In this document: positions 1 to 44,747 of the stretch, in pieces
Layout: each line of letters opens with the position of its first letter
Numbering within the stretch: position 1 is the first letter of the stretch
DNA from: Escherichia phage TR3
Sequence record: PP069512
Length of the DNA: 44,747 bases
Reading direction: 5' to 3' (one strand)
Position numbers and translations under genes: made by a program
Notes under the pieces: generated by a model
What the model saw: the letters and a program-made list of their open reading frames with translations, nothing else
The model's database searches: none
What the model was told of the DNA's origin: nothing

Positions 1-1
1 A

Positions 2-322
2 GCTTCCGCTCGCCGTGTAATGCAGCGCCTTGTTGATAATACAACCCTGAGCTATGGCGAGTTGTTTACTCGTAACAACCCAGGTGTAACCCTGCGCTTT
101 ATGCAGGTCCTGGATAACTACGATGGTGCTGGCGGTAAAGCTGCGCTGGCGTTTGAAAAGGATCCGCTCAACATGAGCATCGAGATTCCGGAAGTTACAA
201 ACGTTTTACCTGGTCAGCCTCGTGATCTTCACTTCCGCTTCCCTGTAACCTCTAAGGCGACAGGTTTGATTTTATATCGCCCTCTTACAGTGGCAGCTAT
301 CAAAGGAATTACCTTTGCCTAA
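2..322 (+). CDS. major capsid protein, C-terminal segment (5' part lies at 44125..44747 if the genome is circular)
   Basis: Frame open from base 2 to TAA 320-322; leftover nt at window end (2) plus base 1 make one codon, so it joins in frame with the ORF starting at 44125; followed by a hairpin terminator. Confidence 0.55.
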   Translation, partial: ASARRVMQRLVDNTTLSYGELFTRNNPGVTLRFMQVLDNYDGAGGKAALAFEKDPLNMSIEIPEVTNVLPGQPRDLHFRFPVTSKATGLILYRPLTVAAIKGITFA

Positions 323-342
323 TAGCACTAAATGACAAAACA

Positions 343-368
343 ATACCACCGAAAGGTGGTATTTTTGT
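343..368 (+). terminator. intrinsic terminator after capsid gene
   Basis: Hairpin ATACCACC-GAAA-GGTGGTAT followed by TTTTTG. Confidence 0.6.
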
Positions 369-393
369 TTCCATCAAAACAATGGAGGCGAAA

Positions 394-990
394 ATGAAAA
401 TTGAAGAACTACTAACTCACGAAGAGCTAACATCAAGACTTGAATCAGATTCTGAAAGTCCCGTTATGACATGGAAAGTAAAGCCGGGAAATGATAGGTT
501 TACAAATGTATGGAATTCAAGGTACGCCGGAAAGGTTGCTGGAGGTGAATTCACTCCAAACCCAACATGCCCAGAAAGTAAGATGTGGAAGCTATGTATT
601 AAAGTTTCCGGGAAGAAGTTTCACGTTTCAATGCATAAGTTAAAGTGGTTTTATCATCACAGGAGTTGGCCGACAGGTGAGATAGATCACATTGATGGTA
701 ACTCATTAAACAATAGGGTGGAAAACCTAAGGGTTGTTACTCGAAGTGAGAACATGATGAATACGAGCCTATACAAAAGGAACAAGAGTGGATTTAAAGG
801 TGTTAGCTACGATAAATCAAGGGTGAAGTGGAAAGCCCAGATACAAAAGGATTGCGGAGATGTAAGGATGGCTAAAAGGTTTGACACAATTGAAGAGGCT
901 AAGGAGTGTTACGACAGTTGGTGTAAAGAAATATTCGGCGAGTACGGAAACGCCAATGGGGTTCACGAAGGCGATTGTTTAGTGCTATAA
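394..990 (+). CDS. HNH homing endonuclease with AP2-like DNA-binding domain
   Basis: HNH motif HIDGNSLNNRVENLRVVTRSEN; AP2-like segment SGFKGVSYDKSRVKWKAQI; RBS GGAGG 5 nt before ATG 394 (track ORF starts at 382, no RBS). Confidence 0.85.
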   Translation: MKIEELLTHEELTSRLESDSESPVMTWKVKPGNDRFTNVWNSRYAGKVAGGEFTPNPTCPESKMWKLCIKVSGKKFHVSMHKLKWFYHHRSWPTGEIDHIDGNSLNNRVENLRVVTRSENMMNTSLYKRNKSGFKGVSYDKSRVKWKAQIQKDCGDVRMAKRFDTIEEAKECYDSWCKEIFGEYGNANGVHEGDCLVL

Positions 991-1020
991 TCAATCATCA
1001 ATTAATAAAAGGAGCAAGTA

Positions 1021-1266
1021 ATGATTAAGTTAGAACACACTGGCGCGTGCATGATTGTTTATAAAGGTGCTAAATACTTACCTGGCGACACAATTGAAGC
1101 AAGTGAGCTTTGTGATGGACTGAAACGCCTGATTGCTGAAGGTAAACTCACCATTGAAGGTGACTACAAGGCAACTAAAGAAGTGGCGCAAGAAATCAAC
1201 AGTCAGAAAAAACGCAAAGAACCAAAGACCATCTCTGAAGCCGAGACTGGCAACGAGTACAAATAA
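1021..1266 (+). CDS. hypothetical protein (81 aa)
   Basis: RBS AAGGAG before ATG; followed by terminator. Confidence 0.6.
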   Translation: MIKLEHTGACMIVYKGAKYLPGDTIEASELCDGLKRLIAEGKLTIEGDYKATKEVAQEINSQKKRKEPKTISEAETGNEYK

Positions 1267-1272
1267 CAAAAT

Positions 1273-1296
1273 GGGCGCTTCGGCGTCCGTTTTTGT
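1273..1296 (+). terminator. intrinsic terminator
   Basis: GGGCGC-TTCG-GCGTCC hairpin (one G-U pair) then TTTTTGT. Confidence 0.55.
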
Positions 1297-1307
1297 ATGG
1301 AGGTAAT

Positions 1308-1703
1308 ATGAACGAACAAGCATTAGCATTCATGAGGTCATTAGTTCCTGCCCTTAAGAATGTTTCTGATGAAACACTTGACGTATGGCTTGAGCTAGCC
1401 AAGCTTTACATCTGTACCAGTAAGTTTGGTGATGATGCTTACAAGGCACTGGCACTGTACACTATGCACATTGCCTTTCTTGATGGTGCACTTAAGCAGA
1501 ATGAGTCTTTGGATGATTACGGTAAGAAGGTGGCAAGTTACTCACTGAGTGGTGAGTTCTCTATCAGCTATGAATCAACGTCTCAATCACAATCAGCACT
1601 GACTTCCACCCCGTGGGGTCGTCTGTACTGGAACCTTCTGCGTAAGAAAGGTGGTGGCTTTGGATTGGTTACGTCCGGTGGGCGTGGGTGCGGTTGCCGA
1701 TGA
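1308..1703 (+). CDS. putative head-tail connector protein
   Basis: ATG 1308 with RBS GGAGG (track start 1293 lacks RBS); first of four translationally coupled genes between capsid and major tail protein. Confidence 0.55.
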   Translation: MNEQALAFMRSLVPALKNVSDETLDVWLELAKLYICTSKFGDDAYKALALYTMHIAFLDGALKQNESLDDYGKKVASYSLSGEFSISYESTSQSQSALTSTPWGRLYWNLLRKKGGGFGLVTSGGRGCGCR

Positions 1704-2071
1704 ATTACTCTCAAATCGAATCATTAATGCGAACGGGAATCAATATCTTTAGTGATGGCGATGGTACGTTTACCATGGAAACTGGTAAAGGTGGGGTGGA
1801 GATTGTCGATGGTGTCGAGGTTCCTGTATCTGGCGGCACTGCATTAATCAAGGGGCTGGTGAGGGAGATTAAAACCAGAGATATTGATGGTGAGTATATT
1901 CAGTTTGGCGATAAGCGTGGAATCTTCACTTCCGAAGTCCCAATCTTACAGGGCTACAGGATTATTGTGGACGATGAAACTTACACTGTAGTCGACCCGA
2001 GACCAGTGAAACCAACAGGTACTGTAGTCGCATACAGGCCAATTCTGAGGAGGATTGCTGCTTATGGCTAA
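1700..2071 (+). CDS. putative head-tail joining protein
   Basis: ATG 1700 overlaps upstream stop (ATGA); track start at 1688 is GTG. Confidence 0.55.
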   Translation: MNYSQIESLMRTGINIFSDGDGTFTMETGKGGVEIVDGVEVPVSGGTALIKGLVREIKTRDIDGEYIQFGDKRGIFTSEVPILQGYRIIVDDETYTVVDPRPVKPTGTVVAYRPILRRIAAYG

Positions 2072-2501
2072 TAATGTTGGTGGCTTAGCTACATTCACGA
2101 ACTCTATCAATGACTGGATTTCAAGAGCTGATGATGGTTTTTCTGAAATTGTTTCAGGCACTGTAATTAAAGCAGCTAACGCCATTGTTGATTTATCTCC
2201 TGTTGATACTGGTAGGTTTAAGGCTAACTGGCAGATTACAGCAAACTCACCAGCAGTACAGTCGTTAAATGATTACGACAAGACTGGCGGTGATACAAAA
2301 AGGTACCTTGCAAGACAAGCCAGAGCAGTAGCTAACTCACCAGCAACAAAGGTTATCTACATAACCAACAGGCTAGATTATGCGTCAGATCTTGAATACG
2401 GTGCATCGCAGCAAGCGCCAGCAGGTGTACTTGGTGTAGTTAATATCAGACTTGGTCGATACTTTGAGGAAGCCGTTGCTGAAGCGAGGAGTAAACGATA
2501 A
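2064..2501 (+). CDS. putative neck / tail completion protein
   Basis: ATG 2064 preceded by RBS GAGGAGG; overlaps upstream stop. Confidence 0.55.
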   Translation: MANNVGGLATFTNSINDWISRADDGFSEIVSGTVIKAANAIVDLSPVDTGRFKANWQITANSPAVQSLNDYDKTGGDTKRYLARQARAVANSPATKVIYITNRLDYASDLEYGASQQAPAGVLGVVNIRLGRYFEEAVAEARSKR

Positions 2502-2899
2502 TGCAGTATGAGCTATCTTTAGCATCAAGGAGGTTTGTGACTGATTTGGTTAAAACGTTTCCAGTCAGGTATCCAATCTCCTACGAAAACGTAGCATTCT
2601 CTCCTCCAAGTAATGGCGGTATGTGGCTGAAGTACGACTACACTGAGGCCGATACCGTAACCTATAGCTTGAGTCGCAAGTGCAAATACTATGTCGGCAT
2701 GGTTCAGGTCTCTGTATTTTTCTCACCAGGTGATGGTGTTGATAGCGCAAGGAGGTTGGCGAATCAATTGGCAGAATCAATGCTTGATGGTACAATGCTT
2801 GACACAGGCTACATTTATGAGGGCGGAGTAGTTCACCCGGTAGTGAAGTCAAAATCTGGCTGGTTTATTCCAGTTCGTTTCTATGTTCGTCTTGACTAA
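2501..2899 (+). CDS. putative tail terminator / completion protein
   Basis: TAATG overlap with upstream gene; lies immediately before major tail protein gene. Confidence 0.55.
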   Translation: MQYELSLASRRFVTDLVKTFPVRYPISYENVAFSPPSNGGMWLKYDYTEADTVTYSLSRKCKYYVGMVQVSVFFSPGDGVDSARRLANQLAESMLDGTMLDTGYIYEGGVVHPVVKSKSGWFIPVRFYVRLD

Positions 2900-2910
2900 A
2901 AGGAAAATAT

Positions 2911-3570
2911 ATGGCCCATCTCAGCAATGGCACCCAGGTCTTCGTAGAGGGCACTAGGGGTAATACTATCGACGTAACAGCAATTACCAATGCTGTTGCT
3001 CCTGTTTTAACTTTGTCCGACGCCACAGGTATTGCGCGCGGGGATTACCTGCTGTTCACCAGCTCAGCTTCAACACTTCTGGCTGATAAGCAAGTTCGTG
3101 TCACTGCGGTATCTGGTTCGGACGTAACTGTTGAAGGTATTGATACCTCCAACAACACTAAGTTTCCAGCCGGTTTAACTGGTGAAGTAGTTAAGATTCT
3201 TAGCTGGTTTGAAGTTCCTTGTGTTCAGGATGTATCCACTGACGGCGGCGAACAGCAGTTCGTTAACTTCCAGTGTTTATCTGATGACCGCGAGCAAAAG
3301 ATTCCAACCTATAAGTCTGCGGTAACTAACACCTACACGTTCGCGCACGAATACACCAACCCGGTATATCCGATTCTGCGTAACTATGATGAGTCTGGTC
3401 AGGTTGTTGCTATCCGTCTGTTCGTGCCTCGCGCTAGTGAGATGCGACTTCAGTCTGGCACTATCTCTTTCAACGACACCCCGAGCATTGGTGTTAACGA
3501 AATCGAAACGGTATCCATCGCGGTATCCATCCGTGGTAGGCTGAGTTCTGTGGCTTCTGAGCTAGTATAA
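2911..3570 (+). CDS. major tail protein
   Basis: 219 aa; position between neck genes and tail chaperone; RBS AAGGA; followed by strong terminator. Confidence 0.7.
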   Translation: MAHLSNGTQVFVEGTRGNTIDVTAITNAVAPVLTLSDATGIARGDYLLFTSSASTLLADKQVRVTAVSGSDVTVEGIDTSNNTKFPAGLTGEVVKILSWFEVPCVQDVSTDGGEQQFVNFQCLSDDREQKIPTYKSAVTNTYTFAHEYTNPVYPILRNYDESGQVVAIRLFVPRASEMRLQSGTISFNDTPSIGVNEIETVSIAVSIRGRLSSVASELV

Positions 3571-3575
3571 AATTA

Positions 3576-3597
3576 ACCCTCTTCGGAGGGTTTTTTA
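3576..3597 (+). terminator. intrinsic terminator after major tail gene
   Basis: CCCTC-TTCG-GAGGG hairpin then TTTTTTATT. Confidence 0.7.
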
Positions 3598-3600
3598 TTG

Positions 3601-3644
3601 ATAGCACTTTTTGTTAAAGACGTGTGGCAGGGATTTGCTATTAT
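3601..3644 (+). promoter_or_regulatory. phage promoter box (ATAGCACTTT-TTGTTA, 22-bp spacer, TATTAT)
   Basis: Box at 3601-3616; -10-like TATTAT at 3639-3644; member of repeated motif family. Confidence 0.5.
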
Positions 3645-3683
3645 TACTTTATCGAAACGAGATGGATTATAGAGGTAAGCAAA

Positions 3684-3824
3684 ATGATTTTAATTGGTAT
3701 GCTGACCGCTTTTTTCTATTATGCTACAGGTCTAACCTTTTGGGTATCATTAGGTGCAGCCATAGGCACTTACTTCGTATCTGCTGTGCTTGCTTTAATT
3801 GTGATAGCGCTGCGTAATCGCTAA
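3684..3824 (+). CDS. small membrane protein (46 aa, two hydrophobic segments)
   Basis: ATG 3684 with RBS GAGGT 8 nt upstream; hydrophobic composition; track ORF 3624 has no RBS. Confidence 0.45.
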   Translation: MILIGMLTAFFYYATGLTFWVSLGAAIGTYFVSAVLALIVIALRNR

Positions 3825-3842
3825 AACGAGAGAGAAAACAAA

Positions 3843-4091
3843 ATGAACAACGTTAAAAATATCATCAAACTTACTGCTGCTCTTGGTGCTTTCTACCTGG
3901 CAATTCAGATTGTCAACCCAACTGGTGGCGCAACCGCAAACTCTGATGCAATAAAGTATGAACATGAATTTAATAGTGCATATTCGCATTGTGAAAAAGT
4001 AGCTGGCGATAAGACAAACCAGATTCTGCACTATGGTCGCGAAGTGTGCACCGAAGTTGCTCACAACATTGTAAAAAACGAATCAAAGTAA
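3843..4091 (+). CDS. small protein with N-terminal signal-peptide-like segment (82 aa)
   Basis: Hydrophobic N-terminus LTAALGAFYLAIQIV; two Cys; sits in an insertion between major tail and chaperone genes. Confidence 0.5.
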   Translation: MNNVKNIIKLTAALGAFYLAIQIVNPTGGATANSDAIKYEHEFNSAYSHCEKVAGDKTNQILHYGREVCTEVAHNIVKNESK

Positions 4092-4126
4092 TATAATCAT
4101 TCAACATAAACAAAGGAGATAACGAG

Positions 4127-4441
4127 ATGGCAAAATTCAAACTTTCACTTAAGGCGCTTCCTGACTTTAAACTTCCAGTTAAGTTTCAGCTTGCGAATGG
4201 AGAGGACGCAGAAGTAGTCTTAACAGTTAAGCACAAGAAATCATCTGAGTTACAGGAGATTCTTAATCGTGAAAACTTCAGCACTAAGGAATTGATTAGC
4301 GAAATCTGCTCTGACTGGGATTTAGAAGAACCATTTAACGATGAGAACGTCGATGAGTTTGCAAACCTTTTCCCTGGTGCAGTTCCATCGCTAATGGATA
4401 GCTACATGAAAGCACTTGCAGGGCAGCGAGTAAAAAACTAA
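4127..4441 (+). CDS. tail assembly chaperone (lambda gpG-like)
   Basis: Acidic 104-aa protein between major tail and tape measure genes; RBS AAGGAG; slippery site at its 3' end. Confidence 0.7.
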   Translation: MAKFKLSLKALPDFKLPVKFQLANGEDAEVVLTVKHKKSSELQEILNRENFSTKELISEICSDWDLEEPFNDENVDEFANLFPGAVPSLMDSYMKALAGQRVKN

Positions 4442-4755
4442 AACGCGCAGTATACTTACAATACCAGTCACCGCCAACGGATGCCGAACTCGAAGCTATC
4501 GGAATGAAACGTTCCGATTATGAAGGTGAGGAGCCTGAAGAGTTACACTTCGATGAAACAATGATGCAAAGCTGGGATGTGTACTGTGCTATGTCGACAC
4601 AATGGCGAGTAGGTGCTTGCGGTGCCACAGGCCTTGATTATAATTGCCTTCCATTCTTGTTCAAAGTCTATAAAATAGATGATGAAGAAATGGTACTTAA
4701 CGATATCAGAATACTTGAGGCTAAAGCCTTAGATATGATGAACGCCAAGAAATAG
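4127..4755 (+). CDS. tail assembly chaperone G-T fusion via programmed -1 frameshift (4127..4437 joined to 4438..4755)
   Basis: Heptamer A_AAA_AAC at 4432-4438 in the G frame; -1 frame open 4402..4755 with no RBS for ATG 4504. Confidence 0.6.
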
Positions 4756-4778
4756 CCATCCTTCGGGGTGGCTTTTTT
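4755..4778 (+). terminator. intrinsic terminator / attenuator before tape measure gene
   Basis: GCCATCC-TTCG-GGGTGGC hairpin then TTTTTTATT, abutting the tape measure RBS. Confidence 0.5.
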
Positions 4779-4792
4779 ATTATGGAGACAAT

Positions 4793-7765
4793 ATGGCAAC
4801 TAACGAAATTGCTGGTATCACGCTAGCCGTCGACGTCGCTCAGGTCGATAAGGGTACGCAATCATTACAGAAATTCAGGCAAGCAAACGAGCAAGCTGCA
4901 ACGGGAATCAATAGCTTCATCAACGCCGAGCTTGTAGCCAAGACTCAAGCAAGGGACACTGCAAGGCAGCTTGAGGAACAGCGCAAATCTTTCGCATCAC
5001 TTCAGAAAGCCATAGACCCAACTGCCGCTAAATTCCAGAAGTTGCAGAAGGCAGCAACTGAATTAGACAAAGCATTTGAATCTGGGATAGTTCCTGATGA
5101 AGAATTCTTCAGGCTTGGCTCTGTTATTGAAACTCAAATCAATAAGCTCAACAGGTCTAAAGCTGCTCTTAGCGAGGAAGGTCGGGCTGCACTCCAGGCA
5201 TCAATAGACAAAGAAAAGGCAACAGCAGCGGCGCAAAAGTTCATTCAATCTCTTGAGAACGAGGCGAATGCAGCAAGCCTTACAAGGACTGAACTGCTTC
5301 AGCTTAAGGCTGCTCAGCTAGGGGTTAGTGACCAAGCTGCGCCTATTATCGACAGGATTGGTAAGGCTGCCGAGGCATCTGCTATTCAGTTGCAGAAGCA
5401 GAGTTCCGCTTTTCTTAAGTCAGGTTTAAGCGCCGGTCAGTACAAGCAAGCGATTCGCCAGCTACCCGCTCAGATTACAGATATCGGAACTTCCCTTGCT
5501 AGCGGCATGCCAGTCTGGCTTGTTGCAATCCAACAGGGTGGGCAGATTAAGGATAGTTTTGGCGGTATTGGAAATACAGCAAGGTTTGCACTGGCAGCCA
5601 TTAACCCATTAACAGCAGTTGTTGGGACTCTAGGCCTGGCTCTTGGCGCTTTGGGTGTTGCGGCTTATCAGGCCGATAAGAATGCTCGAGGACTAGCATC
5701 TACGATAACGTTGGTTGGCAACTCAACTATCACGTCTACAGCGCAGATAAATCAGGTTGTTGATGGAATTGAGAGATCAACACTAGCTACTCGCGGACTT
5801 ATTCAGGAAATAGCCAATAGCCTTGTGGCAAACGGAAACCTAACTCTTACGCAGATAGACAAGATAACTAAGGCAACAGCGCAGTGGGCGGCAGTAACAT
5901 CAACCGATTCAAAGACCATTCTCGGGTACTTTGACCAAATTACAAAAGACCCTGTTAAAGGCCTTGCTGAGCTTGATAAGCAATTTAACTTCCTTCAAAG
6001 TGGGCAGTTAAAACACATAGAGAACTTAAGGAAGACAGCGGGAGAGACTGAGGCTGTAACAGCAGCTACTGAGTTATTTGCTAACGTTATGGAAAACAGG
6101 CTAGAAGATGTTGCACTAAGCCTCAATCCGCTAGAAAGTGCATGGAATAGCTTCAGGAAGTTTGTAAGTAATATTTGGGATGATATCGGCAAAAGGACAC
6201 TTGGTGCTCTTAACTTAATAACTGACGTTGTTGCTGGGACGATTGAGCAGATAAGGTCGTTCATAAACTCAGGCGACATTCTTCTTGGTGAATTTGCTAT
6301 CGCTGCAACCAAGACGCTTCAGTCAATCCCGGGACTTGGCGATTTAGGCAATGAAGCAATCGCTGAGCAGCAAAAGATTGTCGATGCTGCCAAGAAGCAA
6401 AACATTGAGTTAGCTAAAAGCATAGCTGAGCGAGACGCGAGAATCAGGAAGGGTGAGCTTGGTTATGTCGAGAGCAACAATAACACTAACCTGAGCGGGA
6501 ATAATGCATCAACAGATAAGGAGTTCGGAGCAAGGAAGAAAGCGCTAGCAGACGAGCTTGATGCAATAAAGAAATCGAGGAGCGAGAGGAATAAGGCAGT
6601 AAAAGAAGAAATGGATTTAACTTTATCTTATGAATCTGGTGTTCTTGCACTTCAGGCTCAGTTAAAGGCTTTGCAAGAGCATAGGACGATAAATGATGTA
6701 ATAAGTAACGAACGAAAGCAGCTATTCCAGGAAGAAGCTAAGTTTGCAATACTTGAACAAAGATATGCTGATGGTAGCCTGACTAAGTCTCAAGCCAAAC
6801 TGCTAGCGCAGAAGGATATCATTCTTGAGCAAGCTAAACAGAAGGCTGAACTTGGTGACCGAATCGTTCTTCAGGAGCGGTCAAACAAGTTACTTGATGA
6901 CAACCTTAAGAAGACAATACAGATTACCAATGAGGCGAAGAATGTTTCACTTGCTGCTGGTCTATCCGAAAGGGAGCGGCAAAGGGCAAGAGAACTTCAG
7001 GCGCTAGAGTCCAATCAGTTAAACAAAGGTGGATCTGTAGATGATGTTGATTTCCAGAATCTGCTGGAAGCAAGAAAAGAATACTACAGGCAGGAAGATA
7101 ACCTAAGGTCAGACTGGCAAGCTGGTGTAACTTCAACGCTTGCTGACTTAACTGAGAAGTACACTGACTTCAACCAAATTGCTAAGGATTTGACTGTCGC
7201 AGCTTTTGATGGAATTACCGACCAGATTACAAACCTTGTAACCACTGGTGAGACTAATTTCAGGGAGTTCACGGTAAGCATCCTCAAAATGATTGCGAAG
7301 ATTGCGACACAGCTTCTGATTGTTAAGGCTATTGAGTCAAGTTTGAGTAGCTTTGGTGGCACTGGCGGCGCAATTGGTTCAATTGGTAGTGCGCTTGGAT
7401 TTGCTGGCGGCGGCTACACTGGTGACGGTGGGAAGTATCAACCTGCTGGAACGGTGCACAAAGGTGAATTTGTTTTCACCAAAGAAGCAACCAACAGGAT
7501 TGGCGTTAAGAACCTGTACAAGCTGATGCGAGGTTATGCCAATGGTGGCGCTGTTGGTGGGCCTTCTGGCTATGCTAATGGTGGAGTTGTTGGCGGTACA
7601 AATGTTAATGTAAGCGGAATCACTGTTAACGTGAATTCTGGAATCGGTGGCGGTAATGATGCTAAGGCGATAGAATCTGGAGTCAAGGTTATCGTGGCTG
7701 AGGAAATCAGCAAGTCATTCCAGCAGGGTGGCAGGGCCTTTGCTTTCTTGCGAGGTTATAATTAA
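4793..7765 (+). CDS. tail tape measure protein
   Basis: 990 aa, Ala/Gln/Lys-rich coiled-coil character, Gly-rich C-terminus, position after G/GT chaperone. Confidence 0.9.
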   Translation: MATNEIAGITLAVDVAQVDKGTQSLQKFRQANEQAATGINSFINAELVAKTQARDTARQLEEQRKSFASLQKAIDPTAAKFQKLQKAATELDKAFESGIVPDEEFFRLGSVIETQINKLNRSKAALSEEGRAALQASIDKEKATAAAQKFIQSLENEANAASLTRTELLQLKAAQLGVSDQAAPIIDRIGKAAEASAIQLQKQSSAFLKSGLSAGQYKQAIRQLPAQITDIGTSLASGMPVWLVAIQQGGQIKDSFGGIGNTARFALAAINPLTAVVGTLGLALGALGVAAYQADKNARGLASTITLVGNSTITSTAQINQVVDGIERSTLATRGLIQEIANSLVANGNLTLTQIDKITKATAQWAAVTSTDSKTILGYFDQITKDPVKGLAELDKQFNFLQSGQLKHIENLRKTAGETEAVTAATELFANVMENRLEDVALSLNPLESAWNSFRKFVSNIWDDIGKRTLGALNLITDVVAGTIEQIRSFINSGDILLGEFAIAATKTLQSIPGLGDLGNEAIAEQQKIVDAAKKQNIELAKSIAERDARIRKGELGYVESNNNTNLSGNNASTDKEFGARKKALADELDAIKKSRSERNKAVKEEMDLTLSYESGVLALQAQLKALQEHRTINDVISNERKQLFQEEAKFAILEQRYADGSLTKSQAKLLAQKDIILEQAKQKAELGDRIVLQERSNKLLDDNLKKTIQITNEAKNVSLAAGLSERERQRARELQALESNQLNKGGSVDDVDFQNLLEARKEYYRQEDNLRSDWQAGVTSTLADLTEKYTDFNQIAKDLTVAAFDGITDQITNLVTTGETNFREFTVSILKMIAKIATQLLIVKAIESSLSSFGGTGGAIGSIGSALGFAGGGYTGDGGKYQPAGTVHKGEFVFTKEATNRIGVKNLYKLMRGYANGGAVGGPSGYANGGVVGGTNVNVSGITVNVNSGIGGGNDAKAIESGVKVIVAEEISKSFQQGGRAFAFLRGYN

Positions 7766-7796
7766 TTAATGTGGCTTCGGCCACTAAGGATTTTAA

Positions 7797-8147
7797 ATGG
7801 CATTGCAAACTTTTAACTGGTGCTTGAACGTTCTCAATGGCGGCTCTTCATTTACTAACGCCAACAATGTTAGGGTTGTCTCATTTGGGAATGGATTTCA
7901 GCAGCGTGGTACTGGAGGCTACAGAACGAATAAAAGGACGTATACGGTTAGCTACGTTGGTCGTGAGTGGGAAGCAGTAATGAACTTCTGCTTCGATCAC
8001 ATCGTAAAACCTTTCGCGTGGACTACGCCGCAGGGTGAGTTAAAACTGTTCGTTATTCAGCAGGATAGCATTAGCGTCTCGCCAAGCACGAAAGAAGTTC
8101 AGACTGTTAGTATGCAATTTACTGAAGTTTTCACCTCAATGAGTTAA
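7797..8147 (+). CDS. minor tail protein (lambda gpM-like)
   Basis: 116 aa directly after tape measure; RBS AAGGA; conserved lambda-like order M-L-K-I-J. Confidence 0.7.
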   Translation: MALQTFNWCLNVLNGGSSFTNANNVRVVSFGNGFQQRGTGGYRTNKRTYTVSYVGREWEAVMNFCFDHIVKPFAWTTPQGELKLFVIQQDSISVSPSTKEVQTVSMQFTEVFTSMS

Positions 8148-8151
8148 ACTA

Positions 8152-8174
8152 AGGCCCATAGAGGGCCTTTTTTA
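8152..8174 (+). terminator. intrinsic terminator / attenuator
   Basis: GGCCC-ATAGA-GGGCC hairpin then TTTTTTATTGGAG. Confidence 0.5.
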
Positions 8175-8185
8175 TTGGAGAGAGT

Positions 8186-8941
8186 ATGGCAAGTGTAAAG
8201 TTTGAAAACCAACTTCAATCACTTTTCCCTGGTGAAGTGGTTACGCTTATTGAGGTTGATGGCAGCAAGTTCGGCGCAAGGGTTTACAGGTTTCATGGGG
8301 AGAATATCTCATACACGCCTGAAGAAATCATGCAAGCCCAGGCATCTGGTCAGCCACTACCAGCCAAGACAATTACATTTCGTGGCGAAGAGTATGGAGC
8401 CAGACCTTTCGGCATTAGCGGCATCAACCTTACATCTGATGGAAAAGCAAACAAGCTCACGCTAACTTTATCAAACGTTGACCAGGCTGTTTCCTCGCTA
8501 ATCCGTCAGTACAATGGCATGGTTCAGGCGAAGGTAACAATCTGGGTTACTATCAGGGATAATATCAATGATGATGGCAGCATTGCAGATGGCGATTATC
8601 GTAAGATGGTTTACTTTATTGAGCGTCCAAAGCAGGTTGACTACAAGACTGCCTCTTTTGAGTTATCTAGCCCAATTGATATGGATGGTATCTATATTCC
8701 AGCGAGGCTAGTCCAGTCAGTATGTTACTTTGCTTCTCGTGGATGGTATCGCAGTGGCAACGGTTGCGATTATGCTGGGAATCGCTACTTCGACAAAGAC
8801 AATAATCCGGTTGATGACCCTGGGTTAGATTTTTGCGCCGGAACTGTTGATGCCTGTAAGTTGAGGTTTGGTGAAAACAACCAGCTATCATTTGGGGGGT
8901 GTGCCTCCGCAAGTTTACAAGCTAAGAATAATCAGAACTAA
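8186..8941 (+). CDS. minor tail protein (lambda gpL-like)
   Basis: 251 aa; C-terminal Cys cluster (C..C..C..C) as in Fe-S containing gpL; gene order. Confidence 0.75.
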   Translation: MASVKFENQLQSLFPGEVVTLIEVDGSKFGARVYRFHGENISYTPEEIMQAQASGQPLPAKTITFRGEEYGARPFGISGINLTSDGKANKLTLTLSNVDQAVSSLIRQYNGMVQAKVTIWVTIRDNINDDGSIADGDYRKMVYFIERPKQVDYKTASFELSSPIDMDGIYIPARLVQSVCYFASRGWYRSGNGCDYAGNRYFDKDNNPVDDPGLDFCAGTVDACKLRFGENNQLSFGGCASASLQAKNNQN

Positions 8942-8983
8942 TAGCATTTTTTGATAAATACAAACTGCCAGGGATGGTATATA
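8941..8983 (+). promoter_or_regulatory. phage promoter box, variant (ATAGCATTTT-TTGATA, about 21-bp spacer, TATATA)
   Basis: Box at 8941-8956 overlapping gpL stop; -10-like at 8978-8983. Confidence 0.4.
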
Positions 8984-9013
8984 GTTACTTTACACAAACG
9001 ATAGGATACAGAA

Positions 9014-9223
9014 ATGAAAAGTAAATTTATTGAATGCGTAAGATCTAGCGAATACTGGAATTTGACTATTGGTGATATCTACACTTTAAATCTCGATGGA
9101 GATGAGTCAGAATTATTCATAAAAGATGACATGGGAACAAAGCTACACCTTGAATACCTTCCTGAGTCATCAATGCTAAGCTTAATTGCGGACCATGATT
9201 GTATTTTTACTCATATCGATTAA
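9014..9223 (+). CDS. hypothetical protein (69 aa), moron-like insertion between gpL and gpK homologs
   Basis: AT-rich island with its own promoter box and terminator; RBS AGGA. Confidence 0.5.
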   Translation: MKSKFIECVRSSEYWNLTIGDIYTLNLDGDESELFIKDDMGTKLHLEYLPESSMLSLIADHDCIFTHID

Positions 9224-9248
9224 AACAAAGCAAGATTAGTGTTAAACT

Positions 9249-9276
9249 AGGTCAATCGAGAGATTGGCCTTTTTTA
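9249..9276 (+). terminator. intrinsic terminator / attenuator
   Basis: AGGTCAATC-GAGA-GATTGGCCT hairpin then TTTTTTATTGGAG. Confidence 0.5.
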
Positions 9277-9287
9277 TTGGAGACAAA

Positions 9288-10034
9288 ATGCTAACACCAA
9301 AAGTTAAATTAGAAATCATGCGCCACGCCAAAGAGGATTACCCTAATGAATGTTGCGGAGTAGTAACCCAAAAAGGTATGGCTCAGAAGTACCATCGAAT
9401 CACTAACACATCTAAAGACCCTGAGAATGAATTCATTCTTGATGCCAGTGGGTACATGAAGATTAGCGATGAGGAGCGAGTTGTGTACATTGTCCACTCA
9501 CACACTGGGGATGGGGCCACCACCAGACCTAGTCCAGCAGATATATGCAGTTGCAATGAGTGCGAGATTCCTTATGTAATTGTTAGTTACCCTGAGGGTG
9601 ATATGCGAATCCTTGAGCCAGAGGACATGCCGTTAGCAGGAAGGCCGTGGGGTTTGGGTAGCTTTGATTGCTGGGGGTTGATTATGGCATTCCACGCAAA
9701 ACACGGCGTCAAACTGGCTGACTACCGCGTTAATTACCCGTGGTGGAACAAGGAGTATGGTGAAAATATATATGATGACAATTGGATTAAGGAAGGATTT
9801 GAGCTACTAGAAACTGATGATATTCCTGTTGGCTCCATGATTATGATGCAGATTCAAAGTGAGACCACGAATCACGCAGGAATCTATATTGGCGATAACA
9901 AATTCTTGCACCATCTTTACGGGAAGATGAGTAAAGTTGATACCTATAGTGATTATTGGCGCGAGCGTACGGTTCGCATTGTTCGCCACAAAGATTTACC
10001 AGAAGGAGCAAACTACAATGCAGAGACTGATTAA
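9288..10034 (+). CDS. tail assembly protein (lambda gpK-like; JAB/MPN + NlpC/P60 domains)
   Basis: JAMM-like motif HSHTGDGATTRPSPAD; C-terminal Cys/His region DCWGL...H; ATG 9288 with RBS GGAG (track start 9264 is TTG inside the terminator). Confidence 0.8.
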   Translation: MLTPKVKLEIMRHAKEDYPNECCGVVTQKGMAQKYHRITNTSKDPENEFILDASGYMKISDEERVVYIVHSHTGDGATTRPSPADICSCNECEIPYVIVSYPEGDMRILEPEDMPLAGRPWGLGSFDCWGLIMAFHAKHGVKLADYRVNYPWWNKEYGENIYDDNWIKEGFELLETDDIPVGSMIMMQIQSETTNHAGIYIGDNKFLHHLYGKMSKVDTYSDYWRERTVRIVRHKDLPEGANYNAETD

Positions 10035-10593
10035 AATTAAATTGGGCTTATCTCTTGGCAGGAAGTACGGAAAGATTCATGAACTTTGCGTTGAGTCAGT
10101 CCCTGAGGCGTTAAGGGCATTATCTGTGAACATTCCAGCATTCAAAGAGTTTATGCAGAGCCATGTCGGGCAGAATACCAGGTTTGCAATCTTCGCGGAC
10201 GGCAAGAACCTTAACGAACATCGCATTAAAGACTTTAAGGCCGTAAAGGAGATTCGCATCATGCCAATCCCTCAGGGCCGAAAGAGTGGTGGGCTGTTCC
10301 AGACTGTTTTGGGGGCCGCACTAATTGGTGCTAGCTTCTTCTTTACTGGTGGTATTGCAACGGCTGTTCTTGGTGCTGGCATTTCACTTGCTGCTGGCGG
10401 TATTGCTCAGTTGCTTTCACCGCAGGCAACGGGACTTAGAAACCAGGAGTCCGCACAAAACAGGGCTTCATATGCATTTGGCTCTGCGGTTAACACCGTC
10501 GCGGCTGGTTATCCAGTATGCCTACCTTATGGCTACCGAAGCGTTGGCGGCTCTGTATTTAGCGCCGGCAGTTACGCTCAAGATATTGCATAA
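10018..10593 (+). CDS. tail assembly protein (lambda gpI-like)
   Basis: ATG 10018 with RBS AAGGAG; overlaps K-like gene as in lambda; Gly/Ala-rich hydrophobic C-terminus. Confidence 0.65.
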   Translation: MQRLIKIKLGLSLGRKYGKIHELCVESVPEALRALSVNIPAFKEFMQSHVGQNTRFAIFADGKNLNEHRIKDFKAVKEIRIMPIPQGRKSGGLFQTVLGAALIGASFFFTGGIATAVLGAGISLAAGGIAQLLSPQATGLRNQESAQNRASYAFGSAVNTVAAGYPVCLPYGYRSVGGSVFSAGSYAQDIA

Positions 10594-10600
10594 ATCAAAG

Positions 10601-10622
10601 CCCGCCTAGTGCGGGTTTTTTA
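10601..10622 (+). terminator. intrinsic terminator
   Basis: CCCGC-CTAGT-GCGGG hairpin then TTTTTTATTT. Confidence 0.65.
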
Positions 10623-10672
10623 TTTAGTGTAGAATGGCACAAACAGTCGAAAACAAAACAGGATAATGTGAT

Positions 10673-13600
10673 ATGGCGCAGGACATTAAAATTTACGGCA
10701 GTAAGGGCGGGCAACCGAAGCAGCACCAGCCTGTAGAGCAACCTGACAACCTAATATCTGTAAACAAGGTTAAGGTTTTACTGGCCGTTTCTGATGGCGA
10801 GGTCGATAATTCGTTCTCACTAAAGGATCTGTATCTCGCTGACGTTCCGGTTCAGAATCAGAATGGAACATACAACTACGAGGGTGTAACGGCAGAATTT
10901 CGCCCAGGCACACAGAGTCAGGACTACATTGCCGGGCTAGAGGGCGCGAACTCAGAGGTGCAGGTTAACAGGGAAATATCCAACTCAACACCTTACATCA
11001 TTGCCGTTAACAACACTCAGCTATCAGCAATCAGGGTTAAGCTGTTCTGGCCTCGATTAATTAAACAAGAGAACAATGGCGACCTGAACGGAACATCTTG
11101 CGAGTATGCGATTGACCTGTCCGTTGATGGCGCTACATACACTGAATACACTCGAGGCGTGGCTAATGGCAAGACAACCAGCGGATACGACAGGAGCATT
11201 AGGGTTAATCTTCCTGCTGAGTTCTCGAGTGCGTTGGTGAGGGTTCGTAAGATCACGGCAGATTCAGAAAGTTCGACGCTGGTTAACGACATGCAAATTA
11301 CGACCTATCAGGAAGTAATCGACGCCAAGTTCCGCTACCCACTTACAGCGCTGGTTTACGTTGAGTTTAGTTCTGACCTCTTCCCTAACGGAATCCCGAC
11401 GATTTCAATCAAGAAGAGGTGGAAGTTGATTCGCGTTCCGACCAACTACAACCCAGAGACAAGGACTTATAGCGGAACCTGGAACGGAACATTTAAGATG
11501 GCTTACTCCAACAACCCAGCCTGGGTTCTTTACGATCTGGTAACGAATCAGCGTTACGGTCTGGACCAGCGTGAGCTTGGTATCACGATTGATAAGTGGG
11601 GTCTGTATGAAGCTGCGCAGTTCTGTGACCAGATGGTTCCAGATGGCAAGGGTGGGATGGAGCCTAGATACCTGTGCGACGTTGTTATTCAGCAGAAGGT
11701 TGAAGCGTATCAGGTAATCCGTGACATTTGCTCTATCTTCCGTGGGTTAACCTTTTATGATGGCGAGCAGATAGGGATTGTTGTCGATAAGCCACGCCAG
11801 CCTTCATACGTCTTTACCAACGACAACGTTGTTGATGGTCTGTTTAACCGCACGTTTGGTAGCGACAAGTCACTGTACACAGTCGCTAACGTTCAGTTTG
11901 ATGACGTTGAAAACTCATACCAACAGGATGTTGAGCCAGTATTCGAACTGGAGGCAACAAGGCGTTTCGGTTACAACCCGGTTGACCTGACAGCCATTGG
12001 GTGCACTCGCAGGAGTGAAGCAAACCGCCGTGGTCGATGGCTGTTAAAGACAAACCTCCGCAGTGAGACAGTCAGCTTCACTACAGGTCTGGAAGGGATG
12101 ATACCTATGATTGGTGAGGTGATTGCGGTTAATGACCAGGCCTGGTCTAGCAACTACACCCTCAACCTCTCTGGTCGCATCGAGTCAGTGAGTGGGTTAC
12201 AGGTTTTTGTGCCGTTTAAAATTGATGCTGCTGCTGGCGACAGGATTCTAATTAACAAGCCTGACGGCATGCCTGAGTACAGGACAATTGCATCTGTATC
12301 TGAAGATGGAATGACGCTGCAACTTAACACAGCTTTTAGCTTTACTCCTCAGCCGGATACTGTGTTCGCGATTGATAAGGAAAATCTGGCGCTTCAGCAG
12401 TATGTTGTTACCGGGATTCAAAAAGCTGATAGCGATGGAGATGATGCTTTTGGCTACACGATTACGGCAGTTGAGTACGACCCGAACAAATACGACGAGA
12501 TTGATTACGGCGTAAACATTCAGGACAGACCAACGTCAATCGTTGAACCAGATACATTACTGGCGCCAGAGAATGTTCAGGTGAGCAGCTACAGCAAGGT
12601 TGTGCAGGGTTTATCAGTTGAAACAATGATAATCACCTGGGATAAGGTTCAATACGCTAAGACCTACACAGTCCAATGGAGAAAGGAGAATGGAAACTGG
12701 ATTAACGTACCGCGCACAGCGAATACAGAGATTGATATCGAAGGTATTTACGCAGGAATTTATGACGTTAGGGTTCGCAGCGTATCAGATACTGAAAACG
12801 TGTCTGCCTGGTCTGGTATTGTAACGGTATCGCTAACTGGCAAGATTGGTCGCCCATCGGCACCTACGGTTATCACGGCGTCAACTGATGAAGTATTTGG
12901 TATCCGTGTTAAATGGGGATTCCCTGAAGGCTCTGGCGATACTGCTTACACTGAGCTTCAGCAGGTTCCAGATAATGGTGATGGTACTTACAATCCTGAT
13001 AATGCAAGTTTGCTTACGTTACTTCCTTATCCTGCCTACGAATACTGGCATACGCCAATTCAGCCAGGTAAGGTGATTTGGTATCGCGCAAGATTGATTG
13101 ACAGAATCGGAAATACCTCTGATTGGTCTAATTTCGCAAGAGGCATGAGTACTGACGACGCAAACATTATCAATGATTTCATCAAGGTTGATATTGAAGG
13201 TTCAGAAGGATTCAAATACCTCGAGCAGAATGCGATTCAAAAGAATCAGGACATTCAGAATCAAGCTGAGGCAATTATCGAGAACGCACTGGCTAATGAT
13301 GGCGATGTTCGCAGAATGACAAAGGAGAACGGCAAGCGTAAGGCTGAATATGTTCAGGCTGTGAATCTCATAGCCGATGAAACTCAGGCGCGCGTAGAGG
13401 CTCTAACGGCCCTTAAGGCGCAGATAGATGATGAAGTTGTAGCATCGATTACAGAAGTTCAGACTGCATTAGCCACAGAGACAGAAGCAAGGACTACTGC
13501 AGACACGACTCTATCAGCAAGACTTGGTGAAAATGAGGCGGCTTTAAACCAGAAGCTGGACGCATTCTCTAATGCCACATCGACTGGTGTGCAGTACGGA

Positions 13601-13990
13601 ATTAGTCTTGGCCTGAAATACAATGGACAGACTTATTCATCCGGTATGAGCATGGAGCTTGTCGGCACTGGTGACAATGTTCGTAGTCAATTCATTTTTG
13701 ACGCAAACAGATTCGCTATCAGTAACGGCATTGGTTCCGGCTCCGGTCAGTGGCAACTCCCCTTCGTTGTCGAGAATGGAAACGTAATCATCAAGAGTGC
13801 AGTTATCGGCGATGGCTCAATCAGTAACGCGAAGATTGGTAACTTTATTCAGTCTAATGACTGGGGTACAAATTCAGGCTGGAGGCTAGATAAGGATGAT
13901 GGATTGACGCTTAGGGGTTCCGATCGTGGCAAGATGAGAGTCCTGGACCGGAATGGAGTGGTTAGGGTAAAATTAGGATACTTGGGTTAA
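10673..13990 (+). CDS. central tail fiber / host specificity protein (lambda gpJ-like)
   Basis: 1105 aa; follows M/L/K/I homologs; fibronectin-III-like middle region; C-terminal receptor-binding-type domain. Confidence 0.85.
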   Translation: MAQDIKIYGSKGGQPKQHQPVEQPDNLISVNKVKVLLAVSDGEVDNSFSLKDLYLADVPVQNQNGTYNYEGVTAEFRPGTQSQDYIAGLEGANSEVQVNREISNSTPYIIAVNNTQLSAIRVKLFWPRLIKQENNGDLNGTSCEYAIDLSVDGATYTEYTRGVANGKTTSGYDRSIRVNLPAEFSSALVRVRKITADSESSTLVNDMQITTYQEVIDAKFRYPLTALVYVEFSSDLFPNGIPTISIKKRWKLIRVPTNYNPETRTYSGTWNGTFKMAYSNNPAWVLYDLVTNQRYGLDQRELGITIDKWGLYEAAQFCDQMVPDGKGGMEPRYLCDVVIQQKVEAYQVIRDICSIFRGLTFYDGEQIGIVVDKPRQPSYVFTNDNVVDGLFNRTFGSDKSLYTVANVQFDDVENSYQQDVEPVFELEATRRFGYNPVDLTAIGCTRRSEANRRGRWLLKTNLRSETVSFTTGLEGMIPMIGEVIAVNDQAWSSNYTLNLSGRIESVSGLQVFVPFKIDAAAGDRILINKPDGMPEYRTIASVSEDGMTLQLNTAFSFTPQPDTVFAIDKENLALQQYVVTGIQKADSDGDDAFGYTITAVEYDPNKYDEIDYGVNIQDRPTSIVEPDTLLAPENVQVSSYSKVVQGLSVETMIITWDKVQYAKTYTVQWRKENGNWINVPRTANTEIDIEGIYAGIYDVRVRSVSDTENVSAWSGIVTVSLTGKIGRPSAPTVITASTDEVFGIRVKWGFPEGSGDTAYTELQQVPDNGDGTYNPDNASLLTLLPYPAYEYWHTPIQPGKVIWYRARLIDRIGNTSDWSNFARGMSTDDANIINDFIKVDIEGSEGFKYLEQNAIQKNQDIQNQAEAIIENALANDGDVRRMTKENGKRKAEYVQAVNLIADETQARVEALTALKAQIDDEVVASITEVQTALATETEARTTADTTLSARLGENEAALNQKLDAFSNATSTGVQYGISLGLKYNGQTYSSGMSMELVGTGDNVRSQFIFDANRFAISNGIGSGSGQWQLPFVVENGNVIIKSAVIGDGSISNAKIGNFIQSNDWGTNSGWRLDKDDGLTLRGSDRGKMRVLDRNGVVRVKLGYLG

Positions 13991-13999
13991 TAAATTATT

Positions 14000-14029
14000 G
14001 GCGGGTAAATCCCGCCTAAGGTTTTATTT
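14000..14029 (+). terminator. intrinsic terminator
   Basis: GGCGGG-TAAAT-CCCGCC hairpin then T-rich tract. Confidence 0.6.
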
Positions 14030-14031
14030 GT

Positions 14032-14403
14032 ATGACTGGTTTGTATGGTTGGGAGATGTACGATTCTGCGGGGCGGCTTGTAGCTGACAATAGCAGCATA
14101 ATGAGCAGGAGGCTATTCACTTATAGCGTGCCACTGATAAGGGCTTTATCTGCAAACATACCATGGGAAGTCTCATTTAATGTTAACTTCTCAAATGGAA
14201 CGCCTTATGCGCATTGCAATACCAGAACAGGGGTGGTGGTCCCTGCATCTACTAACTGGTATCCAGTATCACCTGATATAATAATATCTGGAAATGCAGT
14301 TACACTCAGGTATACAAACAGGCATGTTTCCTATCCGGACGATCTTGGGTACATACTTGCAGTTGGTGGTGTTGATGTTCACTTAGGAGTTTATAATAAA
14401 TGA
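14032..14403 (+). CDS. hypothetical protein (possible tail-fiber-associated)
   Basis: 123-aa ORF downstream of J in an AT-rich segment; no clear RBS, start uncertain. Confidence 0.4.
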   Translation: MTGLYGWEMYDSAGRLVADNSSIMSRRLFTYSVPLIRALSANIPWEVSFNVNFSNGTPYAHCNTRTGVVVPASTNWYPVSPDIIISGNAVTLRYTNRHVSYPDDLGYILAVGGVDVHLGVYNK

Positions 14404-15197
14404 GTGATTATGGTGTTGAACTAATAAATGACTATGGTTTAAAGGTTGCTGACGCAGAGGATGTAAATTACGTACTAAGAAGTTCTGGTACATTTAATGA
14501 TTCAAATTTCTACTCATATGCAAACTCCACATCTGCAATTAGCCTCATGACCACAGGAATGAATTCGCCTCTTCTATTTCTAAAGATGAACGAAAGTAGG
14601 TCAAGGATAAGCCAGAAGCCTGGAGTTAACAAAATATCACCTGATTTTGTTAACCCAAATACCACAATAACAAAGACAAGCATAGACCTATTCAAGTGGT
14701 GGAACATACCGCTAGGAACTGTAGAGTATTACATATTTGACAAGTGGATCCCGCCAGAAAGAAGTGATTATGGAATGCAGATATTTAATGAATCTGGTTC
14801 TATAATCTTTGATTCTGGCTGGTACTTCCTCAAACTTAGGGATGTGCTATGGCTTGATCCAAGTTATCCAAACCATTCAGATCAGGAAGGTGGTAGTAAC
14901 TGGACTAACGTCGGGAATATTGTCAACTCCGCGAACGTATCAAACTCAGCATTATCAATGCCTGTTGGTAGGGGGTGGGTTGAAACATCATTGCAGGGTG
15001 GGTACTACTATAATGAATGCTGTCACCTTGACTCATCCGGTAATCTATTTATATCCATAATACCTACAGGTATATACCTTGATGTTTCACCAACTGGCGG
15101 CTGGGTTGGCAATATGAGGACGCAAGTTATGGTTTGCGACACCTCGAGGCTGCCTCTTAATTACAATCCAGTTGAGATAAGAAAGGAAAACAAATAA
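14400..15197 (+). CDS. hypothetical protein (265 aa, possible receptor-binding accessory)
   Basis: ATGA overlap with upstream ORF; RBS AGGAG; AT-rich, Asn/Ser/Tyr-rich. Confidence 0.5.
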   Translation: MSDYGVELINDYGLKVADAEDVNYVLRSSGTFNDSNFYSYANSTSAISLMTTGMNSPLLFLKMNESRSRISQKPGVNKISPDFVNPNTTITKTSIDLFKWWNIPLGTVEYYIFDKWIPPERSDYGMQIFNESGSIIFDSGWYFLKLRDVLWLDPSYPNHSDQEGGSNWTNVGNIVNSANVSNSALSMPVGRGWVETSLQGGYYYNECCHLDSSGNLFISIIPTGIYLDVSPTGGWVGNMRTQVMVCDTSRLPLNYNPVEIRKENK

Positions 15198-15201
15198 AAA
15201 T

Positions 15202-15220
15202 AAGGCCCTTAATGGGCCTT
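15202..15220. terminator. bidirectional terminator between convergent genes
   Basis: AAGGCCC-TTAAT-GGGCCTT hairpin flanked by A-tract and T-tract; contains stop codon of lipoprotein gene. Confidence 0.6.
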
Positions 15221-15394
15221 CTTGTTAAAACAATATCCAGCTGGTAAAACCGAATAAAGATTTTGATTTACCTCTCCATTGCTGTATTCACAACCTCTAA
15301 TTGTAACTGAGTAGTCACTGATAAGAACTATAGTTCTTTCACCGCCTGAACAACCAGCTAAAATCATTGCAGTGATAACGATTAATTTTTTCAT
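15209..15394 (-). CDS. small lipoprotein (candidate Cor/Llp-like superinfection exclusion protein)
   Basis: Signal peptide with lipobox LAGC (MKKLIVITAMILAGCSGG); 3 further Cys in 46-aa mature part; next to receptor-binding genes. Confidence 0.6.
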   Translation of the reverse strand: MKKLIVITAMILAGCSGGERTIVLISDYSVTIRGCEYSNGEVNQNLYSVLPAGYCFNKKAH

Positions 15395-15395
15395 C

Positions 15396-15500
15396 TTAGA
15401 ACCCTTTAAAGTTGCTAGCCAGCATCAGAAGCCATACGAAGAAACCAGTAGCTGCTACACCGAAGATTGCAGAGATTACGTTAGTAGTTAAGTTAGTCAT
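15396..15500 (-). CDS. small single-pass membrane peptide (34 aa)
   Basis: Not in ORF track; MTNLTTNVISAIFGVAATGFFVWLLMLASNFKGF; RBS AAGGA 7 nt upstream; its stop abuts lipoprotein start. Confidence 0.45.
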   Translation of the reverse strand: MTNLTTNVISAIFGVAATGFFVWLLMLASNFKGF

Positions 15501-15583
15501 TTTGTATTCCTTAGTAAGTGTGTTTCGTTTCGATGGAAAGATAATACCGCATCCTTGCGATAAGTGTTTAGCAATTAGTGCTA

Positions 15584-15853
15584 TTAGTGAATATCCTCAC
15601 AGCCAGGAATGGACTTAACATTGTAATGCCGATAAGCGAATATCAAGTTAAGAGCCTGCTCGACCGTGCATTTAAGGGCGCCAGAGATAATAAATGAAGA
15701 CTCAGTGATGTGATTTATTAACTCATTTCTGACAGGGTCGTCATCTGCTAGTAACTCTGCGCGCTTAACAAAAAGAGCGTTGTTTACCAGGATTGTCACA
15801 ACCTTTTCATTGAGCTCTTTCTTCGCTTTTGCAATCTCTTTCTCGTAGTTCAT
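15584..15853 (-). CDS. hypothetical protein (89 aa), first gene of leftward lipoprotein cassette
   Basis: ORF with AAGGCGG-like RBS. Confidence 0.5.
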   Translation of the reverse strand: MNYEKEIAKAKKELNEKVVTILVNNALFVKRAELLADDDPVRNELINHITESSFIISGALKCTVEQALNLIFAYRHYNVKSIPGCEDIH

Positions 15854-15995
15854 CTTATACCGCCTTGTTTTCGATTTGCATTACGCTATTAACTGACATC
15901 ATAACATTCCGATTCTGCTGCTGAGTAGTGGTTACTACATGCTGCATTTTATTGCAGTCACTTTAAATGACCACATCTTATTGTGGTCATTAGTG

Positions 15996-16685
15996 CTACT
16001 TATCTTTAAGTAGCAACTTGATATCAATTCCTAGATTATTCTCAATCAATCCAGTCAGTGCACCTACCTTTTCCTTAAGTGCGAAGCACTGTGTTTCATA
16101 CTTGAATCTCAACTCCATCTCATCAGAGCGACTTGACCAGCACTGCCGAGCCTCGCACGCTAGCTCATCAATCTTCTTGTCAAGTTCCTTATCTGACAGG
16201 GTGATTTCAGTAATTCGCTGCTCAGCTACGATTCTCTGGATCAAGTGAGCATTCTGCGCTTGCAGGTATCCATTCTTCATTCTTTCCTCTTTAAGTTCAT
16301 CAATGCTTACCATCTGACTGATTACTTCCGCTTGCTTGTTGATGGTGCTTTGCATTTCTTTAAGCTTAGCAAGCACTGCGCGACGAACGAACTTTGATTC
16401 TCTCATCCCAATCAAAAGCATCTGTTCCATATTGAGCACTGGTGAGTTGATTGACTTTCTATAACCTCCTCTACCCTCACTCTTGATTACGAAACTTTCG
16501 TAGTCAAACTCAAACCCTTCAAGCTCATCCTCTATTCTCTCAACAAAGTCATTGTGTCGAACATTGGACTCCCCAGCGATCAACATCGCTGGGTTGATAA
16601 CTTCATTTAAAAACTGATAACTATTCATTTTTACGTCTTCATTAAGTAATGCTAAGTTCATTTTCGTCTCTCTTTTGTTTTTCAT
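15996..16685 (-). CDS. hypothetical regulatory-like protein with coiled-coil C-terminus (start may be 16661)
   Basis: 229-aa ORF downstream of promoter box at 16791-16810; function not recognisable. Confidence 0.55.
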   Translation of the reverse strand: MKNKRETKMNLALLNEDVKMNSYQFLNEVINPAMLIAGESNVRHNDFVERIEDELEGFEFDYESFVIKSEGRGGYRKSINSPVLNMEQMLLIGMRESKFVRRAVLAKLKEMQSTINKQAEVISQMVSIDELKEERMKNGYLQAQNAHLIQRIVAEQRITEITLSDKELDKKIDELACEARQCWSSRSDEMELRFKYETQCFALKEKVGALTGLIENNLGIDIKLLLKDK

Positions 16686-16765
16686 TCCTAAGATTTGAGG
16701 AGTTAACTAAGTTCTTTTCCTCAATTTGAGGAGGAGTTGACAGCACCATTGCCGCCACGCGCCTA

Positions 16766-16810
16766 AATATACCTAAAGATAGCCAGTTGTCTTTAGCAAA
16801 TCGTGCTATT
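16766..16810 (-). promoter_or_regulatory. phage promoter box (minus strand), 22-bp spacer, TATATT
   Basis: rc of 16791-16810 = AATAGCACGATTTGCTAAAG; -10-like rc of 16766-16771. Confidence 0.5.
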
Positions 16811-16839
16811 TATCGACAATTTCACCATAAATCACAGTT

Positions 16840-17001
16840 ACACGTAACCGATGTAACTCGATGTATACAATCTCATCCGCGGGAAATGATATACGCGCTG
16901 TTACGCCAATTTACGCATTGGTTACATTAAAATATCTATATATATCAACCTTTTACTCTTATTATTATTATTATATATATTACTGTGTATATCATGTAAC
17001 T
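16840..17001. repeat. non-coding control element, copy A (ACACGTAACCG box, GTTACGC repeats, (ATT)5(TA)4 microsatellite, TCATGTAACT)
   Basis: Paralogous to 34915..35070 with conserved spacing (152 vs 146 bp between the two anchor boxes). Confidence 0.6.
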
Positions 17002-17229
17002 ACTTCTATAGAGTGTTCCGGTTATAATTTTAATATCATGTGGATTTATACAGTATTGCGCGGCAGCTATACCAATGCACCCTCAGCGAGAAACGGCATA
17101 CACGATATACACGATGTTTACATTGAGCTATGGCTGGCTTGAGATGCCAAAAAGCGTAACTAGTGCCAATGCCTACACGAAATTACAAAGATTCACGCGT
17201 AAACTTAAATCAACGATTGGCAAAACCAA

Positions 17230-17257
17230 TTGGACTGGTTACGGTGCTGAATATATA
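17230..17257 (+). promoter_or_regulatory. candidate sigma70 promoter (TTGGAC-N16-TATATA)
   Basis: Canonical spacing; about 40 nt upstream of ATG 17297. Confidence 0.35.
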
Positions 17258-17296
17258 GTTACCTCATCGAAAGCAATCAACCAGAGAGATATATAA

Positions 17297-17491
17297 ATGA
17301 CCTACTACATTATCAAAGAGAAAAACAACGCACTGTTCGGCGACTGCTACTTTGGAGGAGAGGCCGGTTACACCACGGATAAGAACGAAGCAGACAGATT
17401 CGAGACCAAAGGAGAAGCCCGCGATGTACTGACCGGTTACTTCACTGAAGAAGATTTGAAGTCTGTTAAAGTAGTTAAGGTCAAGGGGTGA
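17297..17491 (+). CDS. hypothetical protein (64 aa)
   Basis: First ORF of rightward recombination operon. Confidence 0.5.
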   Translation: MTYYIIKEKNNALFGDCYFGGEAGYTTDKNEADRFETKGEARDVLTGYFTEEDLKSVKVVKVKG

Positions 17492-17494
17492 GTT

Positions 17495-18460
17495 ATGAGC
17501 TTTAAAGTTTTTACGCGAGAGGAGCTAAGCAACGAGGCTTACCACGCTGAAACTGAACACATCTCAGGTAGCTCGCTTGTCGAGATTATCCAGGGATCAC
17601 CAGCCAAGTGGAAGTTTAAGCAGCGCAACAATGATAGCAAGGCGCTTAAGTTCGGCACGCTAAGCCACACGATGATTTTAGAGCAAGATGTATTCGAAAA
17701 AGAATACCTTCGCGCAACAGACCTTGACTCGATTGAAGGCTTAATTACAAGTCAGTCTGGATTATCATCAGCACTTAAAAAAGTTGGTGTAGCTGGCACG
17801 TCAGGTAAGGGGTATAGCGAGCTTATAGAGATGATGTATCGATCTGGTGAGGATTGGCCCGTTGGATGGTTAATTGAGCAGCAGGAGAGCGCCCAGGCGC
17901 TTGCGGATGGTAAGGAGCTAGTTAGCGCAGTAGACTATGACAAGGTTGTAGCGATGCGTGAGGTCCTCTGCAACATTCCGGCGTATAATGCGATCGTGAA
18001 CAGTAAGACGGCGCAGAAAGAGTTATCGATCTTCGGTGAGATTCTAGGAGTCGGCGTTAAGATTCGAATTGACCACGTTGATGTTGTTGATGGAGCAGTT
18101 CGGATCACAGATTACAAAACGACAGCAGACGCAAGCCCGGAAGGATTCGGTAAGTCAGCATTCAACCACGGATACCTTGCAAAAATGGCACTTCAGCGTG
18201 ATCTGTTTGTGAAAGCATTCAACGAGAAGCGCAAGGTTGTTGTGGGGTTGCTGGCACAGGAGAAGGTGGAGCCATACTTACCAATGCTGTACACCCTAAC
18301 TGACGAACAGCTTCGCATTGGTCGTCTCCAGTATCTTGAGGCACTTGCCACTTACAAGAAGTGCAAGGAGCTAGATATCTGGCCTGGGTACTCGAACGGC
18401 ATAACAGAGCAAGAACTACTAGTCCCTGAGTGGGCTCTAAAGCAATACAAAGAAATCTAA
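17495..18460 (+). CDS. PD-(D/E)XK exonuclease (RecB/RecE-like)
   Basis: Motifs RIDHVD ... ITDYKTT (D...D/E-x-K); adjacent to Erf-type annealing protein. Confidence 0.7.
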   Translation: MSFKVFTREELSNEAYHAETEHISGSSLVEIIQGSPAKWKFKQRNNDSKALKFGTLSHTMILEQDVFEKEYLRATDLDSIEGLITSQSGLSSALKKVGVAGTSGKGYSELIEMMYRSGEDWPVGWLIEQQESAQALADGKELVSAVDYDKVVAMREVLCNIPAYNAIVNSKTAQKELSIFGEILGVGVKIRIDHVDVVDGAVRITDYKTTADASPEGFGKSAFNHGYLAKMALQRDLFVKAFNEKRKVVVGLLAQEKVEPYLPMLYTLTDEQLRIGRLQYLEALATYKKCKELDIWPGYSNGITEQELLVPEWALKQYKEI

Positions 18461-18504
18461 ACAGCACGAATTGCTAAAACAAAACGGGATGACTTAGGTA
18501 TAGT
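18461..18504 (+). promoter_or_regulatory. phage promoter box (ACAGCACGAATTGCTA, 22-bp spacer, TATAGT)
   Basis: Box 18461-18476; -10-like 18499-18504. Confidence 0.5.
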
Positions 18505-18533
18505 TATCCAATCAACAACGAACGAGGTTAAAG

Positions 18534-19184
18534 ATGCAAATTTCAGAATTATGCAAATCAATTTTAAAAGCGCTTCACACTGCTAAATCGCTATTTGCGA
18601 AGGCTGAAAAGTCTAAGCAGAACTCTCACTTAAAGAATAAATACGCTACCTTAGAAGACGTTTTGGCGGCTGTTGAGCCTGGTTTATATGAGTGTGGTTT
18701 GGTGATGTTCCAGAGTGTGATTGATGACGAACAAACAAATCGCATGAAGGTCGAGACAAAGCTGTTTCATGTTGAATCTGGAGAGTGGGTAAGCTTCTTA
18801 ATGATAGTCCCAATCAGCAAGAATGATGCACAAGGTTACGGATCAGCTTTAACATACGCTCGTCGCTACGGTATCACAGCTGCCTTGGGTCTTAGCCAGG
18901 CTGATGATGACGGAAATCTTGCAGCCAAAGGCGTTAAGGATTTCAAGCGAGAGCTAGAGAAATGCAATACTCTTGATGAACTTCGTAACGTCTGGAAAGA
19001 GGCTAAGCAGTCACTTGATGCGGCTGGATGGAAGGTGTTTGAGCCTTACATTATCGAGCGAAAAGCAGAGATTGAGGCAAATGCAGCAACTGGCTTCAAC
19101 CCAGCAACACCAAAGAAAGTTGCAGAAAAAAGTAGTACTACTGAAAAGATTGAAGTAGAATCACAACAAATCGACACATTCTAA
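18534..19184 (+). CDS. ERF-family single-strand annealing protein
   Basis: Motif GSALTYARRYG typical of Erf family; RBS GAGGT. Confidence 0.8.
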   Translation: MQISELCKSILKALHTAKSLFAKAEKSKQNSHLKNKYATLEDVLAAVEPGLYECGLVMFQSVIDDEQTNRMKVETKLFHVESGEWVSFLMIVPISKNDAQGYGSALTYARRYGITAALGLSQADDDGNLAAKGVKDFKRELEKCNTLDELRNVWKEAKQSLDAAGWKVFEPYIIERKAEIEANAATGFNPATPKKVAEKSSTTEKIEVESQQIDTF

Positions 19185-19227
19185 ATTAAGCGGGGATTCG
19201 TCCCCAACAAAACAGAGAGAGATAACA

Positions 19228-19647
19228 GTGCACGTAATTACTGGTCAGATTCGCAAAGCACCATTCACCAAAGAAGGCAGCAACAACAACGGACGTTGGA
19301 AAATGTACGCAGTAGAACTTTCTGAACGAATGAAGATTCGAAATCAGAATGGCGAGGATGAGACTGTTTACAGTAACTACCGCGCTACGTTCTTCGCAAA
19401 GGAAAATGTCATGGCATGGTATGACGAAGCGTTCCAGGAAGGTAAGGTGGTCTCTATTTCGTCCGATACGTTACACATTACGGCGCGTGATCATAACGGA
19501 ACTACATACACAACAGCGGAGCTTATCCGCCCTCAGTTGCAATTCAGCCAGCGCGAGCCAGCACAACAGCAGCCTCAGCAACAACAGCAGCAACCTCAGC
19601 GGTCACCGCAGCAGCAAAAACAATTCGATGACGACATTCCATTCTAA
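19228..19647 (+). CDS. ssb: single-stranded DNA-binding protein
   Basis: C-terminal acidic tail DDDIPF preceded by Gln/Pro-rich linker; GTG start (uncertain). Confidence 0.75.
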   Translation: MHVITGQIRKAPFTKEGSNNNGRWKMYAVELSERMKIRNQNGEDETVYSNYRATFFAKENVMAWYDEAFQEGKVVSISSDTLHITARDHNGTTYTTAELIRPQLQFSQREPAQQQPQQQQQQPQRSPQQQKQFDDDIPF

Positions 19648-19659
19648 TGATAAAACTAA

Positions 19660-19685
19660 CCCCGCCTCCGCGGGGTTTTTGTTTT
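19660..19685. terminator. bidirectional terminator
   Basis: CCCCGC-CTCC-GCGGGG hairpin then TTTTTGTTTT; tailspike stop lies in the T-tract. Confidence 0.7.
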
Positions 19686-22248
19686 ATATTGGATAATTAG
19701 ATACCTTGATGTCAGAAAAAATTGTTGTTCCGGTAAGCGCAGAATCAGCGTCAGATGCAGCTGCCGGAGCTAAAAGTATTTCAACCGCAGCACAATTCGC
19801 ATTAGTCACTGCATATATAAGAGACTTCAATTCCCATGACGAGTTAGGAACTAAAGGTCTGTAAGTATTAACCAGTGCAGCTCCAGATGAATCAAGTTCT
19901 CTGAATATCACAGAGGCGACACTCGAACTACCACTTAGAACATACAAATCAAGATAAACCCAACCTTTTGTCGACGCAAGAATTGTAGCAACACTAAGAG
20001 ACTGAATGCTGGCCCTATTTTTGTCGTTCAATGTAAACGCATATCCGGTTCCCAGGGGCCACGAAGCGCTATCGGTTTTTTCTGGATCAGTGCTTTTGAC
20101 ATTTTTTAACAGTCTGTCGTAATTTAAGTAATTTGGTTTTACTACAGAGTATGGTTTGTTCCCATGGTATGTTATTGAACTGCTAGATACCTTTGTTTTA
20201 CCGTTATTATTATTGACAACGCCTGATAATGTTACATTGTGGCCTGTAGCGACATTGAGGTCATAGGAGTTGTCGTACGACATAGCGGAACCTTGCGTGT
20301 TATCGGTAGGTACTATCTCAGCGAGCGTAGTACCGTCTATTCTACCGCGAACCAGTTCCCATGACACCGCCGCGCCGTTGCAAAACTTAGCCCACACACC
20401 ATCAACAGTGCAATGTGATGTATTTACTAACCTAATGGCACTGTTGTTAACTCGTTCAATACTCGCTGAAAGGATATTTATATAGAGACTTTGATGGTAA
20501 TTAGTTTCGCTTGGATACTTATAATCCGTCACGAAAAGACCTGCTTGACCTGCCCGTGAAGCAGGTGACGCACTGTATCGGAAGCCCTCAATTGTTATAT
20601 GCTCTCCCTGTACTTCCAGGTAGTTCTTTGTGGTCTGGGATGCCCCCGTCTGTACACCTTCGTTTGAAGAAGTGAATACCCCATAGCTAGAACCATCAGT
20701 ACTATGGTGGCAGTCATTCATATCGTATGTTTGACACCCATCAATAATCCAATGCTCACAACCACGCTTAAGATCTGCCAGGGTTCGGTGGCCATTGGCC
20801 GTACTATTACGACATACAATATTTTTAATTGTGTACGTTCCGTAAGGCCCTGGCGCGTCAATAGTTCCATTCATGCATTTGAATGCGTTGAATCCAATCG
20901 CAGTAACTGTTGGGTCTGTACCCTCAGACGAGCAGTTAATATAGCGTATACCGTCAATCTTCCCACCACCTGTGGTATAGCCTTCCCACGCCTCATGAGG
21001 GCAATTTTTAAAGTGACAACCGTTAGCCTCTATATCACGGATAATATTACCGACACCGTCACTGTGCCAGCAAAAAGCGCGAATCAGGTTTTCGGATGGA
21101 GTTGAATACCCACCCTGATACTGACCGTCAAATCCGATATTCTCCAGGCGCGCGAAGGTTAGCCCCGTGGCTGGGTTCTTTCTGGAAAACCAGGCATACA
21201 CACTACCATAGTTACCAGAATACGCAGCACCTAATGCAGTTCTCGTCAGGGTTAATGGTTTGATTGTAGTGTTGAACCTTCCGTTGGATTTCCAGTGGAA
21301 AAAATCTCCAACTCTGACCATACCAGAGAAAACAACCTCTTCAATGCCACTAAAATCTATTGGTAAGCGAAGTGACTCTGATAGATCCTGTATCTCTTGG
21401 ATTATAGAAGAACAATCAACCCCGCTAACAACACCGTATAGTTTTGCTGAAATCACGCCAGAAGAGGATGCGAAATTCCCTATGTGTAACGCTCCTTTTT
21501 CAGATGCAAGCTCACTTCTCAAAGCAGCATCGCCAACACTAACCCACGCCCCTAATTCAATCCCACCAGTGCTATCTGGGGTTGAACCACCTGGAAACGT
21601 CTTTGGCAATGATCCAGTCCATATATAAGACTTAACATCGCTTCCATTGACGTATAAAACCTGCTGATTTTTAGACTCTAGCGTTCCTCCATCTGAGAAG
21701 TTTAAAGTTAATGACCCAGACACAGAATTTGCCGCTGCCTCTGCTCTATCGGCGGCAGATGATGCATTGGTAGCGTTAATTTGTGATGATGATACATCAT
21801 TTGAAACCTGTGTTGCATCACTTGAAACCTGCGCACCAATAGAAACAACATCACCATGCTGAGTGTTTACCTGAGCTACCTTCGATTCAAAATCCGCAGA
21901 GTCAAAGTTGTTAAAAGCATCAACGGCATCTGCAACTTCTGTTTCTCGAGACTGATAATATCGAAGCGTTTCAGCAACATCCTGAGCCAAACCCTGAACG
22001 GTAATCCCATCGTGTGCAAGAATCGCGTAACCAGTTCCGGCAGGAACAGTTTCAGAATTAGGATTATAAACATTAACCTGAGTGTCGCTGATAATTTCTG
22101 AGATAGTGTAAATCTGTACTGGTTCAGTTTTGAAAACAATGGTAGCACCAATGCGAATCAGTGTAAGCGGCGCTTTCCATGTCGTTCCTACGCCAGTTAC
22201 CTCGCCATTCGCGGCTAGCGATGCTGTTCCTAAGTCATAAATTGCCAT
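19684..22248 (-). CDS. tailspike / tail fiber with probable beta-helix polysaccharide depolymerase domain
   Basis: 854 aa from ATG 22248 (RBS GGAGA); Gly/Asn/Thr/Ser-rich repetitive beta-type composition; N-terminal adaptor-like segment. Confidence 0.65.
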   Translation of the reverse strand: MAIYDLGTASLAANGEVTGVGTTWKAPLTLIRIGATIVFKTEPVQIYTISEIISDTQVNVYNPNSETVPAGTGYAILAHDGITVQGLAQDVAETLRYYQSRETEVADAVDAFNNFDSADFESKVAQVNTQHGDVVSIGAQVSSDATQVSNDVSSSQINATNASSAADRAEAAANSVSGSLTLNFSDGGTLESKNQQVLYVNGSDVKSYIWTGSLPKTFPGGSTPDSTGGIELGAWVSVGDAALRSELASEKGALHIGNFASSSGVISAKLYGVVSGVDCSSIIQEIQDLSESLRLPIDFSGIEEVVFSGMVRVGDFFHWKSNGRFNTTIKPLTLTRTALGAAYSGNYGSVYAWFSRKNPATGLTFARLENIGFDGQYQGGYSTPSENLIRAFCWHSDGVGNIIRDIEANGCHFKNCPHEAWEGYTTGGGKIDGIRYINCSSEGTDPTVTAIGFNAFKCMNGTIDAPGPYGTYTIKNIVCRNSTANGHRTLADLKRGCEHWIIDGCQTYDMNDCHHSTDGSSYGVFTSSNEGVQTGASQTTKNYLEVQGEHITIEGFRYSASPASRAGQAGLFVTDYKYPSETNYHQSLYINILSASIERVNNSAIRLVNTSHCTVDGVWAKFCNGAAVSWELVRGRIDGTTLAEIVPTDNTQGSAMSYDNSYDLNVATGHNVTLSGVVNNNNGKTKVSSSSITYHGNKPYSVVKPNYLNYDRLLKNVKSTDPEKTDSASWPLGTGYAFTLNDKNRASIQSLSVATILASTKGWVYLDLYVLSGSSSVASVIFRELDSSGAALVNTYRPLVPNSSWELKSLIYAVTNANCAAVEILLAPAAASDADSALTGTTIFSDIKVSNYPI

Positions 22249-22271
22249 TGTGTAAAGTCTCCATATGTAAA

Positions 22272-22317
22272 ATAGCACGAATTGCTAAAGTGGATTGTAG
22301 CATCTTTCAGGTATAAA
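22272..22317 (+). promoter_or_regulatory. orphan promoter box on + strand between two leftward genes
   Basis: ATAGCACGAATTGCTAAAG at 22272-22290; TATAAA at 22312-22317 (24-bp spacer); no downstream + strand gene. Confidence 0.35.
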
Positions 22318-22321
22318 AAAA

Positions 22322-22335
22322 CCTCCCGAAGGAGG
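22322..22335 (-). terminator. terminator of primase gene (minus strand)
   Basis: CCTCC-CGAA-GGAGG hairpin with A-tract on + strand; abuts primase stop. Confidence 0.55.
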
Positions 22336-23310
22336 TTAGCTGTTCAATAAATCACTTGCCTTATATATCTTCTTCCTGATTCCGCTCTTGAATGAGTATT
22401 CATCATTTGGTATTACCACATCAAGATTCCTCTCATCAGCAACGCAAAGCAATTCCCTATCAAGATAGCAAGCAACTCTTAACTTGAAATCTTTGAGTGC
22501 GTAAGCAACCATCTCCATGTTGTAGCTAGAGTGGCAAACAAGTACACATCGGTTGCCAGTAGCAAGATGAACACGAATACCATCAATCCAATTATCCACA
22601 AGATAAGCGTACTCATCACTTTTAAAGGAACCAATAACAGCAACTGACTGGCGTGTGTAATATTTTGCAGCATAACTAACATCTCCCTCCTCGTTAATAA
22701 ACATTACATTGCACATTTCTTCTGATATACCGTCACTATAAACCATAAAGCACGGTATTGCGTGTATTATTTCACCGGATTTTGTCCTGCCAACATCAAA
22801 ACCAAACTCGCTATAGATACCCTCGTATGTACTGAGCGGGGTTGATTCTACTCTTTCAGTCCTCTCCATTATCTCTAAGCATCTCTCGTGGTCAATTTGA
22901 GCGCCCATTTTGTAGAGCTTGGTTCTTGATGCTTGCTTGTTTGCCTTGTTAACAACCTCAACAGGGATAAGGCTTAACCACTCACCGAGAACATCGATAC
23001 ATTCACTAAATGACTCACCTCGCATTTTCTGGACCCAAACAACACCATCTCCTGAACCGCATTGGTTGCAGATAATTCCACCATCACCATCTTCGCTAAC
23101 CTTATTAGTCCATCTTGCGCGATCGTTGCCGCCGCAATAAATGCACGGCTGATGCTTTTTGGTCTGGAAAAACTTAGGGTCAGCGCCGCAGATGTTGATA
23201 AGTGCTTTATCCCACAGGCCGCGCATTCTTGGTATAACTTCTTTCTTATCGTAGTGCATATCAATCTGTCTCTTAACAAATAAAAAAAGGATGTACCGAT
23301 TATGGCACAT
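22336..23310 (-). CDS. DNA primase (zinc-ribbon type)
   Basis: Zinc-ribbon motif CIYCGGNDRARW...CNQCG near N-terminus; start may be internal Met at 23259. Confidence 0.65.
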   Translation of the reverse strand: MCHNRYILFLFVKRQIDMHYDKKEVIPRMRGLWDKALINICGADPKFFQTKKHQPCIYCGGNDRARWTNKVSEDGDGGIICNQCGSGDGVVWVQKMRGESFSECIDVLGEWLSLIPVEVVNKANKQASRTKLYKMGAQIDHERCLEIMERTERVESTPLSTYEGIYSEFGFDVGRTKSGEIIHAIPCFMVYSDGISEEMCNVMFINEEGDVSYAAKYYTRQSVAVIGSFKSDEYAYLVDNWIDGIRVHLATGNRCVLVCHSSYNMEMVAYALKDFKLRVACYLDRELLCVADERNLDVVIPNDEYSFKSGIRKKIYKASDLLNS

Positions 23311-23318
23311 CCCATTCT

Positions 23319-23792
23319 TTACTCTTTAGCTTTTCGTGCTGCCTCGTTGGCGGCCTTAATCTTACGCCATGATCGACACTCTGGCTTGGTGGCTAATTCA
23401 GCTTCGGTAACCACGCGCAGCATATGACGCTTTTTGCAACGTAGTGTAAGAGGCTTGCCGTTACCGTCGAATTGCAGGTCTGGTCGGCAGAATGTAGCTC
23501 GAAAACCTTCTCCGGTTCGTTTGTAGTAGTTGTGCGACAGCTGAGCACCACGCGCAGAAATCATACCACGATTGAACCATTCTTCTACAGTTTGGGGAGT
23601 TACCTTTAACTGCTTTGCGATGTTTGCCTTTGTTCCGAAGAAATCAAGGAGCATCTCAAGCCGTGCGCGTAACCCTGCCCTTACCTCGTCTTTTAAAACG
23701 TAGTAGCCTGAAGGTCGTTTCCGTTGTTTTTTGTCTTCAGTGCGGATGGTTCCGTTATTACCGTTAGTGGTTCGCTTGTCAACTGCACTCAT
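23319..23792 (-). CDS. basic HTH DNA-binding protein
   Basis: HTH-like segment TKANIAKQLKVTPQTVEEWF; ATG 23792 with RBS GAGGT (track start 23828 lacks RBS). Confidence 0.55.
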   Translation of the reverse strand: MSAVDKRTTNGNNGTIRTEDKKQRKRPSGYYVLKDEVRAGLRARLEMLLDFFGTKANIAKQLKVTPQTVEEWFNRGMISARGAQLSHNYYKRTGEGFRATFCRPDLQFDGNGKPLTLRCKKRHMLRVVTEAELATKPECRSWRKIKAANEAARKAKE

Positions 23793-23804
23793 TTTGTTAC
23801 CTCG

Positions 23805-23848
23805 ATAGCATTTTTTGTTAAAAGTCATTCTTATTTGATGGTAGTATT
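23805..23848 (+). promoter_or_regulatory. phage promoter box, variant (ATAGCATTTT-TTGTTA, about 21-bp spacer, TAGTAT)
   Basis: Box 23805-23820 in divergent region upstream of helicase gene. Confidence 0.4.
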
Positions 23849-23893
23849 GTACTCAATTAAACGCTACAAGACAATTTTTATAGGAATTTAGAT

Positions 23894-25888
23894 ATGTTGC
23901 CTATCGAGAAGCTGGTTGCCAACTTTGATAAAGAAAGAATCAAACAGATTCAGAAAGATTATCAGTTTGGCGAGATAACCCCTTACGAATTCCAGTGCGT
24001 AACATTTGATGCAATCGGAAAGTCTATTGGCAAGTACGAGGCACCATTTATCGCTGACCTTTCAGTATCCGCTGGTAAGACAATCATTCTTGCTATGATT
24101 GGAAAGCGTATGGAGCAGCTTGGGCTTCCTTATATGGTTCTTTCTCGCCAGTCAGAAATAATTAGCCAGAACTCAGAAGAGCTTCGTAATTTCGGCATCC
24201 GTAATAGCGTCTATTGCGCCGGACTTAACGTTAAATCAGTTTACTACCCAACCATAGTGGCTAGCGAGGGTACAGCAGCTAACGGCTTGTTTAAGGGGCT
24301 TGGTGACTATGTTCCTGCCGTTATAGCTATAGATGAGTGTCACATGGTGGACCACATGGATATTGTGGAAGCTGAAGAGAACGAGGAAACATTTGAGCAA
24401 ATGAGCACAAAGAAAGGCGAGATGGTTTTTAAGGGTGGCGTAAACACAGGATTGCTTGGCACTGGTCGTGCGCAGTACACGCTAATTATCACTGAAATGA
24501 AGCGCCGCTGCAAAGAGAAGTATGGTCGCGAGCTCCGTATATTCGGCTTGACTGGTAGCCCGTATCGTAACAACGACCACATTGTAGTTAGTAACCCAAA
24601 TATTCGTGGCTTCTGGCGCAAGACGGTAATGCAAGTTCCGACCAGTTACCTGGTTGATTTGGGATTCGTTGTTCCAACTGTTTACGGTGAGGTTGGTGAT
24701 TTGGGTTATGACCTTAGCGAGTTTGCACCTGATGGAAGTGATGGCGTTAAGGATTTCAGCAAAAAAGAAATGGATGCAATGGCTGCAAAGATTCACGAAA
24801 ACCAGACGATGACACAAAAGATAATGGGGTTCGTTATCAAAATACTTGAAACACGTAACGCCGCACTGGTAACTTGCGCTGGTAAAATGCACTGCGATGA
24901 AGCGGCTGCTGCTCTACCCGATGGTTATCCTTACGCGATAATCACTGATTCCACTGGTGAGAAGAAGAGAAGGGAAATTCTAGATGAATGCCAGACCGGA
25001 AAGTACAAGATTATTTTTCAGATTGGATGCTTAACCACAGGCGTTTCGGTGCCTCCGTGGGACACAAGTGTCATACTCCGCAAGATTGGAAGCCTGACAT
25101 TAATGATTCAGCTTCTTGGTCGTGGAATGCGAATTCTCAAGAAGAAACATATTGAAATTGGTATGAAAAAGGATGACCACTTAGTCCTGGACTTTGCTGG
25201 CGCACTTGATGATATGGCTGAACTTTACTTTGATCCAATAATTGAAGAGATTCAGGCCGAGAAGTTTAAGTCATCACGCAATGGTGATTCAGAGGTTCGA
25301 GTGTGCCCAATTTGCTCATACGAGAATTCGCCTTTTGCTCGTAGATGCGGAAATAAGATTGACGGAAAGAGATGTGAGCACTTCTTTACTTTTACAGTTT
25401 GTGAAGATATTACAGACCTGCAGACAAAGGCTATTATCAAAAAAGGGTGCGGGACTCGCAATGATATAGCAGCGAAGGTCTGTCGAGAGTGCGGAGAGAT
25501 GCTTAAAGACCCCAATGCTAACCTTACAGGTAAGATGTATCGTCGTGGTGATTACCTTCTTGTTTATGATTTTCAAGTTGGCTTAAGTAAGAATCAAACC
25601 GGAATTGTTGTTAAGTACAATATCATGGCTCATAACGGAGATCGGTTTAATGCATGGGAATTCTTCAACCCCGAGTCTGACCATCGAGTTTGCAGCGTGC
25701 TATGGAAGAACTTCTGCCTTGCTCATATAGAGAATCGCGCTGAAGCCACAAGAATTGGCAGACTTCGCAATGCGAGAATGATTATGGCGAACGTAGATAA
25801 GTTCCGCGCACCAGTGCAGGTTACACATAGAAAAAACGGCAAAGGTAAAGATATAATCGCTTTTAAGAATTTTGGAGAATTGTTATGA
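23894..25888 (+). CDS. SF2 (DEAD/DEAH-type) helicase
   Basis: Walker A SVSAGKT; motif II DECH; motif VI QLLGRGMR; C-terminal Cys-rich zinc-finger-like repeats. Confidence 0.8.
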   Translation: MLPIEKLVANFDKERIKQIQKDYQFGEITPYEFQCVTFDAIGKSIGKYEAPFIADLSVSAGKTIILAMIGKRMEQLGLPYMVLSRQSEIISQNSEELRNFGIRNSVYCAGLNVKSVYYPTIVASEGTAANGLFKGLGDYVPAVIAIDECHMVDHMDIVEAEENEETFEQMSTKKGEMVFKGGVNTGLLGTGRAQYTLIITEMKRRCKEKYGRELRIFGLTGSPYRNNDHIVVSNPNIRGFWRKTVMQVPTSYLVDLGFVVPTVYGEVGDLGYDLSEFAPDGSDGVKDFSKKEMDAMAAKIHENQTMTQKIMGFVIKILETRNAALVTCAGKMHCDEAAAALPDGYPYAIITDSTGEKKRREILDECQTGKYKIIFQIGCLTTGVSVPPWDTSVILRKIGSLTLMIQLLGRGMRILKKKHIEIGMKKDDHLVLDFAGALDDMAELYFDPIIEEIQAEKFKSSRNGDSEVRVCPICSYENSPFARRCGNKIDGKRCEHFFTFTVCEDITDLQTKAIIKKGCGTRNDIAAKVCRECGEMLKDPNANLTGKMYRRGDYLLVYDFQVGLSKNQTGIVVKYNIMAHNGDRFNAWEFFNPESDHRVCSVLWKNFCLAHIENRAEATRIGRLRNARMIMANVDKFRAPVQVTHRKNGKGKDIIAFKNFGELL

Positions 25889-26304
25889 AAGTTACAGACA
25901 AAACTGACTACCTCGAGTTCTATGGCGGCCCGGTGAAGTCATGCCCGAAGGAAGACGACGAACAAATCTTTTGCTCTGATTGGGTTAAGTATAACTATCC
26001 GCAGGTTGTTTACTGGCACACAGTTAATGAATCAATGAAGAGCATTGGTCAGGCAAGGAAAGACCAGGCTAAAGGACTTCTTAAAGGCGTATCAGACTGC
26101 CTATTTCTAATACCTGAGTCATTACGAGGAAGTTATCCATTTGGCGCAATAGAGCTAAAGAGGGCTGGGAAAACACAGGCTAGCCCAGTAAGTGATGAGC
26201 AAAAGTCATTCCTAAAAAGCGTAAGGGAATCAGGCGGTTTCGCAGGAGTTGCCTACGGCAGAGATGGTTTTCTTGCTGCATTCGCAGAGATGATTAGAAA
26301 ATAG
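25885..26304 (+). CDS. VRR-NUC domain nuclease
   Basis: PD-(D/E)XK-like motif VSDCLF...IELKRAGK; ATGA-coupled to helicase gene. Confidence 0.65.
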   Translation: MKVTDKTDYLEFYGGPVKSCPKEDDEQIFCSDWVKYNYPQVVYWHTVNESMKSIGQARKDQAKGLLKGVSDCLFLIPESLRGSYPFGAIELKRAGKTQASPVSDEQKSFLKSVRESGGFAGVAYGRDGFLAAFAEMIRK

Positions 26305-26344
26305 CACGAATTGCTAAAGACGAATTGATGAAGTGGTGTATTAT
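26301..26344 (+). promoter_or_regulatory. phage promoter box (ATAGCACGAATTGCTA, 22-bp spacer, TATTAT)
   Basis: TAG of box is the stop of the VRR-NUC gene; -10-like 26339-26344 in loop of 9-bp inverted repeat. Confidence 0.5.
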
Positions 26345-26382
26345 CACTTCATCGAAACGAAACACACGAAGAGAGAAAGAAA

Positions 26383-26583
26383 ATGGCTACTATCTATACT
26401 GGAAAATTCTACGAATCACGCAAGACCGGTTACCAATACTCACTTGCTATCACAGATGATGGTTATATTCTTATTGATGTTGAAGATGTTAACTACGCAT
26501 TTGAAGTCAGCCCAACTTACAAAGACGATTTAGAAACTGTTAAAAACGCGTTTGGCGAGAAATTTGATGAGGTATCTGAGTAA
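26383..26583 (+). CDS. hypothetical small acidic protein (66 aa)
   Basis: RBS-like purine tract; first of six coupled small genes. Confidence 0.5.
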   Translation: MATIYTGKFYESRKTGYQYSLAITDDGYILIDVEDVNYAFEVSPTYKDDLETVKNAFGEKFDEVSE

Positions 26584-26804
26584 TGGCGATTTTAACCTTT
26601 GACAAGCAGTGGGAGTTATTTCAGGCAATGGCATCGCAGGAGTTGCACAAGGCTGGATATAAAGGTGATGTTTGGGATTTGGCTCGTTGCCTGGATTATA
26701 GTTTTGAGGAAGATTACTTGCGAACTGATATCGAAACGTGGCGCGACCGAATGGTTGCAGACATTGCAGAGATGAAGAAAGATTGCCCAGAGGATTTTAA
26801 ATAA
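26583..26804 (+). CDS. hypothetical small acidic protein (73 aa)
   Basis: TAATG coupling. Confidence 0.5.
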   Translation: MAILTFDKQWELFQAMASQELHKAGYKGDVWDLARCLDYSFEEDYLRTDIETWRDRMVADIAEMKKDCPEDFK

Positions 26805-26929
26805 TGAAAATCTTAGATAAAGAGATGTTCGAGATTGCACAGGTTTATGCGATTGACGCTGTTAAGAATAATTCACAATGGTCATGGATGTGCGCTCGTG
26901 AATACCTGAAAATGGCATACGGCTTATGA
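26804..26929 (+). CDS. hypothetical small protein (41 aa)
   Basis: Not in track (<60 aa); TAATG coupling upstream and ATGA coupling downstream. Confidence 0.35.
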   Translation: MKILDKEMFEIAQVYAIDAVKNNSQWSWMCAREYLKMAYGL

Positions 26930-27168
26930 TAGTTGAAACAGGAAGGGCCGCGGTATGGACCCACTGCGCAGAGGCTGGGCTTCAGGATGACATTAAGATG
27001 ATATCTAAGTATTTTGATATAAAAGATATCAGCGTTATTTTCAACGGTAAATTTACGTACATGGATGAAAGGCCGCGCAAGTATGTCAGGGTTAAGCCTG
27101 GCGTAACGATAGACACAAATGAGTTCCTGAAAGAGCAGGGATTCAAATTTAAGATAACGAAGGGTTAG
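26926..27168 (+). CDS. hypothetical protein (80 aa)
   Basis: ATGA coupling. Confidence 0.5.
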   Translation: MIVETGRAAVWTHCAEAGLQDDIKMISKYFDIKDISVIFNGKFTYMDERPRKYVRVKPGVTIDTNEFLKEQGFKFKITKG

Positions 27169-27170
27169 TT

Positions 27171-27422
27171 ATGTTTGGATTAGATTTTCAGCCTGAGCAT
27201 TATGATTTGGTGAGTGGGAGTAGTGGTGCTAAGTTTAGGGCGATACCTATTGCTGATTGGTTTCCTCCTGACTATGCGGATGTTAATGCGAAGACGAAGG
27301 ATGGAAAGTGGGTTCAGATTTATTACTCGCCAGCGTGCGGCAATCTCTGCATGACTGACCTGGACGAGAAATTAGCAATTAGTGCGAATTTAATTGATTA
27401 CTGGCTGAAGGAGGTTGTATGA
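27171..27422 (+). CDS. hypothetical protein (83 aa)
   Basis: RBS AAGGG. Confidence 0.5.
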   Translation: MFGLDFQPEHYDLVSGSSGAKFRAIPIADWFPPDYADVNAKTKDGKWVQIYYSPACGNLCMTDLDEKLAISANLIDYWLKEVV

Positions 27423-27496
27423 AGTACGCCGCCCTAGTAGTATTAGTACCACTGTTTAGCTTTACTATCTTATATTTTATCGTGATGAACTAAGGA
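27419..27496 (+). CDS. hydrophobic micropeptide (25 aa)
   Basis: Not in track; MKYAALVVLVPLFSFTILYFIVMN; RBS GGAGG 7 nt upstream; ATGA coupling. Confidence 0.35.
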
Positions 27497-27503
27497 TTTG
27501 AAA

Positions 27504-28637
27504 ATGACAGTAGCAAAGATTACCAACGATCAGCTAATCGAAGAACTTAAAAACGGCATGACTAACAAGGCGATTGCGGAGAAGTACGACATGAACATTC
27601 GCAACGTTGAACTTCGTCGCAGTAAGTTAGCTAAGAGTGGTTTGTTTGGGCATGGCAATGATGGTATCAAGAAGTTAGTGCCGGACGGCTATTTAGTCAA
27701 GGGTACTTCAACCATGATTGATGCGGATGGGAATGAGAAGCTGCGCTGGGTTAAGACGAGCGTTGATAATGAACGCCTTGAAATTATGCTCGAGCAAGCG
27801 CGAGAGGCTTTCTGTTCTGAGTTGCCAAAGTGTGAGGAAGTTAAGCATTCAGGCAAAGATACAAACCCTGACCTAATGACACTGTATCCAATTTTCGACA
27901 TACATATTGGAATGATGGCCCATCGCCACGAGTCTGGTGAAAATTATGACACGGCAACGGCAGAAAAACTAATGGGCTCATACTTTGACCATGCAATATC
28001 AGTTTCGCCAGCTTCAGAAAAGGCAGTCATCCTTGTTGGCGGTGATTATCTCCACTCAGATGGTCTTGAGGCGGTAACTCCAGCTAGTGGCCACTGCCTT
28101 GACCAAGATAGCCGTTACGCTAAGTTAGTCTACATCGCAATTAGATCAATTCGTGGCGCTGTAGAAAAGATGCTTAAAAAGCATAAAAGTGTTGACATTC
28201 AAATTATCGAGGGAAATCATGACCAAAGCGGCATGATCTGGCTTCGGGCTGCGATGGCTGCATTTTATGAAAATGAGAGTCGTGTCTTTGTTGATGTAAG
28301 CCCTGCGATTATGCACAAGACAAGATTTGGCTCAACACTACTTGGCTACACTCATGGTCACACAATGAAGAAAGCGGAAGGTAGACTTGCAGCTATGGCA
28401 ACTGATTACAGGAAAGACTTTGGTGAATGCGAGTTCGTTTATTGCCATTCCGGGCATTTTCACCACGCAACAGTAACAGAGTGCACTCTTGGTATTGACG
28501 AAGTACATCCAGCACTAGCAAGCAAGGATGCGTATGCAGCACGAGGGGGGTGGCGCTCATATCGTCAGGCTGCCGCGATTGTTTATCACAAAGAGTTTGG
28601 CGAGGTTGGTCGTCATATCTATCGACCTGGAATGTAA
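27504..28637 (+). CDS. HTH domain fused to calcineurin-like metallophosphoesterase
   Basis: N-terminal sigma-region-4-like HTH (MTNKAIAEKYDMNIRNVELRRSKL); phosphoesterase motifs DIHIG, GGDYLHSDG, GNHD, GHTH, HSGHFHH; ATG 27504 with RBS AAGGA. Confidence 0.7.
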   Translation: MTVAKITNDQLIEELKNGMTNKAIAEKYDMNIRNVELRRSKLAKSGLFGHGNDGIKKLVPDGYLVKGTSTMIDADGNEKLRWVKTSVDNERLEIMLEQAREAFCSELPKCEEVKHSGKDTNPDLMTLYPIFDIHIGMMAHRHESGENYDTATAEKLMGSYFDHAISVSPASEKAVILVGGDYLHSDGLEAVTPASGHCLDQDSRYAKLVYIAIRSIRGAVEKMLKKHKSVDIQIIEGNHDQSGMIWLRAAMAAFYENESRVFVDVSPAIMHKTRFGSTLLGYTHGHTMKKAEGRLAAMATDYRKDFGECEFVYCHSGHFHHATVTECTLGIDEVHPALASKDAYAARGGWRSYRQAAAIVYHKEFGEVGRHIYRPGM

Positions 28638-28640
28638 TAA

Positions 28641-28684
28641 ATAGCACTTTTTGTTAAGAAATCCCAGAGAAATCTGGGTATATT
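28641..28684 (+). promoter_or_regulatory. phage promoter box (ATAGCACTTT-TTGTTA, 22-bp spacer, TATATT)
   Basis: Spacer holds hairpin CCCAGA-GAAA-TCTGGG. Confidence 0.5.
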
Positions 28685-28714
28685 AATCAAACACAAACGA
28701 GATGGTAAACAAAA

Positions 28715-29263
28715 ATGAAACAACTATATTCAATGATAAAAAAATCAATTAACAATGACTTCAAAGGTAAGCCAGTTTATATTTTTGATTATGACGGAAC
28801 GCTTTCTGACGGGGCTCACAGACTTGATAAGCTCCCAAAAACTGACCCTCACCTTACCGAGTCGTGGATTGAGTTTAACTCACTAAGCAGATTTGATTCT
28901 CCATTTAATGATACGATAAGCGTAATGAATTCGATTTATGATAGCGGCGCATACATAATCATTTTAACAGGAAGGTCTGATCATGTTCTAGATGAGTCAC
29001 TTGATTGGCTTACTAAAAATGGATGCAAATACAACGTAATGGTAATGCGATCAGCTTCGGACAACAGGAAGGATACGATAATTAAAGAGGAATTCTTAAA
29101 TTCAATTGGGATTGAAAGAATTACGGCGGCCTGGGATGATAGCCCGAATGTAATAAATCACTTTAGGTCTCTAGGGATAACCACTTATCAGGTTTGTGAT
29201 TATGGTTATAATGTTCACAGCGGCCTTAAATCTCATGGTGTAGAAAATCTGAATTCTAAATAA
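28715..29263 (+). CDS. HAD-superfamily phosphatase
   Basis: Motif I FDYDGTL; motif II TGR; motif III K...WDDS. Confidence 0.65.
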   Translation: MKQLYSMIKKSINNDFKGKPVYIFDYDGTLSDGAHRLDKLPKTDPHLTESWIEFNSLSRFDSPFNDTISVMNSIYDSGAYIIILTGRSDHVLDESLDWLTKNGCKYNVMVMRSASDNRKDTIIKEEFLNSIGIERITAAWDDSPNVINHFRSLGITTYQVCDYGYNVHSGLKSHGVENLNSK

Positions 29264-29312
29264 ATAAAATCAATGGGGTTTTAAATGGCCCCATTAAAAT
29301 TGAGTAAATAAA

Positions 29313-29867
29313 ATGAAAAAGTTAATCATCCTTAATGGACCCCCAGGTGCTGGAAAAGATACAGTTGCAGATATCATTGTTAAACTTGGAATTTGCAGGG
29401 ATAAGGTTTCTTTCAAATCACCTATGTTTAATGTGGCTAAGAGCATGCTATCAAGCGATGAGTTTGATGGATTTATTAAGAATTACGATGATCGAGAGTA
29501 CAAAGAATCACCACATGAATTTCTTGGTGGAATGACTGTTCGTCAATTTATGATTTGGATTAGCGAATCAGTGATGAAGCCAGTTTTTGGTGATGAAGTT
29601 TTCGGTAAAAGGCTAGCTCAGTCTCTTGGCAATGGTTGCCACATCTGTTCAGATGGTGGATTTGCAAGTGAAATTGAGCCACTAATTGAAAGTGGTGTTG
29701 AGGTTACATTGGTTAGGCTTCATAGACCTGGTTACACTTTCGAAGGAGATAGTAGGTCATACATTAGCGGCCTCTGCGCAAGGGAAATTGATATTGATGT
29801 TATTGAAGGTGATATTAAAATAACTACAGAAAAAGTGATTGATGCAATAAATAGCACGAATCGCTAA
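29313..29867 (+). CDS. P-loop nucleoside-monophosphate-kinase-like protein
   Basis: N-terminal Walker A NGPPGAGKDT, adenylate/dNMP kinase-like. Confidence 0.65.
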   Translation: MKKLIILNGPPGAGKDTVADIIVKLGICRDKVSFKSPMFNVAKSMLSSDEFDGFIKNYDDREYKESPHEFLGGMTVRQFMIWISESVMKPVFGDEVFGKRLAQSLGNGCHICSDGGFASEIEPLIESGVEVTLVRLHRPGYTFEGDSRSYISGLCAREIDIDVIEGDIKITTEKVIDAINSTNR

Positions 29868-29894
29868 ACAATCGCCACAGCAATTAGGTATAAT
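29851..29894 (+). promoter_or_regulatory. phage promoter box (ATAGCACGAATCGCTA, 22-bp spacer, TATAAT)
   Basis: Box overlaps last codons and TAA stop of kinase gene. Confidence 0.5.
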
Positions 29895-29925
29895 CACCAA
29901 ATCGAAAACAACAGAGGATTCAAAA

Positions 29926-30099
29926 ATGACTAAACTATACTGCGTGAAAAACAACTCAAAGACGCTTCCGTTTACTGAGAATCAGCCATACAGCGGCGAG
30001 CATCTTGGTAGCGGTTACTACAAGATTTATGGCGACGATATGACTCACATCCTTGCGCCGATTGATGGCTCTTTGGTGGAATTTATTATCGCAGATTAA
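29926..30099 (+). CDS. hypothetical protein (57 aa)
   Basis: Not in track; RBS AGAGGA 8 nt upstream; followed by strong terminator. Confidence 0.45.
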   Translation: MTKLYCVKNNSKTLPFTENQPYSGEHLGSGYYKIYGDDMTHILAPIDGSLVEFIIAD

Positions 30100-30125
30100 C
30101 ACATCAAAAACATAGTTTTACAAGT

Positions 30126-30151
30126 GGGGGGCCTTTTGGCTCCCCTTTTTT
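30126..30151 (+). terminator. intrinsic terminator
   Basis: GGGGGGCC-TTTT-GGCTCCCC hairpin then TTTTTTGT. Confidence 0.7.
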
Positions 30152-30227
30152 GTGCTTACAATCCGAACTGGCCTACTGTATTATATTTACACTATCTATT
30201 GACAAATTAGGATTTAAAGGTGATCAC

Positions 30228-30443
30228 ATGAGGGAAGTACTTAACGCCGCCACGGCATCAACTGGCGGGGCTGCTGTAACTGGCGCCGCAACTGGTCAAA
30301 TCACAGTCGCAATAATCAGCCTTGTAGCTCTTATCGTTTTTGGGTTATGGGGGTCTTACTGGAAGTTTAAGGATAGCCAGGCGATTCGACGAGCACTTGA
30401 ATCAGGAGACTTAAAAACAGCAATCAAGATAAGGAGTAAGTAA
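30228..30443 (+). CDS. holin (pinholin-like)
   Basis: 71 aa; Ala/Gly-rich weak first TMD plus strong TMD ITVAIISLVALIVFGLWGSYW; basic C-terminus; RBS AAGGTG; track start TTG 30150 lies in terminator. Confidence 0.6.
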   Translation: MREVLNAATASTGGAAVTGAATGQITVAIISLVALIVFGLWGSYWKFKDSQAIRRALESGDLKTAIKIRSK

Positions 30444-30928
30444 TGAAGCAAAGGCTGATAATTAGTGCAGCGACGGCAGCGGCAATATACATCGCAGCGC
30501 CGGTTATTGAGCTTGTTGAGGGTGTAGAGTACAGGCCATATATGGATATTGCTGGCATACCTACGGTTTGTTCTGGTGTGACTGGCCCAGATGTTATTGT
30601 TGGTAAAGTATACGGCGCAAGGGAGTGCCGTAACTTGCTGGAGAGGCACATTAAGATTCATGGTAAGTATGTGCAGGATGCAGTTACCTATCCAATTTCA
30701 CCAGAAACAAGGGCGGCGTTAATCAGCTTTAGTTATAACGTTGGCGGTTCTGCAATGAGGAAGTCAACGGCTGTACGGCTGATTAACCAGGGTAAAGTTG
30801 AGCAGGGTTGCAAGGCTCTCGGGATGTGGAACAAGGCTCGAATAAATGGCAAGCTGAAGGTAGTCAAGGGTCTCGTAAACAGGCGTAACGAGGAGATTAA
30901 ATTGTGCTTAAGCGGGGTTGGTAAATGA
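30443..30928 (+). CDS. SAR endolysin (T4-lysozyme-like muramidase)
   Basis: N-terminal signal-anchor-release segment LIISAATAAAIYIAAPVIELV; catalytic E-x8-D-x5-T; RBS AAGGAG. Confidence 0.8.
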   Translation: MKQRLIISAATAAAIYIAAPVIELVEGVEYRPYMDIAGIPTVCSGVTGPDVIVGKVYGARECRNLLERHIKIHGKYVQDAVTYPISPETRAALISFSYNVGGSAMRKSTAVRLINQGKVEQGCKALGMWNKARINGKLKVVKGLVNRRNEEIKLCLSGVGK

Positions 30929-31311
30929 AGACTGTATTAATTGCTGCGGCAATTCTTCTTTCTGGTTGTTCGGCAACATCAGCACTGACCGGATTGATTG
31001 GCAGTAAGCCAGAGATTAGCGCCCAGGCTGGAGCGGAGAACAATAAGGTTGGCGTAGGTCTGACAAACAAGGTTGATTCAAGTTCCAATGCAAAGGCTGA
31101 GTTGAAGAACTCTAATGTTGACACTCTTGATAGCTCAAGCGGTAAGAAGACTTCTGATAACTCAATCAAAGCGTCAACAATCACAGCTGAGAAGATTGAA
31201 ATCACAAACAATGATTCTTCTGCAATCCCGTGGGTTGGAAGTGGAATTATGTTGTGCATCATCATCATTCTGCTTTTGGTAATATTCAGGAAAAACAAAA
31301 AAGCCCCGTAA
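30925..31311 (+). CDS. unimolecular spanin (u-spanin)
   Basis: N-terminal lipoprotein signal with lipobox LSGC; Ser/Asn-rich periplasmic region; C-terminal TMD IMLCIIIILLLVIF; ATGA-coupled to endolysin. Confidence 0.75.
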   Translation: MKTVLIAAAILLSGCSATSALTGLIGSKPEISAQAGAENNKVGVGLTNKVDSSSNAKAELKNSNVDTLDSSSGKKTSDNSIKASTITAEKIEITNNDSSAIPWVGSGIMLCIIIILLLVIFRKNKKAP

Positions 31312-31325
31312 TGGGGCTATTTTTA
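31302..31325. terminator. bidirectional terminator
   Basis: GCCCC-GTAAT-GGGGC hairpin with A-tract upstream and T-tract downstream. Confidence 0.65.
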
Positions 31326-31658
31326 TGCAAACAATTCTTCGTCACTCATGGTTGCTATATTCATCATCTCATTAACATAAGCACTAGACTTACCTTCAAG
31401 GCTCATAAACTCAAACTGGAATGGCCTCTTGCCTGAACCCTTTGACCAGTACACGCCATTAACTCCATCAAGATAACCAGCCGTAAGCATTCTCGCCATA
31501 AACTCCTTCGAGCAACTAGATGCAAAATACCTTTCATCAACTCCAGCGGCCTTAGCCATCCTTGCACAATCCTTGTGCTTGTAGATGAATCTTGCCAGGT
31601 GCTGGCGGTTGAAGTTCCTGTATCCTTCGCAGAACTTGTATACGTCGAGTAGAAACAT
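31323..31658 (-). CDS. hypothetical protein (111 aa)
   Basis: Closely coupled downstream of P-loop NTPase gene. Confidence 0.5.
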   Translation of the reverse strand: MFLLDVYKFCEGYRNFNRQHLARFIYKHKDCARMAKAAGVDERYFASSCSKEFMARMLTAGYLDGVNGVYWSKGSGKRPFQFEFMSLEGKSSAYVNEMMNIATMSDEELFA

Positions 31659-31661
31659 CTA

Positions 31662-33245
31662 TCACCCCAACAATCGCGGATTAATGTAAATCTTATCACC
31701 AATCAGGCATGTATAGTTTTTCTCATCAAGCATAGGAACCAAGTGGTCCTTGATGCGAGTCATTACGCCAGCCTGTCCTTCAAAAGGTTTAACTTTGCGT
31801 GCTGCTTCATACAGTGAGCGAACGCCAACAACACCCTTCCCATTCTTACCTTGCTTAATCAGGATATCAACCAGCTTATTCATTTCAGCATTATCACCAG
31901 CATGACCAGCAGCACTAGCGGACGACAAATAAGTCTTGCTTAACTCGTGGAAAATCATAACCGCTTCTTGCATTGTTTCAAGCTCAATCTCTCTTGATTT
32001 CTGCGGACTCGACCCTGCCGGTGCGAACCAGTTGCGAATAACGTGCAATACTGAGGCAATACGGATTGCTTGCTTATCAAATTTACCAAGAGCACCACGT
32101 AACATCGTGTGGGAATATTTACCGCCATCACCAAGATGCGGTTCCATTTCCTGGCGAGCTCGGTTAAGGTAGCGCATGGATGACGCACTTACTGTCAGTT
32201 TCACTTCAACTTCATTCATAATTTCATGAACGAGACGGAAATAGTCTGCTTTAAGACCATCATCAATAGCCTCGTATGTTGAATCGCCATTCTCATCAAC
32301 AAACACGCGGTCTCCAAGAAATGACTTTTCACGCACCAGAAGGAAACGCTCGGAAACACCAATACCACGCGCACCAGCATTCATAATCGCATTGATTGTT
32401 TCATCCTGAGCAATTACAGAGATGCACCCCATTGCCACGAAACTCATGTTGTTTTCTGCGTTAGCGCGGGCAATAGATACGTTACCAGCATCCCACGCTT
32501 TAAGTACAAGCTCGCTGTTCGTTTTCTTGGAACCATCACCGTATGTCATGCCCAATAATGAGTTGACGCTTGTTGCCTCATCCGAGATGACCGCAAAGTT
32601 ACCCTGGCGGTTGTTGATTCGTGCAAGACCTTCTGGCGTAGTATCTGAGACCGGGAATACGATATCGCACAGCTTCTCGAGCTTTTCCTCTAAATCTTCC
32701 TTCTCCTCAAACAGTGAAGCCATCTCAGATGGTGACTTCTCCTGTTTCATTTCTTTTGCTAGCGCAGACAGCTTAGCCATAATCTTTTTGCGGTCACGTT
32801 TACGCACCTCGTTCAAACGCTCAGTCTCAGCAATCATTGGCGCAATTGACAGAGAGTTAATGGCTGACTTACCAGTAGATGGCGGCTGGCTAGTTACCAC
32901 GTAAAGCGATGTTGGCTGCTGGGTTCCGTGATACTCAACAGTAAAGCGCCCTAGCATCGCAGCGGACACACAACCCAAAAAGTGCATGTATGCTGATGAC
33001 TCTGGGAACTGAACTGAGCGAGCAATATTTGCCGAGAGCTTACCAACAACATCAATGTCATTGCCTAGAGATATTACAGGGTACTTGTCATTACCTGCGT
33101 CAATCTCCATAGGTGTTTTCCAGAATGATTGAGACTGCCGATAGCCATTTGCATTAATGGCAACGCGAAGCGGTGGGAGGTTGTCGGTCGCGGCAATCGC
33201 CATAACTTGTTCAACAGATAGTTTATCTTCGTTGAAATCAAACAT
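31662..33245 (-). CDS. P-loop NTPase of unknown role (possible replication/helicase-like)
   Basis: Walker A-like SQPPSTGKSA; 527 aa; RBS GGAGAG; own promoter box. Confidence 0.55.
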   Translation of the reverse strand: MFDFNEDKLSVEQVMAIAATDNLPPLRVAINANGYRQSQSFWKTPMEIDAGNDKYPVISLGNDIDVVGKLSANIARSVQFPESSAYMHFLGCVSAAMLGRFTVEYHGTQQPTSLYVVTSQPPSTGKSAINSLSIAPMIAETERLNEVRKRDRKKIMAKLSALAKEMKQEKSPSEMASLFEEKEDLEEKLEKLCDIVFPVSDTTPEGLARINNRQGNFAVISDEATSVNSLLGMTYGDGSKKTNSELVLKAWDAGNVSIARANAENNMSFVAMGCISVIAQDETINAIMNAGARGIGVSERFLLVREKSFLGDRVFVDENGDSTYEAIDDGLKADYFRLVHEIMNEVEVKLTVSASSMRYLNRARQEMEPHLGDGGKYSHTMLRGALGKFDKQAIRIASVLHVIRNWFAPAGSSPQKSREIELETMQEAVMIFHELSKTYLSSASAAGHAGDNAEMNKLVDILIKQGKNGKGVVGVRSLYEAARKVKPFEGQAGVMTRIKDHLVPMLDEKNYTCLIGDKIYINPRLLG

Positions 33246-33275
33246 TACTTCTCTCCGTATTGTTTCTGAGCGGCC

Positions 33276-33323
33276 ATTATATCAACAGCCGCTTATAATG
33301 CATTATCAATTCGTGCTGCTATT
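33276..33323 (-). promoter_or_regulatory. phage promoter box (minus strand), 22-bp spacer, TATAAT
   Basis: rc of 33304-33322 = ATAGCAGCACGAATTGATA; -10 rc of 33276-33281; TAG of box is stop of upstream gene. Confidence 0.5.
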
Positions 33324-33672
33324 TGTAAGATGATTCAAATAGGTAAGTCTGGCAAAGAGTGTAGAAACCAACATCTTCGCTTCGATATAGCTGCCATGCA
33401 TTACCATCTTCGTCGTAAATGTAACCAGCAGACTGACCCATCCCGCTATGCATTAGCACCTGGTATCTCTTTCCTTCTTTGAAATACTTCTTAACGCCAG
33501 ATTTGTGGTTAACATGTGTCACGTAAAGCGTTCTGGTCTTAATGTATTTACCACGTTCTTCCAGATTAACCCATTTGCCATCTTTCTTGATTTGCTCGAC
33601 ACCATCTTTAACGCGAGCTTTAAACAGTTGGTTGTCTTTGCTAATGAAATTTTTAGTTATGGTAGTAGTCAT
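33319..33672 (-). CDS. hypothetical protein (117 aa)
   Basis: ORF; TAATG-coupled to upstream small ORF. Confidence 0.5.
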   Translation of the reverse strand: MTTTITKNFISKDNQLFKARVKDGVEQIKKDGKWVNLEERGKYIKTRTLYVTHVNHKSGVKKYFKEGKRYQVLMHSGMGQSAGYIYDEDGNAWQLYRSEDVGFYTLCQTYLFESSYK

Positions 33673-33836
33673 TATTCAGCCCTCTCTTTTGTAGTCCACA
33701 TGAATTTGTTTGGTACTGATTTGCGCACGATACGCACAACAATCTTATCAACTTTCTGAACTAAACCGTAAATCTTTCCATCAAGCGAGGCCCTGAAAAC
33801 TGCCTCTTCCATCGCGTCGTAAAAGTTGTCAAACAT
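33672..33836 (-). CDS. hypothetical small protein (54 aa)
   Basis: Not in track; MFDNFYDAMEEAVFRASLDGK...; weak RBS. Confidence 0.3.
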   Translation of the reverse strand: MFDNFYDAMEEAVFRASLDGKIYGLVQKVDKIVVRIVRKSVPNKFMWTTKERAE

Positions 33837-33868
33837 GATTACTTGTTCTCTTTCGTTTCGATGAGGAA

Positions 33869-33914
33869 ACTATACAACAAAAGCCCCGAAGGGCTTTAGC
33901 AATTCGTGCTATTT
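33869..33914 (-). promoter_or_regulatory. phage promoter box (minus strand), 22-bp spacer, TATAGT
   Basis: rc of 33895-33914 = AAATAGCACGAATTGCTAAA; spacer contains hairpin AAAGCCC-TTCG-GGGCTTT. Confidence 0.5.
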
Positions 33915-34057
33915 CTCGCCTTCTCAATCGCCTTAAGCATAATCTCGTGAGATTCAAGCAAGTCCTCGTTGAACCATTCCCCGCAAGGCCAGCCCTTGCC
34001 GCTGTAAGAACTAATAACTTCCAGATCAAAATAGTTAATCTCAGATGGTAATAGCAT
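33896..34057 (-). CDS. hypothetical small protein (53 aa, ends NSTNC inside promoter box)
   Basis: Not in track; TAATG-coupled to upstream gene; preferred over track ORF 33829..34029, which reads through the box and hairpin. Confidence 0.4.
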   Translation of the reverse strand: MLLPSEINYFDLEVISSYSGKGWPCGEWFNEDLLESHEIMLKAIEKARNSTNC

Positions 34058-34260
34058 TATTCAATCACCTTAAAAGTTGCGATTCCTGGGATGACGACGT
34101 AATCAAGGCATTTAAGAGCCTGAAACGTGTCGTGATGCTTATGTGGACGCTCTCCGGTAACAAGGCACATGTCATCTTTGAAATCGGTAGCGTTGTATTC
34201 AGAGCCCTTATTGAACGCGTCGTTAAAGTCTTTAATGATATTGGTGCAAAGTAGTTTCAT
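34057..34260 (-). CDS. hypothetical small protein (67 aa)
   Basis: RBS GAAGG; coupled. Confidence 0.45.
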   Translation of the reverse strand: MKLLCTNIIKDFNDAFNKGSEYNATDFKDDMCLVTGERPHKHHDTFQALKCLDYVVIPGIATFKVIE

Positions 34261-34261
34261 G

Positions 34262-34456
34262 CTAACCTTCTACTGTTTCAAAAATAAGCCTATTTTTAAT
34301 TGCTGCAATGACACGTCCATCATCAATGTAGCAGTAAACTGGTTTGAAGTTGTCACCAACTACGTAACCATAAATTTCATCATAAATGTAATGCTTTCCG
34401 TTTCTAAATTCCCAGGTTCCATCATTAAGATTATTTAAGCACTTAACTTTCATCAT
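34262..34456 (-). CDS. hypothetical small protein (64 aa)
   Basis: Start chosen at Met overlapping upstream stop (ATGA). Confidence 0.45.
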   Translation of the reverse strand: MMKVKCLNNLNDGTWEFRNGKHYIYDEIYGYVVGDNFKPVYCYIDDGRVIAAIKNRLIFETVEG

Positions 34457-34650
34457 CTCATTCCTTGCCAGGGTAAACATTCGTCACAGCCCAAGCCATC
34501 ACAACATAGATACTCATCATCTGACTGGAATTGCTTAGCGAGGTCAATATCAATCTTGCCGCGCAAAACCATATCGCTGTACATCTCGTTCAACCCAATC
34601 AGAGCGCATTCCTGCTTTAGCTGCTCATACGCTTCGTCTTTAAGTTTCAT
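34453..34650 (-). CDS. hypothetical small Cys-rich protein (65 aa)
   Basis: RBS AGGAGAGAG; motif CCDGLGCDEC. Confidence 0.5.
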   Translation of the reverse strand: MKLKDEAYEQLKQECALIGLNEMYSDMVLRGKIDIDLAKQFQSDDEYLCCDGLGCDECLPWQGMR

Positions 34651-34677
34651 ATCTCTCTCCTCGTTGTTGATGGATTC

Positions 34678-34722
34678 ATTATGGTCTCGTTACCAATGTT
34701 TGTCATTAGCAAAAAGTGCTAT
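34678..34722 (-). promoter_or_regulatory. phage promoter box, variant (minus strand), about 23-bp spacer
   Basis: rc of 34707-34722 = ATAGCACTTTTTGCTA; CATAAT-like -10. Confidence 0.4.
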
Positions 34723-34741
34723 TCGTTGGGTTTATGTATTA

Positions 34742-34832
34742 TTGCAGTTATTGCAATGATTCATCTCATTATTGCACATATAGCAATATTGCATCTGATG
34801 CAATGATTTTTTTGATTGTTGCAGAATTTGCA
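34742..34832. repeat. iteron-like array of 7-8 TTGCA boxes
   Basis: TTGCA at 34742, 34751, 34772, 34789, 34819, 34828 and TGCAA at 34799; pairs about 9-10 bp apart, pair-to-pair about 30 bp. Confidence 0.6.
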
Positions 34833-34914
34833 ATTATTGATGTGAGGGTGAATGAATGGTGGATGGACTACCATACAAGTTGATTTTTATTCTGGCCGAG
34901 CCATTTTGCCGCAT

Positions 34915-35070
34915 ACACGTAACCGGCGTAGCGCGATGTAAGCCAACCACTATCGTTACGCGAGTTACGCGAAGCTACGCCTAGACTTACACTATAAGTA
35001 CTTAATATATATATATATCTTCTTTCTATTATTATTATTATTATTATTATTATTGTATGTAAGTCATGTA
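34915..35070. repeat. non-coding control element, copy B (ACACGTAACCG box, GTTACGC repeats, (TA)7 and (ATT)8 microsatellites, TCATGTAACT)
   Basis: Paralogous to 16840..17001. Confidence 0.6.
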
Positions 35071-35324
35071 ACTGGTGCTCTTCTGCTATATATATGTTTT
35101 TTCCTATCAGAGTACATATCTGCAATTTTATGGAAGAAATAGCCAGTATTGGGCAACCCCACCCAATTTATGCGTTACAGGCGTTACCACAAACTACATT
35201 TAGCTATAGCTTGGCTAGGATGCCATTTCGCGTAACCACACCTAAAAGTTACCAAAAATTACACTTGATTACGTGTGTAAGTCGATATATGATGGATTCA
35301 ACCTAAACGAGAGGAGTGATAAAC

Positions 35325-35804
35325 ATGAATGAGAAAGCAACATTGGGTCAAGTGATTCGCGAGATGGTAAAACAGGCTCTAAAATCTGAAGATAAGCAAT
35401 TCAGCGTTTCACTAAGGAAAATTGAAAGCATTATTGGCAGTGAAGATGGTTCCATTAAGAAGCTTAAGAGCTCATACATCTACAACACAACAGCTCGCAT
35501 GCCTGAGTTGAGAGACGCAGGTATGAAGGCGACTCACTACTATGATGAAGATAGCGGCAAAAGCCAATTCGGCGTGACAGAGCTATCAGATGGCAAGAGG
35601 CTGGTTATCAAACTGATCCCTGGAACTGCCAACATTGGTATCAGGAAGAAGACCAATGACGCAATCAAGGTGGAGGCAATAACTGAATTCAAGGCTAAGA
35701 TATCGAAAGTCATGCCAGACCTATCGGAGTATGAAGGTGAAGCGCTCGCAGCAGCAATGAAAGCAATTAAAGATTATCGTTTGATTATTGAGGAGATTAA
35801 ATAA
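35325..35804 (+). CDS. hypothetical protein (159 aa)
   Basis: ATG 35325 with RBS GAGGAG (track start 35316 is GTG). Confidence 0.55.
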   Translation: MNEKATLGQVIREMVKQALKSEDKQFSVSLRKIESIIGSEDGSIKKLKSSYIYNTTARMPELRDAGMKATHYYDEDSGKSQFGVTELSDGKRLVIKLIPGTANIGIRKKTNDAIKVEAITEFKAKISKVMPDLSEYEGEALAAAMKAIKDYRLIIEEIK

Positions 35805-35845
35805 TGTTTAACTTTAACGATGACAAACTAACAGCATAGCAGGTA

Positions 35846-36328
35846 ATGAATATCGCCAGGCAAGATGGACTTTCGCCAGTCAGAATCGTAATAAATGCAA
35901 ATGGGTATCGTCAGTCAACGCCATTCTGGGGTTCGATTGATACGTCAGATGTGTACTCAGGTGATGAGCTTGGTGTGCTAATTAAAATCATCAGGAAGAT
36001 GGGAGTTAACGGGAAAGGAGTGGTTGGTGTCAGGTCTGTATATGAAGGAGCTCGAAAGGTTAAGCCTTTTGTTGGGCGTAATGGAGTGATGTTGCTCATC
36101 AAGGACAAGCTAATCCCAGAGCTCGACAAGATGAATGTTACATGTCTAATTGGCGATAAGGTTTATGTTCACCCCGCAATACTCAATGAGTGTTGGGAGC
36201 CTAACTTCAAGGTCTACGAAGGTAAGCATCCTAGTAGACTACCATACCACTTGCGGTACAGCGAGGAAGAGGTTGAGGCGGCGATGGAGTTTTATCGGGA
36301 AGCTAAATTACTCCTGAATGGACAATAG
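35846..36328 (+). CDS. truncated paralog of the P-loop NTPase (N- and C-terminal regions only; amber-interrupted leader at 35804..35839)
   Basis: Residues VINANGYRQS and GKGVVGVRS..KVKPF..CLIGDK match ends of the 31662..33245 protein; upstream in-frame MFNFNDDKLTA-TAG matches that protein's N-terminus MFDFNEDKLSVE. Confidence 0.55.
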   Translation: MNIARQDGLSPVRIVINANGYRQSTPFWGSIDTSDVYSGDELGVLIKIIRKMGVNGKGVVGVRSVYEGARKVKPFVGRNGVMLLIKDKLIPELDKMNVTCLIGDKVYVHPAILNECWEPNFKVYEGKHPSRLPYHLRYSEEEVEAAMEFYREAKLLLNGQ

Positions 36329-36368
36329 CACGAATTGCTAAACAATCGCCGGAGAAATCCGGCATAAT
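36326..36368 (+). promoter_or_regulatory. phage promoter box (ATAGCACGAATTGCTA, 22-bp spacer, CATAAT)
   Basis: TAG of box is stop of upstream gene; spacer holds hairpin GCCGGA-GAAA-TCCGGC. Confidence 0.5.
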
Positions 36369-36399
36369 TACCACATCGACAACACGATGGAGTATAGAG

Positions 36400-36609
36400 A
36401 TGAGAATAAAGATTATTGAAGTTGACATTGCTGATGGTGACGAACTTAGCCTTGCTGATTGCGGTTTCCAGGTTGGTGATATTGTTGATGTTTCCGGTAA
36501 GTATAAAGATGGTAGCTTATCAGTTCAGGCGATTCGTGATACTGATTTAGTAACAATCGGCAACGAGATTAGTTTGCAAGAAGGCGAATACGAGGTAATT
36601 GAAGAATGA
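36400..36609 (+). CDS. hypothetical small highly acidic protein (69 aa)
   Basis: RBS GGAG; Asp/Glu-rich. Confidence 0.5.
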   Translation: MRIKIIEVDIADGDELSLADCGFQVGDIVDVSGKYKDGSLSVQAIRDTDLVTIGNEISLQEGEYEVIEE

Positions 36610-36785
36610 GATTCCGACAATCAGAACCAAAACTTCAGGCTAACCACTCCGACGGCTACGCAACATTCATCATTGCTCAGGCTTGCGGAATGCGTGACGA
36701 ACCTCAAGTTCACACCATCCACTTAACAGAAGAGCAAGCTAGAGAACTGGCTTACGAAATTCTTGAGCAATTGAACAAGATTTAA
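36606..36785 (+). CDS. hypothetical small protein (59 aa)
   Basis: Not in track; ATGA coupling. Confidence 0.4.
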   Translation: MRFRQSEPKLQANHSDGYATFIIAQACGMRDEPQVHTIHLTEEQARELAYEILEQLNKI

Positions 36786-36795
36786 GGAAAACAAG

Positions 36796-36930
36796 ATGCA
36801 CACGGAACTTATGATTGACGAGGTTTTAGTTGAGGCTTTACCATGGTTGTTGTGGTCTCTGGGCTTCGCGATTATTTACATTATTTCGGCAGCCGTAGAC
36901 GATGCTAAAACGCATTCTAACGAACTATAA
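36796..36930 (+). CDS. small membrane peptide (44 aa)
   Basis: Not in track; RBS AAGGAAA; hydrophobic core LPWLLWSLGFAIIYIISAAV. Confidence 0.4.
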   Translation: MHTELMIDEVLVEALPWLLWSLGFAIIYIISAAVDDAKTHSNEL

Positions 36931-36948
36931 TTTAAGGCATGCGATTAG

Positions 36949-37107
36949 ATGGATAACTACGAAAAACCAAGCCAGTGGGCTAAGAGAATGATGGATGATG
37001 CTGAGACTGGCGAGATTGCCATGATGTACTTTGAGTTAATGAATATCTGGAAAGAGCGTGAGGAAAAGCGTGGTCTAAATAAGGGCGAGGATAAGAAAAA
37101 TGCTTAA
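36949..37107 (+). CDS. hypothetical small protein (52 aa)
   Basis: Not in track; weak RBS. Confidence 0.3.
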   Translation: MDNYEKPSQWAKRMMDDAETGEIAMMYFELMNIWKEREEKRGLNKGEDKKNA

Positions 37108-37258
37108 CACATGTTTATTCCCGAAATGTGATGAATTTGTTGAGGATTTAATCTACTTCAATGAGAAATACGGTGACACGTTTGAGTGCGATGGCGATAC
37201 AGACGAAGTATTAGCAACTTTTGATAGAGGGCCAGATGTAGACAGCACGAATAGCTAA
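37100..37258 (+). CDS. hypothetical small protein (52 aa, ends DSTNS inside promoter box)
   Basis: Not in track; overlaps previous ORF by 8 nt. Confidence 0.35.
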   Translation: MLNTCLFPKCDEFVEDLIYFNEKYGDTFECDGDTDEVLATFDRGPDVDSTNS

Positions 37259-37285
37259 ACGTGACAGGCATTGATGCCATATAAT
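37242..37285 (+). promoter_or_regulatory. phage promoter box (ACAGCACGAATAGCTA, 22-bp spacer, TATAAT)
   Basis: Spacer holds palindrome GGCATTGATGCC. Confidence 0.5.
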
Positions 37286-37314
37286 CAACCAATCAAACAA
37301 CGAGAGGGCAGAAA

Positions 37315-37551
37315 ATGTTTGGATTAGAAGATGCATACTTCAACGCAGTTAAGCACCAGGCTGACAAGCTGAACGACGAGTACGGAAAGTTGGGCGCAAA
37401 GAAGAAAGACGATAAAGTTGTCGCAGCACTGATTACTCAGGTTTGGGGTCCTGTGTCTACGCTAATTGCGAGGGATAAATTTGTGTGGATAGCTGGGTAT
37501 AGAAAAGGTCGCGTTGACCACGATGAGAATGGGAATAGCCTTTATGAATAA
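37315..37551 (+). CDS. hypothetical protein (78 aa)
   Basis: RBS GAGAGGG. Confidence 0.5.
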   Translation: MFGLEDAYFNAVKHQADKLNDEYGKLGAKKKDDKVVAALITQVWGPVSTLIARDKFVWIAGYRKGRVDHDENGNSLYE

Positions 37552-37780
37552 GATCAAGTCACTAATGTTTAAGGTCGGAATTCTACATAAGCATAAATAT
37601 AGATTATTCCGACGCATAAGTTGGTTTGAGGATTCGTATCAGGATGGGTGTAGGACAAAGCTAATCTGTACAGTTTGCGGGAAGATTGTTAACTCAAATG
37701 TTGACCTAATGGTTTGTAAAAGCACGCTGGATTTCGTTAGGTATGAAAAAGAGATTGCATCACTGACAGGAAAGTATTAG
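37544..37780 (+). CDS. hypothetical protein with zinc-ribbon-like Cys pairs (78 aa)
   Basis: C..CTVCGK...C pattern; start chosen at Met overlapping upstream stop. Confidence 0.45.
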   Translation: MNKIKSLMFKVGILHKHKYRLFRRISWFEDSYQDGCRTKLICTVCGKIVNSNVDLMVCKSTLDFVRYEKEIASLTGKY

Positions 37781-37979
37781 TATTTATCTCGTAGGCATAC
37801 GAGCTAGCCAAGCTAGAACGGCGCACGGAGCGCAACACAAAGTCCATTGCTAATTAAGTAGCGTACATGGCAAGTTGGCCAAAGAGGATAAGGCGCAAAC
37901 CTCAATAACCGGTCGAGAAACTCGACGCTGGAGGCGTAACCAGCAATCTTTAAATAGCGCAATCGCTACTTAAATATTT

Positions 37980-38055
37980 GTTCTGCTGGCGTAACAGGAT
38001 AACGCAAAGACCTCCTAAGTCTTAGTTGCTGGTTCGAGTCCAGCGCGGAACACCA
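37980..38055 (+). tRNA. tRNA-Arg (anticodon CCU), CCA encoded
   Basis: Hand-folded cloverleaf: acceptor GTTCTGC/GCGGAAC (one G-U), D stem GCGT/ACGC, anticodon stem AAGAC/GTCTT with loop CU-CCU-AA, T stem GCTGG/CCAGC with loop TTCGAGT, discriminator A + CCA. Confidence 0.85.
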
Positions 38056-38071
38056 ATAAAGGAGATTCATT

Positions 38072-38254
38072 ATGTGGGATGTTAAGCTTTCAATCCGCTT
38101 AATGGGTCGAAGCTGTAAGAATTGTCAGCAAGAATTTATCGCGTCGGTTACCGCTGAGTCCTCAGAGGAAGCGGTAGCGAAAGTAAAGGTAATGTCTGGT
38201 GCCGACCCGGATTACCACAAATTCCTAGTAACTTACGTTCGTGAGCGAAAGTAA
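38072..38254 (+). CDS. hypothetical small protein (60 aa)
   Basis: RBS AAAGGAG; Cys pair C..C; followed by terminator. Confidence 0.55.
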   Translation: MWDVKLSIRLMGRSCKNCQQEFIASVTAESSEEAVAKVKVMSGADPDYHKFLVTYVRERK

Positions 38255-38307
38255 AAGAAGTTCTACTCTCTGGTTGTTTCATCTCTCTCGTTGTTGTTCG
38301 ATAATTC

Positions 38308-38330
38308 GCCCTCTTCTTGAGGGCTTTTTT
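38308..38330 (+). terminator. intrinsic terminator
   Basis: GCCCTC-TTCTTG-AGGGC hairpin then TTTTTT. Confidence 0.7.
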
Positions 38331-38342
38331 ACGTCTGTAATA

Positions 38343-38351
38343 TGGTATAAT
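38343..38351 (+). promoter_or_regulatory. extended -10 promoter (TGGTATAAT) for packaging operon
   Basis: TGnTATAAT about 25 nt upstream of TerS ATG. Confidence 0.5.
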
Positions 38352-38376
38352 CTTACATCAACAAAGGAGGTCACAA

Positions 38377-38901
38377 ATGAAAGACGAAAACTTCACCAGC
38401 CAGGCGCAAGAAAAGATTCGCTCTGGCAACTTCAAAGCCATGTACAACAAAAAGTATTCTGACATTACAACTCTGTCCAAAAACCGAATAATGACCCCAG
38501 AGCAGCTATTCGACCTGGCCGTGAAATACTTCTCATGGGCTGAGAGCCAGGCAATCAAGGCAATTGAGACAGCCAGCTTCCAGGGTGTCGTAACCGAGAA
38601 TCTGGTGCACAAGCCACGAGTCTTCACACTAACAGGATTCTGCCTTTACTGCGGTGTTACCCATAGCGCAATAGAGAAATGGAGGAAGTCGGAGGGTTAT
38701 GACGAGGTAATTGCATTCATTGATTCCGTGATTCGCGAGCAGAAGTATCAGCTGGCAGCGTCTGGCATTGTTAACCCTGGCATGATTTCCAAAGAACTTG
38801 GCATCGATAAGCCGCAGGAGATTACTATAAGCAATAACTCTTCAGCTAACGACGTTGGCACGATGAAGGAAGCGCTGGAGTCTGTGATTAGTAAGCTGTA
38901 G
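38377..38901 (+). CDS. terminase small subunit (putative)
   Basis: 174 aa immediately upstream of HNH and terminase large subunit; RBS AAAGGAGG. Confidence 0.55.
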   Translation: MKDENFTSQAQEKIRSGNFKAMYNKKYSDITTLSKNRIMTPEQLFDLAVKYFSWAESQAIKAIETASFQGVVTENLVHKPRVFTLTGFCLYCGVTHSAIEKWRKSEGYDEVIAFIDSVIREQKYQLAASGIVNPGMISKELGIDKPQEITISNNSSANDVGTMKEALESVISKL

Positions 38902-38941
38902 CACTTTTTGTTAAAAGAAGAGGCCCAATCAATGAGATAAT
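38899..38941 (+). promoter_or_regulatory. phage promoter box (TAGCACTTT-TTGTTA, 22-bp spacer, GATAAT)
   Basis: TAG of box is TerS stop; -10-like sits in loop of GGCCCA/TGGGCC inverted repeat. Confidence 0.5.
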
Positions 38942-38969
38942 GGGCCCAACAAACTAGCGAGGTGATCAT

Positions 38970-39476
38970 ATGAATTGGCATGATATTTTTGAATATAGAG
39001 ACGGGCTTTTAATAAGAAAGGTAAAAGTAGCAAATGTATCAAAGGTTGGAGAGGTGGCCGGAAGAGTTGATAAATTTGGCTATGTGATACTAAAGTATAG
39101 ACAAAAAGCATACAGGTGTCACAGGGTGGTGTGGGAGATGCACAATGGAGCAATCCCTAAAGGCATGCACATAGATCACATAAACCAAAATAGAAGTGAC
39201 AATAGAATAGAGAACTTAAGGTTAGTAAGCAATAAAGAGAACTCAAATAACAGATCACTATCATCAAGAAATAAAAGCGGAATAAACGGTGTAAGCTGGT
39301 GCAAAAGAGAGAATAGATGGCTTGTTCAGGCTAGAGAGTTTGGTAAAACAGTCTTCATATGCTACAAGGACACTATAGAGGAGGCTGCATTGGCAAGGTC
39401 GCAGTATGACAAATTGAACGGATATCATGAAAATCATGGCTCTGAAAATAAAGGCTACCTAAATACGAGAGCGTAA
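38970..39476 (+). CDS. HNH homing endonuclease with AP2-like domain (paralog of 394..990)
   Basis: HNH motif HIDHINQNRSDNRIENLRLVSNKEN; AP2-like SGINGVSWCKRENRWLVQ; shared DTIEEA segment with 394..990; RBS GAGGTG. Confidence 0.85.
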   Translation: MNWHDIFEYRDGLLIRKVKVANVSKVGEVAGRVDKFGYVILKYRQKAYRCHRVVWEMHNGAIPKGMHIDHINQNRSDNRIENLRLVSNKENSNNRSLSSRNKSGINGVSWCKRENRWLVQAREFGKTVFICYKDTIEEAALARSQYDKLNGYHENHGSENKGYLNTRA

Positions 39477-39478
39477 CA

Positions 39479-41050
39479 ATGAGTGAATTAATAGTCTGGG
39501 ATGAACTGACTCACGCTGAAAAGATGGCTATAAAGGCAATCTCTGAGCATAGTTTCGAAGGGTTCTTGCGGTGCTTCTTTCAGATAACGCAAGGCGAGAG
39601 ATTCAAAATGAATTGGCATGCTAAATACCTTTGTCGTGTCATAGATGAGATTCTTGATGGTAAGAGAAAGGATACCATCATAAACGTAGCTCCTGGATCA
39701 GCCAAAACCGAGCTCTTTAGTATACATTTCCCTGTATATAGCATGATCAAGATTAAGAAGGTTAGAAATCTTAGTTTGTCGTTCTCTGACTCATTGGTTA
39801 AGCGTAACTCAAAGCGTGTGCGCGACCTGATTAAGTCAAAGGAGTTTCAGGAACTTTGGCCTTGCTCATTTGGGACTTGCAGGGATGATGAGATTCAGGT
39901 TCTAGATGAAGATGGAAAGGTGAGGTTTGAATCGATATCTAAGGCAATGGCTGGACAGGTGACTGGTTCGCGTGGTGGTTACATGACCGATGATTACAGT
40001 GGATGCATAATGCTTGATGACCCGCTGAAGCCAGATGATGCGCTTAGTAATGTAAGGAGGGAGGCTGTTAATATGCTTCTCAAGAACACAATTCGCTCAC
40101 GAAGGGCGAGTTCAGTTAAGGGAAAAGAGACTCCAATATTAGCCGTTCAGCAAAGGCTTCATGTTCTTGACACTAGTCACTTCATGGAGTCCGGGCAGAT
40201 GGGGATAAAATTCGACGTAGTTAAAATTCCAGCAATAGTCACGGAAGAATACGCCGACACGCTTCCTGAATGGATTAGGCAGCAGTTTATAGATGACGTT
40301 CTTTCTTCGCCATTTGTAGAGCGCGATGGGGTTAAGTATTACAGCTACTTCCCAGCAAAGGAATCAATAGAAGACTTGATAGCCATGCGTGATGCTGATC
40401 CTTACACATTCCTTAGTCAATATGCTCAGGAGCCTGTAGCTCTAGGTGGCAACCTGATTAACGTAGACTGGCTCCAGCGCATTAGTGACACCCTGCGACC
40501 GCCAGCTAAGTACGATTACAGGTTCATGACGCTTGATACCGCGATGACCACTAAAAGCTACAGTGACTTTAGTGTACTGCAACTCTGGGGCTATAAGGAT
40601 GGCAAGATTTACCTGTTAGACCAGCGACGTGGTAAATGGGAGGCGCCAGAGCTAGAGGCAGAGCTATTAGACTTCGAGAGGATGGCAAGGGCATCCAATC
40701 AGACAGATGGTATCCTTCGTAAAATCATCATCGAGAAGAAAGCATCTGGTATAGGTCTGATTCAATCAGCAGGAAGGGTTATGCGAACGCCTATCGAGCC
40801 ATACGTGCCAGATAACGACAAGCTGACTCGCGTAATGAGTGCACTTCCTCAGATTAAGGCTGGCAACGTTATCCTGCCGGAGTCAGCAAATTGGCTTAAC
40901 GGATTGCTAACAGAGATTGCAGCATTTACGGCAGATGATTCTCACTCGCACGATGACCAGATAGACTGTTTGACGATGGCTGTCAACCTGGTACTGAACA
41001 TCGCAGAAGACCCTAAAGCGAGAATGATGCGATTAGCAGGAATTAAATAA
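39479..41050 (+). CDS. terminase large subunit
   Basis: 523 aa; ATPase-type N-terminal region (VAPGSAKTE) and C-terminal nuclease-type region; position before portal. Confidence 0.8.
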   Translation: MSELIVWDELTHAEKMAIKAISEHSFEGFLRCFFQITQGERFKMNWHAKYLCRVIDEILDGKRKDTIINVAPGSAKTELFSIHFPVYSMIKIKKVRNLSLSFSDSLVKRNSKRVRDLIKSKEFQELWPCSFGTCRDDEIQVLDEDGKVRFESISKAMAGQVTGSRGGYMTDDYSGCIMLDDPLKPDDALSNVRREAVNMLLKNTIRSRRASSVKGKETPILAVQQRLHVLDTSHFMESGQMGIKFDVVKIPAIVTEEYADTLPEWIRQQFIDDVLSSPFVERDGVKYYSYFPAKESIEDLIAMRDADPYTFLSQYAQEPVALGGNLINVDWLQRISDTLRPPAKYDYRFMTLDTAMTTKSYSDFSVLQLWGYKDGKIYLLDQRRGKWEAPELEAELLDFERMARASNQTDGILRKIIIEKKASGIGLIQSAGRVMRTPIEPYVPDNDKLTRVMSALPQIKAGNVILPESANWLNGLLTEIAAFTADDSHSHDDQIDCLTMAVNLVLNIAEDPKARMMRLAGIK

Positions 41051-41062
41051 GCGTGATAAACT

Positions 41063-41086
41063 AGCCTCTTAAATGGGGCTTTTTTA
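41063..41086 (+). terminator. intrinsic terminator / attenuator
   Basis: AGCCTC-TTAAAT-GGGGCT hairpin then TTTTTTATTGGAG. Confidence 0.5.
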
Positions 41087-41099
41087 TTGGAGCAAGAAA

Positions 41100-42374
41100 A
41101 TGGTAAAAGCAGATTCATACGCCACGCAGTTCCTGGGTGGAACTAGTGATGGTAGCGAGATTTACGGGCAATTCGGCAACACTTACCTTGCGCCACCATT
41201 CGCCGATTCACTTTACGTGTCTAACTCACTGGTTCGCCGCATCGTCGATACCATCCCAGAGACAGCAATCGCCGCAGGTTTCCATATTGATGGCATTGAT
41301 AACGAGGGTGAATTCTGGTCAAGGTGGGATTACCTAAAGGTCAACGAGTCAATCTCTGACGCATGGTCATGGGCGAGGTTGTTCGGCGGCTCAGCTATTG
41401 TGGCTATCGTTAAGGATAATCGTGCGCTAACTAGTCCGGTACGTGAAGGTGCTGAACTTGAATCGCTTCGAGTATACGATCGCAGTCAGGTGAGGGTGCA
41501 AGCGAAGGAGGAGAATCCTCGCAATGTTCGATTTGGAAAACCACTAACGTACCGCATAACACCTGAAGGTAGCTCCACGTTTTATGATGTGCATTACTCT
41601 CGAGTTCACATTATGGATGGAGAGAAGATTCCTAGCTCATTGCGTCTCGGCAATGATGGGTGGGGTGCTAGCGTTCTGGTTCCTGACCTACTGGAGGCAA
41701 TCAAGGATTATCAGACGTGCGAGAAACTGGCAACCCAGTTATTGCGCCGTAAGCAACAGGCGGTATGGAAGGCGAAGGGGCTTGCTGAATTGTGTGACGA
41801 CGCAGAAGGTTTTGGTGCGGCAAGGTTAAGGCTGGCTCAGGTTGATGATAATTCCGGCGTTGGTCGCGCGATTGGTATTGATGCAGAGTCTGAAGAGTAC
41901 AGTGTTCTGAACTCGGATATTGGTGGGATTGATGGATTCCTGGATAAGAAATTCGACAGGATTGTTGCTCTGAGTGGTATTCATGAAATCATCCTCAAAG
42001 GCCGTAACGTTGGTGGTTTGTCATCAAGCCAAAACACAGCATTGGAGACATTCCATAAACTAATCGACCGCAAGAGAAATGAAGAATTACTCCCTGTTCT
42101 TGTTTTTTTAATCCCGTTCATCACAACCGAGCAGGAATGGTCAGTTGAGTTTAATCCGCTAGCTCAGGAATCGAAGAAGGACCGCGCTGAAATACTGAAG
42201 AATAACGTTGATTCAATCGCCACTCTCATCACTAACGGAGTAATGGACGCAGATGAAGCACGAGATACCTTGCGCGCATTAGCCCCTGAGGTTAAGATTG
42301 GTGAAGGTTCGATTGTAACTGAGCAGCCCGCACAAGAAGAATCACCAAAAGAGGAGATTGTAATTGAAAGCTAA
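41100..42374 (+). CDS. portal protein
   Basis: 424 aa directly after terminase; ATG 41100 with RBS GGAG (track start 41073 lies inside terminator hairpin). Confidence 0.75.
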   Translation: MVKADSYATQFLGGTSDGSEIYGQFGNTYLAPPFADSLYVSNSLVRRIVDTIPETAIAAGFHIDGIDNEGEFWSRWDYLKVNESISDAWSWARLFGGSAIVAIVKDNRALTSPVREGAELESLRVYDRSQVRVQAKEENPRNVRFGKPLTYRITPEGSSTFYDVHYSRVHIMDGEKIPSSLRLGNDGWGASVLVPDLLEAIKDYQTCEKLATQLLRRKQQAVWKAKGLAELCDDAEGFGAARLRLAQVDDNSGVGRAIGIDAESEEYSVLNSDIGGIDGFLDKKFDRIVALSGIHEIILKGRNVGGLSSSQNTALETFHKLIDRKRNEELLPVLVFLIPFITTEQEWSVEFNPLAQESKKDRAEILKNNVDSIATLITNGVMDADEARDTLRALAPEVKIGEGSIVTEQPAQEESPKEEIVIES

Positions 42375-43476
42375 AATTCGTTATGACAGTGCAAAAGTTA
42401 AAGCGCGATTTGACGAAAACGGATTCCTGGTAGATACACCTGTGGTTGCTCGCGTAGGCGTGCAATCATACTACCTGCCAGATGGCTCGGAACGACGCGA
42501 ATTTAGGCCAGCTTCAGAGGTCTTTAAAGCTGATTCTCTTGCAAGTTATCAGGGCAAGCCGATTACCTTAGGCCACGTGTTTGTTAACGTTGATAATGCC
42601 AAGCAGGTAGTTGTAGGCTCAGTGTCTGGCTCAGCAATGCGTCAGGATTCGAACGTGGTAGTTCCACTAACCGTTTACGACAAGGAATCAATCGAGAAAG
42701 CTAAATCTGGCATTGCCGCCGAGTTATCTGTAGGCTACTCGACTGTTGATGTTGAGTCTCCAGGTTGGGGGAGTAATGAGACTGGTGAATACAAGTTGGA
42801 TGGTGATTACGAGTCCCAAGATGAAATTCCACCTGACTGGGTTCGTTTTGATGCACTGCAAACTAACATTATTGTTAATCACGTTGCAATGGTATACAAA
42901 GGTCGCGCAGGTGTTGCAAAATTGAATATGGACGCAGAACAGGAAAACCCGTATACTGACAGCGTTGATTCTATTAAAGAGGATGTTAAAGAAATGGTTA
43001 AGATTAAACTGGATGGCGCCCAGGAGTTCGAAATCGCTCCAGAAGTTGCCGCACACATTGAAGCTATTAAAAAAGATGCAGTTGACGCTAAAACCAAAGC
43101 CGACTGCATTGAAGCTGAGCGTGATGCGCTGAAGGCTAAAGTAGACGCGATGCCTGCTGAAATCGAGAAAGCCGTTAAAGCTGCTAAAGCCGACGCTGAA
43201 GCACTTGCCGCTCTGGTTACTGTAGCCGCAGAGGTTGGAATTAAGACTGATGGTCTGGATGCTAAAGGCATCAAAGTAGCTTACGTTAAAGAAGTTTCCG
43301 GCCTTGATGTTGCTGATAAATCCGACGCATACATCGACGCAGCGTTCGACATTGCCAAGGATTCTGATAAAATGGCTGAAGTTCGTAAAGCTACCGTAGC
43401 TTCCGACAAATCTGACAAAGCTGACGAACCTAAGAAATTAGACCCACGTGCTCGTCTGGCTAAAATTAAAAAGTAA
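42364..43476 (+). CDS. putative head maturation protease / scaffolding protein
   Basis: TTG start with strong RBS AAAGAGGAG 7 nt upstream, overlapping portal end; Ala/Lys/Glu/Asp-rich coiled-coil C-terminal half. Confidence 0.5.
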   Translation: MKAKIRYDSAKVKARFDENGFLVDTPVVARVGVQSYYLPDGSERREFRPASEVFKADSLASYQGKPITLGHVFVNVDNAKQVVVGSVSGSAMRQDSNVVVPLTVYDKESIEKAKSGIAAELSVGYSTVDVESPGWGSNETGEYKLDGDYESQDEIPPDWVRFDALQTNIIVNHVAMVYKGRAGVAKLNMDAEQENPYTDSVDSIKEDVKEMVKIKLDGAQEFEIAPEVAAHIEAIKKDAVDAKTKADCIEAERDALKAKVDAMPAEIEKAVKAAKADAEALAALVTVAAEVGIKTDGLDAKGIKVAYVKEVSGLDVADKSDAYIDAAFDIAKDSDKMAEVRKATVASDKSDKADEPKKLDPRARLAKIKK

Positions 43477-43487
43477 GGAGATAGATA

Positions 43488-43982
43488 ATGGCAATTCGTT
43501 CTGTAGCTCTGGCAGGTATGGTAGCTGATACTTCCCTGTATAATATCGATGGTGCTTGTGTGGTTGGTGGTACTGCTGCCACTAGAATCCCGGTTGGAAC
43601 ATTCGTAGGTGTTAGCACCGCTCAGCCAGTAGATGGTCACAAGGTTGTTGCCCTTCCGGCTATATCAGGAACTGCAATTAAACCTTACGGCGTTGTTGTT
43701 AAATCTCATTATGAGACTCCAGATGGTCAGGCTCGCGGCCTTGAGGCAGTTAACGTAATGACTTCTGGTCGTATTTGGGTTCGCACTACTCTTGCAGCTG
43801 CTCCGGCATTTGGTGACAAGGTTTTCGTAAATGAAAGTGGCGTTGTTGCCGCTAAAGTGGGACGTTCTACCTGGGGAACTGGTTTCACATTTGCTGGTGG
43901 CTATGTATCAGCTAGTGAAAGCGTTGATGGCGCACTGGTTGAAGTTCAGCTGATTCAATCCGCAGACTCAACTGTGGCTTAA
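43488..43982 (+). CDS. putative head decoration / accessory capsid protein
   Basis: 164 aa with strong RBS AAGGAG between scaffold and capsid genes; followed by terminator. Confidence 0.45.
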   Translation: MAIRSVALAGMVADTSLYNIDGACVVGGTAATRIPVGTFVGVSTAQPVDGHKVVALPAISGTAIKPYGVVVKSHYETPDGQARGLEAVNVMTSGRIWVRTTLAAAPAFGDKVFVNESGVVAAKVGRSTWGTGFTFAGGYVSASESVDGALVEVQLIQSADSTVA

Positions 43983-44006
43983 CAAAATCTGAATGCACAA
44001 ATAAAC

Positions 44007-44030
44007 AACCTCCTTCGGGAGGTTTTTTTA
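44007..44030 (+). terminator. intrinsic terminator
   Basis: AACCTCC-TTCG-GGAGGTT hairpin then TTTTTTTAT. Confidence 0.7.
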
Positions 44031-44058
44031 TACCTTCCGCTTGGTCATGATAGAATCA

Positions 44059-44086
44059 TTGCGCGGTCCTCAAACTAGTGTATAAT
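44059..44086 (+). promoter_or_regulatory. candidate sigma70 promoter for capsid gene (TTGCGC-N16-TATAAT)
   Basis: Canonical spacing; about 40 nt upstream of capsid ATG. Confidence 0.45.
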
Positions 44087-44124
44087 TGACTCGTACATAC
44101 CTAACTGAAAAGGAATAAACAAGA

Positions 44125-44747
44125 ATGGCCATTAAATTTGATGCAGAACAAGCAAAAATCACCGCTCACCTAGAGCAAATGGGCGTAGATAAGGCTGATG
44201 CTGCTGGTATCTGGACCGTTAAGCAGTTAACCGCATCACTGAATCGCGCTTACGAAAAAGAATACGCAGACAACTCAGTTGTCAACATCTTCCCAGTAAC
44301 CAACGAAATCCCTGGTCACGCGAAATACTTCGAATACAATGAGTTCGATGGTGTTGGTATTGCTCAGATCATCGCTGATTACTCTGACGACCTGCCGATG
44401 GTTGATGCTTTCATGACCGAGAAGCAGGGTAAAGTATTCCGCTTCGGTAATGCGTTTATGATCTCAGTTGATGAGATTAAAGTTGGCGCTGCTACTGGTC
44501 AGTCACTGTCCGCTCGCAAACAGGCTTTGGCTTTTGAAGCTCACGACAACCTGCTTGATAAACTGGTATGGTCTGGCTCTGCACCTCACGGCATCGTAAG
44601 CGTATTTAACCAGCCGAACATCAACAACGTTGTTGCAACTCCAAACTGGAGCAATCCAATTAACGCGGTTAACGACGTTACCGCAATGATTGATGCTGTA
44701 GAAACCAGCACACAGGGCTTCCACCATGTAACTGACATTCTGCTGCC
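44125..44747 (+). CDS. major capsid protein, N-terminal part (3' end beyond window edge; continues in 2..322)
   Basis: Open frame from ATG 44125 to window end (207 codons); RBS AAAAGGAA; not in ORF track because no stop is reached. Confidence 0.6.
   Translation, partial: MAIKFDAEQAKITAHLEQMGVDKADAAGIWTVKQLTASLNRAYEKEYADNSVVNIFPVTNEIPGHAKYFEYNEFDGVGIAQIIADYSDDLPMVDAFMTEKQGKVFRFGNAFMISVDEIKVGAATGQSLSARKQALAFEAHDNLLDKLVWSGSAPHGIVSVFNQPNINNVVATPNWSNPINAVNDVTAMIDAVETSTQGFHHVTDILL

What the first reader, a model, noticed from the sequence alone, without database searches (positions are those of the whole stretch)
33896..37258. Promoter box doubles as the 3' end of upstream genes and supplies their stop codons
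The box TAG is the stop codon for 25885..26304, 33319..33672, 35846..36328 and the TerS gene 38377..38901. In three other genes the box is read in frame, giving near-identical C-termini NSTNR* (29313..29867), NSTNC* (33896..34057) and DSTNS* (37100..37258) that end on the box TAA. The regulatory element therefore constrains protein C-termini, an unusually tight coupling of gene end and next promoter.
Basis: seen in the sequence. Interest (0 to 1): 0.5.

Follow-up and report, generated by a model that had tools for sequence, protein, structure and literature searches.

The report
Host-activator promoter overlapping gene ends
In this T1-like coliphage about seventeen promoters begin with a 20-bp box that matches the binding site of the host stress activators MarA/SoxS/Rob, and upstream genes are packed so tightly against it that the box often supplies their stop codon and last few amino acids, and the promoter often contains their terminator hairpin.

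Summary
The window is a Christensenvirus (Drexlerviridae) genome with 17 copies of one module: box aATAGCAC-nnWTTG-YTAAA, 18 bp, a -10 hexamer, then a CA start and an ATCGAAACGA leader. One correction: the TAG of 33319..33672 lies 3 nt upstream of a CAG-variant box.

The box is the 21-nt direct repeat already described, with function unknown, in phage TLS. I find that it fits the E. coli marbox consensus. Its orientation and its distance to the -10 are identical to the class II micF promoter, and a matrix built from the phage boxes recovers the micF and mar marboxes.

The stop triplets belong to the DNA motif: TAG is present in 26/26 boxes that have no abutting upstream gene. In homologous genes the stop sits at different offsets from the box, so the NSTNC-type tails are by-products of compaction.

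Stops cluster at the box edge, and frame 0 holds 29 of 44 junction families (p=1e-5). Promoters that follow a gene also carry a hairpin (-10.7 versus -4 to -5 kcal/mol), so terminator and promoter are nested.

Binding by the host activators is inferred, not shown.

The parts
320..372 (+). Module 1. Gene 20..322 stops at TAA 320-322, in frame with the box TAG. Marbox-like box 322-341 (ATAGCACTAAATGACAAAAC). Hairpin 342-363. -10 at 360-365. Start ~372.
   Evidence: hairpin dG -13.2 followed by a T-run
3601..3651 (+). Module 2. Box 3601-3620 (T-type), -10 TATTAT 3639-3644, start ~3651. The upstream major-tail gene ends 34 nt earlier and has its own terminator.
   Evidence: only a weak internal hairpin (-5.5)
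8939..8991 (+). Module 3 (degenerate box ATAGCATTTTTTGATAAATA, 8941-8960). Gene 8186..8941 stops at TAA 8939-8941, followed in frame by the box TAG.
15534..15586 (-). Module 4. ORF 15584..15853(-) stops at TAA 15586-15584, in frame with the box TAG. Box 15584-15565. Hairpin 15562-15545. -10 TATTAT 15546-15541.
   Evidence: 0 mismatches to the marbox consensus
16759..16809 (-). Module 5. Box 16809-16790 in a divergent intergenic region with no upstream gene. -10 TATATT 16771-16766.
   Evidence: no hairpin (-2.5)
18458..18511 (+). Module 6. Exonuclease gene 17495..18460 stops at TAA, 4 nt before the box C/T position. Box 18461-18480 (ACAGCAC...). -10 TATAGT 18499-18504.
22272..22322 (+). Module 7, an orphan box 22272-22291. 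It faces the 3' end and terminator of the minus-strand primase gene and has no downstream gene.
   Evidence: the same arrangement occurs in AugustePiccard, IME542 and Rtp
23292..23342 (-). Module 8. Box 23342-23323 lies wholly inside the 3' end of the HTH regulator gene 23319..23792/23828(-). It is read in the third frame (AARKAKE*), with stop TAA at 23321-23319. Hairpin 23313-23288 encloses the -10 CATAAT and is followed by T7.
   Evidence: the same frame in 4 genomes
26301..26351 (+). Module 9. The box TAG 26302-26304 is the stop of VRR-NUC gene 25885..26304. Box 26301-26320. Hairpin 26325-26355 encloses the -10 TATTAT 26339-26344.
   Evidence: the TAG is used at this junction in all 6 genomes
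28635..28691 (+). Module 10. Gene 27498..28637 stops at TAA, 7 nt before the box T. Box 28641-28660 (T-type). Hairpin 28663-28678. -10 TATATT 28679-28684.
29851..29901 (+). Module 11. Box 29851-29870 is read in frame by dNMP-kinase-like gene 29313..29867 (NSTNR*), with stop = box TAA 29865-29867. -10 TATAAT 29889-29894.
33269..33321 (-). Module 12. Gene 33319..33672(-) stops at TAG 33321-33319, directly before a CAG-variant box 33319-33300. Hairpin 33293-33269 encloses the -10 TATAAT 33281-33276.
33862..33912 (-). Module 13. Box 33912-33893 is read in frame by the 53-aa gene 33896..34057(-) (NSTNC*), with stop = box TAA 33898-33896. Terminator-like hairpin 33897-33880 whose T-rich tail runs into the -10 TATAGT 33874-33869.
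34672..34722 (-). Module 14. Box 34722-34703 (T-type), the first promoter of the leftward operon, with no upstream gene. ATGACA-17-CATAAT.
   Evidence: no hairpin
36325..36375 (+). Module 15. The box TAG 36326-36328 is the stop of 35846..36328. Box 36325-36344. Hairpin 36348-36363. -10 CATAAT 36363-36368. Start ~36375.
37242..37292 (+). Module 16. Box 37242-37261 (ACAGCAC...) is read in frame by the 52-aa gene 37100..37258 (DSTNS*), with stop = box TAA 37256-37258. -10 TATAAT 37280-37285.
38898..38948 (+). Module 17. The box TAG 38899-38901 is the stop of TerS 38377..38901. Box 38898-38917 (T-type). Hairpin 38922-38946 encloses the -10 GATAAT 38936-38941.
   Evidence: the same arrangement in Rtp

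Best explanation
The box is the upstream half of an activator-type sigma-70 promoter that is repeated about 17 times in this genome and 15-21 times in every Drexlerviridae genome examined.

Anatomy, shown from sequence:
- A 20-bp asymmetric box, aATAGCAC-(G/T)WWTTG-YTAAA.
- An 18-bp spacer with no sequence conservation.
- A good -10 hexamer.
- A CA start about 7 nt later.
- A conserved AUCGAAACGA leader.
- No usable -35 hexamer.

Identity, inferred from sequence and geometry. The box is a marbox, the binding site of the host's monomeric AraC-family activators MarA, SoxS and Rob (RamA in Klebsiella). It sits in the class II configuration: forward orientation, centred near -41, overlapping the -35 region. 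Host RNA polymerase would therefore be recruited to most phage operons by a host activator. Rob, which as I recall it is constitutive, is the obvious candidate. The phage encodes no MarA-like protein.

Why gene ends fall in the box:
- The genome is packed so that the intergenic DNA at these junctions (56-83 nt) is essentially the module itself.
- The motif contains TAG at its 5' edge and TAA near its 3' edge. An upstream ORF that runs into it is stopped at once in one frame and gains a 4-5 residue tail (STNC/STNR/STNS) in the second. Only the third frame is open.
- Many ORFs place their own TAA 3-4 nt before the box, in its A-rich flank.

Why a hairpin fits inside the promoter. The spacer of such a promoter shows no sequence conservation. 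It is used to hold the upstream transcript's 3' hairpin, either just before the -10 (which then serves as the U/A-rich tail) or enclosing the -10.

Translation stop, transcript 3' structure and the next promoter are thus superimposed in about 50 bp. The stop-codon supply is a by-product of motif sequence plus compaction, not a dedicated function.
For: The module and its spacing:
- Alignment of 15 copies.
- The -10 starts at +37 from the box T in 89 of 105 copies from six genomes.
- Information profile, with CA at +48/+49 and a mean -10 match of 4.6/6, against 2.8/6 for the best -35.

Same element as a published repeat:
- TLS direct repeat aaATAGCACnnnTTGnTAAAA, co-oriented with transcription, ~76 nt upstream of start codons, also seen in T1 and Rtp. 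Its function was left open (PMC11447400).

Marbox identity:
- Published consensus AYnGCACnnWnnRYYAAAY (PMC3709825) and GCAHWWWWTGYYAAA (PMC6900184).
- The first consensus, with up to 1 mismatch, hits the window 12 times against 0.86 expected. Ten of the hits are the boxes.
- Across the genomes, 75 of 104 boxes have at most 1 mismatch to the first consensus and 83 of 104 to the second.

Geometry:
- Class II means forward orientation, overlapping -35, centred ~-41, with no recognisable -35 (PMC10268841, PMC12052159, PMC8811837).
- In E. coli micF the 20-bp marbox ends 18 bp before the -10, as in the phage module.

Cross-validation:
- A matrix built only from phage modules finds the micF promoter in register at 11.1 bits, above the maximum of 2 Mb of random sequence.
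- The box-only matrix picks the micF marbox (forward) and the mar marbox (reverse) as top hits of their loci, each with a random frequency of 5e-7.

Other support:
- No MarA/SoxS/Rob-like ORF in seven phage genomes.
- Stops are intrinsic to the motif: TAG in 26/26 and TAA in 24/26 boxes with no abutting ORF.
- The tails are labile among homologues.
- Hairpin dG over +16..+52 averages -10.7 kcal/mol for 79 boxes with an abutting ORF. It averages -4.0 to -5.1 for 26 boxes without one, and the genome background is -4.5 (p=2e-8).
- The T1 and KP36 records independently annotate these hairpins as terminators or stem-loops.
Against: - No experiment supports binding or activation. No transcription-start or 3'-end data for any Drexlerviridae were found, so the start site and the -41 centre are inferred from the -10 and the CA dinucleotide.
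- The last consensus position (Y) is matched in only 25% of boxes.
- The phage boxes are more constrained than the host consensus: A at the N position in 102 of 104. This could reflect another binding protein.
- As I recall it, Rob at normal levels is largely inactive in unstressed cells, and MarA and SoxS are scarce. Reliance on them for nearly all phage transcription is surprising, and no host-factor study reports it.
- A conserved phage HTH regulator exists.
- Many hairpins lack a U-tract, so 'terminator' is only partly apt.
- Junctions in different genomes are homologous, so counts are not independent. I collapsed them to 44 families.
Confidence: 0.6

Rival explanations
1. The box is the operator of a phage-encoded regulator, for example the conserved T1 gp23-like HTH protein (window 23319..23792, minus strand). 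This protein would activate the promoters, or silence them as a 'stoperator'. The resemblance to the marbox would be convergent or coincidental.
For: - The box has partly palindromic arms, TAGCA/TGCTA.
- The regulator is conserved in T1, Rtp, KP36, IME542 and AugustePiccard. It has a Cro-like HTH and belongs to PHROG 2856, 'transcriptional regulator'.
- In TLS its gene is served by one of only three canonical sigma-70 promoters.
- The phage boxes are more constrained than the host consensus.
- The TLS authors proposed a stoperator or enhancer site.
Against: - The information profile is asymmetric. G at +2 is invariant while its dyad partner at +12 is only Y. The AAA tail has no symmetric partner. 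The two strong blocks, GCAC and TAAA, lie one helical turn apart, as expected for a two-HTH monomer.
- The match to the host marboxes holds in sequence, orientation and spacing to the base pair.
- Boxes precede the first genes of the early operons, before any phage protein exists.
- These are virulent phages with no repressor-maintained state (my knowledge).
Confidence: 0.2
2. No activator is involved. The box would act as an UP-element-like or extended upstream contact for RNA polymerase alpha or sigma, with a weak -35 (TAAACA/AAGACA) immediately after it.
For: - A-rich flanks and a T/A tract in the box. The TLS authors suggested UP elements.
- The simple sigma-70 scan picks TAAACA or AAGACA or ATGACA with 16-18 bp spacers at several boxes.
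Against: - Invariant G/C positions (GCAC, G at +11) are not UP-like.
- The best -35 match averages 2.8/6.
- Sigma-70-type sites in the window are not above shuffled expectation.
- The exact marbox geometry would be left unexplained.
Confidence: 0.1
3. The coupling is functional at the RNA level. The box in the upstream mRNA, together with the stop codon placed in it and the hairpin behind it, would form a dedicated translation-termination, processing or stability signal. Use of the box TAG would then be selected for its own sake.
For: - Frame 0 is over-represented, 29 of 44 junction families, p=1e-5.
- Hairpins occur only where an ORF abuts.
- The box is always co-oriented with transcription.
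Against: - Boxes with identical TAG and TAA occur where there is no abutting upstream ORF, 26 of 26.
- The distance to the -10 is fixed.
- Use of the TAG itself is not above one third, 19 of 44, p=0.11.
- Offsets vary among homologous junctions.
Confidence: 0.07
4. Artefact: the small ORFs are not genes, and the overlaps are chance consequences of an A/T-rich motif.
For: Two of the seven ORFs are unannotated in the closest record.
Against: - Both are conserved and annotated elsewhere.
- The motif is enriched far above shuffles.
- The pattern recurs in six genomes.
Confidence: 0.01

Closest known systems
21-nt direct repeats of phage TLS, also noted in T1, Rtp and Rogue1 (German, Kropinski, Misra et al., Phage 2024, PMC11447400)
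   Same: It is the same element. The consensus is aaATAGCACnnnTTGnTAAAA, with A/T/G subtypes defined by the central triplet. It is co-oriented with transcription and lies ~76 nt upstream of start codons.
   Different: That paper left the function open (stoperator, enhancer site or UP element). It reported only three sigma-70-like promoters in TLS and does not use the terms 'stop codon' or 'termination codon'. What is added here: the fixed -10 and leader, the overlap with stop codons, the nested hairpins and the marbox match.
Class II MarA/SoxS/Rob (marbox) promoters of E. coli, e.g. micF
   Same: Asymmetric 20-bp site fitting AYnGCACnnWnnRYYAAAY, in forward orientation, 18 bp from the -10, centred ~-41, with a poor -35.
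   Different: Host marboxes are degenerate and scattered through a stress regulon. Here near-consensus copies drive most operons of a virulent phage, and they are fused to the preceding gene's stop codon and hairpin. Binding has not been tested.
Phage promoters in which an activator box replaces the -35 (T4 MotA-box middle promoters, Mu Mor/C-dependent promoters)
   Same: A sigma-70 -10 element plus a conserved upstream box instead of a -35, repeated through the genome (my knowledge of these systems).
   Different: Those activators are phage-encoded, and their boxes sit at -30 (MotA) or are dyad-symmetric near -43 (Mor). Here no phage activator is evident, and the box matches a host factor's site.
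Promoters overlapping upstream gene ends in compact phage genomes (T4 late TATAAATA, T7 promoters)
   Same: Regulatory motifs that contain stop triplets lie at or within the 3' ends of the preceding genes (my knowledge).
   Different: Here the overlap is systematic at one fixed register. The motif closes two of the three reading frames, and the upstream transcript's hairpin is placed inside the promoter spacer.
Mycobacteriophage L5 stoperators
   Same: Many asymmetric, co-oriented copies of one short site lying between genes. The TLS authors drew this analogy.
   Different: Stoperators are repressor sites of a temperate phage and have no fixed partner -10. These phages are virulent, and each box has a -10 at a fixed distance.

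Membership tests
Class II MarA/SoxS/Rob-dependent (marbox) promoter | A site matching the asymmetric marbox consensus AYnGCACnnWnnRYYAAAY / GCAHWWWWTGYYAAA | tested here: met
   - 12 hits with up to 1 mismatch in the window against 0.86 expected.
- 75 of 104 boxes have at most 1 mismatch to the first consensus and 83 of 104 to the second.
- A phage-derived matrix recovers the micF and mar marboxes as top hits.
- The consensus forms are quoted from PMC3709825 and PMC6900184.
Class II MarA/SoxS/Rob-dependent (marbox) promoter | Forward orientation relative to transcription (GCAC distal, AAA proximal to the -10) | tested here: met
   - Every detected box has its -10 downstream, and nearly all have a gene there. 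A few are orphan.
- micF reads CACT-7X-AAA towards the promoter. The phage box reads CACG-7X-AAA.
Class II MarA/SoxS/Rob-dependent (marbox) promoter | The site overlaps the -35 region and is centred near -41, with the same distance to the -10 as known class II promoters | tested here: met
   - The marbox spans -1..+18 relative to the box T, and the -10 starts at +37 in 89 of 105 copies.
- That leaves 18 bp between them, identical to micF.
- The centre is -40.5 if transcription starts at the conserved CA at +48/+49. The start site is inferred, not mapped.
Class II MarA/SoxS/Rob-dependent (marbox) promoter | No recognisable -35 hexamer, but a good -10 | tested here: met
   - The best -35 match averages 2.8/6 and the -10 averages 4.6/6.
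- Class II promoters in Salmonella match the -35 at an average of 1.9 positions.
Class II MarA/SoxS/Rob-dependent (marbox) promoter | Bound and activated by MarA, SoxS or Rob | not testable with these tools
   This needs EMSA or footprinting, in vitro transcription and infection of marA soxS rob mutants. No report was found.
T1-like 21-nt direct repeat (TLS DR1-18) | Consensus aaATAGCACnnnTTGnTAAAA, co-oriented with genes, ~76 nt upstream of start codons | tested here: met
   - Window consensus aATAGCACgAATTGcTAAA.
- The box lies 70-75 nt upstream of the next start codon.
Intrinsic (rho-independent) terminator, for the hairpins inside the promoters | A G+C-rich stem-loop directly followed by a U-tract | tested here: inconclusive
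   - Hairpins are strongly enriched.
- Some have clear T-runs: 23313-23288, 33897-33880 and 342-363.
- In others only the A/T-rich -10 follows, or the stem encloses the -10 and no U-tract follows.
- The T1 and KP36 records annotate several of these hairpins as terminators.
Sigma-54 promoter (TGGCAC-N5-TTGC) | GG and GC dinucleotides 11 bp apart (G to G), with no -10 hexamer | tested here: not met
   - The box has AG rather than GG.
- Its G-to-G distance is 9 bp, not 11.
- A conserved sigma-70 -10 follows at a fixed distance.
- The sigma-54 consensus is from my knowledge.
Dimeric-regulator palindromic operator | Two-fold symmetric conservation of half-sites | tested here: not met
   The arms TAGCA/TGCTA exist, but information is asymmetric. 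Position +2 is G with 2.0 bits while its partner at +12 has 0.7 bits. The AAA tail and the upstream AA are not symmetric either.

The most novel reading that the evidence does not exclude
A whole family of virulent enterobacterial phages (Drexlerviridae: T1, TLS, Rtp, Klebsiella Webervirus and this Christensenvirus) drives most of its operons from near-consensus class II marbox promoters. Phage gene expression would then depend on, and be tuned by, the host's MarA/SoxS/Rob/RamA stress and antibiotic-resistance activators. Each such promoter is also fused with the preceding gene's stop codon and 3' hairpin, forming a single ~50-bp punctuation unit.
Probability: 0.5. Interest if true: 0.75.

Novelty: new variant of a known kind. 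Interest (0 to 1): 0.55.

Why it matters
- It offers a concrete, testable answer to a question left open in print: what the 21-nt repeats of T1-like phages do (PMC11447400).
- If host MarA/SoxS/Rob/RamA activate these promoters, infection by T1-like phages would be linked to the host's multidrug-resistance and oxidative-stress regulon. These phages include Klebsiella Webervirus, which as I recall is used therapeutically, and T1-like phages are notorious laboratory and fermentation contaminants (PMC13164509).
- Inducers known to me, such as salicylate, bile salts, paraquat or antibiotics, and mar or ramA up-mutations in resistant strains, could then change phage productivity.
- A marA soxS rob background might give phage-tolerant production strains.
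- For annotation, the result shows where promoters, transcript ends and true gene ends lie in Drexlerviridae. It also shows that the short NSTNC-type tails are by-products rather than functional motifs.
- More generally, it is a clean example of how a promoter whose spacer shows no sequence conservation can house the preceding gene's terminator.

Tried and rejected
- **Sigma-54 reading of AGCAC...TTGC.** Rejected. The G-to-G spacing is 2 bp short, there is no GG, and a sigma-70 -10 is present.
- **TTGCTA as a true -35.** Rejected. The spacer would be 22 bp.
- **Symmetric dimer operator.** Rejected on the information asymmetry.
- **Lrp consensus (YAGHAWATTWTDCTR, from memory).** Only 11-12 of 15 positions match, in the arms only. 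I dropped this once the marbox fit every specified position.
- **The tool's sigma-70 promoter scan.** Counts were not above shuffles, so it gave no independent promoter map.
- **nhmmer of the phage model on the 401-bp micF locus.** It returned nothing because no residues passed its filters. I replaced it with an ungapped matrix scan.
- **Literature.**
  - The exact box strings are not in any relevant paper.
  - No transcription-start data exist for Drexlerviridae.
  - Two general promoter searches were uninformative.
  - Nothing links marbox, MarA, SoxS or Rob to T1-like phages.
- **Pfam, PHROG and PDB searches on the gp23-like regulator and neighbours.** They gave only 'HTH regulator' or unknown function. 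I did not pursue structure prediction because it could not discriminate between the hypotheses.
- **Box TAG as a significantly preferred stop.** Not supported on its own, 19 of 44 families, p=0.11. Only the frame-0 bias is significant.

Full report
**What the window is.** The region 33000-39500 is 99.6% identical to Escherichia phage CY1_Cui-2023 (Drexlerviridae, Braunvirinae, Christensenvirus). Weaker matches reach many T1-like coliphages. The 44.7-kb window is essentially a whole T1-like genome.

**Checking the observation.** The sequence confirms all seven gene ends.
- The box TAG is the stop of 25885..26304, 35846..36328 and TerS 38377..38901.
- The box-end TAA terminates 29313..29867 (DAINSTNR*), 33896..34057(-) (KARNSTNC*) and 37100..37258 (PDVDSTNS*).
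- One correction is needed. The stop of 33319..33672(-) is a TAG placed 3 nt before a box that itself carries CAG (caaaTAG-CAGCAC...).
- These ORFs cannot end earlier, because there is no in-frame stop upstream. The only question is whether they are genes.
- Five are annotated in CY1.
- The 53-aa ORF is PHROG 4548, matched end to end. It is annotated in Rtp, AugustePiccard and IME542.
- The 52-aa ORF has homologues in 17 phage records.

**The module.**
- The core AGCACnnnnnGCTA is enriched: 33 hits with up to 1 mismatch against 9.6 expected.
- Aligning the copies with their flanks shows much more than a box. The parts are: box, a spacer of fixed length, gGTATAAT-like -10, then cATCGAAACGA.
- A profile of the 15 clear copies finds two degenerate ones, at 320 and 8939. 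Both sit again exactly at gene ends.
- The same profile finds 15-21 copies in each of T1, Rtp, IME542, AugustePiccard and Klebsiella phage KP36.
- In 89 of 105 copies the best -10 hexamer starts 37 nt after the box T.
- The conservation profile is aATAGCAC(G/T)WWTTGYTAAA, 18 unconserved positions, TAtaaT, then CA at +48/+49 and a purine-rich leader. The -10 matches TATAAT at 4.6/6 on average. The best -35 matches at only 2.8/6.

**Already described.** The TLS re-annotation paper reports a 21-nt direct repeat, aaATAGCACnnnTTGnTAAAA, at 21 sites. It is co-oriented with transcription, lies ~76 nt before start codons and is also present in T1, Rtp and Rogue1. The authors left its function open: stoperator, enhancer site or UP element. 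They found only three sigma-70-like promoters (PMC11447400). The paper does not use the terms 'stop codon' or 'termination codon'.

**What the box is.** The box fits the binding-site consensus of the E. coli activators MarA, SoxS and Rob. I first recalled this consensus from memory and then verified it in the literature.
- *Consensus.* AYnGCACnnWnnRYYAAAY is quoted in PMC3709825. The ChIP-seq form GCAHWWWWTGYYAAA is in PMC6900184. The T- and A-type boxes fit the second form at 15 of 15 positions, and the G-type at 14 of 15.
- *Enrichment.* Searching the window with the published consensus gives 12 hits with up to 1 mismatch against 0.86 expected. Ten of them are the boxes.
[quoted passage not shown] In the phage module the 20-bp marbox spans -1..+18, which puts its centre at -40.5 from the conserved CA.
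- *Positive control.* I read the E. coli K-12 micF promoter. Its marbox ACAGCACTGAATGTCAAAAC is followed by 18 bp and then TAGAAT, the same spacing as in the phage to the base pair.
- *Cross-validation.* A matrix built only from 104 phage modules finds the micF promoter in register at 11.1 bits. That exceeds the maximum over 2 Mb of random sequence. The box-only matrix picks the micF marbox on the forward strand and the mar marbox ATGCCACGTTTTGCTAAAT on the reverse strand, as expected for a class I site. Each is the top hit of its locus, with a random frequency of 5e-7.
- *Monomer, not dimer.* The information profile shows two strong blocks, GCAC and TAAA, one helical turn apart. The conservation is asymmetric, which fits a two-HTH monomer rather than a dimeric palindrome.
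- *No phage-encoded homologue.* None of seven phage genomes encodes a MarA-like protein.
- *Prior reports.* Four full-text searches found nothing linking marboxes or these activators to T1-like phages (and the TLS paper itself).

Binding and activation remain untested.

**Why genes end in the box.**
- The motif contains TAG at its 5' edge and TAA at +13. These belong to the DNA motif and are not there for translation. Boxes with no abutting upstream ORF have TAG in 26/26 cases and TAA in 24/26.
- Of 105 boxes in six distinct genomes, 79 have the stop of a co-oriented upstream ORF between -7 and +20. In 10 the ORF ends 13-57 nt earlier, several of them behind a stand-alone terminator. The remaining 16 have no upstream ORF.
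- After collapsing homologous junctions to 44 families, the family-weighted offsets are:

| Stop offset from box T | Families (weighted) |
|---|---|
| 0 (box TAG) | 19.4 |
| -3 (TAA followed in frame by TAG) | 6.3 |
| +13 (box TAA) | 5.9 |
| -4 (TAAATAG) | 4.9 |
| +20 (third frame read through) | 1.0 |

- Frame 0 holds 29 of 44 families (p=1e-5). Use of the TAG alone is not above one third (p=0.11).
- Offsets differ among homologues: HNH endonucleases -4/0/+13, dNMP kinase -4/0/+13, tail protein L -4/0. One A more or less in the run before the box converts ...NHGK* into ...NHGNSTNC*.
- Distant homologues of 37100..37258 align only to residue 44. Where another gene follows instead of a box, they end without the tail.
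- The tails are therefore labile by-products. Conversely, boxes whose upstream ORF stops elsewhere have lost the TAG in 12 of 32 cases. Coding needs sometimes erode the box.
- In the regulator gene (23319..23792/23828, minus strand) the whole box is read in the open frame as AARKAK. Its central W-tract is AAAA, which satisfies both codes.
- In the window, the stop-to-next-start distances at these junctions are 56-83 nt, about the length of the module itself.

**Nested hairpins.**
- The stretch from +16 to +52 folds much more stably than background. The mean is -9.2 kcal/mol against -4.5 for random genome windows (p=8e-24).
- This holds only when an ORF abuts the box. The mean is -10.7 for those 79 boxes, against -4.0 and -5.1 for the 26 boxes with a distant or absent upstream ORF (p=2e-8).
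- The hairpin therefore belongs to the upstream gene's 3' end, not to promoter function.
- Two layouts occur:
  - The stem ends at the -10, which then forms the A/U-rich tail. Examples are 36348-36363, 28663-28678 and 33897-33880.
  - The stem encloses the -10. Examples are 26325-26355, 33293-33269, 38922-38946 and 23313-23288, the last followed by T7.
- The T1 and KP36 GenBank records annotate several of these hairpins as rho-independent terminators or stem-loops.
- Many have no U-tract. Whether they terminate, pause or stabilise transcripts is open.
- The spacer of this promoter shows no sequence conservation. Published class II structures report sigma-70 displaced from the -35. Both facts may explain why the spacer can hold a hairpin.

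**Verdict.**
- Its cause is ordinary: a stop-rich DNA motif plus genome compaction.
- The box is a known repeat of T1-like phages.
- What appears new is its identification as a class II marbox promoter and the nesting of the preceding gene's stop and hairpin within it.
- The marbox identification rests on sequence, orientation, spacing and two host positive controls. It does not rest on any binding data.
- I put it at about 0.6, with a phage-encoded binder as the main rival.

Noticed in passing
window 22272-22322 (+): An orphan box-plus--10 module points into the 3' end and bidirectional terminator of the minus-strand primase gene and has no downstream ORF. It is conserved in AugustePiccard, IME542 and Rtp. 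It might make a short or antisense RNA, or be a decoy site.
   Followed up: partly
window 34740-35110: The 670-bp divergent intergenic region holds a tandem 47-nt unit rich in ATTGCA/TTGCAA motifs (34740-34833). It also holds a (TA)n run and an (ATT)n microsatellite (35000-35054). This could be a replication origin or a regulatory array.
   Followed up: partly
window 35265-35293 (+): The first rightward gene (DUF7174, 35325..35804) is preceded by a box-less TTGATT-17-TATGAT promoter-like site. It is the counterpart of the canonical promoter P01 reported for TLS.
   Followed up: partly
window 37980-38055 (+): ARAGORN calls a tRNA-Arg with anticodon CCT. Relatives carry a tRNA-Arg annotated as TCT/AGA at the same place.
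   Followed up: no
window 31787-31805 (-): A marbox-like sequence, GCAGCACGCAAAGTTAAAC (1 mismatch), lies inside the helicase gene 31662..33245(-). It could be an internal promoter or a chance hit.
   Followed up: no
window 15996-16010 (-): The antirepressor-like gene 15996..16685(-) ends in TAGCACTAATGACC. This looks like the 5' half of a decayed box whose TAG still serves as the stop.
   Followed up: no
L001 (CY1) 21967-22176 = window 34045-34254: The CY1 record annotates a plus-strand CDS here. Synteny and RBS-coupled starts favour the minus-strand ORFs 34057..34260 and 33896..34057, so this is probably a wrong-strand call in the public record.
   Followed up: partly
window 382-990 (+): An HNH_3 plus AP2-domain homing-endonuclease-like gene sits directly downstream of module 1. 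HNH endonuclease genes in relatives are often flanked by boxes and show all three stop offsets.
   Followed up: partly

What the first reader, a model, noticed from the sequence alone, without database searches (positions are those of the whole stretch)
34742..34832. Iteron-like array of TTGCA boxes beside control region B
Seven to eight TTGCA/TGCAA boxes fall within about 90 bp, arranged as pairs about one helical turn apart with about 30 bp between pairs. Several form the palindrome ATTGCAAT. The array lies directly upstream of the leftward promoter box at 34707-34722 and 80 bp from control region B, a layout typical of initiator or repressor binding arrays. No equivalent array is present beside copy A.
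Basis: partly seen in the sequence, partly recalled or inferred. Interest (0 to 1): 0.6.

Follow-up and report, generated by a model that had tools for sequence, protein, structure and literature searches.

The report
Palindrome array at phage pac site
The TTGCA boxes are really four 17-bp palindromes that sit about 30 bp from the point where this T1-like coliphage starts packaging its DNA, so they are most likely the landing pad for the packaging enzyme, not a replication origin or repressor array.

Summary
The window is Escherichia phage TR2 or a near-identical relative, a T1-like phage of the Drexlerviridae. The "TTGCA boxes" resolve into four 17-bp palindromes, ATTGCA-N5-TGCAAT, at 34741-57, 34771-87, 34788-804 and 34818-34. 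Their centres are 30, 17 and 30 bp apart. These are the only four matches with at most one mismatch in 44.7 kb. Across 15 relatives the half-sites are far better conserved than the central spacers, which is the signature of a sequence-specific, probably dimeric, DNA-binding protein.

The function is probably not an origin or an operator. Published read-pileup (PhageTerm) termini for two relatives, TR1 and MSK, map to window 34863 and 34871, and the Rao1 GenBank record starts at 34863. That is 29-37 bp right of the last palindrome, and packaging runs rightward towards terS. The T1, Rtp and ESCO41 records start inside the array. TLS has the same layout with a different, equally unique palindrome pair.

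Best reading (about 0.55): this is the recognition part of the headful pac site, read by the P22-gp3-type small terminase. The binding protein is inferred, not shown. The location of pac in this untranslated region was already known. The palindrome array as its recognition element appears not to have been described. Interest is moderate.

The parts
34741..34757 (.). O1: palindrome ATTGCAgttatTGCAAT (0 mismatches to ATTGCA-N5-TGCAAT)
   Evidence: The right half-site is invariant in 15 relatives.
34771..34787 (.). O2: palindrome ATTGCAcatatAGCAAT (1 mismatch). It abuts O3.
34788..34804 (.). O3: palindrome ATTGCAtctgaTGCAAT (0 mismatches). The T1 GenBank record starts at the first base of its O3 equivalent.
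34805..34817 (.). Conserved 13-bp linker GATTTTTTTGATT containing a T7 tract, which may act as an intrinsic bend (inferred). O1 and O2 are separated by a linker of the same length (34758-34770).
   Evidence: 13 of the 26 linker columns are invariant.
34818..34834 (.). O4: palindrome gTTGCAgaattTGCAAT (1 mismatch). This is the most variable site in relatives (TTGCG...GTGAAAT/GAGCAAT).
34832..34867 (+). Tract with no C on the top strand, made of (G/A)TGA-like repeats (TTGATGTGAGGGTGAATGAATGGTGGATGGA), lying between the array and the cut. An analogous C-free tract spans the mapped pac end of TLS: 63 nt from record position 1, and about 85 nt counting across the record junction by reading the sequence.
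34863..34887 (+). Cut block ATGGACTACCATACAAGTTGATTTT, the region of the packaging series-initiation cut. The TR1 PhageTerm site and the Rao1 record start map to 34863. The MSK PhageTerm site maps to 34871. Packaging proceeds rightward.
   Evidence: The 15-mer GGACTACCATACAAG is unique in the window.
34678..34728 (-). Context: leftward early promoter (ATGACA-17-CATAAT) with the family-wide ATAGCAC-N5-TGCTAA box, immediately left of the array.
   Evidence: The box is described for TLS, T1, Rtp and Rogue1 in PMC11447400.
38377..38901 (+). terS: small terminase of the P22 gp3 family. It is the inferred reader of the array and lies 3.5 kb downstream in the direction of packaging.
   Evidence: Pfam GP3_package, 1.7e-12. 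phrog_606. PDB 3P9A P22 gp3, 6.6e-15.

Best explanation
The array is the recognition half of the phage's headful-packaging initiation site (pac).

Proposed mechanism: on concatemeric DNA, the small terminase binds the four ATTGCA-N5-TGCAAT palindromes. This TerS is a P22-gp3-type ring oligomer encoded at 38377-38901. The two 13-bp linkers, one with a T7 tract, help the DNA bend or wrap. The bound complex positions the large terminase on the adjacent C-free tract and cut block. The first double-strand cut is made at about 34863-34871, 29-37 bp right of O4. The right-hand end is then threaded into the prohead and packaged rightward through the early genes and terS, by successive headfuls. The array itself stays on the non-encapsidated side of the first cut, like pacL of SPP1.

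Shown by others' sequencing data: where the terminus is, and the packaging direction.
Shown here: the palindromic anatomy, its uniqueness in the genome, the selective conservation of half-sites, and the same architecture with other palindromes in T1 and TLS.
Inferred: that TerS, rather than another protein, reads the sites, and the bending or wrapping step.
For: (1) Termini. The TR1 paper reports headful packaging with the site at TR1 position 3,615, and the GenBank record labels the overlapping ORF 'the initial packaging site'. That position maps without gaps to window 34863. The Rao1 record starts at the same base. MSK PhageTerm reports position 36,862, forward direction, p = 1.6e-9, which maps to window 34871.

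(2) Record starts. T1 starts at the first base of its O3 equivalent and annotates 1..2800 as the terminal repeat. Rtp and OzMSK start 6 nt before O3. ESCO41 starts at O1. CEB_EC3a and ZL19 start 45-50 bp right of the cut.

(3) Uniqueness. All four genome-wide matches to the palindrome lie in these 94 bp. The duplicated control region at 16.8 kb lacks the array. A single copy is what a pac site requires.

(4) Constraint. 37 of 48 half-site columns are invariant in 15 phages, against 6 of 20 spacer columns (Fisher p = 6e-4) and 7 of 49 columns further right.

(5) Architecture is conserved while sequence changes.
- T1 keeps two TTGCA-N5-TGCAA sites 30 bp apart.
- TLS has two abutting AGACC-N4-GGTCT palindromes, the only two in its genome. 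They lie between the same promoter box and a C-free tract that contains its restriction-mapped pac end.

(6) TerS divergence tracks site type. TerS at 66-70% identity goes with the same array, T1 at 56-59% with half an array, and TLS at 51-54% with other palindromes. DUF3987 helicase identity does not track it: TLS at 72% has different sites and T1 at 58% has the same.

(7) The literature states that pac of T1-like phages lies in this left-end untranslated region but has not been defined at sequence level.
Against: No protein-binding data exist for any T1-like pac.

Palindromic half-sites 11 bp apart suggest a two-fold symmetric dimer. For subunits of a C9 ring one would expect repeats in the same orientation.

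As recalled from the literature rather than tested here, the only characterised pac of a gp3-family TerS (P22) is a single asymmetric 22-bp site inside terS. In this phage the site is 3.5 kb upstream of terS.

Three TerS types only 66-70% identical to one another all pair with essentially the same array.

The co-variation argument rests on three lineages.

The TR2 paper itself reports the PhageTerm site at 18,637. In GenBank coordinates that is a terminator hairpin between ssb and the recombinase gene. I could not reconcile this, and the coordinate frame is unknown.

How the Rao1 record start was chosen is not documented.
Confidence: 0.55

Rival explanations
1. Operator array for an unidentified dimeric phage DNA-binding protein. 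The protein would regulate the adjacent leftward early promoter (34706->34678), or switch the region from early transcription to packaging. Proximity to pac would be incidental, or the regulation would be coupled to packaging.
For: Each site is a classic 17-bp two-fold symmetric operator, with half-site centres one helical turn apart. O1 starts 13 bp upstream of the promoter box. Half-sites are more conserved than spacers. Several small proteins of unknown function and annotated 'regulators' are encoded in the genome.
Against: No promoter-like element lies inside the array or is occluded by it. The position relative to promoters is not conserved: in T1 the two sites lie about 80 bp from one leftward box and downstream of a second one. 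The family-wide promoter box occurs more than 10 times in the genome without any such array, and copy A, with the same promoter box, has none. No candidate regulator was found among the 10 neighbouring proteins scanned.
Confidence: 0.2
2. Origin of replication. The palindromes would be initiator sites bound by the DUF3987 helicase (31662-33245) through its C-terminal domain. The AT-rich (AT)n/(ATT)n tract of control region B would be the unwinding element.
For: A DUF3987-type helicase is encoded 1.5 kb to the left and is conserved in T1, Rtp and TLS. An AT-rich tract lies 170 bp to the right. No origin has been defined for any T1-like phage.
Against: The sites are inverted repeats, not direct repeats. 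There are no DnaA boxes. The AT-rich tract is duplicated at copy A, which has no array. Helicase similarity does not track site type: TLS at 72% has other palindromes and T1 at 58% has the same. The stand-alone paralog is missing from Rtp, T1 and TLS. GC skew follows transcription only. The physical DNA ends map here, which an origin does not explain.
Confidence: 0.12
3. Binding sites for a host factor, most plausibly CytR-like recognition of TGCAA/TTGCAA half-sites, or a conserved element with no sequence-specific binder.
For: Published CytR motifs are TGCAA-N2-3-TTGCA, TTGCAA and GTTGCATT octamers with flexible spacing (PMC3454398). The O2/O3 junction, AGCAAtaTTGCA, fits the first form with one mismatch.
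Against: No flanking CRP sites were seen on reading the sequence, although CytR needs them at physiological levels. The dominant arrangement here (TTGCA-N5-TGCAA) is the opposite orientation. TLS, which also infects E. coli, has unrelated palindromes at the same place. A strictly lytic phage has no evident use for a nucleoside regulator.
Confidence: 0.04

Closest known systems
Bacillus phage SPP1 pac (pacL-pacC-pacR), bound by the small terminase G1P (recalled from the literature, not tested here)
   Same: Headful phage. Repeated TerS-binding boxes with intrinsically bent DNA lie on the non-encapsidated side (pacL) of a defined cleavage region (pacC). The site lies outside, or at the very start of, the terminase operon.
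   Different: The SPP1 boxes are not 17-bp palindromes. A second binding region (pacR) lies on the packaged side, and nothing comparable was seen here to the right of the cut. The TerS family is different (here P22 gp3 type).
Phage P1 pac (seven TGATCA/G hexamers flanking the cut), recalled from the literature
   Same: A roughly 160-bp pac region built from multiple copies of a short palindromic motif, grouped in clusters and next to the cut.
   Different: The P1 hexamers flank the cut on both sides and carry Dam sites that regulate cleavage. Here all sites are on one side and contain no GATC.
Phage lambda cosB (R3, R2, R1 sites plus IHF), read by gpNu1, recalled from the literature
   Same: Several roughly 16-bp small-terminase sites sit tens of bp from the cutting site. 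Two sites in inverted orientation are bound by a dimer of the TerS DNA-binding domain, with DNA bending between them.
   Different: Lambda is a cos phage with precise nicks. cosB lies on the packaged side of the cut, whereas this array lies on the other side.
Salmonella phage P22 pac and its TerS gp3
   Same: The TerS of this phage is a gp3 homologue (PDB 3P9A, E = 6.6e-15; Pfam GP3_package). Both phages use headful packaging.
   Different: As recalled from the literature, P22 pac is one asymmetric 22-bp sequence inside gene 3. Here the site would be four palindromes 3.5 kb upstream of terS.
Iteron-type origins (plasmid iterons, lambda ori)
   Same: Several phased copies of a roughly 17-20-bp protein-binding unit, near an AT-rich tract and near a helicase gene.
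   Different: Iterons are direct repeats and these sites are inverted repeats. There are no DnaA boxes. The AT-rich tract also occurs without the array at copy A. DNA ends map here.

Membership tests
Headful packaging initiation (pac) site | The phage packages by the headful mechanism from concatemers | tested here: met
   The test used the literature and database records only. PhageTerm reports 'headful' for TR1, TR2 and MSK. The T1 record carries a 2.8-kb terminal repeat. TLS was mapped by restriction analysis.
Headful packaging initiation (pac) site | The physical end of the first packaged molecule maps at or next to the element | tested here: met
   TR1 position 3615 maps to window 34863, MSK position 36862 maps to 34871, and the Rao1 record starts at 34863. 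This is 29-37 bp from O4. The TR2 paper's own figure of 18,637 does not fit and remains unresolved.
Headful packaging initiation (pac) site | Present once per genome | tested here: met
   All four matches with at most 1 mismatch lie at 34741-34834. The cut-block 15-mer is unique. The array is absent beside copy A.
Headful packaging initiation (pac) site | Specifically bound by the small terminase, and necessary and sufficient for initiation (for example, plasmid transduction) | not testable with these tools
   Needs EMSA or footprinting and packaging or transduction assays.
Iteron-type replication origin | Multiple direct (head-to-tail) repeats of one unit | tested here: not met
   The units are two-fold symmetric palindromes. 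The flanks show only partial direct-repeat character (ATTATTGCA...TGCAATGATT).
Iteron-type replication origin | Adjacent unwinding element and host-factor (DnaA/IHF) sites specific to the locus | tested here: not met
   No DnaA box lies near the region; the three in the window are at 3990, 22592 and 28309. The AT-rich tract at 35004-35054 is duplicated at 16931-16981, where there is no array.
Iteron-type replication origin | Replication initiates there, and the cognate initiator binds the repeats | not testable with these tools
   No origin mapping exists for T1-like phages.
Repressor/operator array | Sites overlap or flank the core promoter they control, at a conserved position | tested here: not met
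   There is no promoter-like site within the array. The position relative to the promoter boxes differs between TR2 and T1.
Repressor/operator array | A cognate DNA-binding regulator is encoded and co-inherited | tested here: inconclusive
   None of the 10 neighbouring proteins scanned has a recognisable DNA-binding family. The genome has several unassigned small proteins.
CytR operator (host) | TGCAA/GTTGCATT half-sites placed between CRP sites | tested here: inconclusive
   The half-site resembles the published motif. No CRP-like sites were seen on reading. TLS has unrelated palindromes at the same place.

The most novel reading that the evidence does not exclude
Drexlerviridae carry interchangeable 'packaging-specificity cassettes'. 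Each would be a unique set of palindromes placed between the left-end promoter box and a C-free cut tract: TTGC-type in Braunvirinae, half of that set in T1, and AGACC-N4-GGTCT in TLS. The palindromes would be read either by the rapidly diverging TerS or by a separate, still unidentified dimeric specificity factor. Related co-infecting phages would then not package each other's DNA. This would also be the first case of a P22-gp3-family terminase recognising a multi-palindrome site far from its own gene.
Probability: 0.25. Interest if true: 0.6.

Novelty: new member of a known kind. Interest (0 to 1): 0.4.

Why it matters
T1-like phages are notorious laboratory and fermentation contaminants and are also generalised transducers. 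Their pac site has only ever been placed roughly, 'in the left-end untranslated region'. The only sequence proposals found in the papers searched are guesses: AGATTT by analogy with P22, and ATATA repeats.

A concrete, testable recognition element of four palindromes plus a cut block would have several uses:
- Genome ends of Drexlerviridae could be set consistently in databases.
- Packaging could be engineered or blocked.
- Plasmids could be designed that these phages transduce efficiently.
- It would give a new substrate for studying how ring-shaped small terminases read DNA.

It does not reveal a new kind of system.

Tried and rejected
- **Array as overlapping sigma-70 promoters.** The consensus scan found none in 34729-34840, and my hand check of each TTGCAx as a -35 element found no conserved -10.
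- **Known RNA.** Only a sub-threshold Rfam hit (ES003, 20 bits against a gathering score of 37, E = 0.25). The single-strand fold is not unusual (z = -1.8).
- **Coding sequence.** The ORFs annotated across the array in TR1 and TR2 are not conserved. Relatives differ by a 1-nt indel right after O4.
- **Presence/absence test of TerS against the DUF3987 helicase.** Both are present in T1, Rtp and TLS, so the test does not discriminate. Only the weaker identity-versus-site-type comparison was possible.
- **TerS-anchored loci from IMG/VR.** Most loci lacked the array because records are opened at pac or because the 8-kb flank was too short.
- **IMG/VR pattern scan for O3-O4.**
  - It returned Drexlerviridae, about 10 evident chance hits in coding DNA, and about 45 Guernseyvirinae. 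In SETP3 the element lies between ORF49 and ORF50 and overlaps the ORF50 ribosome-binding site.
  - These share no neighbouring proteins with TR2. I treat the resemblance as probably coincidental or unrelated.
- **Search for satellites or chromosomal copies carrying the array.** There was no match in 5,426 complete E. coli genomes or in 72,556 plasmids, and only scattered chance hits in GTDB genomes.
- **GC skew for an origin.** It follows gene orientation only.
- **The TR2 paper's pac coordinate of 18,637.**
  - It could not be reconciled. In record coordinates it is a terminator hairpin.
  - That stretch is not even present in the window, which is 424 bp shorter than the TR2 record.
- **The Rtp genome paper (PMC1367250)** is not held. 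The T1 genome paper could not be consulted either.

Full report
**Identity of the window.** The region 33200-36400 is 100% identical to Escherichia phage TR2 (OP251154; Drexlerviridae, Braunvirinae, Christensenvirus), a T1-like virulent siphophage. The window is a circular permutation of the reverse complement of that record and is 424 bp shorter. The finding lies in a 665-bp non-coding region (34651-35315). To its left is a leftward block of small genes plus a DUF3987 helicase. To its right is a rightward block that runs through small genes and a tRNA into terS (38377-38901), an HNH gene, terL and the structural genes.

**Checking the observation.**
- TTGCA/TGCAA occurs 9 times (7 distinct boxes) in 34742-34833, against 145 hits in 44.7 kb.
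- Apart from (AT)n/(ATT)n simple sequence, this is the densest cluster of any 5-mer in the window. In 200 Markov simulations the largest cluster was 6.
- Reading the sequence shows that the boxes are the arms of four 17-bp palindromes, ATTGCA-N5-TGCAAT: O1 34741-57, O2 34771-87, O3 34788-804 and O4 34818-34.
- Their centres are 30, 17 and 30 bp apart, so the whole array is itself symmetric about 34787/8.
- A scan of the window finds exactly four matches with at most 1 mismatch, all of them these sites. Simulations give a mean of 0.3 and a maximum of 2.

**Conservation.**
- The element is found in at least 114 phage records, essentially all Drexlerviridae of E. coli and Shigella. In IMG/VR the O2|O3 pattern hits only contigs of 44-51 kb, the size of Drexlerviridae genomes.
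- In an oriented alignment of 15 non-identical phages, 37 of 48 half-site columns are invariant. This compares with 6 of 20 columns in the N5 spacers (Fisher p = 6e-4), 13 of 26 in the two 13-bp linkers, and 7 of 49 in the sequence further right.
- This pattern is what base-specific contacts to two half-sites one helical turn apart would produce.
- The conserved core is ATTGC/GCAAT.

**What the surroundings say.**
- The TR1 GenBank record labels the ORF lying over the array 'the initial packaging site of the headful packaging mechanism'. The TR1 paper gives the PhageTerm site as position 3,615 (PMC10450929). TR1 and TR2 align without gaps there, so this is window 34863.
- The Rao1 record, 99.8% identical over this region, starts at exactly that base.
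- For phage MSK, PhageTerm reported headful packaging in the forward direction from position 36,862 of MW057918 (PMC8421802). In the sequence this is the C after GATGGATGGACTA, equivalent to window 34871.
- Two published read-based estimates and one record start therefore fall within 8 bp of each other in a conserved block (ATGGACTACCATACAAGTTGATTTT), 29-37 bp right of O4. Packaging runs rightward towards terS.
- Older or homology-set records open in the same 170 bp:
  - T1 opens at the first base of its O3 equivalent, with 1..2800 annotated as the terminal repeat.
  - Rtp and OzMSK open 6 nt before O3.
  - ESCO41 opens at O1.
  - CEB_EC3a and ZL19 open about 45 bp right of the cut.
- The literature agrees that pac of T1-like phages lies in this left-end untranslated region but has not been defined. 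The SU57 paper says so explicitly. The TLS paper only guessed AGATTT by analogy with P22. ATATA repeats were proposed earlier.

**Same architecture in other subfamilies.**
- T1 (Tunavirinae) keeps two sites, TTGCAtggtgTGCAA and TTGCTtagaaTGCAA, again 30 bp apart. They are followed by a G-rich tract and a hairpin that contains GACTACCA on the other strand.
- TLS (Tempevirinae) has two abutting copies of AGACCgattGGTCT at the homologous place, right after the same leftward promoter box. These are the only two matches in its genome.
- In TLS they are followed by a C-free GAT/TGA-rich tract: 63 nt from record position 1, and about 85 nt by my reading across the record junction. The authors' restriction-mapped pac end lies within it.
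- The layout 'promoter box - unique palindromes - C-free tract with the end' is therefore a family feature, while the palindrome sequence is lineage-specific.

**Who reads the sites?**
- TerS is a clear homologue of P22 gp3 (Pfam GP3_package; PDB 3P9A, E = 6.6e-15).
- Presence or absence does not discriminate, because both TerS and the DUF3987 helicase occur in T1, Rtp and TLS.
- Identity comparisons give a weak hint, from only three lineages:
  - TerS types 66-70% identical to TR2 go with the same array. T1 (56-59%) goes with half of it. TLS (51-54%) goes with different palindromes.
  - The helicase of TLS is 72% identical but its sites differ. That of T1 is 58% identical and its sites are the same.
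- The sequence of the cut block does not follow TerS. Sd1 and phiEB49 have 95% identical TerS but different cut blocks, while the array is retained.
- The 'truncated paralog' (35846-36328) is a fusion of the N-terminal ~50 and C-terminal ~80 residues of the helicase. It is absent from Rtp, T1 and TLS, so it cannot be a general partner of the array.
- None of the 10 neighbouring proteins scanned matched a DNA-binding family.

**Interpretation.** The most economical reading is that the array is the recognition part of pac, with cutting about 30-40 bp away on the side that is packaged.
- It works like pacL/pacC of SPP1, the hexamer clusters of P1 pac, or cosB/cosN of lambda. These comparisons are from memory of the literature.
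- It would be an unusual substrate for a gp3-family terminase. The P22 pac site, as I recall it, is a single asymmetric 22-mer inside the terS gene.
- The two-fold symmetry of each site fits a dimer better than a ring. This, and the lack of any binding data, is why I keep the confidence near 0.55.
- It is also why I retain an operator model (0.2), an origin model (0.12) and a host-factor model (0.04). The half-site resembles published CytR motifs.

**Against the origin model specifically.** The sites are inverted repeats rather than direct ones. There are no DnaA boxes. The AT-rich tract is duplicated at copy A without an array. GC skew is uninformative.

**An unresolved conflict.** The TR2 paper gives the PhageTerm site as 18,637. 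In record coordinates that is a terminator hairpin between ssb and the recombinase gene, in a stretch that the window lacks. The coordinate frame used in the paper is unknown.

**Verdict.** The location of pac in this region is already known. The palindrome array as its recognition element appears not to have been described in the papers I could search. I file it as a new member of a known kind, of moderate interest.

Noticed in passing
window, + strand: 3600, 18460, 22265, 26300, 28632, 29850, 36324, 37241, 38889; - strand: 15566, 16791, 33894, 34704: A family of boxes, roughly 21-25 nt, of the form ATAGCAC-N5-TGCTAA(A). [quoted passage not shown] This is the 'promoter box' of the finding, and it matches the aaATAGCACnnnTTGnTAAAA repeat described for TLS, T1, Rtp and Rogue1 (PMC11447400). 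Its binder is unknown; it could be a UP element, an activator site or a 'stoperator'.
   Followed up: partly
window 16839-16981 (copy A) and 34914-35054 (copy B): Two homologous non-coding 'control regions' 18 kb apart. Each has several CGTAAC/GTTACGCG-type short repeats followed by (AT)n and (ATT)n tracts, and each lies at a point of divergent transcription. T1 and TLS have analogous regions with their own short repeats (GATTACG, CGATTAAC, CGTGAAC). These look more like an origin or unwinding element, or a bidirectional control region, than the TTGCA array does. They were not analysed.
   Followed up: no
window 35846-36328 (+) versus 31662-33245 (-): The 160-aa protein (phrog_7327) is a 'mini' paralog of the DUF3987 helicase. 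Its residues 1-52 match the helicase N-terminus and residues 37-113 match the helicase C-terminal ~80 aa, so the ATPase core is missing. It is absent from T1, Rtp and TLS. It could be a dominant-negative or regulatory fragment.
   Followed up: partly
L109 (phage TLS, NC_009540) 49792-49819, and 49880-49902 joined to 1-63: Two abutting copies of the palindrome AGACCGATTGGTCT, the only two in the TLS genome, lie at the position homologous to the TTGCA array. They are followed by a C-free tract that spans the record junction, where the authors mapped pac: 63 nt from position 1, about 85 nt by reading the sequence across the junction.
   Followed up: partly
L105 (Salmonella phage SETP3, NC_009232) 3781-3830, and about 45 IMG/VR Guernseyvirinae contigs (L045-L104): The sequence ATTGTTGCATCTCCTGCAA(T/C)AG-N8-GATTGTTGC-N6-TGAAATAG resembles O3-linker-O4 of Drexlerviridae, including a 7-nt match beyond the search pattern. 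It lies after a terminator hairpin and overlaps the ribosome-binding site and start of a leftward small gene. No neighbouring proteins are shared with TR2. It is probably coincidental, but this is not settled.
   Followed up: partly
window 34863-34887 and homologous positions in L034, L036, L038, L007, L010: Downstream of the conserved array there are three alternative 'cut blocks': GACTACCATACAAGTTGATTTT in most phages, (T/C)ATCAACT(A/G)GTTGGTTGGTTTT in phiEB49, e4/1c and Sf12, and ...CGCCTGGTAG... in T1 and TH21. They do not co-vary with TerS: Sd1 and phiEB49 have 95% identical TerS but different blocks.
   Followed up: partly
window 38377-38901 (terS) versus 39479-41050 (terL): Between TR2 and Rtp, TerL is 94% and the DUF3987 helicase 92% identical, but TerS is only 67% identical. 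An HNH endonuclease gene sits between terS and terL. This suggests mosaic replacement or fast evolution of terS.
   Followed up: no
window 34716-34883 (+) and 34856-34984 (+): Small ORFs are annotated as hypothetical proteins across the array and the cut site in the TR1 and TR2 GenBank records. They are not conserved (there are frame-breaking indels in relatives) and are probably not genes.
   Followed up: partly
window 35325-35804 (+): The first rightward gene after pac encodes a DUF7174 protein. It is conserved at the same position in Rtp and TLS, and below Pfam's threshold in T1 (21 bits against 27). T1 also shows a similarly weak AcrF2-like match. As the first gene on the packaged end it might be an early anti-defence protein.
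   Followed up: no
whole window versus OP251154 (L002): The window is not exactly the TR2 GenBank record. It is a permuted reverse complement that is 424 bp shorter, and TR2 18617-18657 (the ssb-recombinase intergenic terminator, where the TR2 paper places its PhageTerm site) is not found in the window.
   Followed up: partly

What the first reader, a model, noticed from the sequence alone, without database searches (positions are those of the whole stretch)
34915..35070. Two paralogous AT-rich non-coding control regions with microsatellites (candidate origins or regulatory hubs)
Regions 16840..17001 and 34915..35070 share an ACACGTAACCG box, a GATGTAA box, multiple GTTACGC/GCGTAAC repeats, (ATT)n and (TA)n microsatellites, and TCATGTAACT, with anchor-to-anchor spacing of 152 vs 146 bp. 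Each lies in a roughly 600-bp gene-free gap, next to a leftward promoter box and upstream of a rightward gene cluster. Track ORFs inside are low-complexity artefacts (for example YYYYYIYY). An ACACGTAA / TTACGTGT inverted pair flanks copy B (34915 and about 35268).
Basis: seen in the sequence. Interest (0 to 1): 0.65.

Follow-up and report, generated by a model that had tools for sequence, protein, structure and literature searches.

The report
Twin origin-like control regions, T1-like phage
A T1-like coliphage carries two copies of a tightly conserved non-coding module, in which phased short sequence boxes flank the most easily melted DNA in the genome; these are the best candidates so far for the still-unknown replication origins of this phage family, and they probably also control the neighbouring early promoters.

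Summary
The window is a T1-like phage (Drexlerviridae). Regions 16836-17060 (A) and 34910-35075 (B) are true paralogues: alignment score 81, against 23±3 for shuffles. The similarity runs about 250 bp further right than reported.

The small ORFs inside are not coding. The (TA)n and (ATT)n tracts are fixed in length across genera and are the best-conserved part of each gap.

T1, TLS and a Klebsiella Webervirus have the same A/B pair. Each phage has its own box variant, shared by its two copies: GTAAC here, TGTAACA in T1, GTGAACA in TLS, GGTAAGAT in Webervirus. In all four phages the two cores are the two least stable 60-bp duplexes in the genome.

Box arrays with 9-10 bp spacing flank the AT tract in opposite orientation. 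Boxes also sit in the adjacent sigma-70 early promoters.

Two distant phages with the same MCM-like (DUF3987) helicase have a comparable module beside the helicase gene.

Best reading (about 0.45): duplicated iteron-plus-unwinding-element origins that also control early promoters. Main rival (about 0.3): transcriptional control only. Nothing here is experimentally shown, and the box-binding protein is not identified.

The parts
16836..17060 (.). Copy A core (boxes + AT-rich tract)
   Evidence: Aligns to copy B. It is 87-98% identical across Rtp, EC3a, 12210, DTL and L021, while the neighbouring recE is 78-91%.
16837..16868 (+). A, left box cluster: GTAAC, GTAAC and GTATAC at 16844/16853/16863 (spacing 9 and 10), plus an inverted GTTAC at 16837
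   Evidence: Box map. TRF reports a period-10 repeat at 16844-16865.
16900..16926 (-). A, middle box cluster: GTTACGC, TTTACGC and GTTACAT at 16900/16910/16921 (spacing 10 and 11), opposite orientation to the left and right clusters
16927..16985 (.). A, AT-rich tract with (TA)4-5, (TTA)5 and (AT)4; candidate DNA-unwinding element
   Evidence: Second least stable 60-mer of the genome (16922-16981, -56.1 against mean -80.6, sd 4.8). 94-100% identical with no gaps in 5 relatives.
16992..17001 (+). A, right box TCATGTAACT
17098..17115 (+). A, tandem ATACACGAT x2
   Evidence: TRF. Conserved in relatives.
17120..17160 (+). A, 41-nt block paralogous to 35196-35236, ending in a GCGTAAC box
   Evidence: The region shows no codon periodicity.
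17231..17259 (+). A, proximal sigma-70-like promoter TGGACT-17-TATAGT, with GTTAC boxes in the spacer and overlapping the end of the -10 hexamer
16792..16809 (-). Leftward 21-nt promoter-associated element ATAGCACGATTTGCTAAA
   Evidence: This family is described in PMC11447400.
34910..35075 (.). Copy B core (boxes + AT-rich tract)
   Evidence: 89-94% identical in 6 relatives.
34919..34943 (+). B, left box cluster: GTAAC, GTAGC and GTAAG at 34919/34928/34938 (spacing 9 and 10)
34955..34991 (-). B, middle box cluster: GTTACGC, GTTACGC, GCTACGC and CTTACAC at 34955/34964/34974/34986
   Evidence: TRF reports a repeat at 34955-34972.
34993..35055 (.). B, AT-rich tract with (AT)7 and (TAT)9; candidate DNA-unwinding element
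   Evidence: Least stable 60-mer of the genome (34993-35052, -53.2). 92-96.5% identical with zero gap columns in 6 relatives.
35059..35073 (+). B, right box cluster: GTAAG and GTAAC, spacing 9
35172..35189 (-). B, tandem GCGTTACAG / GCGTTACCA
35196..35236 (+). B, 41-nt block paralogous to 17120-17160
   Evidence: No codon periodicity.
35265..35293 (+). B, proximal sigma-70 promoter TTGATT-17-TATGAT, with the TTAC..GTAA inverted boxes in the spacer
   Evidence: Conserved as TTGACT-17-TATGAT in relatives. Annotated as a promoter in EC3a.
34705..34722 (-). Leftward 21-nt element
34742..34833 (.). Four TTGCA-N5-TGCAA palindromes, present only in B. They are not part of the shared module. Candidate pac or operator site.
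   Evidence: The T1 record starts inside the homologous repeats.
31662..33245 (-). DUF3987 MCM-like replicative helicase with a C-terminal winged helix (residues about 451-521). Candidate box reader and the enzyme that would be loaded.
23319..23828 (-). HTH protein (phrog_2856, T1 gp23 family). Second candidate box reader.
   Evidence: 87.5% identical in Sf12, although the adjacent primase is only 55.6%.
22336..23310 (-). DNA primase (Zn_Ribbon_Prim)

Best explanation
Each region is a site where a protein complex assembles on DNA. Arrays of a phage-specific short box (GTAAC family here), spaced one helical turn apart, sit on both sides of the most easily melted DNA in the genome, in opposite orientation.

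The most likely role is a replication origin present in two copies, built as iterons plus a DNA-unwinding element. A phage-encoded box reader would bind the arrays, open the (TA)n/(ATT)n tract, and let the MCM-like DUF3987 helicase and the primase start replication.

The same boxes lie inside the neighbouring sigma-70 early promoters, so the same protein probably also throttles early transcription.

Shown here: the paralogy, the conservation, the box statistics, the low duplex stability, the absence of coding or RNA signals, and the helicase fold. Inferred: protein binding, DNA melting and replication initiation.
For: 1. The paralogy is real in four phages from different subfamilies or genera: z = 21 (window), 14 (T1), 14 (TLS) and 32 (Skenny). 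The orientation relative to the downstream operon is always the same.

2. Boxes are enriched in the two gaps and differ between phages, but are shared by A and B within each phage. Window: GTAAC, 18 of 125 genomic copies (9+9), p=2e-8. T1: TGTAACA, 6 of 6 (4+2), p=1e-10. TLS: GTGAACA, 4 of 8, p=1e-5. Skenny: GGTAAGAT. All but one of these phages infect E. coli, so this argues for a phage-encoded reader rather than a host factor.

3. The architecture fits an origin. The left cluster is +++ with spacing 9-10. The middle cluster is ---(-) with spacing about 10. Then comes the AT tract, then the right cluster ++.

4. In all four phages the B and A cores are the two least stable 60-bp duplexes in the genome, 5-6 sd from the mean and far ahead of third place.

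5. The AT tract plus right box is the most conserved piece, with no length change: 94-100% (A) and 92-96.5% (B). Compare recE at 78-91% and the next 100 nt at 54-71%.

6. The phage encodes its own MCM-like helicase with a C-terminal winged helix and its own primase. The literature describes DUF3987 as an SF6 replicative helicase with a wHTH (PMC4889955; PMC11724360). The winged helix diverges faster than the ATPase core: 39.8 against 70.9% for Skenny, and 56.8 against 74.7% for TLS.

7. Sf12 has the same box type. Its helicase is 89.5% (ATPase core) and 87.5% (winged helix) identical, and its HTH protein is 87.5% identical. Its primase and recE are only 55.6% and 58.8%.

8. Two distant phages have helicases only 36-37% identical. 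Both carry a box-plus-simple-repeat module beside the helicase/primase genes, not beside recE. L052 has TGTAAG, 10 of 21 copies, p=4e-11, plus (CAA)12. L053 has ACCCCAG boxes around a (TAG)n/(TA)n tract that is the least stable 60-mer of that locus.

9. The origin of T1-like phages is reported as not found (PMC7718038; PMC11447400).
Against: There are no replication data of any kind. The box reader is not identified. The winged helix is a generic fold, and such domains in MCM proteins are not necessarily sequence-specific.

The module keeps a fixed polarity toward the downstream operon, and boxes overlap the promoters. A pure transcription factor would explain both facts equally well.

The two rightward operons that start at A and B are the only ones without the 21-nt element. 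The regions could therefore simply be the immediate-early control regions.

GC skew only follows gene orientation. There are no DnaA boxes, GATC clusters or conserved IHF sites.

The covariation evidence rests on five complete genomes. The helicase gene is physically linked to copy B.
Confidence: 0.45

Rival explanations
1. The regions are purely transcriptional control regions of the two immediate-early rightward operons and the divergent leftward operons. The boxes are operators for a phage regulator such as the gp23-like HTH protein. The AT-rich tract acts as curved or easily deformed DNA that helps build a repression or activation loop.
For: - Boxes lie in the spacer of, and at or just after the -10 hexamer of, the proximal sigma-70 promoters at 17231-17259 and 35265-35293, and likewise in L052.
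- The module has a fixed polarity toward the downstream operon, even where it is inverted in Skenny.
- The first rightward genes after A and B are the only operon starts without the 21-nt element.
- The HTH protein is conserved together with box type, independently of its neighbour, the primase.
Against: - The AT tracts lie 210-250 bp from the rightward -35 hexamers, roughly 120 bp (A) and 270 bp (B) from the leftward 21-nt elements, and about 135 bp (A) and 290 bp (B) from the leftward -35 hexamers. That is too far for an UP element.
- Nucleotide-level and length conservation of a simple repeat over 60-100 bp is hard to explain by curvature alone.
- Being the two global minima of duplex stability in four phages is the hallmark of an unwinding element.
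- In Skenny, recE has a different promoter type (a 21-nt element) yet keeps the module.
- In L053 the module lies downstream of the helicase gene.
Confidence: 0.3
2. The regions are recombination or packaging-related cis sites. They could be conserved linker sequences where module exchange or RecE/Erf-driven recombination-dependent replication starts, or part of the pac signal.
For: - Homology between genera starts abruptly at the core edge.
- The window itself is a mosaic: A matches IME253 and B matches TR2.
- Copy B of 12210I and IME542 carries an A-type central block, so the two copies do exchange sequence.
- Copy B lies next to the place where public records put the genome ends.
Against: - Copy A is 18 kb from any genome end and shares nothing with the TTGCA palindromes, which are specific to B. 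The shared module is therefore not pac.
- Recombination hot spots do not need phased, oriented box arrays that differ between phages.
- Being a recombination junction is compatible with, and may be secondary to, another function.
Confidence: 0.1
3. The conserved sequence encodes small proteins (17075-17296, 73 aa; 35094-35306, 70 aa) or a structured RNA.
For: - IME253 and EC3a annotate a CDS here, and phrog_35664 matches.
- BLASTP of the two ORFs gives 11/26 identities, E=6e-5.
Against: - Substitutions show no codon periodicity: 0.33/0.37/0.31 for A and 0.39/0.32/0.45 for B.
- There are frameshifting indels and an upstream stop in Sf12.
- There is no Shine-Dalgarno sequence, and the ORFs run across the promoter and 5'UTR of the next gene.
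- T1 and TLS annotate nothing there.
- Rfam finds only a tRNA elsewhere, and RNA folding z-scores lie between -1.1 and +0.7.
Confidence: 0.04
4. The similarity is chance between AT-rich low-complexity DNA, with neutral microsatellites.
For: Part of the alignment score does come from the (TA)n and (ATT)n tracts. With those masked, the T1 pair is not significant on its own.
Against: - Two different 10-11-mers each occur exactly twice, in the same order and at nearly the same spacing.
- The masked score still exceeds all shuffles for the window.
- The regions are conserved across genera with no length variation.
Confidence: 0.01

Closest known systems
Iteron-type replication origins of phages, plasmids and satellites (lambda ori, SaPI and PLE origins)
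   Same: Several short repeats spaced one helical turn apart lie next to an AT-rich, easily melted tract. The repeat sequence is specific to each replicon. The repeats also occur in nearby promoters, which would allow autoregulation. [quoted passage not shown]
   Different: The boxes are only 5-7 bp and degenerate. The unwinding element is built from length-fixed di- and trinucleotide repeats. There are two full copies 18 kb apart. No initiator has been identified. No function has been shown.
Satellite phage P4 ori plus crr, a bipartite origin with shared TGTTCACC repeats bound by the alpha primase-helicase (from my own knowledge; not verified in a paper here)
   Same: Two separate cis regions in one genome share the same short repeat. 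The phage primase has the P4-alpha-type zinc ribbon. The TLS box GTGAACA/TGTTCAC resembles the P4 repeat.
Archaeal origins: ORB boxes in inverted orientation around an unwinding element, read by the winged helix of Orc1/Cdc6, with MCM loaded between them (from my own knowledge)
   Same: Box arrays in opposite orientation flank an AT-rich tract. The helicase has the MCM fold with a C-terminal winged helix.
   Different: No Orc1/Cdc6 homologue was seen. The boxes are much shorter. This is a resemblance in mechanism only.
T4 oriF/oriG and the T7 primary origin, which are activated by transcription (from my own knowledge)
   Same: An unwinding element sits in a promoter-rich early control region. 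In most members, divergent transcription on both sides would favour melting.
   Different: No convincing promoter reads into the AT tract. The Skenny copy A is not between divergent genes.
The 21-nt intergenic repeat of T1-like phages, aaATAGCACnnnTTGnTAAAA (PMC11447400)
   Same: It occurs at the left edge of both regions.
   Different: It is a different element, present at 16 sites across the genome and already described. It is not the shared module studied here.

Membership tests
Iteron plus unwinding-element replication origin | Multiple copies of a short replicon-specific repeat, helically phased | tested here: met
   Clusters have spacing of 9-11 bp. Enrichment is p=2e-8 in the window, 1e-10 in T1 and 1e-5 in TLS.
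Iteron plus unwinding-element replication origin | Adjacent AT-rich region of lowest helical stability | tested here: met
   The two cores are the two global stability minima in 4 of 4 phages.
Iteron plus unwinding-element replication origin | A cognate initiator binds the repeats | not testable with these tools
   There are two candidates only: the HTH protein and the helicase winged helix.
Iteron plus unwinding-element replication origin | Replication starts there, or the region supports replication in cis | not testable with these tools
   No data exist. GC skew is uninformative.
Iteron plus unwinding-element replication origin | Association with the replication genes across relatives | tested here: inconclusive
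   Copy B starts the leftward operon that contains the helicase. In L052 and L053 the module abuts the helicase/primase genes. Copy A sits next to recE instead.
P4 ori/crr system | Repeats bound by the C-terminal origin-binding domain of a fused alpha primase-helicase | tested here: not met
   Primase and helicase are separate genes. The helicase has an MCM-like fold. There is no sequence match to P4 alpha and no fold match in the top 60.
DnaA/oriC-type origin | DnaA boxes and GATC clusters | tested here: not met
   None were found in the cores of 5 phages.
Promoter UP element | AT-rich tract at about -40 to -60 of a promoter | tested here: not met
   The tracts lie 210-250 bp from the rightward -35 hexamers and about 135 bp (A) to 290 bp (B) from the leftward -35 hexamers.
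Hypervariable microsatellite (contingency locus) | Copy number varies between isolates | tested here: not met
   There are zero gap columns in the tract in 5 relatives (A) and 6 relatives (B).
Protein-coding gene (phrog_35664 and public CDS annotations) | Codon-position bias of substitutions and an intact frame in relatives | tested here: not met
Known structured RNA (Rfam) | Covariance-model hit or excess folding energy | tested here: not met
DUF3987 / SF6 MCM-like replicative helicase (the trans-acting partner) | AAA+ MCM-like core plus C-terminal winged helix | tested here: met

The most novel reading that the evidence does not exclude
T1-like phages would start replication at two duplicated origins whose unwinding element is a length-fixed microsatellite. 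A phage-encoded reader would load a bacterial-virus MCM-like helicase between inverted box arrays, as archaeal ORB/Orc1 origins do. The two copies might cooperate by looping, as P4 ori and crr do, and the same complex might switch off immediate-early transcription. The module would be an ancestral partner of DUF3987 helicases well beyond the Drexlerviridae.
Probability: 0.2. Interest if true: 0.8.

Novelty: new variant of a known kind. Interest (0 to 1): 0.6.

Why it matters
T1 is one of the seven classic T phages, and the Drexlerviridae now include over a thousand sequenced genomes. They are frequent laboratory and fermentation contaminants. The papers read here still state that no origin, and no iterons, could be found.

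This analysis turns that open question into a direct experiment on two defined segments of about 200 bp and two candidate proteins. It would also give the first cis-acting partner for the widespread but little-studied DUF3987 MCM-like helicases of phages.

Other consequences are practical. It explains why these gaps are the best-conserved non-coding DNA of the family. It flags several public CDS annotations and one PHROG family as probably spurious. It also provides a handle for building T1-based replicons or for blocking replication of these contaminants.

Tried and rejected
- **Coding small ORFs.** Rejected: no codon periodicity, frameshifting indels and a stop in Sf12.
- **Structured or known RNA.** Rfam finds only tRNA-Arg, and folding z-scores are near zero on both strands.
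- **Host-factor origin marks.** No DnaA boxes and no GATC clusters. An IHF core (TATCAACCTTTTA) occurs only in the A-type block and is not conserved in T1, TLS or Skenny.
- **GC skew as an origin marker.** It only mirrors gene orientation.
- **Strong promoter inside the AT tract.** Only low-complexity consensus matches were found.
- **P4 alpha relationship of the helicase.** No sequence hit and no special fold similarity.
- **Satellites, plasmids or prophages carrying the module.** No match in 5,426 E. coli genomes or 72,556 plasmids.
- **Exact-pattern scan of IMG/VR.** The 15 specified bases mostly gave chance hits in unrelated contigs, and only six T1-like loci were useful.
- **Literature.** Searches for T1-like origin, pac site or transcript maps found no description of these regions.
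- **Choosing between the two candidate readers.** Not possible: both co-vary with box type in the five genomes compared.

Full report
**What the window is.** Region B (34400-35700) is 100% identical to Escherichia phage TR2. Region A (16500-17500) is 99.9% identical to phage IME253. Both are Drexlerviridae of the subfamily Braunvirinae, that is, T1-like siphophages. Copy A lies between a leftward KilA/anti-repressor-like gene (15996-16685) and the rightward recE-erf-ssb cluster. Copy B lies between a leftward operon of small genes that runs on to the DUF3987 helicase (31662-33245) and the rightward 'left-end' early genes that precede the terminase.

- ACACGTAACCG and TCATGTAACT each occur exactly twice in 44.7 kb, in the same order. 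They are 152 bp apart in A and 149 bp apart in B.
- The two gaps align with score 81. Dinucleotide shuffles give 23.3±2.8 with a maximum of 36. With the microsatellites masked, the score is 37 against a shuffle maximum of 29.
- TRF confirms (TTA)5 in A, (TAT)9 in B, and short period-9/10 repeats made of the boxes.
- The 'leftward promoter boxes' are copies of the 21-nt element ATAGCACnnnTTGnTAAA. It occurs 16 times in the window and is already described for TLS, T1 and Rtp with unknown function (PMC11447400).
- The similarity extends to the right of the reported coordinates. A 41-nt block at 17120-17160 matches 35196-35236, and each gap ends in a sigma-70-type promoter just before the first rightward gene (17231-17259 and 35265-35293). 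The B promoter is conserved as TTGACT-17-TATGAT in relatives and is annotated as a promoter in EC3a.

**The regions are non-coding and not a structured RNA.** Public records annotate a 73-aa CDS (IME253) or a fused 143-aa CDS (EC3a) in gap A, and phrog_35664 is built on these. A 70-aa ORF in gap B resembles it.
- Across relatives, substitutions are spread evenly over codon positions: 0.33/0.37/0.31 in A and 0.39/0.32/0.45 in B.
- There are frameshifting indels, and Sf12 has an upstream stop.
- The frames run straight through the promoter and 5'UTR of the next gene.
- T1 and TLS annotate nothing there.
- Rfam finds only tRNA-Arg at 37980-38052.
- RNA folding energies match those of shuffled sequence on both strands.

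**Anatomy.** Both copies have the same plan.
- A left cluster of three boxes on the + strand, with spacing 9 and 10.
- A middle cluster of three or four boxes on the - strand, with spacing about 10 ((G/T)TTACGC).
- An AT-rich tract of about 60 bp made of (TA)n and (ATT)n.
- A right cluster of one or two + strand boxes ((T)CATGTAAC).
- More boxes downstream, including a tandem pair and boxes in the spacer of, and at or after the -10 hexamer of, the proximal promoter.

The distance between the left and middle clusters differs by 20 bp between A and B, which is two helical turns. GTAAC/GTTAC is enriched: 18 of 125 genomic copies lie in 2.9% of the sequence, nine in each gap (p=2e-8).

**The pattern holds across the family.** T1 (Tunavirinae), TLS (Tempevirinae) and Klebsiella phage Skenny (Webervirus) each have the same two gaps, one upstream of recE and one at the genome ends.
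- In each phage the two gaps are significantly similar to one another in the same orientation: z = 14, 14 and 32.
- Each phage has its own box, shared by its two copies. In T1 it is TGTAACA, and all six genomic copies lie in the gaps (p=1e-10). In TLS it is GTGAACA (4 of 8 copies). In Skenny it is GGTAAGAT.
- T1, TLS and the present phage all infect E. coli. A box that changes from phage to phage but stays the same in both copies of one phage therefore points to a phage-encoded reader.
- In 12210I and IME542, copy B carries the A-type central block. The copies exchange sequence and are presumably interchangeable.

**Physical property.** Using nearest-neighbour duplex energies in 60-bp windows, the B and A cores are the two least stable segments of the whole genome in all four phages. 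In the window the values are -53.2 and -56.1, against a mean of -80.6 (sd 4.8), and third place is -65.8.

**Conservation.**
- The AT tract plus right box is the best-conserved part: 94-100% identity for 16925-17030 in five relatives, and 92-96.5% for 34990-35075 in six relatives, with no gap columns.
- By comparison, recE is 78-91% identical at the nucleotide level, and the 100 nt after the B core are 54-71% identical with indels that are not multiples of three.
- The simple repeats are therefore under constraint for both sequence and length. They are not hypervariable.

**Trans-acting candidates.**
- This agrees with published analyses: DUF3987 is an SF6 replicative helicase with a C-terminal wHTH (PMC4889955), and helicase activity has been shown for a PriCT-DUF3987 protein (PMC11724360).
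- The winged helix diverges faster than the ATPase core.
- A second candidate is the gp23-like HTH protein (23319-23828, phrog_2856), encoded just upstream of the primase.
- In Sf12 (Rogunavirinae), which has the same box type as the window, the helicase is 89.5% and 87.5% identical (core and winged helix) and the HTH protein is 87.5% identical. The primase, which is adjacent to the HTH gene, and recE are only 55.6% and 58.8% identical.
- Box type therefore travels with these two proteins and not with the primase or recE. I could not separate the two candidates.

**Beyond the family.** Two metagenomic phages have DUF3987 helicases only 36-37% identical to this one, and different structural genes. 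Each has a gap of about 550 bp touching the helicase/primase cluster.
- In L052 the gap has TGTAAG/CTTACA (10 of 21 copies in the locus, p=4e-11), a (CAA)12 repeat, and a promoter with boxes in the spacer and after the -10 hexamer.
- In L053 the gap has ACCCCAG/CTGGGGT boxes around a (TAG)n/(TA)n/(TTA)n tract, which is the least stable 60-mer of that locus.
- Their recE-like genes have no such gap.
- The module thus follows the helicase/primase genes. Copy A next to recE looks like a duplication specific to the Drexlerviridae.

**Interpretation.** Phased, oriented, replicon-specific repeats on both sides of the most meltable DNA are the standard anatomy of an iteron-type origin. Here they are inherited together with the replication helicase and an HTH protein. 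The papers read here say the origin of T1-like phages has not been found, and that TLS has no iterons.

I therefore rank 'duplicated replication origins that double as early-promoter control sites' first, at about 0.45. The main rival is a purely transcriptional control region, at about 0.3. Three facts fit that rival equally well: the boxes overlap the sigma-70 promoters, the module has a fixed polarity toward the downstream operon, and the first rightward genes after A and B are the only operon starts without the 21-nt element. Against it: the AT tracts are too far from any promoter to act as UP elements, Skenny keeps the module although recE there has a different promoter type, and in L053 the module lies downstream of the helicase gene.

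A role limited to recombination or packaging is less likely. Copy A is far from the genome ends, and the TTGCA palindromes are specific to B.

**Checks that gave nothing.** There are no DnaA boxes, GATC clusters or conserved IHF site. GC skew is uninformative. The helicase shows no relationship to the P4 alpha origin-binding domain. No copy of the module occurs in E. coli genomes or plasmids.

**Limits.** Everything about binding, melting and initiation is inference. The covariation evidence rests on five complete genomes plus partial loci. The helicase gene is linked to copy B. The older T1 and Rtp papers could not be read, so an earlier mention of these regions cannot be excluded.

Noticed in passing
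window 34742-34833: Four TTGCA-N5-TGCAA palindromes lie just left of copy B and are absent from copy A. They are highly conserved across genera. The T1 reference record starts inside the homologous repeats, and several public records start or end within 200 bp. They may be the pac/TerS site or operators for a dimeric HTH protein.
   Followed up: partly
window, 16 sites (for example 3601, 22272, 26301, 33895, 36325): The known 21-nt element ATAGCACnnnTTGnTAAA precedes almost every operon. The exceptions are the first rightward genes after A and B, which have plain sigma-70 promoters. This suggests two promoter classes: immediate-early and later.
   Followed up: partly
window 16500-18460 compared with 34400-35700: The genome is a mosaic. 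Region A and recE are 99.9-100% identical to IME253 (Rtpvirus). Region B is 100% identical to TR2 (Christensenvirus), whose recE is only 73% identical at the protein level.
   Followed up: partly
window 17075-17296, 34856-34984, 16861-17142, 34868-35125: Public CDS calls in these gaps are probably spurious, and PHROG family phrog_35664 is built on them. The calls are the IME253 73-aa protein, the EC3a 143-aa fusion and a TR2 42-aa protein.
   Followed up: yes
window 22309-22337 and 44007-44035: A perfect 29-nt inverted pair, AGGTATAAAAAAACCTCCCGAAGGAGGTT, lies 21.7 kb apart. It is the same terminator-like hairpin reused in opposite orientation.
   Followed up: no
L052 9203-9759 (JGI metagenome contig): An unrelated phage with a helicase 37% identical has a (CAA)12 microsatellite flanked by TGTAAG boxes, directly upstream of its helicase operon.
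   Followed up: partly
L045 (12210I) and L050 (IME542), B gaps: Copy B carries the A-type central block (TATATATCAACCTTTTACT...). This indicates sequence exchange between the two copies within a genome.
   Followed up: partly
L055 (Sf12) 11547-13005: There is a sharp mosaic boundary between adjacent genes. The HTH protein is 87.5% identical to the window's, while the next gene, the primase, is only 55.6% identical.
   Followed up: partly
window 37980-38052: tRNA-Arg gene, annotated with anticodon CCT in TR2 and Sf12.
   Followed up: no

What the first reader, a model, noticed from the sequence alone, without database searches (positions are those of the whole stretch)
35804..36328. Amber-interrupted, internally deleted paralog of the P-loop NTPase gene
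The reading frame starting at ATG 35804 encodes MFNFNDDKLTA, then an in-frame TAG (35837-35839), then QVMNIARQDGLSPVRIVINANGYRQSTPFW. This matches the N-terminus of the intact 527-aa protein at 31662..33245 (MFDFNEDKLSVEQVMAIAATDNLPPLRVAINANGYRQSQSFW) with Glu replaced by amber. The paralog then jumps to the C-terminal region (GKGVVGVRS..EGARKVKPF..CLIGDKVY), lacking the roughly 400-aa Walker A core, and has a unique 45-aa tail. It could be a decaying duplicate or a functional mini-protein that retains interaction domains without ATPase activity.
Basis: seen in the sequence. Interest (0 to 1): 0.75.

Follow-up and report, generated by a model that had tools for sequence, protein, structure and literature searches.

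The report
Broken helicase-derived mini-gene in T1-like phage
This T1-like E. coli phage carries a small, conserved gene built from the two ends of its replicative helicase without the motor, and in this phage the copy was recently broken by a stop codon, as has happened independently in many related phages.

Summary
The window is Escherichia phage TR2 (Drexlerviridae, Braunvirinae). The frame from ATG 35804 has an in-frame TAG at 35837-39. Its product matches residues 1-45 and 448-526 of the 527-aa DUF3987 (MCM-like) helicase, which lies on the minus strand at 31662..33245. A 47-aa tail follows that the helicase lacks.

It is not a rotting one-off duplicate. It belongs to a catalogued but uncharacterised family (phrog_7327). 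Intact 173-177 aa members are abundant, evolve under purifying selection (dN/dS about 0.22), and always follow a DUF7174 gene with an overlapping stop and start.

The amber is a single GAG-to-TAG change shared only by TR2, CY1, Rao1 and four read-archive assemblies. It is recent: dN/dS against the nearest intact relatives is 0.11-0.18. Rao1 has since gained a second amber.

At least eight other independent stops or frameshifts hit this gene in other phages and metagenomes. The upstream neighbour and the helicase show none.

My reading is a dispensable accessory "microprotein" that mimics the helicase termini and is repeatedly lost. The mimicry mechanism is inferred, not shown. TR2 makes either nothing or an N-truncated 160-aa restart product.

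The parts
35804..36328 (+). Full reading frame of the helicase-derived mini-gene (phrog_7327 family). It would encode 174 aa if codon 12 were Glu.
   Evidence: intact 174-176 aa orthologues in PCEc3, AugustePiccard, TR1; phrog_7327, E 4.6e-64 for the 160-aa ORF, covering profile positions 15-179 of 179.
35837..35839 (+). Premature amber codon (codon 12). It is a single G-to-T change from GAG (Glu), a nearly invariant residue of the family.
   Evidence: DNA alignment; column 13: TAG in 3 sequences, GAG in 17; this Glu is conserved in at least 90% of sequences.
35846..36328 (+). 160-aa ORF from Met15, 6 nt after the amber. GenBank annotates this as the CDS in TR2 and CY1. It is a possible termination-reinitiation product. 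It lacks the conserved MFxFNxDKLTxEQ peptide and the start of helix 1.
   Evidence: Only AGGT lies 1 nt before the ATG, so there is no properly spaced Shine-Dalgarno sequence (read). Helix 1 spans residues 11-21 in the helicase model.
35804..35938 (+). N-terminal module (codons 1-45) homologous to helicase residues 1-45. It is predicted to form three short helices.
   Evidence: E 2e-17. (helices 11-21, 25-33 and 36-41, pLDDT about 88 in the helicase model).
35954..36184 (+). Winged-helix-like module (codons 51-127) homologous to the helicase C-terminal domain (residues 448-526).
   Evidence: 61% identity, E 1e-21. (H-E-H-H-E-E pattern over 451-521, pLDDT about 90). (phrog_2373 'DNA helicase' positions 441-514). 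[quoted passage not shown]
36185..36325 (+). Family-specific tail (codons 128-174) with conserved SRLPYHLRY and EEVExAxEFYRKAK motifs. It is absent from the helicase.
   Evidence: nearly invariant columns; the terminal helix motif is kept in members about 30% identical; no similarity to the helicase or to the gene downstream of it; tail dN/dS 0.29-0.32.
31662..33245 (-). Parent paralogue: the 527-aa DUF3987 / MCM-like (SF6) putative replicative helicase.
   Evidence: PF13148, E 1.4e-40. (AF2 pLDDT 88, pTM 0.86). (best PDB fold matches are MCM2-7 subunits, E down to 3e-5). PMC4889955, PMC11724360.
35325..35804 (+). Upstream partner gene (DUF7174, phrog_4841). Its TAA stop overlaps the mini-gene ATG (TAATG). 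GAGGAG at 35790-35795 serves as the mini-gene's ribosome-binding site.
   Evidence: The gene lies immediately upstream of the mini-gene wherever the upstream flank was recovered and is never disrupted (0 of 29 distinct translations). It is found in 129 phage records.
35265..35293 (+). Promoter-like site (TTGATT-17-TATGAT) upstream of the DUF7174 + mini-gene pair. This is a consensus match only.
   Evidence: The EC3a GenBank record annotates a promoter at the equivalent position.

Best explanation
Shown:
- The locus is a member of a conserved phage gene family (phrog_7327). The family arose from the MCM-like DUF3987 helicase gene by loss of the roughly 400-aa AAA+ core.
- The protein keeps the N-terminal three-helix module and the C-terminal winged-helix domain, and adds a conserved tail.
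- The family is under purifying selection and is the second gene of a two-gene unit with DUF7174.
- In TR2 a recent GAG-to-TAG mutation at codon 12 truncates the product.
- The same gene has been hit independently by stops or frameshifts in many other phages, while its neighbours have not.
- The gene is dispensable for lytic growth on laboratory E. coli.

Inferred:
- The intact protein is a non-catalytic mimic of the helicase termini, a 'microprotein'. It would bind whatever the helicase's N-terminal module and winged helix bind (partner protein, helicase ring or DNA) and so modulate or compete with helicase function early in infection.
- This function would help in some hosts and be neutral or costly in others, which would explain the repeated loss.
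- In TR2 the allele is null, or gives a low-level 160-aa restart product lacking the conserved N-terminal peptide.
For: Homology and architecture.

Family size and conservation:
- 259 hits, the best 120 almost all 173-177 aa.
- 78% mean column identity, with many near-invariant residues in all three parts.
- About 10 clusters at 50% identity, all with N module + winged helix + terminal helix.
- 102 phage records carry the gene over at least 80% of its length.

Selection:
- dN/dS is 0.22 overall among 13 intact orthologues (N module 0.18, winged helix 0.20, tail 0.29-0.32).
- Window versus its nearest intact relatives gives 0.11-0.18, so the stop is recent.

Point mutation.

Recurrent disruption:
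- Codon 6 TAG (L012).
- Codon 12 TAG (TR2, CY1, Rao1).
- Codon 44 TAG (Rao1 plus 4 read-archive assemblies).
- Codon 38 TAA (EC3a).
- Stop at about codon 34 plus a frameshift (IME542).
- Stops at about codons 140-153 (DTL, Veterinaerplatzvirus, two metagenome contigs).
- One frameshift in a metagenome contig.

Controls:
- 9 of 31 distinct mini-gene translations have stops, against 0 of 29 for the adjacent DUF7174 gene (Fisher p = 0.002).
- 0 of 16 helicase genes are disrupted.
- The mini-gene is the only real gene disrupted in the window among about 30 shared with the intact relative L061.

Dispensability: TR2 reaches 3.5e9 PFU/mL on BL21(DE3) (PMC12628846). Rao1, with two ambers, is used as a healthy laboratory phage (bioRxiv 10.1101/2024.12.20.629578).

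Parent function: DUF3987 proteins are SF6-type helicases with a C-terminal winged helix (PMC4889955). One member is a proven 5'-3' helicase that binds its primase (PMC11724360).
Against: - No experiment or structure bears on what the mini-protein binds.
- Its own AlphaFold model is poor (pLDDT 53), so I could not show that the two modules fold as they do in the helicase.
- I could not inspect the helicase model's coordinates to see whether the N module and the winged helix touch.
- There is no same-genome co-variation between mini-gene and helicase in most lineages.
- The helicase is 89-97% conserved where mini-genes are only 41-88% identical. This fits an arms-race or host-directed role as well as it fits helicase regulation.
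- Recurrent loss could be mere dispensability plus sampling; the count of independent events is small.
- The metagenome stops could include assembly errors.
Confidence: 0.6

Rival explanations
1. The amber only moves the start. Ribosomes terminating at TAG 35837 reinitiate at ATG 35846, and the 160-aa protein (as annotated in GenBank for TR2 and CY1) keeps the family's function.
For: ATG 35846 is 6 nt after the stop, and the whole downstream frame is intact and conserved. An independent lineage (L012) has an amber at codon 6, upstream of the same Met15. No nonsense mutation among 9 falls in the winged-helix module, which holds about 33% of the nonsense target (p about 0.03). Restart after early nonsense codons is classical in E. 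coli (lacI, T4 rIIB; own knowledge).
Against: There is no properly spaced Shine-Dalgarno sequence before 35846. The 14 lost residues include the most conserved N-terminal motif, shared with the helicase (M, F, F, K, L, T, E nearly invariant), and the first turn of helix 1. The sister lineage Rao1 then gained a second amber at codon 44, which also destroys the 160-aa product. Met15 is not conserved in the family (Ile or Val in many members).
Confidence: 0.22
2. The amber is read through (by a suppressor tRNA or programmed readthrough), so the full-length 174-aa protein is still made.
For: TR2 plaques on DH5alpha (PMC12628846). That strain carries the glnV44/supE44 amber suppressor (own knowledge). 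The lineage circulates in laboratory and fermentation strains. Both premature stops in Rao1 are amber.
Against: TR2 was isolated and grown on BL21(DE3) (PMC10450929, PMC12628846), which has no known amber suppressor (own knowledge). The phage encodes only tRNA-Arg(CCT). GAG and TCG can each reach a stop in one step only via TAG, so the amber identity is forced and carries no information. Stops in other lineages are TAA and TGA at scattered positions, so there is no programmed site. Suppression would put Gln at a nearly invariant Glu.
Confidence: 0.05
3. Functional rival for the family: the mini-protein is not a regulator of the phage's own helicase. It is instead a host-directed early protein, such as an anti-defence decoy or a trigger recognised by a defence system, or a winged-helix DNA-binding regulator acting on the conserved intergenic region.
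For: It sits in the first rightward early unit next to the divergent promoter and packaging region. It evolves much faster than the helicase (41-88% versus 89-97% identity in the same genomes). Recurrent knock-outs are the pattern seen for phage genes that trigger abortive-infection systems; Rao1 escapes Kongming by mutating its dNMP kinase (bioRxiv 10.1101/2024.12.20.629578). Winged-helix domains commonly bind DNA.
Against: There is no match to PADLOC-type or known anti-defence families (not searched in PADLOC; Pfam gives nothing). Disruption shows no association with a particular host type: TR1 is intact and TR2 and IME542 are broken, all on BL21(DE3). Retention of both helicase termini specifically argues for a helicase-related interaction.
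Confidence: 0.3
4. The small gene is an old, functionless remnant of a duplicated helicase gene (a decaying duplicate throughout the family).
For: Premature stops are frequent.
Against: Over 110 intact clusters of constant length. dN/dS is 0.22, including in the tail. Translational coupling with DUF7174 is conserved. Architecture is conserved down to about 30% identity. Broken copies show almost no further decay, so they are young.
Confidence: 0.03

Closest known systems
DUF3987 (PF13148) / SF6 MCM-like phage replicative helicases with a C-terminal winged helix (phrog_2373)
   Same: The first 45 residues and the last 80 residues (the winged-helix domain) are clearly homologous (E 2e-17 and 1e-21). 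The parent gene lies 2.5 kb away in the same genome.
   Different: The whole AAA+ core (Walker A/B, residues about 46-447) is missing. There is no Pfam DUF3987 match. A 47-aa family-specific tail is added. The mini-gene evolves several-fold faster than the helicase.
phrog_7327 (PHROGs family of unknown function)
   Same: Full-length profile match (E 1.3e-77 for an intact orthologue, 4.6e-64 for the window's 160-aa ORF). This is the family the gene belongs to.
   Different: The window's copy has a premature amber. The family has no assigned function, and I found no published note of its helicase origin.
MicroProteins / dominant-negative truncated paralogues (e.g. Id proteins versus bHLH factors, LITTLE ZIPPER versus HD-ZIPIII; own knowledge)
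   Same: A small separate gene derived from a larger multi-domain protein. It keeps putative interaction modules but has lost the catalytic or active domain.
   Different: Those are eukaryotic transcription-factor regulators with demonstrated titration mechanisms. Here, binding and dominant-negative action are untested.
N-terminally shortened isoforms of phage replication proteins made from one gene (T7 gp4A/4B, phiX174 A/A*; own knowledge)
   Same: Phage replication enzymes accompanied by a shorter relative that shares part of the sequence and modulates replication.
   Different: Those are internal-start products of the same gene and keep the motor or nuclease domain. This is a separate, diverged paralogue with an internal deletion that removes the motor.
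Classical phage amber mutants and translational restarts after early nonsense codons (T4 rIIB, lacI; own knowledge)
   Same: A single-base change to TAG early in a non-essential gene, with an in-frame ATG just downstream.
   Different: It arose naturally, is fixed in a circulating laboratory and fermentation phage lineage, and is one of many parallel hits in the family.

Membership tests
DUF3987 helicase family (PF13148) | Match to the PF13148 domain (AAA+ core with Walker A and B) | tested here: not met
   Pfam scan of the 160-aa ORF gives no family. BLASTP shows that helicase residues about 46-447 have no counterpart. The 527-aa paralogue meets it (E 1.4e-40).
DUF3987 helicase family (PF13148) | C-terminal winged-helix domain homologous to that of DUF3987 helicases | tested here: met
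   61% identity over 79 residues, E 1e-21. Matches phrog_2373 positions 441-514. H-E-H-H-E-E secondary structure at pLDDT about 90 in the helicase model.
phrog_7327 | Full-length match to the family profile | tested here: met
   E 4.6e-64, positions 15-179 of 179 for the window ORF. E 1.3e-77, positions 1-179, for intact orthologue P0002.
phrog_7327 | Conserved context: immediately downstream of, and overlapping, a DUF7174 gene | tested here: met
   TAATG overlap in the window. DUF7174 is found upstream wherever the upstream flank was recovered.
Pseudogene / null allele | Premature in-frame stop relative to intact orthologues | tested here: met
   TAG where 17 other sequences have GAG.
Pseudogene / null allele | Relaxed constraint (dN/dS near 1) or further disabling lesions | tested here: inconclusive
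   dN/dS of the window copy against intact relatives is 0.11-0.18, so there is no decay yet. Sister phage Rao1 and four read-archive assemblies, however, carry a second amber at codon 44.
Pseudogene / null allele | No protein product | not testable with these tools
   Needs proteomics or ribosome profiling. A 160-aa restart ORF exists.
Dominant-negative microprotein | Derived from a larger protein, keeping interaction modules and lacking the active domain | tested here: met
Dominant-negative microprotein | Binds the parent protein or its partners and inhibits or modulates them | not testable with these tools
   No multimer prediction or experiment was available. The monomer model has low confidence.

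The most novel reading that the evidence does not exclude
T1-like phages encode a helicase-derived microprotein: the N-terminal docking module plus the winged helix of their MCM-like helicase, with no motor. Together with DUF7174 it would titrate a helicase partner, or act as a decoy for a host factor that recognises the helicase termini. Because this activity is costly or is sensed in some hosts, the gene is knocked out again and again. That would make it a natural marker of an undiscovered phage-host conflict centred on the replicative helicase.
Probability: 0.25. Interest if true: 0.7.

Novelty: new variant of a known kind. Interest (0 to 1): 0.5.

Why it matters
Truncated paralogues that keep interaction domains but lose the enzyme core are a known regulatory device in eukaryotes. 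They are hardly documented for phage replication machinery.

This case comes with a conserved family, a fixed gene partner (DUF7174) and a ready-made natural allelic series: an intact form, losses of the first 14 or first 65 residues, and tail-less forms. These occur in easily grown E. coli phages (TR1, TR2, Rao1, Bas01, DTL, EC3a). That makes the function of the helicase N-terminal module and winged helix directly testable, along with the reason for repeated gene loss.

For annotation, it shows two things. The 160-aa (TR2, CY1) and 109-aa (Rao1) CDSs in GenBank are remnants of a 174-aa gene. And one automated gene caller rescued the frame by wrongly reading TAG as Gln.

Tried and rejected
- Sequencing error: rejected. 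Seven independent assemblies share the TAG.
- Phage-encoded suppressor tRNA: rejected. Only tRNA-Arg(CCT) is present.
- Tail derived from the gene downstream of the helicase, or from the helix preceding the helicase winged helix: no similarity (BLASTP; hhalign E 0.21).
- Concerted evolution between mini-gene and helicase within a genome: identities for same-genome and cross-genome pairs are indistinguishable. The exception is a two-residue signature in phiEB49-like phages.
- A second 'disrupted gene' at window 34722-35149, suggested by a 143-aa ORF called in relative L061: rejected. That ORF has stops in most phages and is conserved non-coding DNA.
- Structure of the mini-protein: the AlphaFold model is too poor to search with (pLDDT 53). 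A profile search of PDB sequences found nothing.
- Literature on DUF7174, the mini-gene or Braunvirinae early genes: nothing relevant.
- Link between disruption and isolation host: none evident. Both intact and broken alleles were isolated on BL21(DE3) and on K-12.

Full report
**Identity of the window.** The region 35300-36620 is 100% identical to Escherichia phage TR2 (OP251154; Drexlerviridae, Braunvirinae, Christensenvirus). It is 99.8% identical to Rao1 and 99.6% to CY1. TR2 was isolated from contaminated fermentation substrate on E. coli BL21(DE3). Among 12 E. coli strains tested it plaques only on BL21(DE3) and DH5alpha (PMC10450929, PMC12628846). Rao1 is a laboratory phage used on MG1655 (bioRxiv 10.1101/2024.12.20.629578).

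**Check of the observation.** The frame opening at ATG 35804 reads MFNFNDDKLTA, then TAG (35837-39), then continues open to TAG 36326-28. BLASTP against the 527-aa protein gives two independent strong matches.
- Mini residues 1-66 match helicase 1-70 (50% identity, E 2e-17).
- Mini residues 51-127 match helicase 448-526 (61% identity, E 1e-21).

The intervening helicase residues about 46-447 have no counterpart. They contain the Pfam DUF3987 domain (residues 81-432, E 1.4e-40). The last 47 residues of the small protein match nothing in the helicase or in the gene downstream of it. The only correction to the finding is that the 527-aa gene lies on the minus strand. The two paralogues therefore face away from each other across a divergent, conserved non-coding region (about 34.7-35.3 kb).

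**What the parent is.** The 527-aa protein gives a confident AlphaFold model (pLDDT 88, pTM 0.86). Its best fold matches in the PDB are MCM2-7 subunits and archaeal MCM (E down to 3e-5, probability 1.0, though TM is only about 0.35). [quoted passage not shown] It also agrees with the demonstration that a PriCT-DUF3987 protein is a 5'-3' helicase that binds its primase (PMC11724360). The model has three parts.
- A short three-helix N-terminal module (helices 11-21, 25-33, 36-41).
- The AAA+ core.
- A C-terminal H-E-H-H-E-E winged-helix pattern (residues 451-521).

The small gene keeps exactly the first and last of these.

**The small gene is a real, conserved family.**
- Intact 174-176 aa orthologues with GAG (Glu) at the amber position exist in TR1, PCEc3/PsgS01F and AugustePiccard (Bas01).
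- tblastn finds the gene over at least 80% of its length in 102 phage records. The helicase termini alone match in about 765 Drexlerviridae records.
- A search of 5.8 billion proteins gives 259 hits. The best 120 are almost all 173-177 aa. Mean column identity is 78%, with near-invariant residues in the N module, the winged helix and the tail (SRLPYHLRY, EEVExAxEFYRKAK).
- An exhaustive profile search of 1.8 billion representatives finds only 49 hits. About ten are full-length clusters at 50% identity, all with N module + winged helix + a C-terminal amphipathic helix. The family is old, diversified and confined to T1-like phages.
- PHROGs already holds it as phrog_7327, function unknown. It has no Pfam family and no relative of solved structure. 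I found no literature on it.
- Pairwise Nei-Gojobori dN/dS among 13 intact orthologues is 0.22 (N module 0.18, winged helix 0.20, tail 0.29-0.32).

**Context.** The gene always follows a DUF7174 gene (phrog_4841), whose TAA overlaps its ATG (TAATG). A GAGGAG ribosome-binding site sits 8 nt upstream. Promoter-like sites lie upstream of DUF7174 and downstream of the mini-gene (EC3a annotation). This suggests a two-gene early unit, although consensus matches are not proof. DUF7174 occurs in 129 phage records, roughly the same subset of Drexlerviridae.

**The amber.** It is a single G-to-T change, GAG to TAG, at a nearly invariant Glu. It is shared by TR2, CY1, Rao1 and four read-archive assemblies, so it is real and inherited. 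The window copy against its nearest intact relatives (L060, L061, L062) has dN/dS of 0.11-0.18. That is no higher than intact-versus-intact pairs, so the stop is recent.

Rao1 and the four read-archive contigs carry a second amber (TCG to TAG, codon 44). Across the 9.9-kb block in which Rao1 and TR2 differ by only 14 substitutions, this is one of the 14. One database protein (P0001) looked like an intact 99%-identical copy. It is an artefact of a gene caller reading all three TAGs as Gln.

**What TR2 can still make.** ATG 35846 (Met15) lies 6 nt after the stop and opens the 160-aa ORF that GenBank annotates. It has no properly spaced Shine-Dalgarno sequence, since AGGT ends 1 nt before the ATG. 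Only termination-reinitiation could feed it. The product would lack the conserved MFxFNxDKLTxEQ peptide shared with the helicase and the first turn of helix 1. The phage has no suppressor tRNA. BL21(DE3) has no known amber suppressor; DH5alpha does (supE44; own knowledge). Full-length protein is therefore expected only in suppressor hosts, and then with Gln at an invariant Glu.

**Recurrent disruption.** A tblastn scan of every locus fetched (GenBank isolates, IMG/VR, JGI/ENA metagenomes, read-archive assemblies) shows independent lesions.
- Codon 6 TAG (L012).
- Codon 12 TAG (TR2 lineage).
- Codon 44 TAG (Rao1 sub-lineage).
- Stop at about codon 34 plus a frameshift (IME542, isolated on BL21(DE3)).
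- Codon 38 TAA (EC3a).
- GAG to TAG at about codon 141 (DTL).
- TGA at about codon 140 (the 44,219-bp Veterinaerplatzvirus genomes).
- A frameshift (L047) and two tail stops (L048, L051) in metagenome contigs.

Controls:
- 9 of 31 distinct mini-gene translations contain stops, against 0 of 29 for the adjacent DUF7174 gene (Fisher p = 0.002).
- 0 of 16 helicase genes are disrupted.
- Gene by gene, the mini-gene is the only genuine gene broken in the window relative to the intact relative L061. An apparent second case is a spurious ORF in conserved non-coding DNA.

None of the nine nonsense events falls in the winged-helix module, although it holds about a third of the nonsense-mutable sites (p about 0.03). 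This is weak, but it fits some residual use of that domain. Broken copies show almost no further decay. Disruption is therefore frequent and young, and intact copies dominate. That pattern fits an accessory gene that is useful in some settings and dispensable or costly in others. No link to a particular isolation host is visible.

**Mechanism (inferred).** The protein keeps both termini of the helicase and nothing else from it, adds a conserved tail, is co-translated with a fixed partner, and is expressed from the early region. The most economical reading is a non-catalytic mimic of the helicase termini. It would occupy the helicase's partner, ring or DNA site and so tune or compete with helicase loading.

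A host-directed role (decoy or trigger for a defence system) or a DNA-binding regulator remain live rivals. The mini-gene evolves far faster (41-88% identity) than the helicase in the same genomes (89-97%), which favours a host-directed role. None of this is tested. The mini-protein's own model is poor (pLDDT 53), and no multimer prediction was possible.

**Verdict.** The observation and the title claim are right. The allele in this window is an ordinary, recent nonsense mutation in a dispensable gene. The more interesting result is the family behind it: an uncharacterised helicase-derived mini-protein under purifying selection that is knocked out repeatedly and independently. Interest is moderate (0.5). 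I class it as a new variant of a known kind (a truncated, domain-retaining paralogue).

Noticed in passing
window 35934 (codon 44 of the mini-gene); L005/L063 (Rao1), L008-L011: Rao1 and four read-archive assemblies carry a second amber (TCG to TAG) in the same gene. It is one of only 14 differences from TR2 in a 9.9-kb block. Rao1's annotated gp02 (109 aa) is the remnant starting at Met66.
   Followed up: yes
P0001 (187 aa; L008-L011): A database protein that looked like an intact 99%-identical copy is an artefact. The gene caller read all three TAG codons (two premature, one natural stop) as Gln and ran on to the next TAA.
   Followed up: yes
window 34700-35300, both strands: The divergent intergenic region between the leftward and rightward early units is conserved at the DNA level across Braunvirinae. 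It contains an ATT/ATA-rich run and several promoter-like sites. TR1's record marks the equivalent place as the initial packaging site. One gene caller turns it into a spurious 143-aa ORF that has stops in most phages.
   Followed up: partly
L021/L033 and L024/L034 (phiEB49-like genomes): In this lineage the mini-gene's winged helix shares derived residues (NSKGVVGLRS, INPRLL) with its own genome's helicase, and the usual tail is replaced by a different one. This hints at gene conversion between the paralogues or at a separate, younger origin.
   Followed up: partly
window 35316-36328; L001-L062: DUF7174 (phrog_4841) and the mini-gene (phrog_7327) form a fixed, translationally coupled pair (TAATG overlap) found in about the same 110-130 Drexlerviridae genomes. 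DUF7174 is never disrupted. Its function is unknown and no paper mentions it.
   Followed up: partly
window 36330-36370: A conserved promoter-like element (TAAACA-18-CATAAT; TATAAT in EC3a) overlaps a GC-rich hairpin (CGCCGGAGAAATCCGGC) just after the mini-gene stop. This suggests that the next genes form a separate transcription unit.
   Followed up: no
window 37980-38055: A single tRNA-Arg (anticodon CCT) gene is the only tRNA in the phage. It is not a suppressor.
   Followed up: yes
window 1-34862 versus Rao1: TR2 and Rao1 are mosaics. They are 99.86% identical over 34864-44747 but only 74-98% identical in other blocks (tail fibre and tail tip regions are lowest), which indicates recent recombination among laboratory and fermentation contaminant phages.
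   Followed up: no
window 38970-39476: An HNH-type endonuclease ORF sits between the small and large terminase genes. It is annotated as an HNH homing endonuclease in Rao1, and related HNH ORFs occur elsewhere in relatives.
   Followed up: no

What the first reader, a model, noticed from the sequence alone, without database searches (positions are those of the whole stretch)
36326..36368. About 15 copies of a conserved dyad promoter box with non-canonical 22-bp spacing to the -10
The box ATAGCAC-N3-TTG(C/T)TA-AA recurs at 3601, 8941, 18461, 22272, 23805, 26301, 28641, 29851, 36326, 37242, 38899 (+ strand) and 16791-16810, 33304-33322, 33895-33914, 34707-34722 (- strand), plus a degenerate copy at 322. 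In 11 copies a TAnnnT hexamer (TATAAT, TATTAT, TATATT, TATAGT, CATAAT, GATAAT) lies exactly 22 bp past TTGYTA; the other four are at 21-24 bp. Sigma70 needs 17 +/- 1 bp, and no -35-like hexamer sits at the canonical position. The box carries a dyad (TAGCA-N5-TGCTA) whose centre falls about 42 bp upstream of the predicted start, the classic class II activator position. Two sequence subfamilies exist (CGAATTGCTA and TTTTTTGTTA). Short GC-rich hairpins often occupy the 22-bp spacer. The HTH proteins at 23319..23792 and 27504..28637 are speculative candidates for the binding factor.
Basis: partly seen in the sequence, partly recalled or inferred. Interest (0 to 1): 0.9.

Follow-up and report, generated by a model that had tools for sequence, protein, structure and literature searches.

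The report
Phage promoters carrying host marbox sites
The repeated box is real, and it matches the binding site ("marbox") of the host stress activators MarA/SoxS/Rob at the same distance from the -10 as in the E. coli micF promoter, so this T1-like phage probably drives most of its genes through a host antibiotic-resistance regulator.

Summary
The window is a T1-like phage (Drexlerviridae, Christensenvirus, 99.8% identical to phage CY1). It holds 18 copies of the box. Sixteen are followed at 22 bp (13 copies) or 21/23 bp (3 copies) by a -10 hexamer, a predicted A start, an A/C-rich leader, a ribosome-binding site and a gene.

The box is already published as the "21-nt direct repeat aaATAGCACnnnTTGnTAAAA" of phage TLS. 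Its function is listed there as an open question.

My main result is that the box is a consensus marbox. It matches the published 5'-gcannwwntgnnaaa-3' at 15 of 15 positions. It lies in the forward orientation over the -35 region. Its spacing to the -10 is that of the structurally characterised class II promoter micF (ATGTCA-22 bp-TAGAAT).

A pattern built only from E. coli knowledge finds 13 sites in the window against 0.47 expected. It finds 13-20 per genome in four other Drexlerviridae and 0 in two control phages.

No AraC-type protein is detectable in the phage. The phage's Cro-like regulator has a variable recognition helix, while the box does not vary.

Best reading: these are class II MarA/SoxS/Rob(/RamA)-dependent sigma70 promoters. 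Binding and start sites are untested.

The parts
36325..36375 (+). The copy named in the finding. Marbox ATAGCACGAATTGCTAAACA (36325-36344), spacer hairpin CCGGAgaaaTCCGG, -10 CATAAT (36363-36368), predicted +1 A at 36375. Drives the 69-aa ORF starting at 36400.
   Evidence: 0 mismatches to both marbox consensus forms
322..372 (+). Marbox ATAGCACTAAATGACAAAAC, hairpin CCACCgaaaGGTGG, -10 TATTTT (360-365). Lies upstream of the HNH-AP2 endonuclease gene 382/394-990.
3601..3651 (+). Marbox promoter, -10 TATTAT (3639-3644, with TGc before it), +1 A at 3651. An intrinsic terminator lies just upstream. Located in the tail gene region.
8941..8992 (+). Marbox promoter with 23-bp spacing, -10 TATAGT (8980-8985). 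Drives the ORF starting at 9014.
15534..15584 (-).
16759..16809 (-). Marbox promoter, -10 TATATT (16771-16766). A long leader runs to the KilA-like gene 15996-16685.
18461..18511 (+). Marbox promoter (ACAGCAC, as in micF), -10 TATAGT (18499-18504). Drives the Erf-type recombinase gene at 18534.
22272..22291 (+). Orphan marbox with no -10 and no downstream gene on its strand. It lies between the primase terminator and the tail-fibre gene start, both on the - strand. T1 and Rtp hold a copy at the same place.
23805..23854 (+). Marbox promoter of the helicase gene (23894), 21-bp spacing, -10 TAGTAT (23842-23847). The box lies 13-14 nt from the start codon of the divergent regulator gene.
23846..23874 (-). 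Sigma70-type promoter (TTGTCT-N17-TACAAT) of the Cro-like regulator gene. Its -10 overlaps the -10 of the helicase promoter on the other strand. T1 has TTGAAT-N17-TATAAT here, and TLS has the published promoter P57.
   Evidence: read from the sequence
26301..26351 (+). Marbox promoter, -10 TATTAT (26339-26344) sitting in the loop of the inverted repeat GATGAAGTG/CACTTCATC, +1 A at 26351.
27369..27388 (-). Box look-alike inside a gene (TCGCACTAATTGCTA) with no -10. Probably not functional.
28641..28691 (+). Marbox promoter, hairpin CCCAGAgaaaTCTGGG abutting the -10 TATATT (28679-28684). Drives the polynucleotide kinase/phosphatase gene at 28715.
29851..29901 (+). Marbox promoter, -10 TATAAT (29889-29894), +1 A at 29901.
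33269..33319 (-). Degenerate marbox promoter, -10 TATAAT (33281-33276) in the loop of GCGGC/GCCGC. Drives the DUF3987 helicase gene 31662-33245.
33862..33912 (-). Marbox promoter whose 22-bp spacer holds a terminator-like hairpin (AAGCCCttcgGGGCTT followed by TTTGTTG), -10 TATAGT (33874-33869).
34671..34722 (-). Marbox promoter with 23-bp spacing, -10 CATAAT (34683-34678).
37242..37292 (+). Marbox promoter, -10 TATAAT (37280-37285), +1 A at 37292.
38898..38948 (+). Marbox promoter, -10 GATAAT (38936-38941) in the loop of GGCCC/GGGCC. Drives the HNH-AP2 endonuclease gene 38970-39476. The spacer is identical at Rtp 6317.
35265..35293 (+). Marbox-free sigma70-type promoter TTGATT-N17-TATGAT before the first early gene (DUF7174, 35316-35804). 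Corresponds in position to TLS P01.
44059..44086 (+). Marbox-free sigma70-type promoter TTGCGC-N16-TATAAT before the major capsid gene.
   Evidence: read from the sequence
23319..23792 (-). Family-wide Cro-like single-HTH regulator (T1 gp23, Rtp52). Rival candidate for the box-binding factor.

Best explanation
Each box is a marbox, the asymmetric 20-bp site bound by the monomeric two-HTH activators MarA, SoxS and Rob (and RamA in Klebsiella, Salmonella and Enterobacter).

The marbox lies in the forward orientation at about -50 to -31. It overlaps the place where a -35 hexamer would be. Its AAA is 20 bp upstream of a sigma70 -10 hexamer that often carries G-14 or TG.

The host activator bound there would recruit host RNA polymerase through sigma region 4 and alpha-CTD, as in class II promoters such as micF and fumC. 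Transcription would start at a conserved A 7 nt past the -10 and give mRNAs with a common A/C-rich leader.

About 16 such promoters drive early, replication, lysis and tail genes in this phage. A few genes use ordinary -35/-10 promoters: the first early gene, the Cro-like regulator and the capsid gene. Hairpins inside the promoter end or stabilise the upstream transcript.

Shown here: the motif, its spacing, its orientation, its identity to the marbox consensus, its geometry matching micF and fumC, its conservation across the family, and the absence of a detectable phage AraC-type protein.

Inferred: that MarA, SoxS or Rob actually bind; that they activate; where transcription starts; and which of the three matters. 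Rob is my guess because, from memory, it is abundant without stress.
For: (1) Sequence identity to the marbox.
- The published marbox 5'-gcannwwntgnnaaa-3' (PMC12052159) matches the phage consensus GCAC-n-W-W-T-T-G-Y-T-AAA at 15 of 15 positions. The two W positions hold almost only A or T in 71 modules.
- MarA helix 3 reads CGTG and helix 6 reads TTT seven bases apart (PMC8811837). The phage has CAC(G/T)-N7-AAA.
- Every position of the phage 20-mer ATAGCACGTTTTGCTAAAAC is found in one or both of the two crystallised marboxes: micF ACAGCACTGAATGTCAAAAC (PMC8279559) and mar ATGCCACGTTTTGCTAAATC.

(2) Geometry.
- Class II means a forward marbox over the -35, centred between -36 and -55. The phage 15-mer is centred at -40.
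- micF reads ATGTCA-22 bp-TAGAAT, the same spacing as the phage, with AAAACA in the -35 region as in the phage. RamA binds micF at about -41.
- In fumC, by my reading of the -10 as AATAAT from the published -39 centre, 19 nt separate AAA from the -10, against 20 in the phage.

(3) Enrichment, using patterns not derived from the phage.
- Perfect 15-mer: 12 against 0.95 expected.
- Marbox + N20 + TANNNT with up to 1 mismatch: 13 against 0.47 expected.
- The same composite gives 13-20 per genome in T1, Rtp, TLS and Shelby, and 0 in T7 and in a lambdoid Enterobacter phage (the perfect-match version is).

(4) Asymmetry and orientation.
- Information content is not mirror-symmetric.
- The A-box GCAC is invariant. 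This fits published data that A-box mutations cost 7- to 100-fold in binding and B-box mutations 2- to 4-fold.
- All promoter copies point with their gene.

(5) The box does not vary across subfamilies that infect Escherichia, Klebsiella and Erwinia, nor in a divergent metagenomic relative. That fits a conserved host reader.

(6) No phage AraC-type protein was found.
- phmmer with MarA against all six-frame ORFs of five phages gives a best E-value of 0.71.
- Pfam scans of 20 window proteins give no AraC-type HTH match.
Against: - There is no binding, start-site or genetic evidence at all.
- Two positions that the marbox consensus leaves free (A-48 and T-40) are nearly invariant in the phage. 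With the rest they make a 5-bp dyad, TAGCA-N5-TGCTA.
- The box is the only conserved element in the regulator-helicase intergenic region of seven phages. It sits 13-14 nt from the regulator's start codon, a typical autoregulation position.
- Reverse-oriented copies lie just upstream of some genes: the tail-fibre gene here, and capsid and tail genes in T1 and TLS. Class II activation does not explain them.
- From memory, not checked here: MarA and SoxS are scarce without stress, and most Rob is held inactive.
- From memory, not checked here: a Keio-collection screen with a T1-like phage (Piya et al. 2020) did not report rob, marA or soxS. The three may be redundant.
Confidence: 0.65

Rival explanations
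1. A phage-encoded DNA-binding protein reads the box and activates these promoters from about -42, as lambda cI does at PRM. It also represses where the box lies downstream of a promoter. The candidates are the family-wide Cro-like regulator (23319-23792) and the winged-helix-like first early protein DUF7174 (35316-35804). On this view the likeness to a marbox is coincidence or mimicry.
For: - The regulator is present in 824 phage records, essentially all Drexlerviridae.
- It has its own sigma70-type promoter, and the box lies 13-14 nt from its start codon in seven phages (TLS P57).
- The box contains a 5-bp dyad.
- Reverse-oriented boxes lie just upstream of some genes: the tail-fibre gene here, with copies at the same place in T1 and Rtp.
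- DUF7174 is the first gene behind a canonical promoter. Its model shows a winged-helix-like N-terminal half.
Against: - The regulator is a single Cro-like HTH (Foldseek probability 1.0 to Xfaso-1 and N15 Cro). Such proteins read symmetric sites, but the box flanks are asymmetric.
- Its recognition helix varies (TPQTVEEW, NLKTVWGW, DVCRLTNAY and others) among phages whose box is the same.
- DUF7174 has no significant structural match; the best E-value is 0.19.
- This reading leaves unexplained the 15 of 15 match to the marbox and the spacing identical to micF.
Confidence: 0.2
2. No transcription factor is needed. The promoters are extended -10 type sigma70 promoters, and the box acts directly on RNA polymerase as an UP-like element or a displaced -35 surrogate.
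For: - G-14 occurs in 57 of 71 modules and T-15 in 32 of 71.
- The T-type box has a T-tract followed by AAAA.
- The TLS authors suggested UP elements.
Against: - The invariant bases are G and C (GCAC, TTG), not an A/T tract. The GAA-type box has no T-tract.
- From general knowledge of sigma70, a 22-bp gap is outside the range of region 4.
- Only 5 of the 16 window copies carry the full TG (read).
Confidence: 0.07
3. The box works mainly as a transcription stop or an RNA-level signal rather than as a promoter element. Possibilities are a stoperator-like roadblock, part of a terminator, or a processing site at the 3' end of the upstream message.
For: - Boxes often start at or next to the stop codon of the upstream gene.
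- Hairpins, some annotated as terminators in T1, lie just after the box.
- The TLS authors mention stoperators.
Against: - The exact 22-bp register to a -10 hexamer holds whether or not a hairpin is present and wherever the hairpin sits.
- The box itself cannot form a stable hairpin.
- From general knowledge, these phages are virulent and have no prophage repressor.
- This reading does not explain the conserved +1 and leader.
Confidence: 0.05

Closest known systems
E. coli micF promoter (class II MarA/SoxS/Rob/RamA-dependent; Rob-micF crystal structure 1D5Y; RamA-RNAP-micF cryo-EM)
   Same: - Forward marbox over the -35 region.
- ACAGCAC A-box and (C/T)AAAAC B-box.
- ATGTCA-22 bp-TAGAAT, the same spacing as in the phage.
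- AAAACA where a -35 hexamer would be.
   Different: - The phage sites are closer to consensus.
- They come in 13-20 copies per 45-50 kb genome.
- They often carry G-14 or TG.
- They have hairpins inside the promoter and share a conserved leader.
- Binding of any activator is untested.
21-nt direct repeats of phage TLS, also seen in T1, Rtp and Rogue1 (PMC11447400)
   Same: This is the same element. Consensus aaATAGCACnnnTTGnTAAAA, intergenic, pointing with transcription, about 76 nt before start codons, with A, T and G sub-types. In the window the box-to-ATG distance is 71-88 nt.
   Different: - That paper reports no fixed distance to a -10, no link to the marbox, and lists the function as an open question.
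- It proposes stoperators, enhancer sites or UP elements.
E. coli mar and fumC marboxes
   Same: - The mar site ATGCCACGTTTTGCTAAATC shares 17 of 20 bases with the Shelby box ATAGCACGTTTTGCTAAAAC.
- fumC is class II, with 19 nt from AAA to the -10 and a terminator just upstream of the marbox, as at window 3601.
   Different: The mar site is class I, that is, in reverse orientation and further upstream.
Lambda cI at OR2/PRM and Mu Mor/C-dependent promoters (from memory)
   Same: A phage promoter with a poor or absent -35 is activated from a site centred near -42 to -43.5.
   Different: Those activators are phage-encoded dimers on symmetric sites. Here the site is asymmetric and matches a host monomeric activator.
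T4 middle promoters (MotA box, from memory)
   Same: Host sigma70 -10 plus a phage-specific upstream box (TGCTTtA) that replaces the -35.
   Different: - The MotA box is centred at -30, 11-13 bp from the -10.
- It needs phage MotA and AsiA.
- Here the box ends 22 bp from the -10.

Membership tests
Class II MarA/SoxS/Rob (marbox) promoters | Match to the marbox consensus (gcannwwntgnnaaa; CAC(G/T)-N7-AAA) | tested here: met
   12 perfect matches against 0.95 expected. The family logo agrees at 15 of 15 positions, including the two W positions.
Class II MarA/SoxS/Rob (marbox) promoters | Asymmetric site in the forward orientation relative to transcription | tested here: met
   All 16 promoter copies read GCA...AAA on the coding strand of the downstream gene.
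Class II MarA/SoxS/Rob (marbox) promoters | Marbox overlaps the -35 region, centred between -36 and -55, at the same distance from the -10 as in known class II promoters | tested here: met
   The centre is at -40 relative to the predicted start. There are 20 nt from AAA to the -10, as in micF; fumC has 19. The start sites are predicted, not mapped.
Class II MarA/SoxS/Rob (marbox) promoters | Sigma70 -10 element downstream | tested here: met
   TATaaT with A-11 and T-7 fixed by the selection criterion and T-12 in 61 of 71 modules.
Class II MarA/SoxS/Rob (marbox) promoters | Bound by MarA, SoxS or Rob protein | not testable with these tools
   Needs EMSA, footprinting or ChIP.
Class II MarA/SoxS/Rob (marbox) promoters | Transcription depends on the activator | not testable with these tools
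   Needs reporter assays or in vitro transcription, and a marA soxS rob triple mutant.
Drexlerviridae 21-nt intergenic direct repeats (TLS DR1-18) | Consensus aaATAGCACnnnTTGnTAAAA, intergenic, pointing with transcription, about 76 nt before the start codon | tested here: met
   The flanks are direct repeats of A, not inverted. C-44 and T-40 are not complementary. G-47 is invariant against Y at -37.
Sigma54 promoters | GG and GC elements 10 bp apart (TGGCAC-N5-TTGC) | tested here: not met
   The box has AG and is 2 bp shorter. The sigma54 pattern is not enriched: 4 against 3.4 expected.
T4 MotA-dependent middle promoters | Box centred at -30, 11-13 bp from the -10 | tested here: not met
   The box ends 22 bp from the -10. 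The definition is from memory.
UP elements | A/T-tract sequence between -40 and -60 read by alpha-CTD | tested here: not met
   The invariant positions are G and C (GCAC, TTG). The definition is from memory.
Mycobacteriophage L5 stoperators | Asymmetric repressor sites inside transcription units of a temperate phage, with no fixed relation to a -10 | tested here: not met
   The register to the -10 is fixed at 22 bp. No prophage-type repressor or integrase is annotated.

The most novel reading that the evidence does not exclude
A whole family of virulent phages (Drexlerviridae, including the Klebsiella weberviruses) has no activator of its own for most of its genes. Instead it wires 13-20 promoters per genome to the host's antibiotic- and stress-response activators MarA, SoxS, Rob and RamA.

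If so, phage gene expression would rise in exactly those cells that have switched on multidrug resistance: marR, ramR or soxR mutants, and cells exposed to bile, salicylate or oxidants. Replicating phage DNA could also soak up these activators.

The promoters would further be built with the terminator of the previous unit inside them, or with the -10 held in a hairpin loop.
Probability: 0.5. Interest if true: 0.85.

Novelty: new variant of a known kind. Interest (0 to 1): 0.75.

Why it matters
The T1-like phages are a classic group, yet how they are transcribed is not understood. The 2024 re-annotation of TLS found only three sigma70-like promoters and asks outright what the 21-base repeats do.

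Reading them as class II marboxes turns that question into simple experiments: gel shifts with MarA or Rob, reporter fusions in a marA soxS rob mutant, and 5'-end mapping.

If it holds, it would be an unusually clear case of a lytic phage depending on a host stress regulon for most of its promoters.

It would also have practical weight. Mutants that over-produce MarA or RamA and resist many antibiotics should be especially good hosts for these phages, several of which are candidates for therapy against Klebsiella and E. coli. Loss of the regulators would trade phage resistance for drug sensitivity.

The promoters are also compact, portable parts that should respond to stress.

Tried and rejected
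- **Sigma70 with TTGYTA as a -35 and a long spacer.** No hexamer sits at 17 bp, and 22 bp is out of range.
- **Sigma54.** The spacing is wrong, the GG is missing, and the pattern is not enriched.
- **UP element, MotA box, stoperator.** See the membership tests.
- **Lrp (YAGHAWATTWTDCTR) and IHF consensus.** Both recalled from memory. Lrp matches 13 of 15 but fails at the invariant C-44 and has no such geometry. IHF does not fit. Neither was checked further.
- **A phage MarA-like protein.** phmmer with MarA against all six-frame ORFs of five phages found nothing. Pfam on 20 window proteins found nothing.
- **DUF7174.** The model has pLDDT 71.6, a winged-helix-like N-terminal half and no significant PDB match. 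Inconclusive.
- **The Cro-like regulator.** A good model (pLDDT 86.5) with a single HTH and a variable recognition helix.
- **A host-contrast test**, looking for T1-like phages of hosts that lack these activators. The collection holds no such relatives: portal homologs fall straight from about 50% identity (all from Enterobacterales hosts, apart from records labelled Campylobacter that are probably mis-hosted) to a lambdoid phage at 40% and unrelated phages at about 25%.
- **Literature searches** for mapped start sites in T1-like phages, or for any link between marboxes and these phages, found nothing. The library lacks most subscription journals, including the 2004 T1 genome paper.
- **Searching papers for the motif string itself** was useless.
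Full report
**What the window is.** The window is 99.8% identical over 12 kb to Escherichia phage CY1 (Drexlerviridae, Braunvirinae, Christensenvirus). It is closely related to phages TR2, TR1 and Rao1. It is therefore a virulent T1-like siphovirus. Its gene order matches T1, Rtp and TLS.

- TAGCAC-N3-TTGYTA with up to one mismatch occurs 14 times against 0.55 expected. With two mismatches and inspection of the flanks there are 18 copies.
- Sixteen copies are followed by a -10-like hexamer: 13 at 22 bp, 2 at 23 bp and 1 at 21 bp. After the hexamer comes a conserved A seven bases on, an A/C-rich leader, a Shine-Dalgarno sequence and a start codon 71-88 nt from the box.
- Two copies are not promoters. 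The copy at 22272-22291 has no -10 and no gene on its strand. The copy at 27369-27388 lies inside a gene.

**The rule holds across the family.** In the window plus T1, Rtp, TLS and Klebsiella phage Shelby, 64 of 84 forward boxes have the hexamer at exactly 22 bp. Other offsets hold 0-6 each.

A logo of 71 modules shows:
- aAATAGCAC(t/g)(a/t)(a/t)TTG(c/t)TAAAa at -52 to -32.
- No -35 hexamer.
- G at -14 in 57 modules and T at -15 in 32, which resembles an extended -10.
- TATaaT at -12 to -7.
- cc.c, then A at +1 in 60 modules.
- A leader AtcgAAa..aaa.

**What was already known.** The 2024 re-annotation of phage TLS (PMC11447400) describes this element.
- It is reported as a 21-nt direct repeat, aaATAGCACnnnTTGnTAAAA, with 18 intergenic copies pointing with transcription, about 76 nt before start codons, in A, T and G sub-types.
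- The authors say similar repeats occur in T1, Rtp and Rogue1.
- They found only three sigma70-like promoters in TLS.
- They propose stoperators, enhancer sites or UP elements.
- They list the function of the repeats among the open questions for T1-like phages.
- They do not report the fixed distance to a -10.

So the box is known.

**What the box is.** It matches the marbox, the site for the monomeric two-HTH activators MarA, SoxS and Rob.
- The marbox used by the Grainger laboratory is 5'-gcannwwntgnnaaa-3', non-palindromic and oriented (PMC12052159). The phage consensus GCAC-n-W-W-T-T-G-Y-T-AAA agrees at all 15 positions. The two W positions hold almost only A or T in 71 modules.
- MarA helix 3 reads CGTG and helix 6 reads TTT seven bases apart (PMC8811837). 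The phage has CAC(G/T)-N7-AAA.
- Each position of the phage 20-mer is found in one or both crystallised marboxes: micF ACAGCACTGAATGTCAAAAC and mar ATGCCACGTTTTGCTAAATC.
- The two phage sub-types echo these two. CACG..TTGCTAAA resembles mar, and CACT with a T at the Y position resembles micF.
- From memory, the older 20-bp consensus (Martin et al. 1999) is AYnGCACnnWnnRYYAAAYn. With it the window has 12 sites at up to one mismatch against 1.3 expected.

**Geometry.**
- Class II marbox promoters have a forward marbox over the -35 hexamer, centred between -36 and -55.
- I fetched the E. coli micF promoter. It reads cAGCACTGAATGTCAAAAcaaaaccttcactcgcaacTAGAATaactcccG. AAAACA sits where a -35 would be, as in the phage.
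- RamA binds micF at about -41 in a cryo-EM complex. The phage 15-mer is centred at -40 from the predicted start.
- In fumC, by my reading of the -10 as AATAAT from the published -39 centre, 19 nt separate AAA from the -10, against 20 in the phage.

**Enrichment with E. coli-derived patterns only.**
- Perfect 15-mer: 12 against 0.95 expected.
- 15-mer + N20 + TANNNT at up to one mismatch: 13 against 0.47 expected.
- The composite pattern gives 18 in T1, 16 in Rtp, 20 in TLS, 13 in Shelby and 4 in 20 kb of Erwinia phage Snitter. A divergent metagenomic relative also has marbox-plus-hexamer modules.
- The composite gives 0 in T7 and 0 in a lambdoid Enterobacter phage that shares a T1-like portal.

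**Host factor or phage factor?** Four lines favour a host factor.

1. The site is asymmetric.
   - The conserved flanks are A-51 A-50 on the left and A-34 A-33 on the right, which are direct rather than inverted.
   - C-44 faces T-40.
   - G-47 is invariant while its mirror position -37 is C or T.
   - A symmetric dimer would not give this pattern. The marbox does.
2. The box does not vary between subfamilies whose genomes are highly diverged and whose hosts are Escherichia, Klebsiella and Erwinia.
3. No AraC-type protein is detectable.
   - Its model shows a single Cro-like HTH (pLDDT 86.5; Foldseek probability 1.0 to Xfaso-1 and N15 Cro).
   - Its recognition helix varies widely among phages that share the same box.
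   - Its most conserved parts lie outside the HTH.

**What keeps the phage-factor rival alive.**
- The box is the only conserved element between the regulator and helicase genes in seven phages, and it lies 13-14 nt from the regulator's start codon.
- The regulator has its own canonical promoter, whose -10 overlaps the -10 of the helicase promoter on the other strand (TLS P57).
- A-48 and T-40 are free in the marbox consensus but fixed in the phage. They complete a 5-bp dyad.
- Reverse-oriented boxes lie just upstream of the tail-fibre gene here, and of capsid and tail genes in T1 and TLS.
- DUF7174, the first early gene behind a canonical promoter (35265-35293), has a winged-helix-like model but no significant structural match.

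**Other anatomy.** Of 71 modules, 54 hold a hairpin between the marbox and +1.
- In 16 modules a short G+C-rich hairpin, often with a GAAA loop, abuts the -10. Together with the T-rich -10 it looks like an intrinsic terminator. The T1 record annotates several of these as terminators.
- In 38 modules an inverted repeat flanks the -10, so that the hexamer lies in the loop.
- mRNAs that start at +1 do not contain these hairpins. They must therefore act on read-through RNA from the upstream unit, or on the DNA. I could not decide which.

**Limits.**
- Start sites are predicted from the -10 and the conserved A, not mapped.
- No binding or genetic data exist in the library I could search.
- The searches did not cover most subscription journals.
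- Statements marked 'from memory' were not verified. These are the Martin 1999 consensus string, Rob abundance and sequestration, the Keio screen with phage LL5, lambda cI and Mu Mor geometry, the T4 MotA box, and the Lrp and IHF consensus sequences.

**Verdict.** The best-supported explanation, at about 0.65, is that these are class II MarA/SoxS/Rob-type promoters that use a host activator.

Noticed in passing
window 26320-26351, 33269-33300, 38917-38948, 18480-18511; also T1, TLS and Shelby (L002, L004, L005): In 38 of 71 promoter modules an inverted repeat flanks the -10 hexamer, with arms at about -24..-18 and -6..-1, so the -10 sits in a hairpin loop. mRNAs that start at +1 would not contain it. 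Its role is unexplained; it could be 3'-end formation of the upstream transcript, a processing site, or an aid to DNA melting.
   Followed up: partly
window 28660-28684, 36344-36368, 341-365, 33869-33893 (- strand): In 16 of 71 modules a short G+C-rich hairpin, often with a GAAA loop, abuts the -10. Together with the T-rich -10 and discriminator it looks like an intrinsic terminator placed inside the next promoter. The T1 record annotates such sites as terminators.
   Followed up: partly
window, predicted +1 positions such as 36375-36386, 26351-26362, 3651-3662: The leader is conserved from the predicted start: A-U-C-G-A-A-A-C-G-A, A/C-rich and poor in G, followed by the Shine-Dalgarno sequence. 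The marbox-free promoter at 35265-35293 has a similar AAACGAGAGG. It may be a translation or stability signal.
   Followed up: no
window 22272-22291; L002 (T1) 34903, 15085, 18849; L004 (TLS) 15041: Some boxes point against the neighbouring genes and lie just upstream of a gene start: the tail-fibre gene here, and major capsid and tail chaperone genes in T1 and TLS. In T1 the tail-fibre copy falls at about +1..+15 of a TTGCAA-N17-TAAAAT promoter, an operator-like position.
   Followed up: partly
window 34722-35300: A 580-bp non-coding stretch lies between divergent early genes. It holds two 47-nt tandem units with eight (A)TTGCA motifs (34740-34833), an (ATT)n run (35029-35054) and a (TA)n run (35004-35018). 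It may be an origin, a packaging site or a regulatory region.
   Followed up: partly
window 382-990 and 38970-39476; L003 (Rtp) 6317-6864: Two HNH-AP2 homing-endonuclease genes each sit directly behind their own marbox promoter. The promoter before 38970 has a spacer identical to the one before Rtp gene 20, so the mobile gene seems to travel with its promoter.
   Followed up: partly
window 23319-23792 (- strand): In the Cro-like regulator the most conserved parts are not the HTH. They are a basic N-terminal stretch modelled with low confidence (DKRxxNGNNGxxRGxDxKxRK) and a C-terminal FCRPDLxFDxNGKPL..C motif. Its sigma70-type promoter and the helicase marbox promoter share one -10 region on opposite strands.
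   Followed up: partly
window 35316-35804: The first early gene (Pfam DUF7174) lies behind a canonical promoter. Its model shows a winged-helix-like N-terminal half and two long C-terminal helices. One database source calls a homolog a 'predicted transcriptional regulator'. No significant PDB match was found.
   Followed up: partly
phage collection records MG065685, MG065680, MG065669 and others: About 20 GenBank records named 'Campylobacter phage' with host Campylobacter jejuni encode T1-like regulator and portal proteins at roughly 58-67% identity. They look like Drexlerviridae and are probably mis-hosted.
   Followed up: no
window 44059-44086: The major capsid gene here has a marbox-free TTGCGC-N16-TATAAT promoter after a bidirectional terminator. 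T1, TLS and Shelby carry a reverse-oriented box at this place.
   Followed up: no
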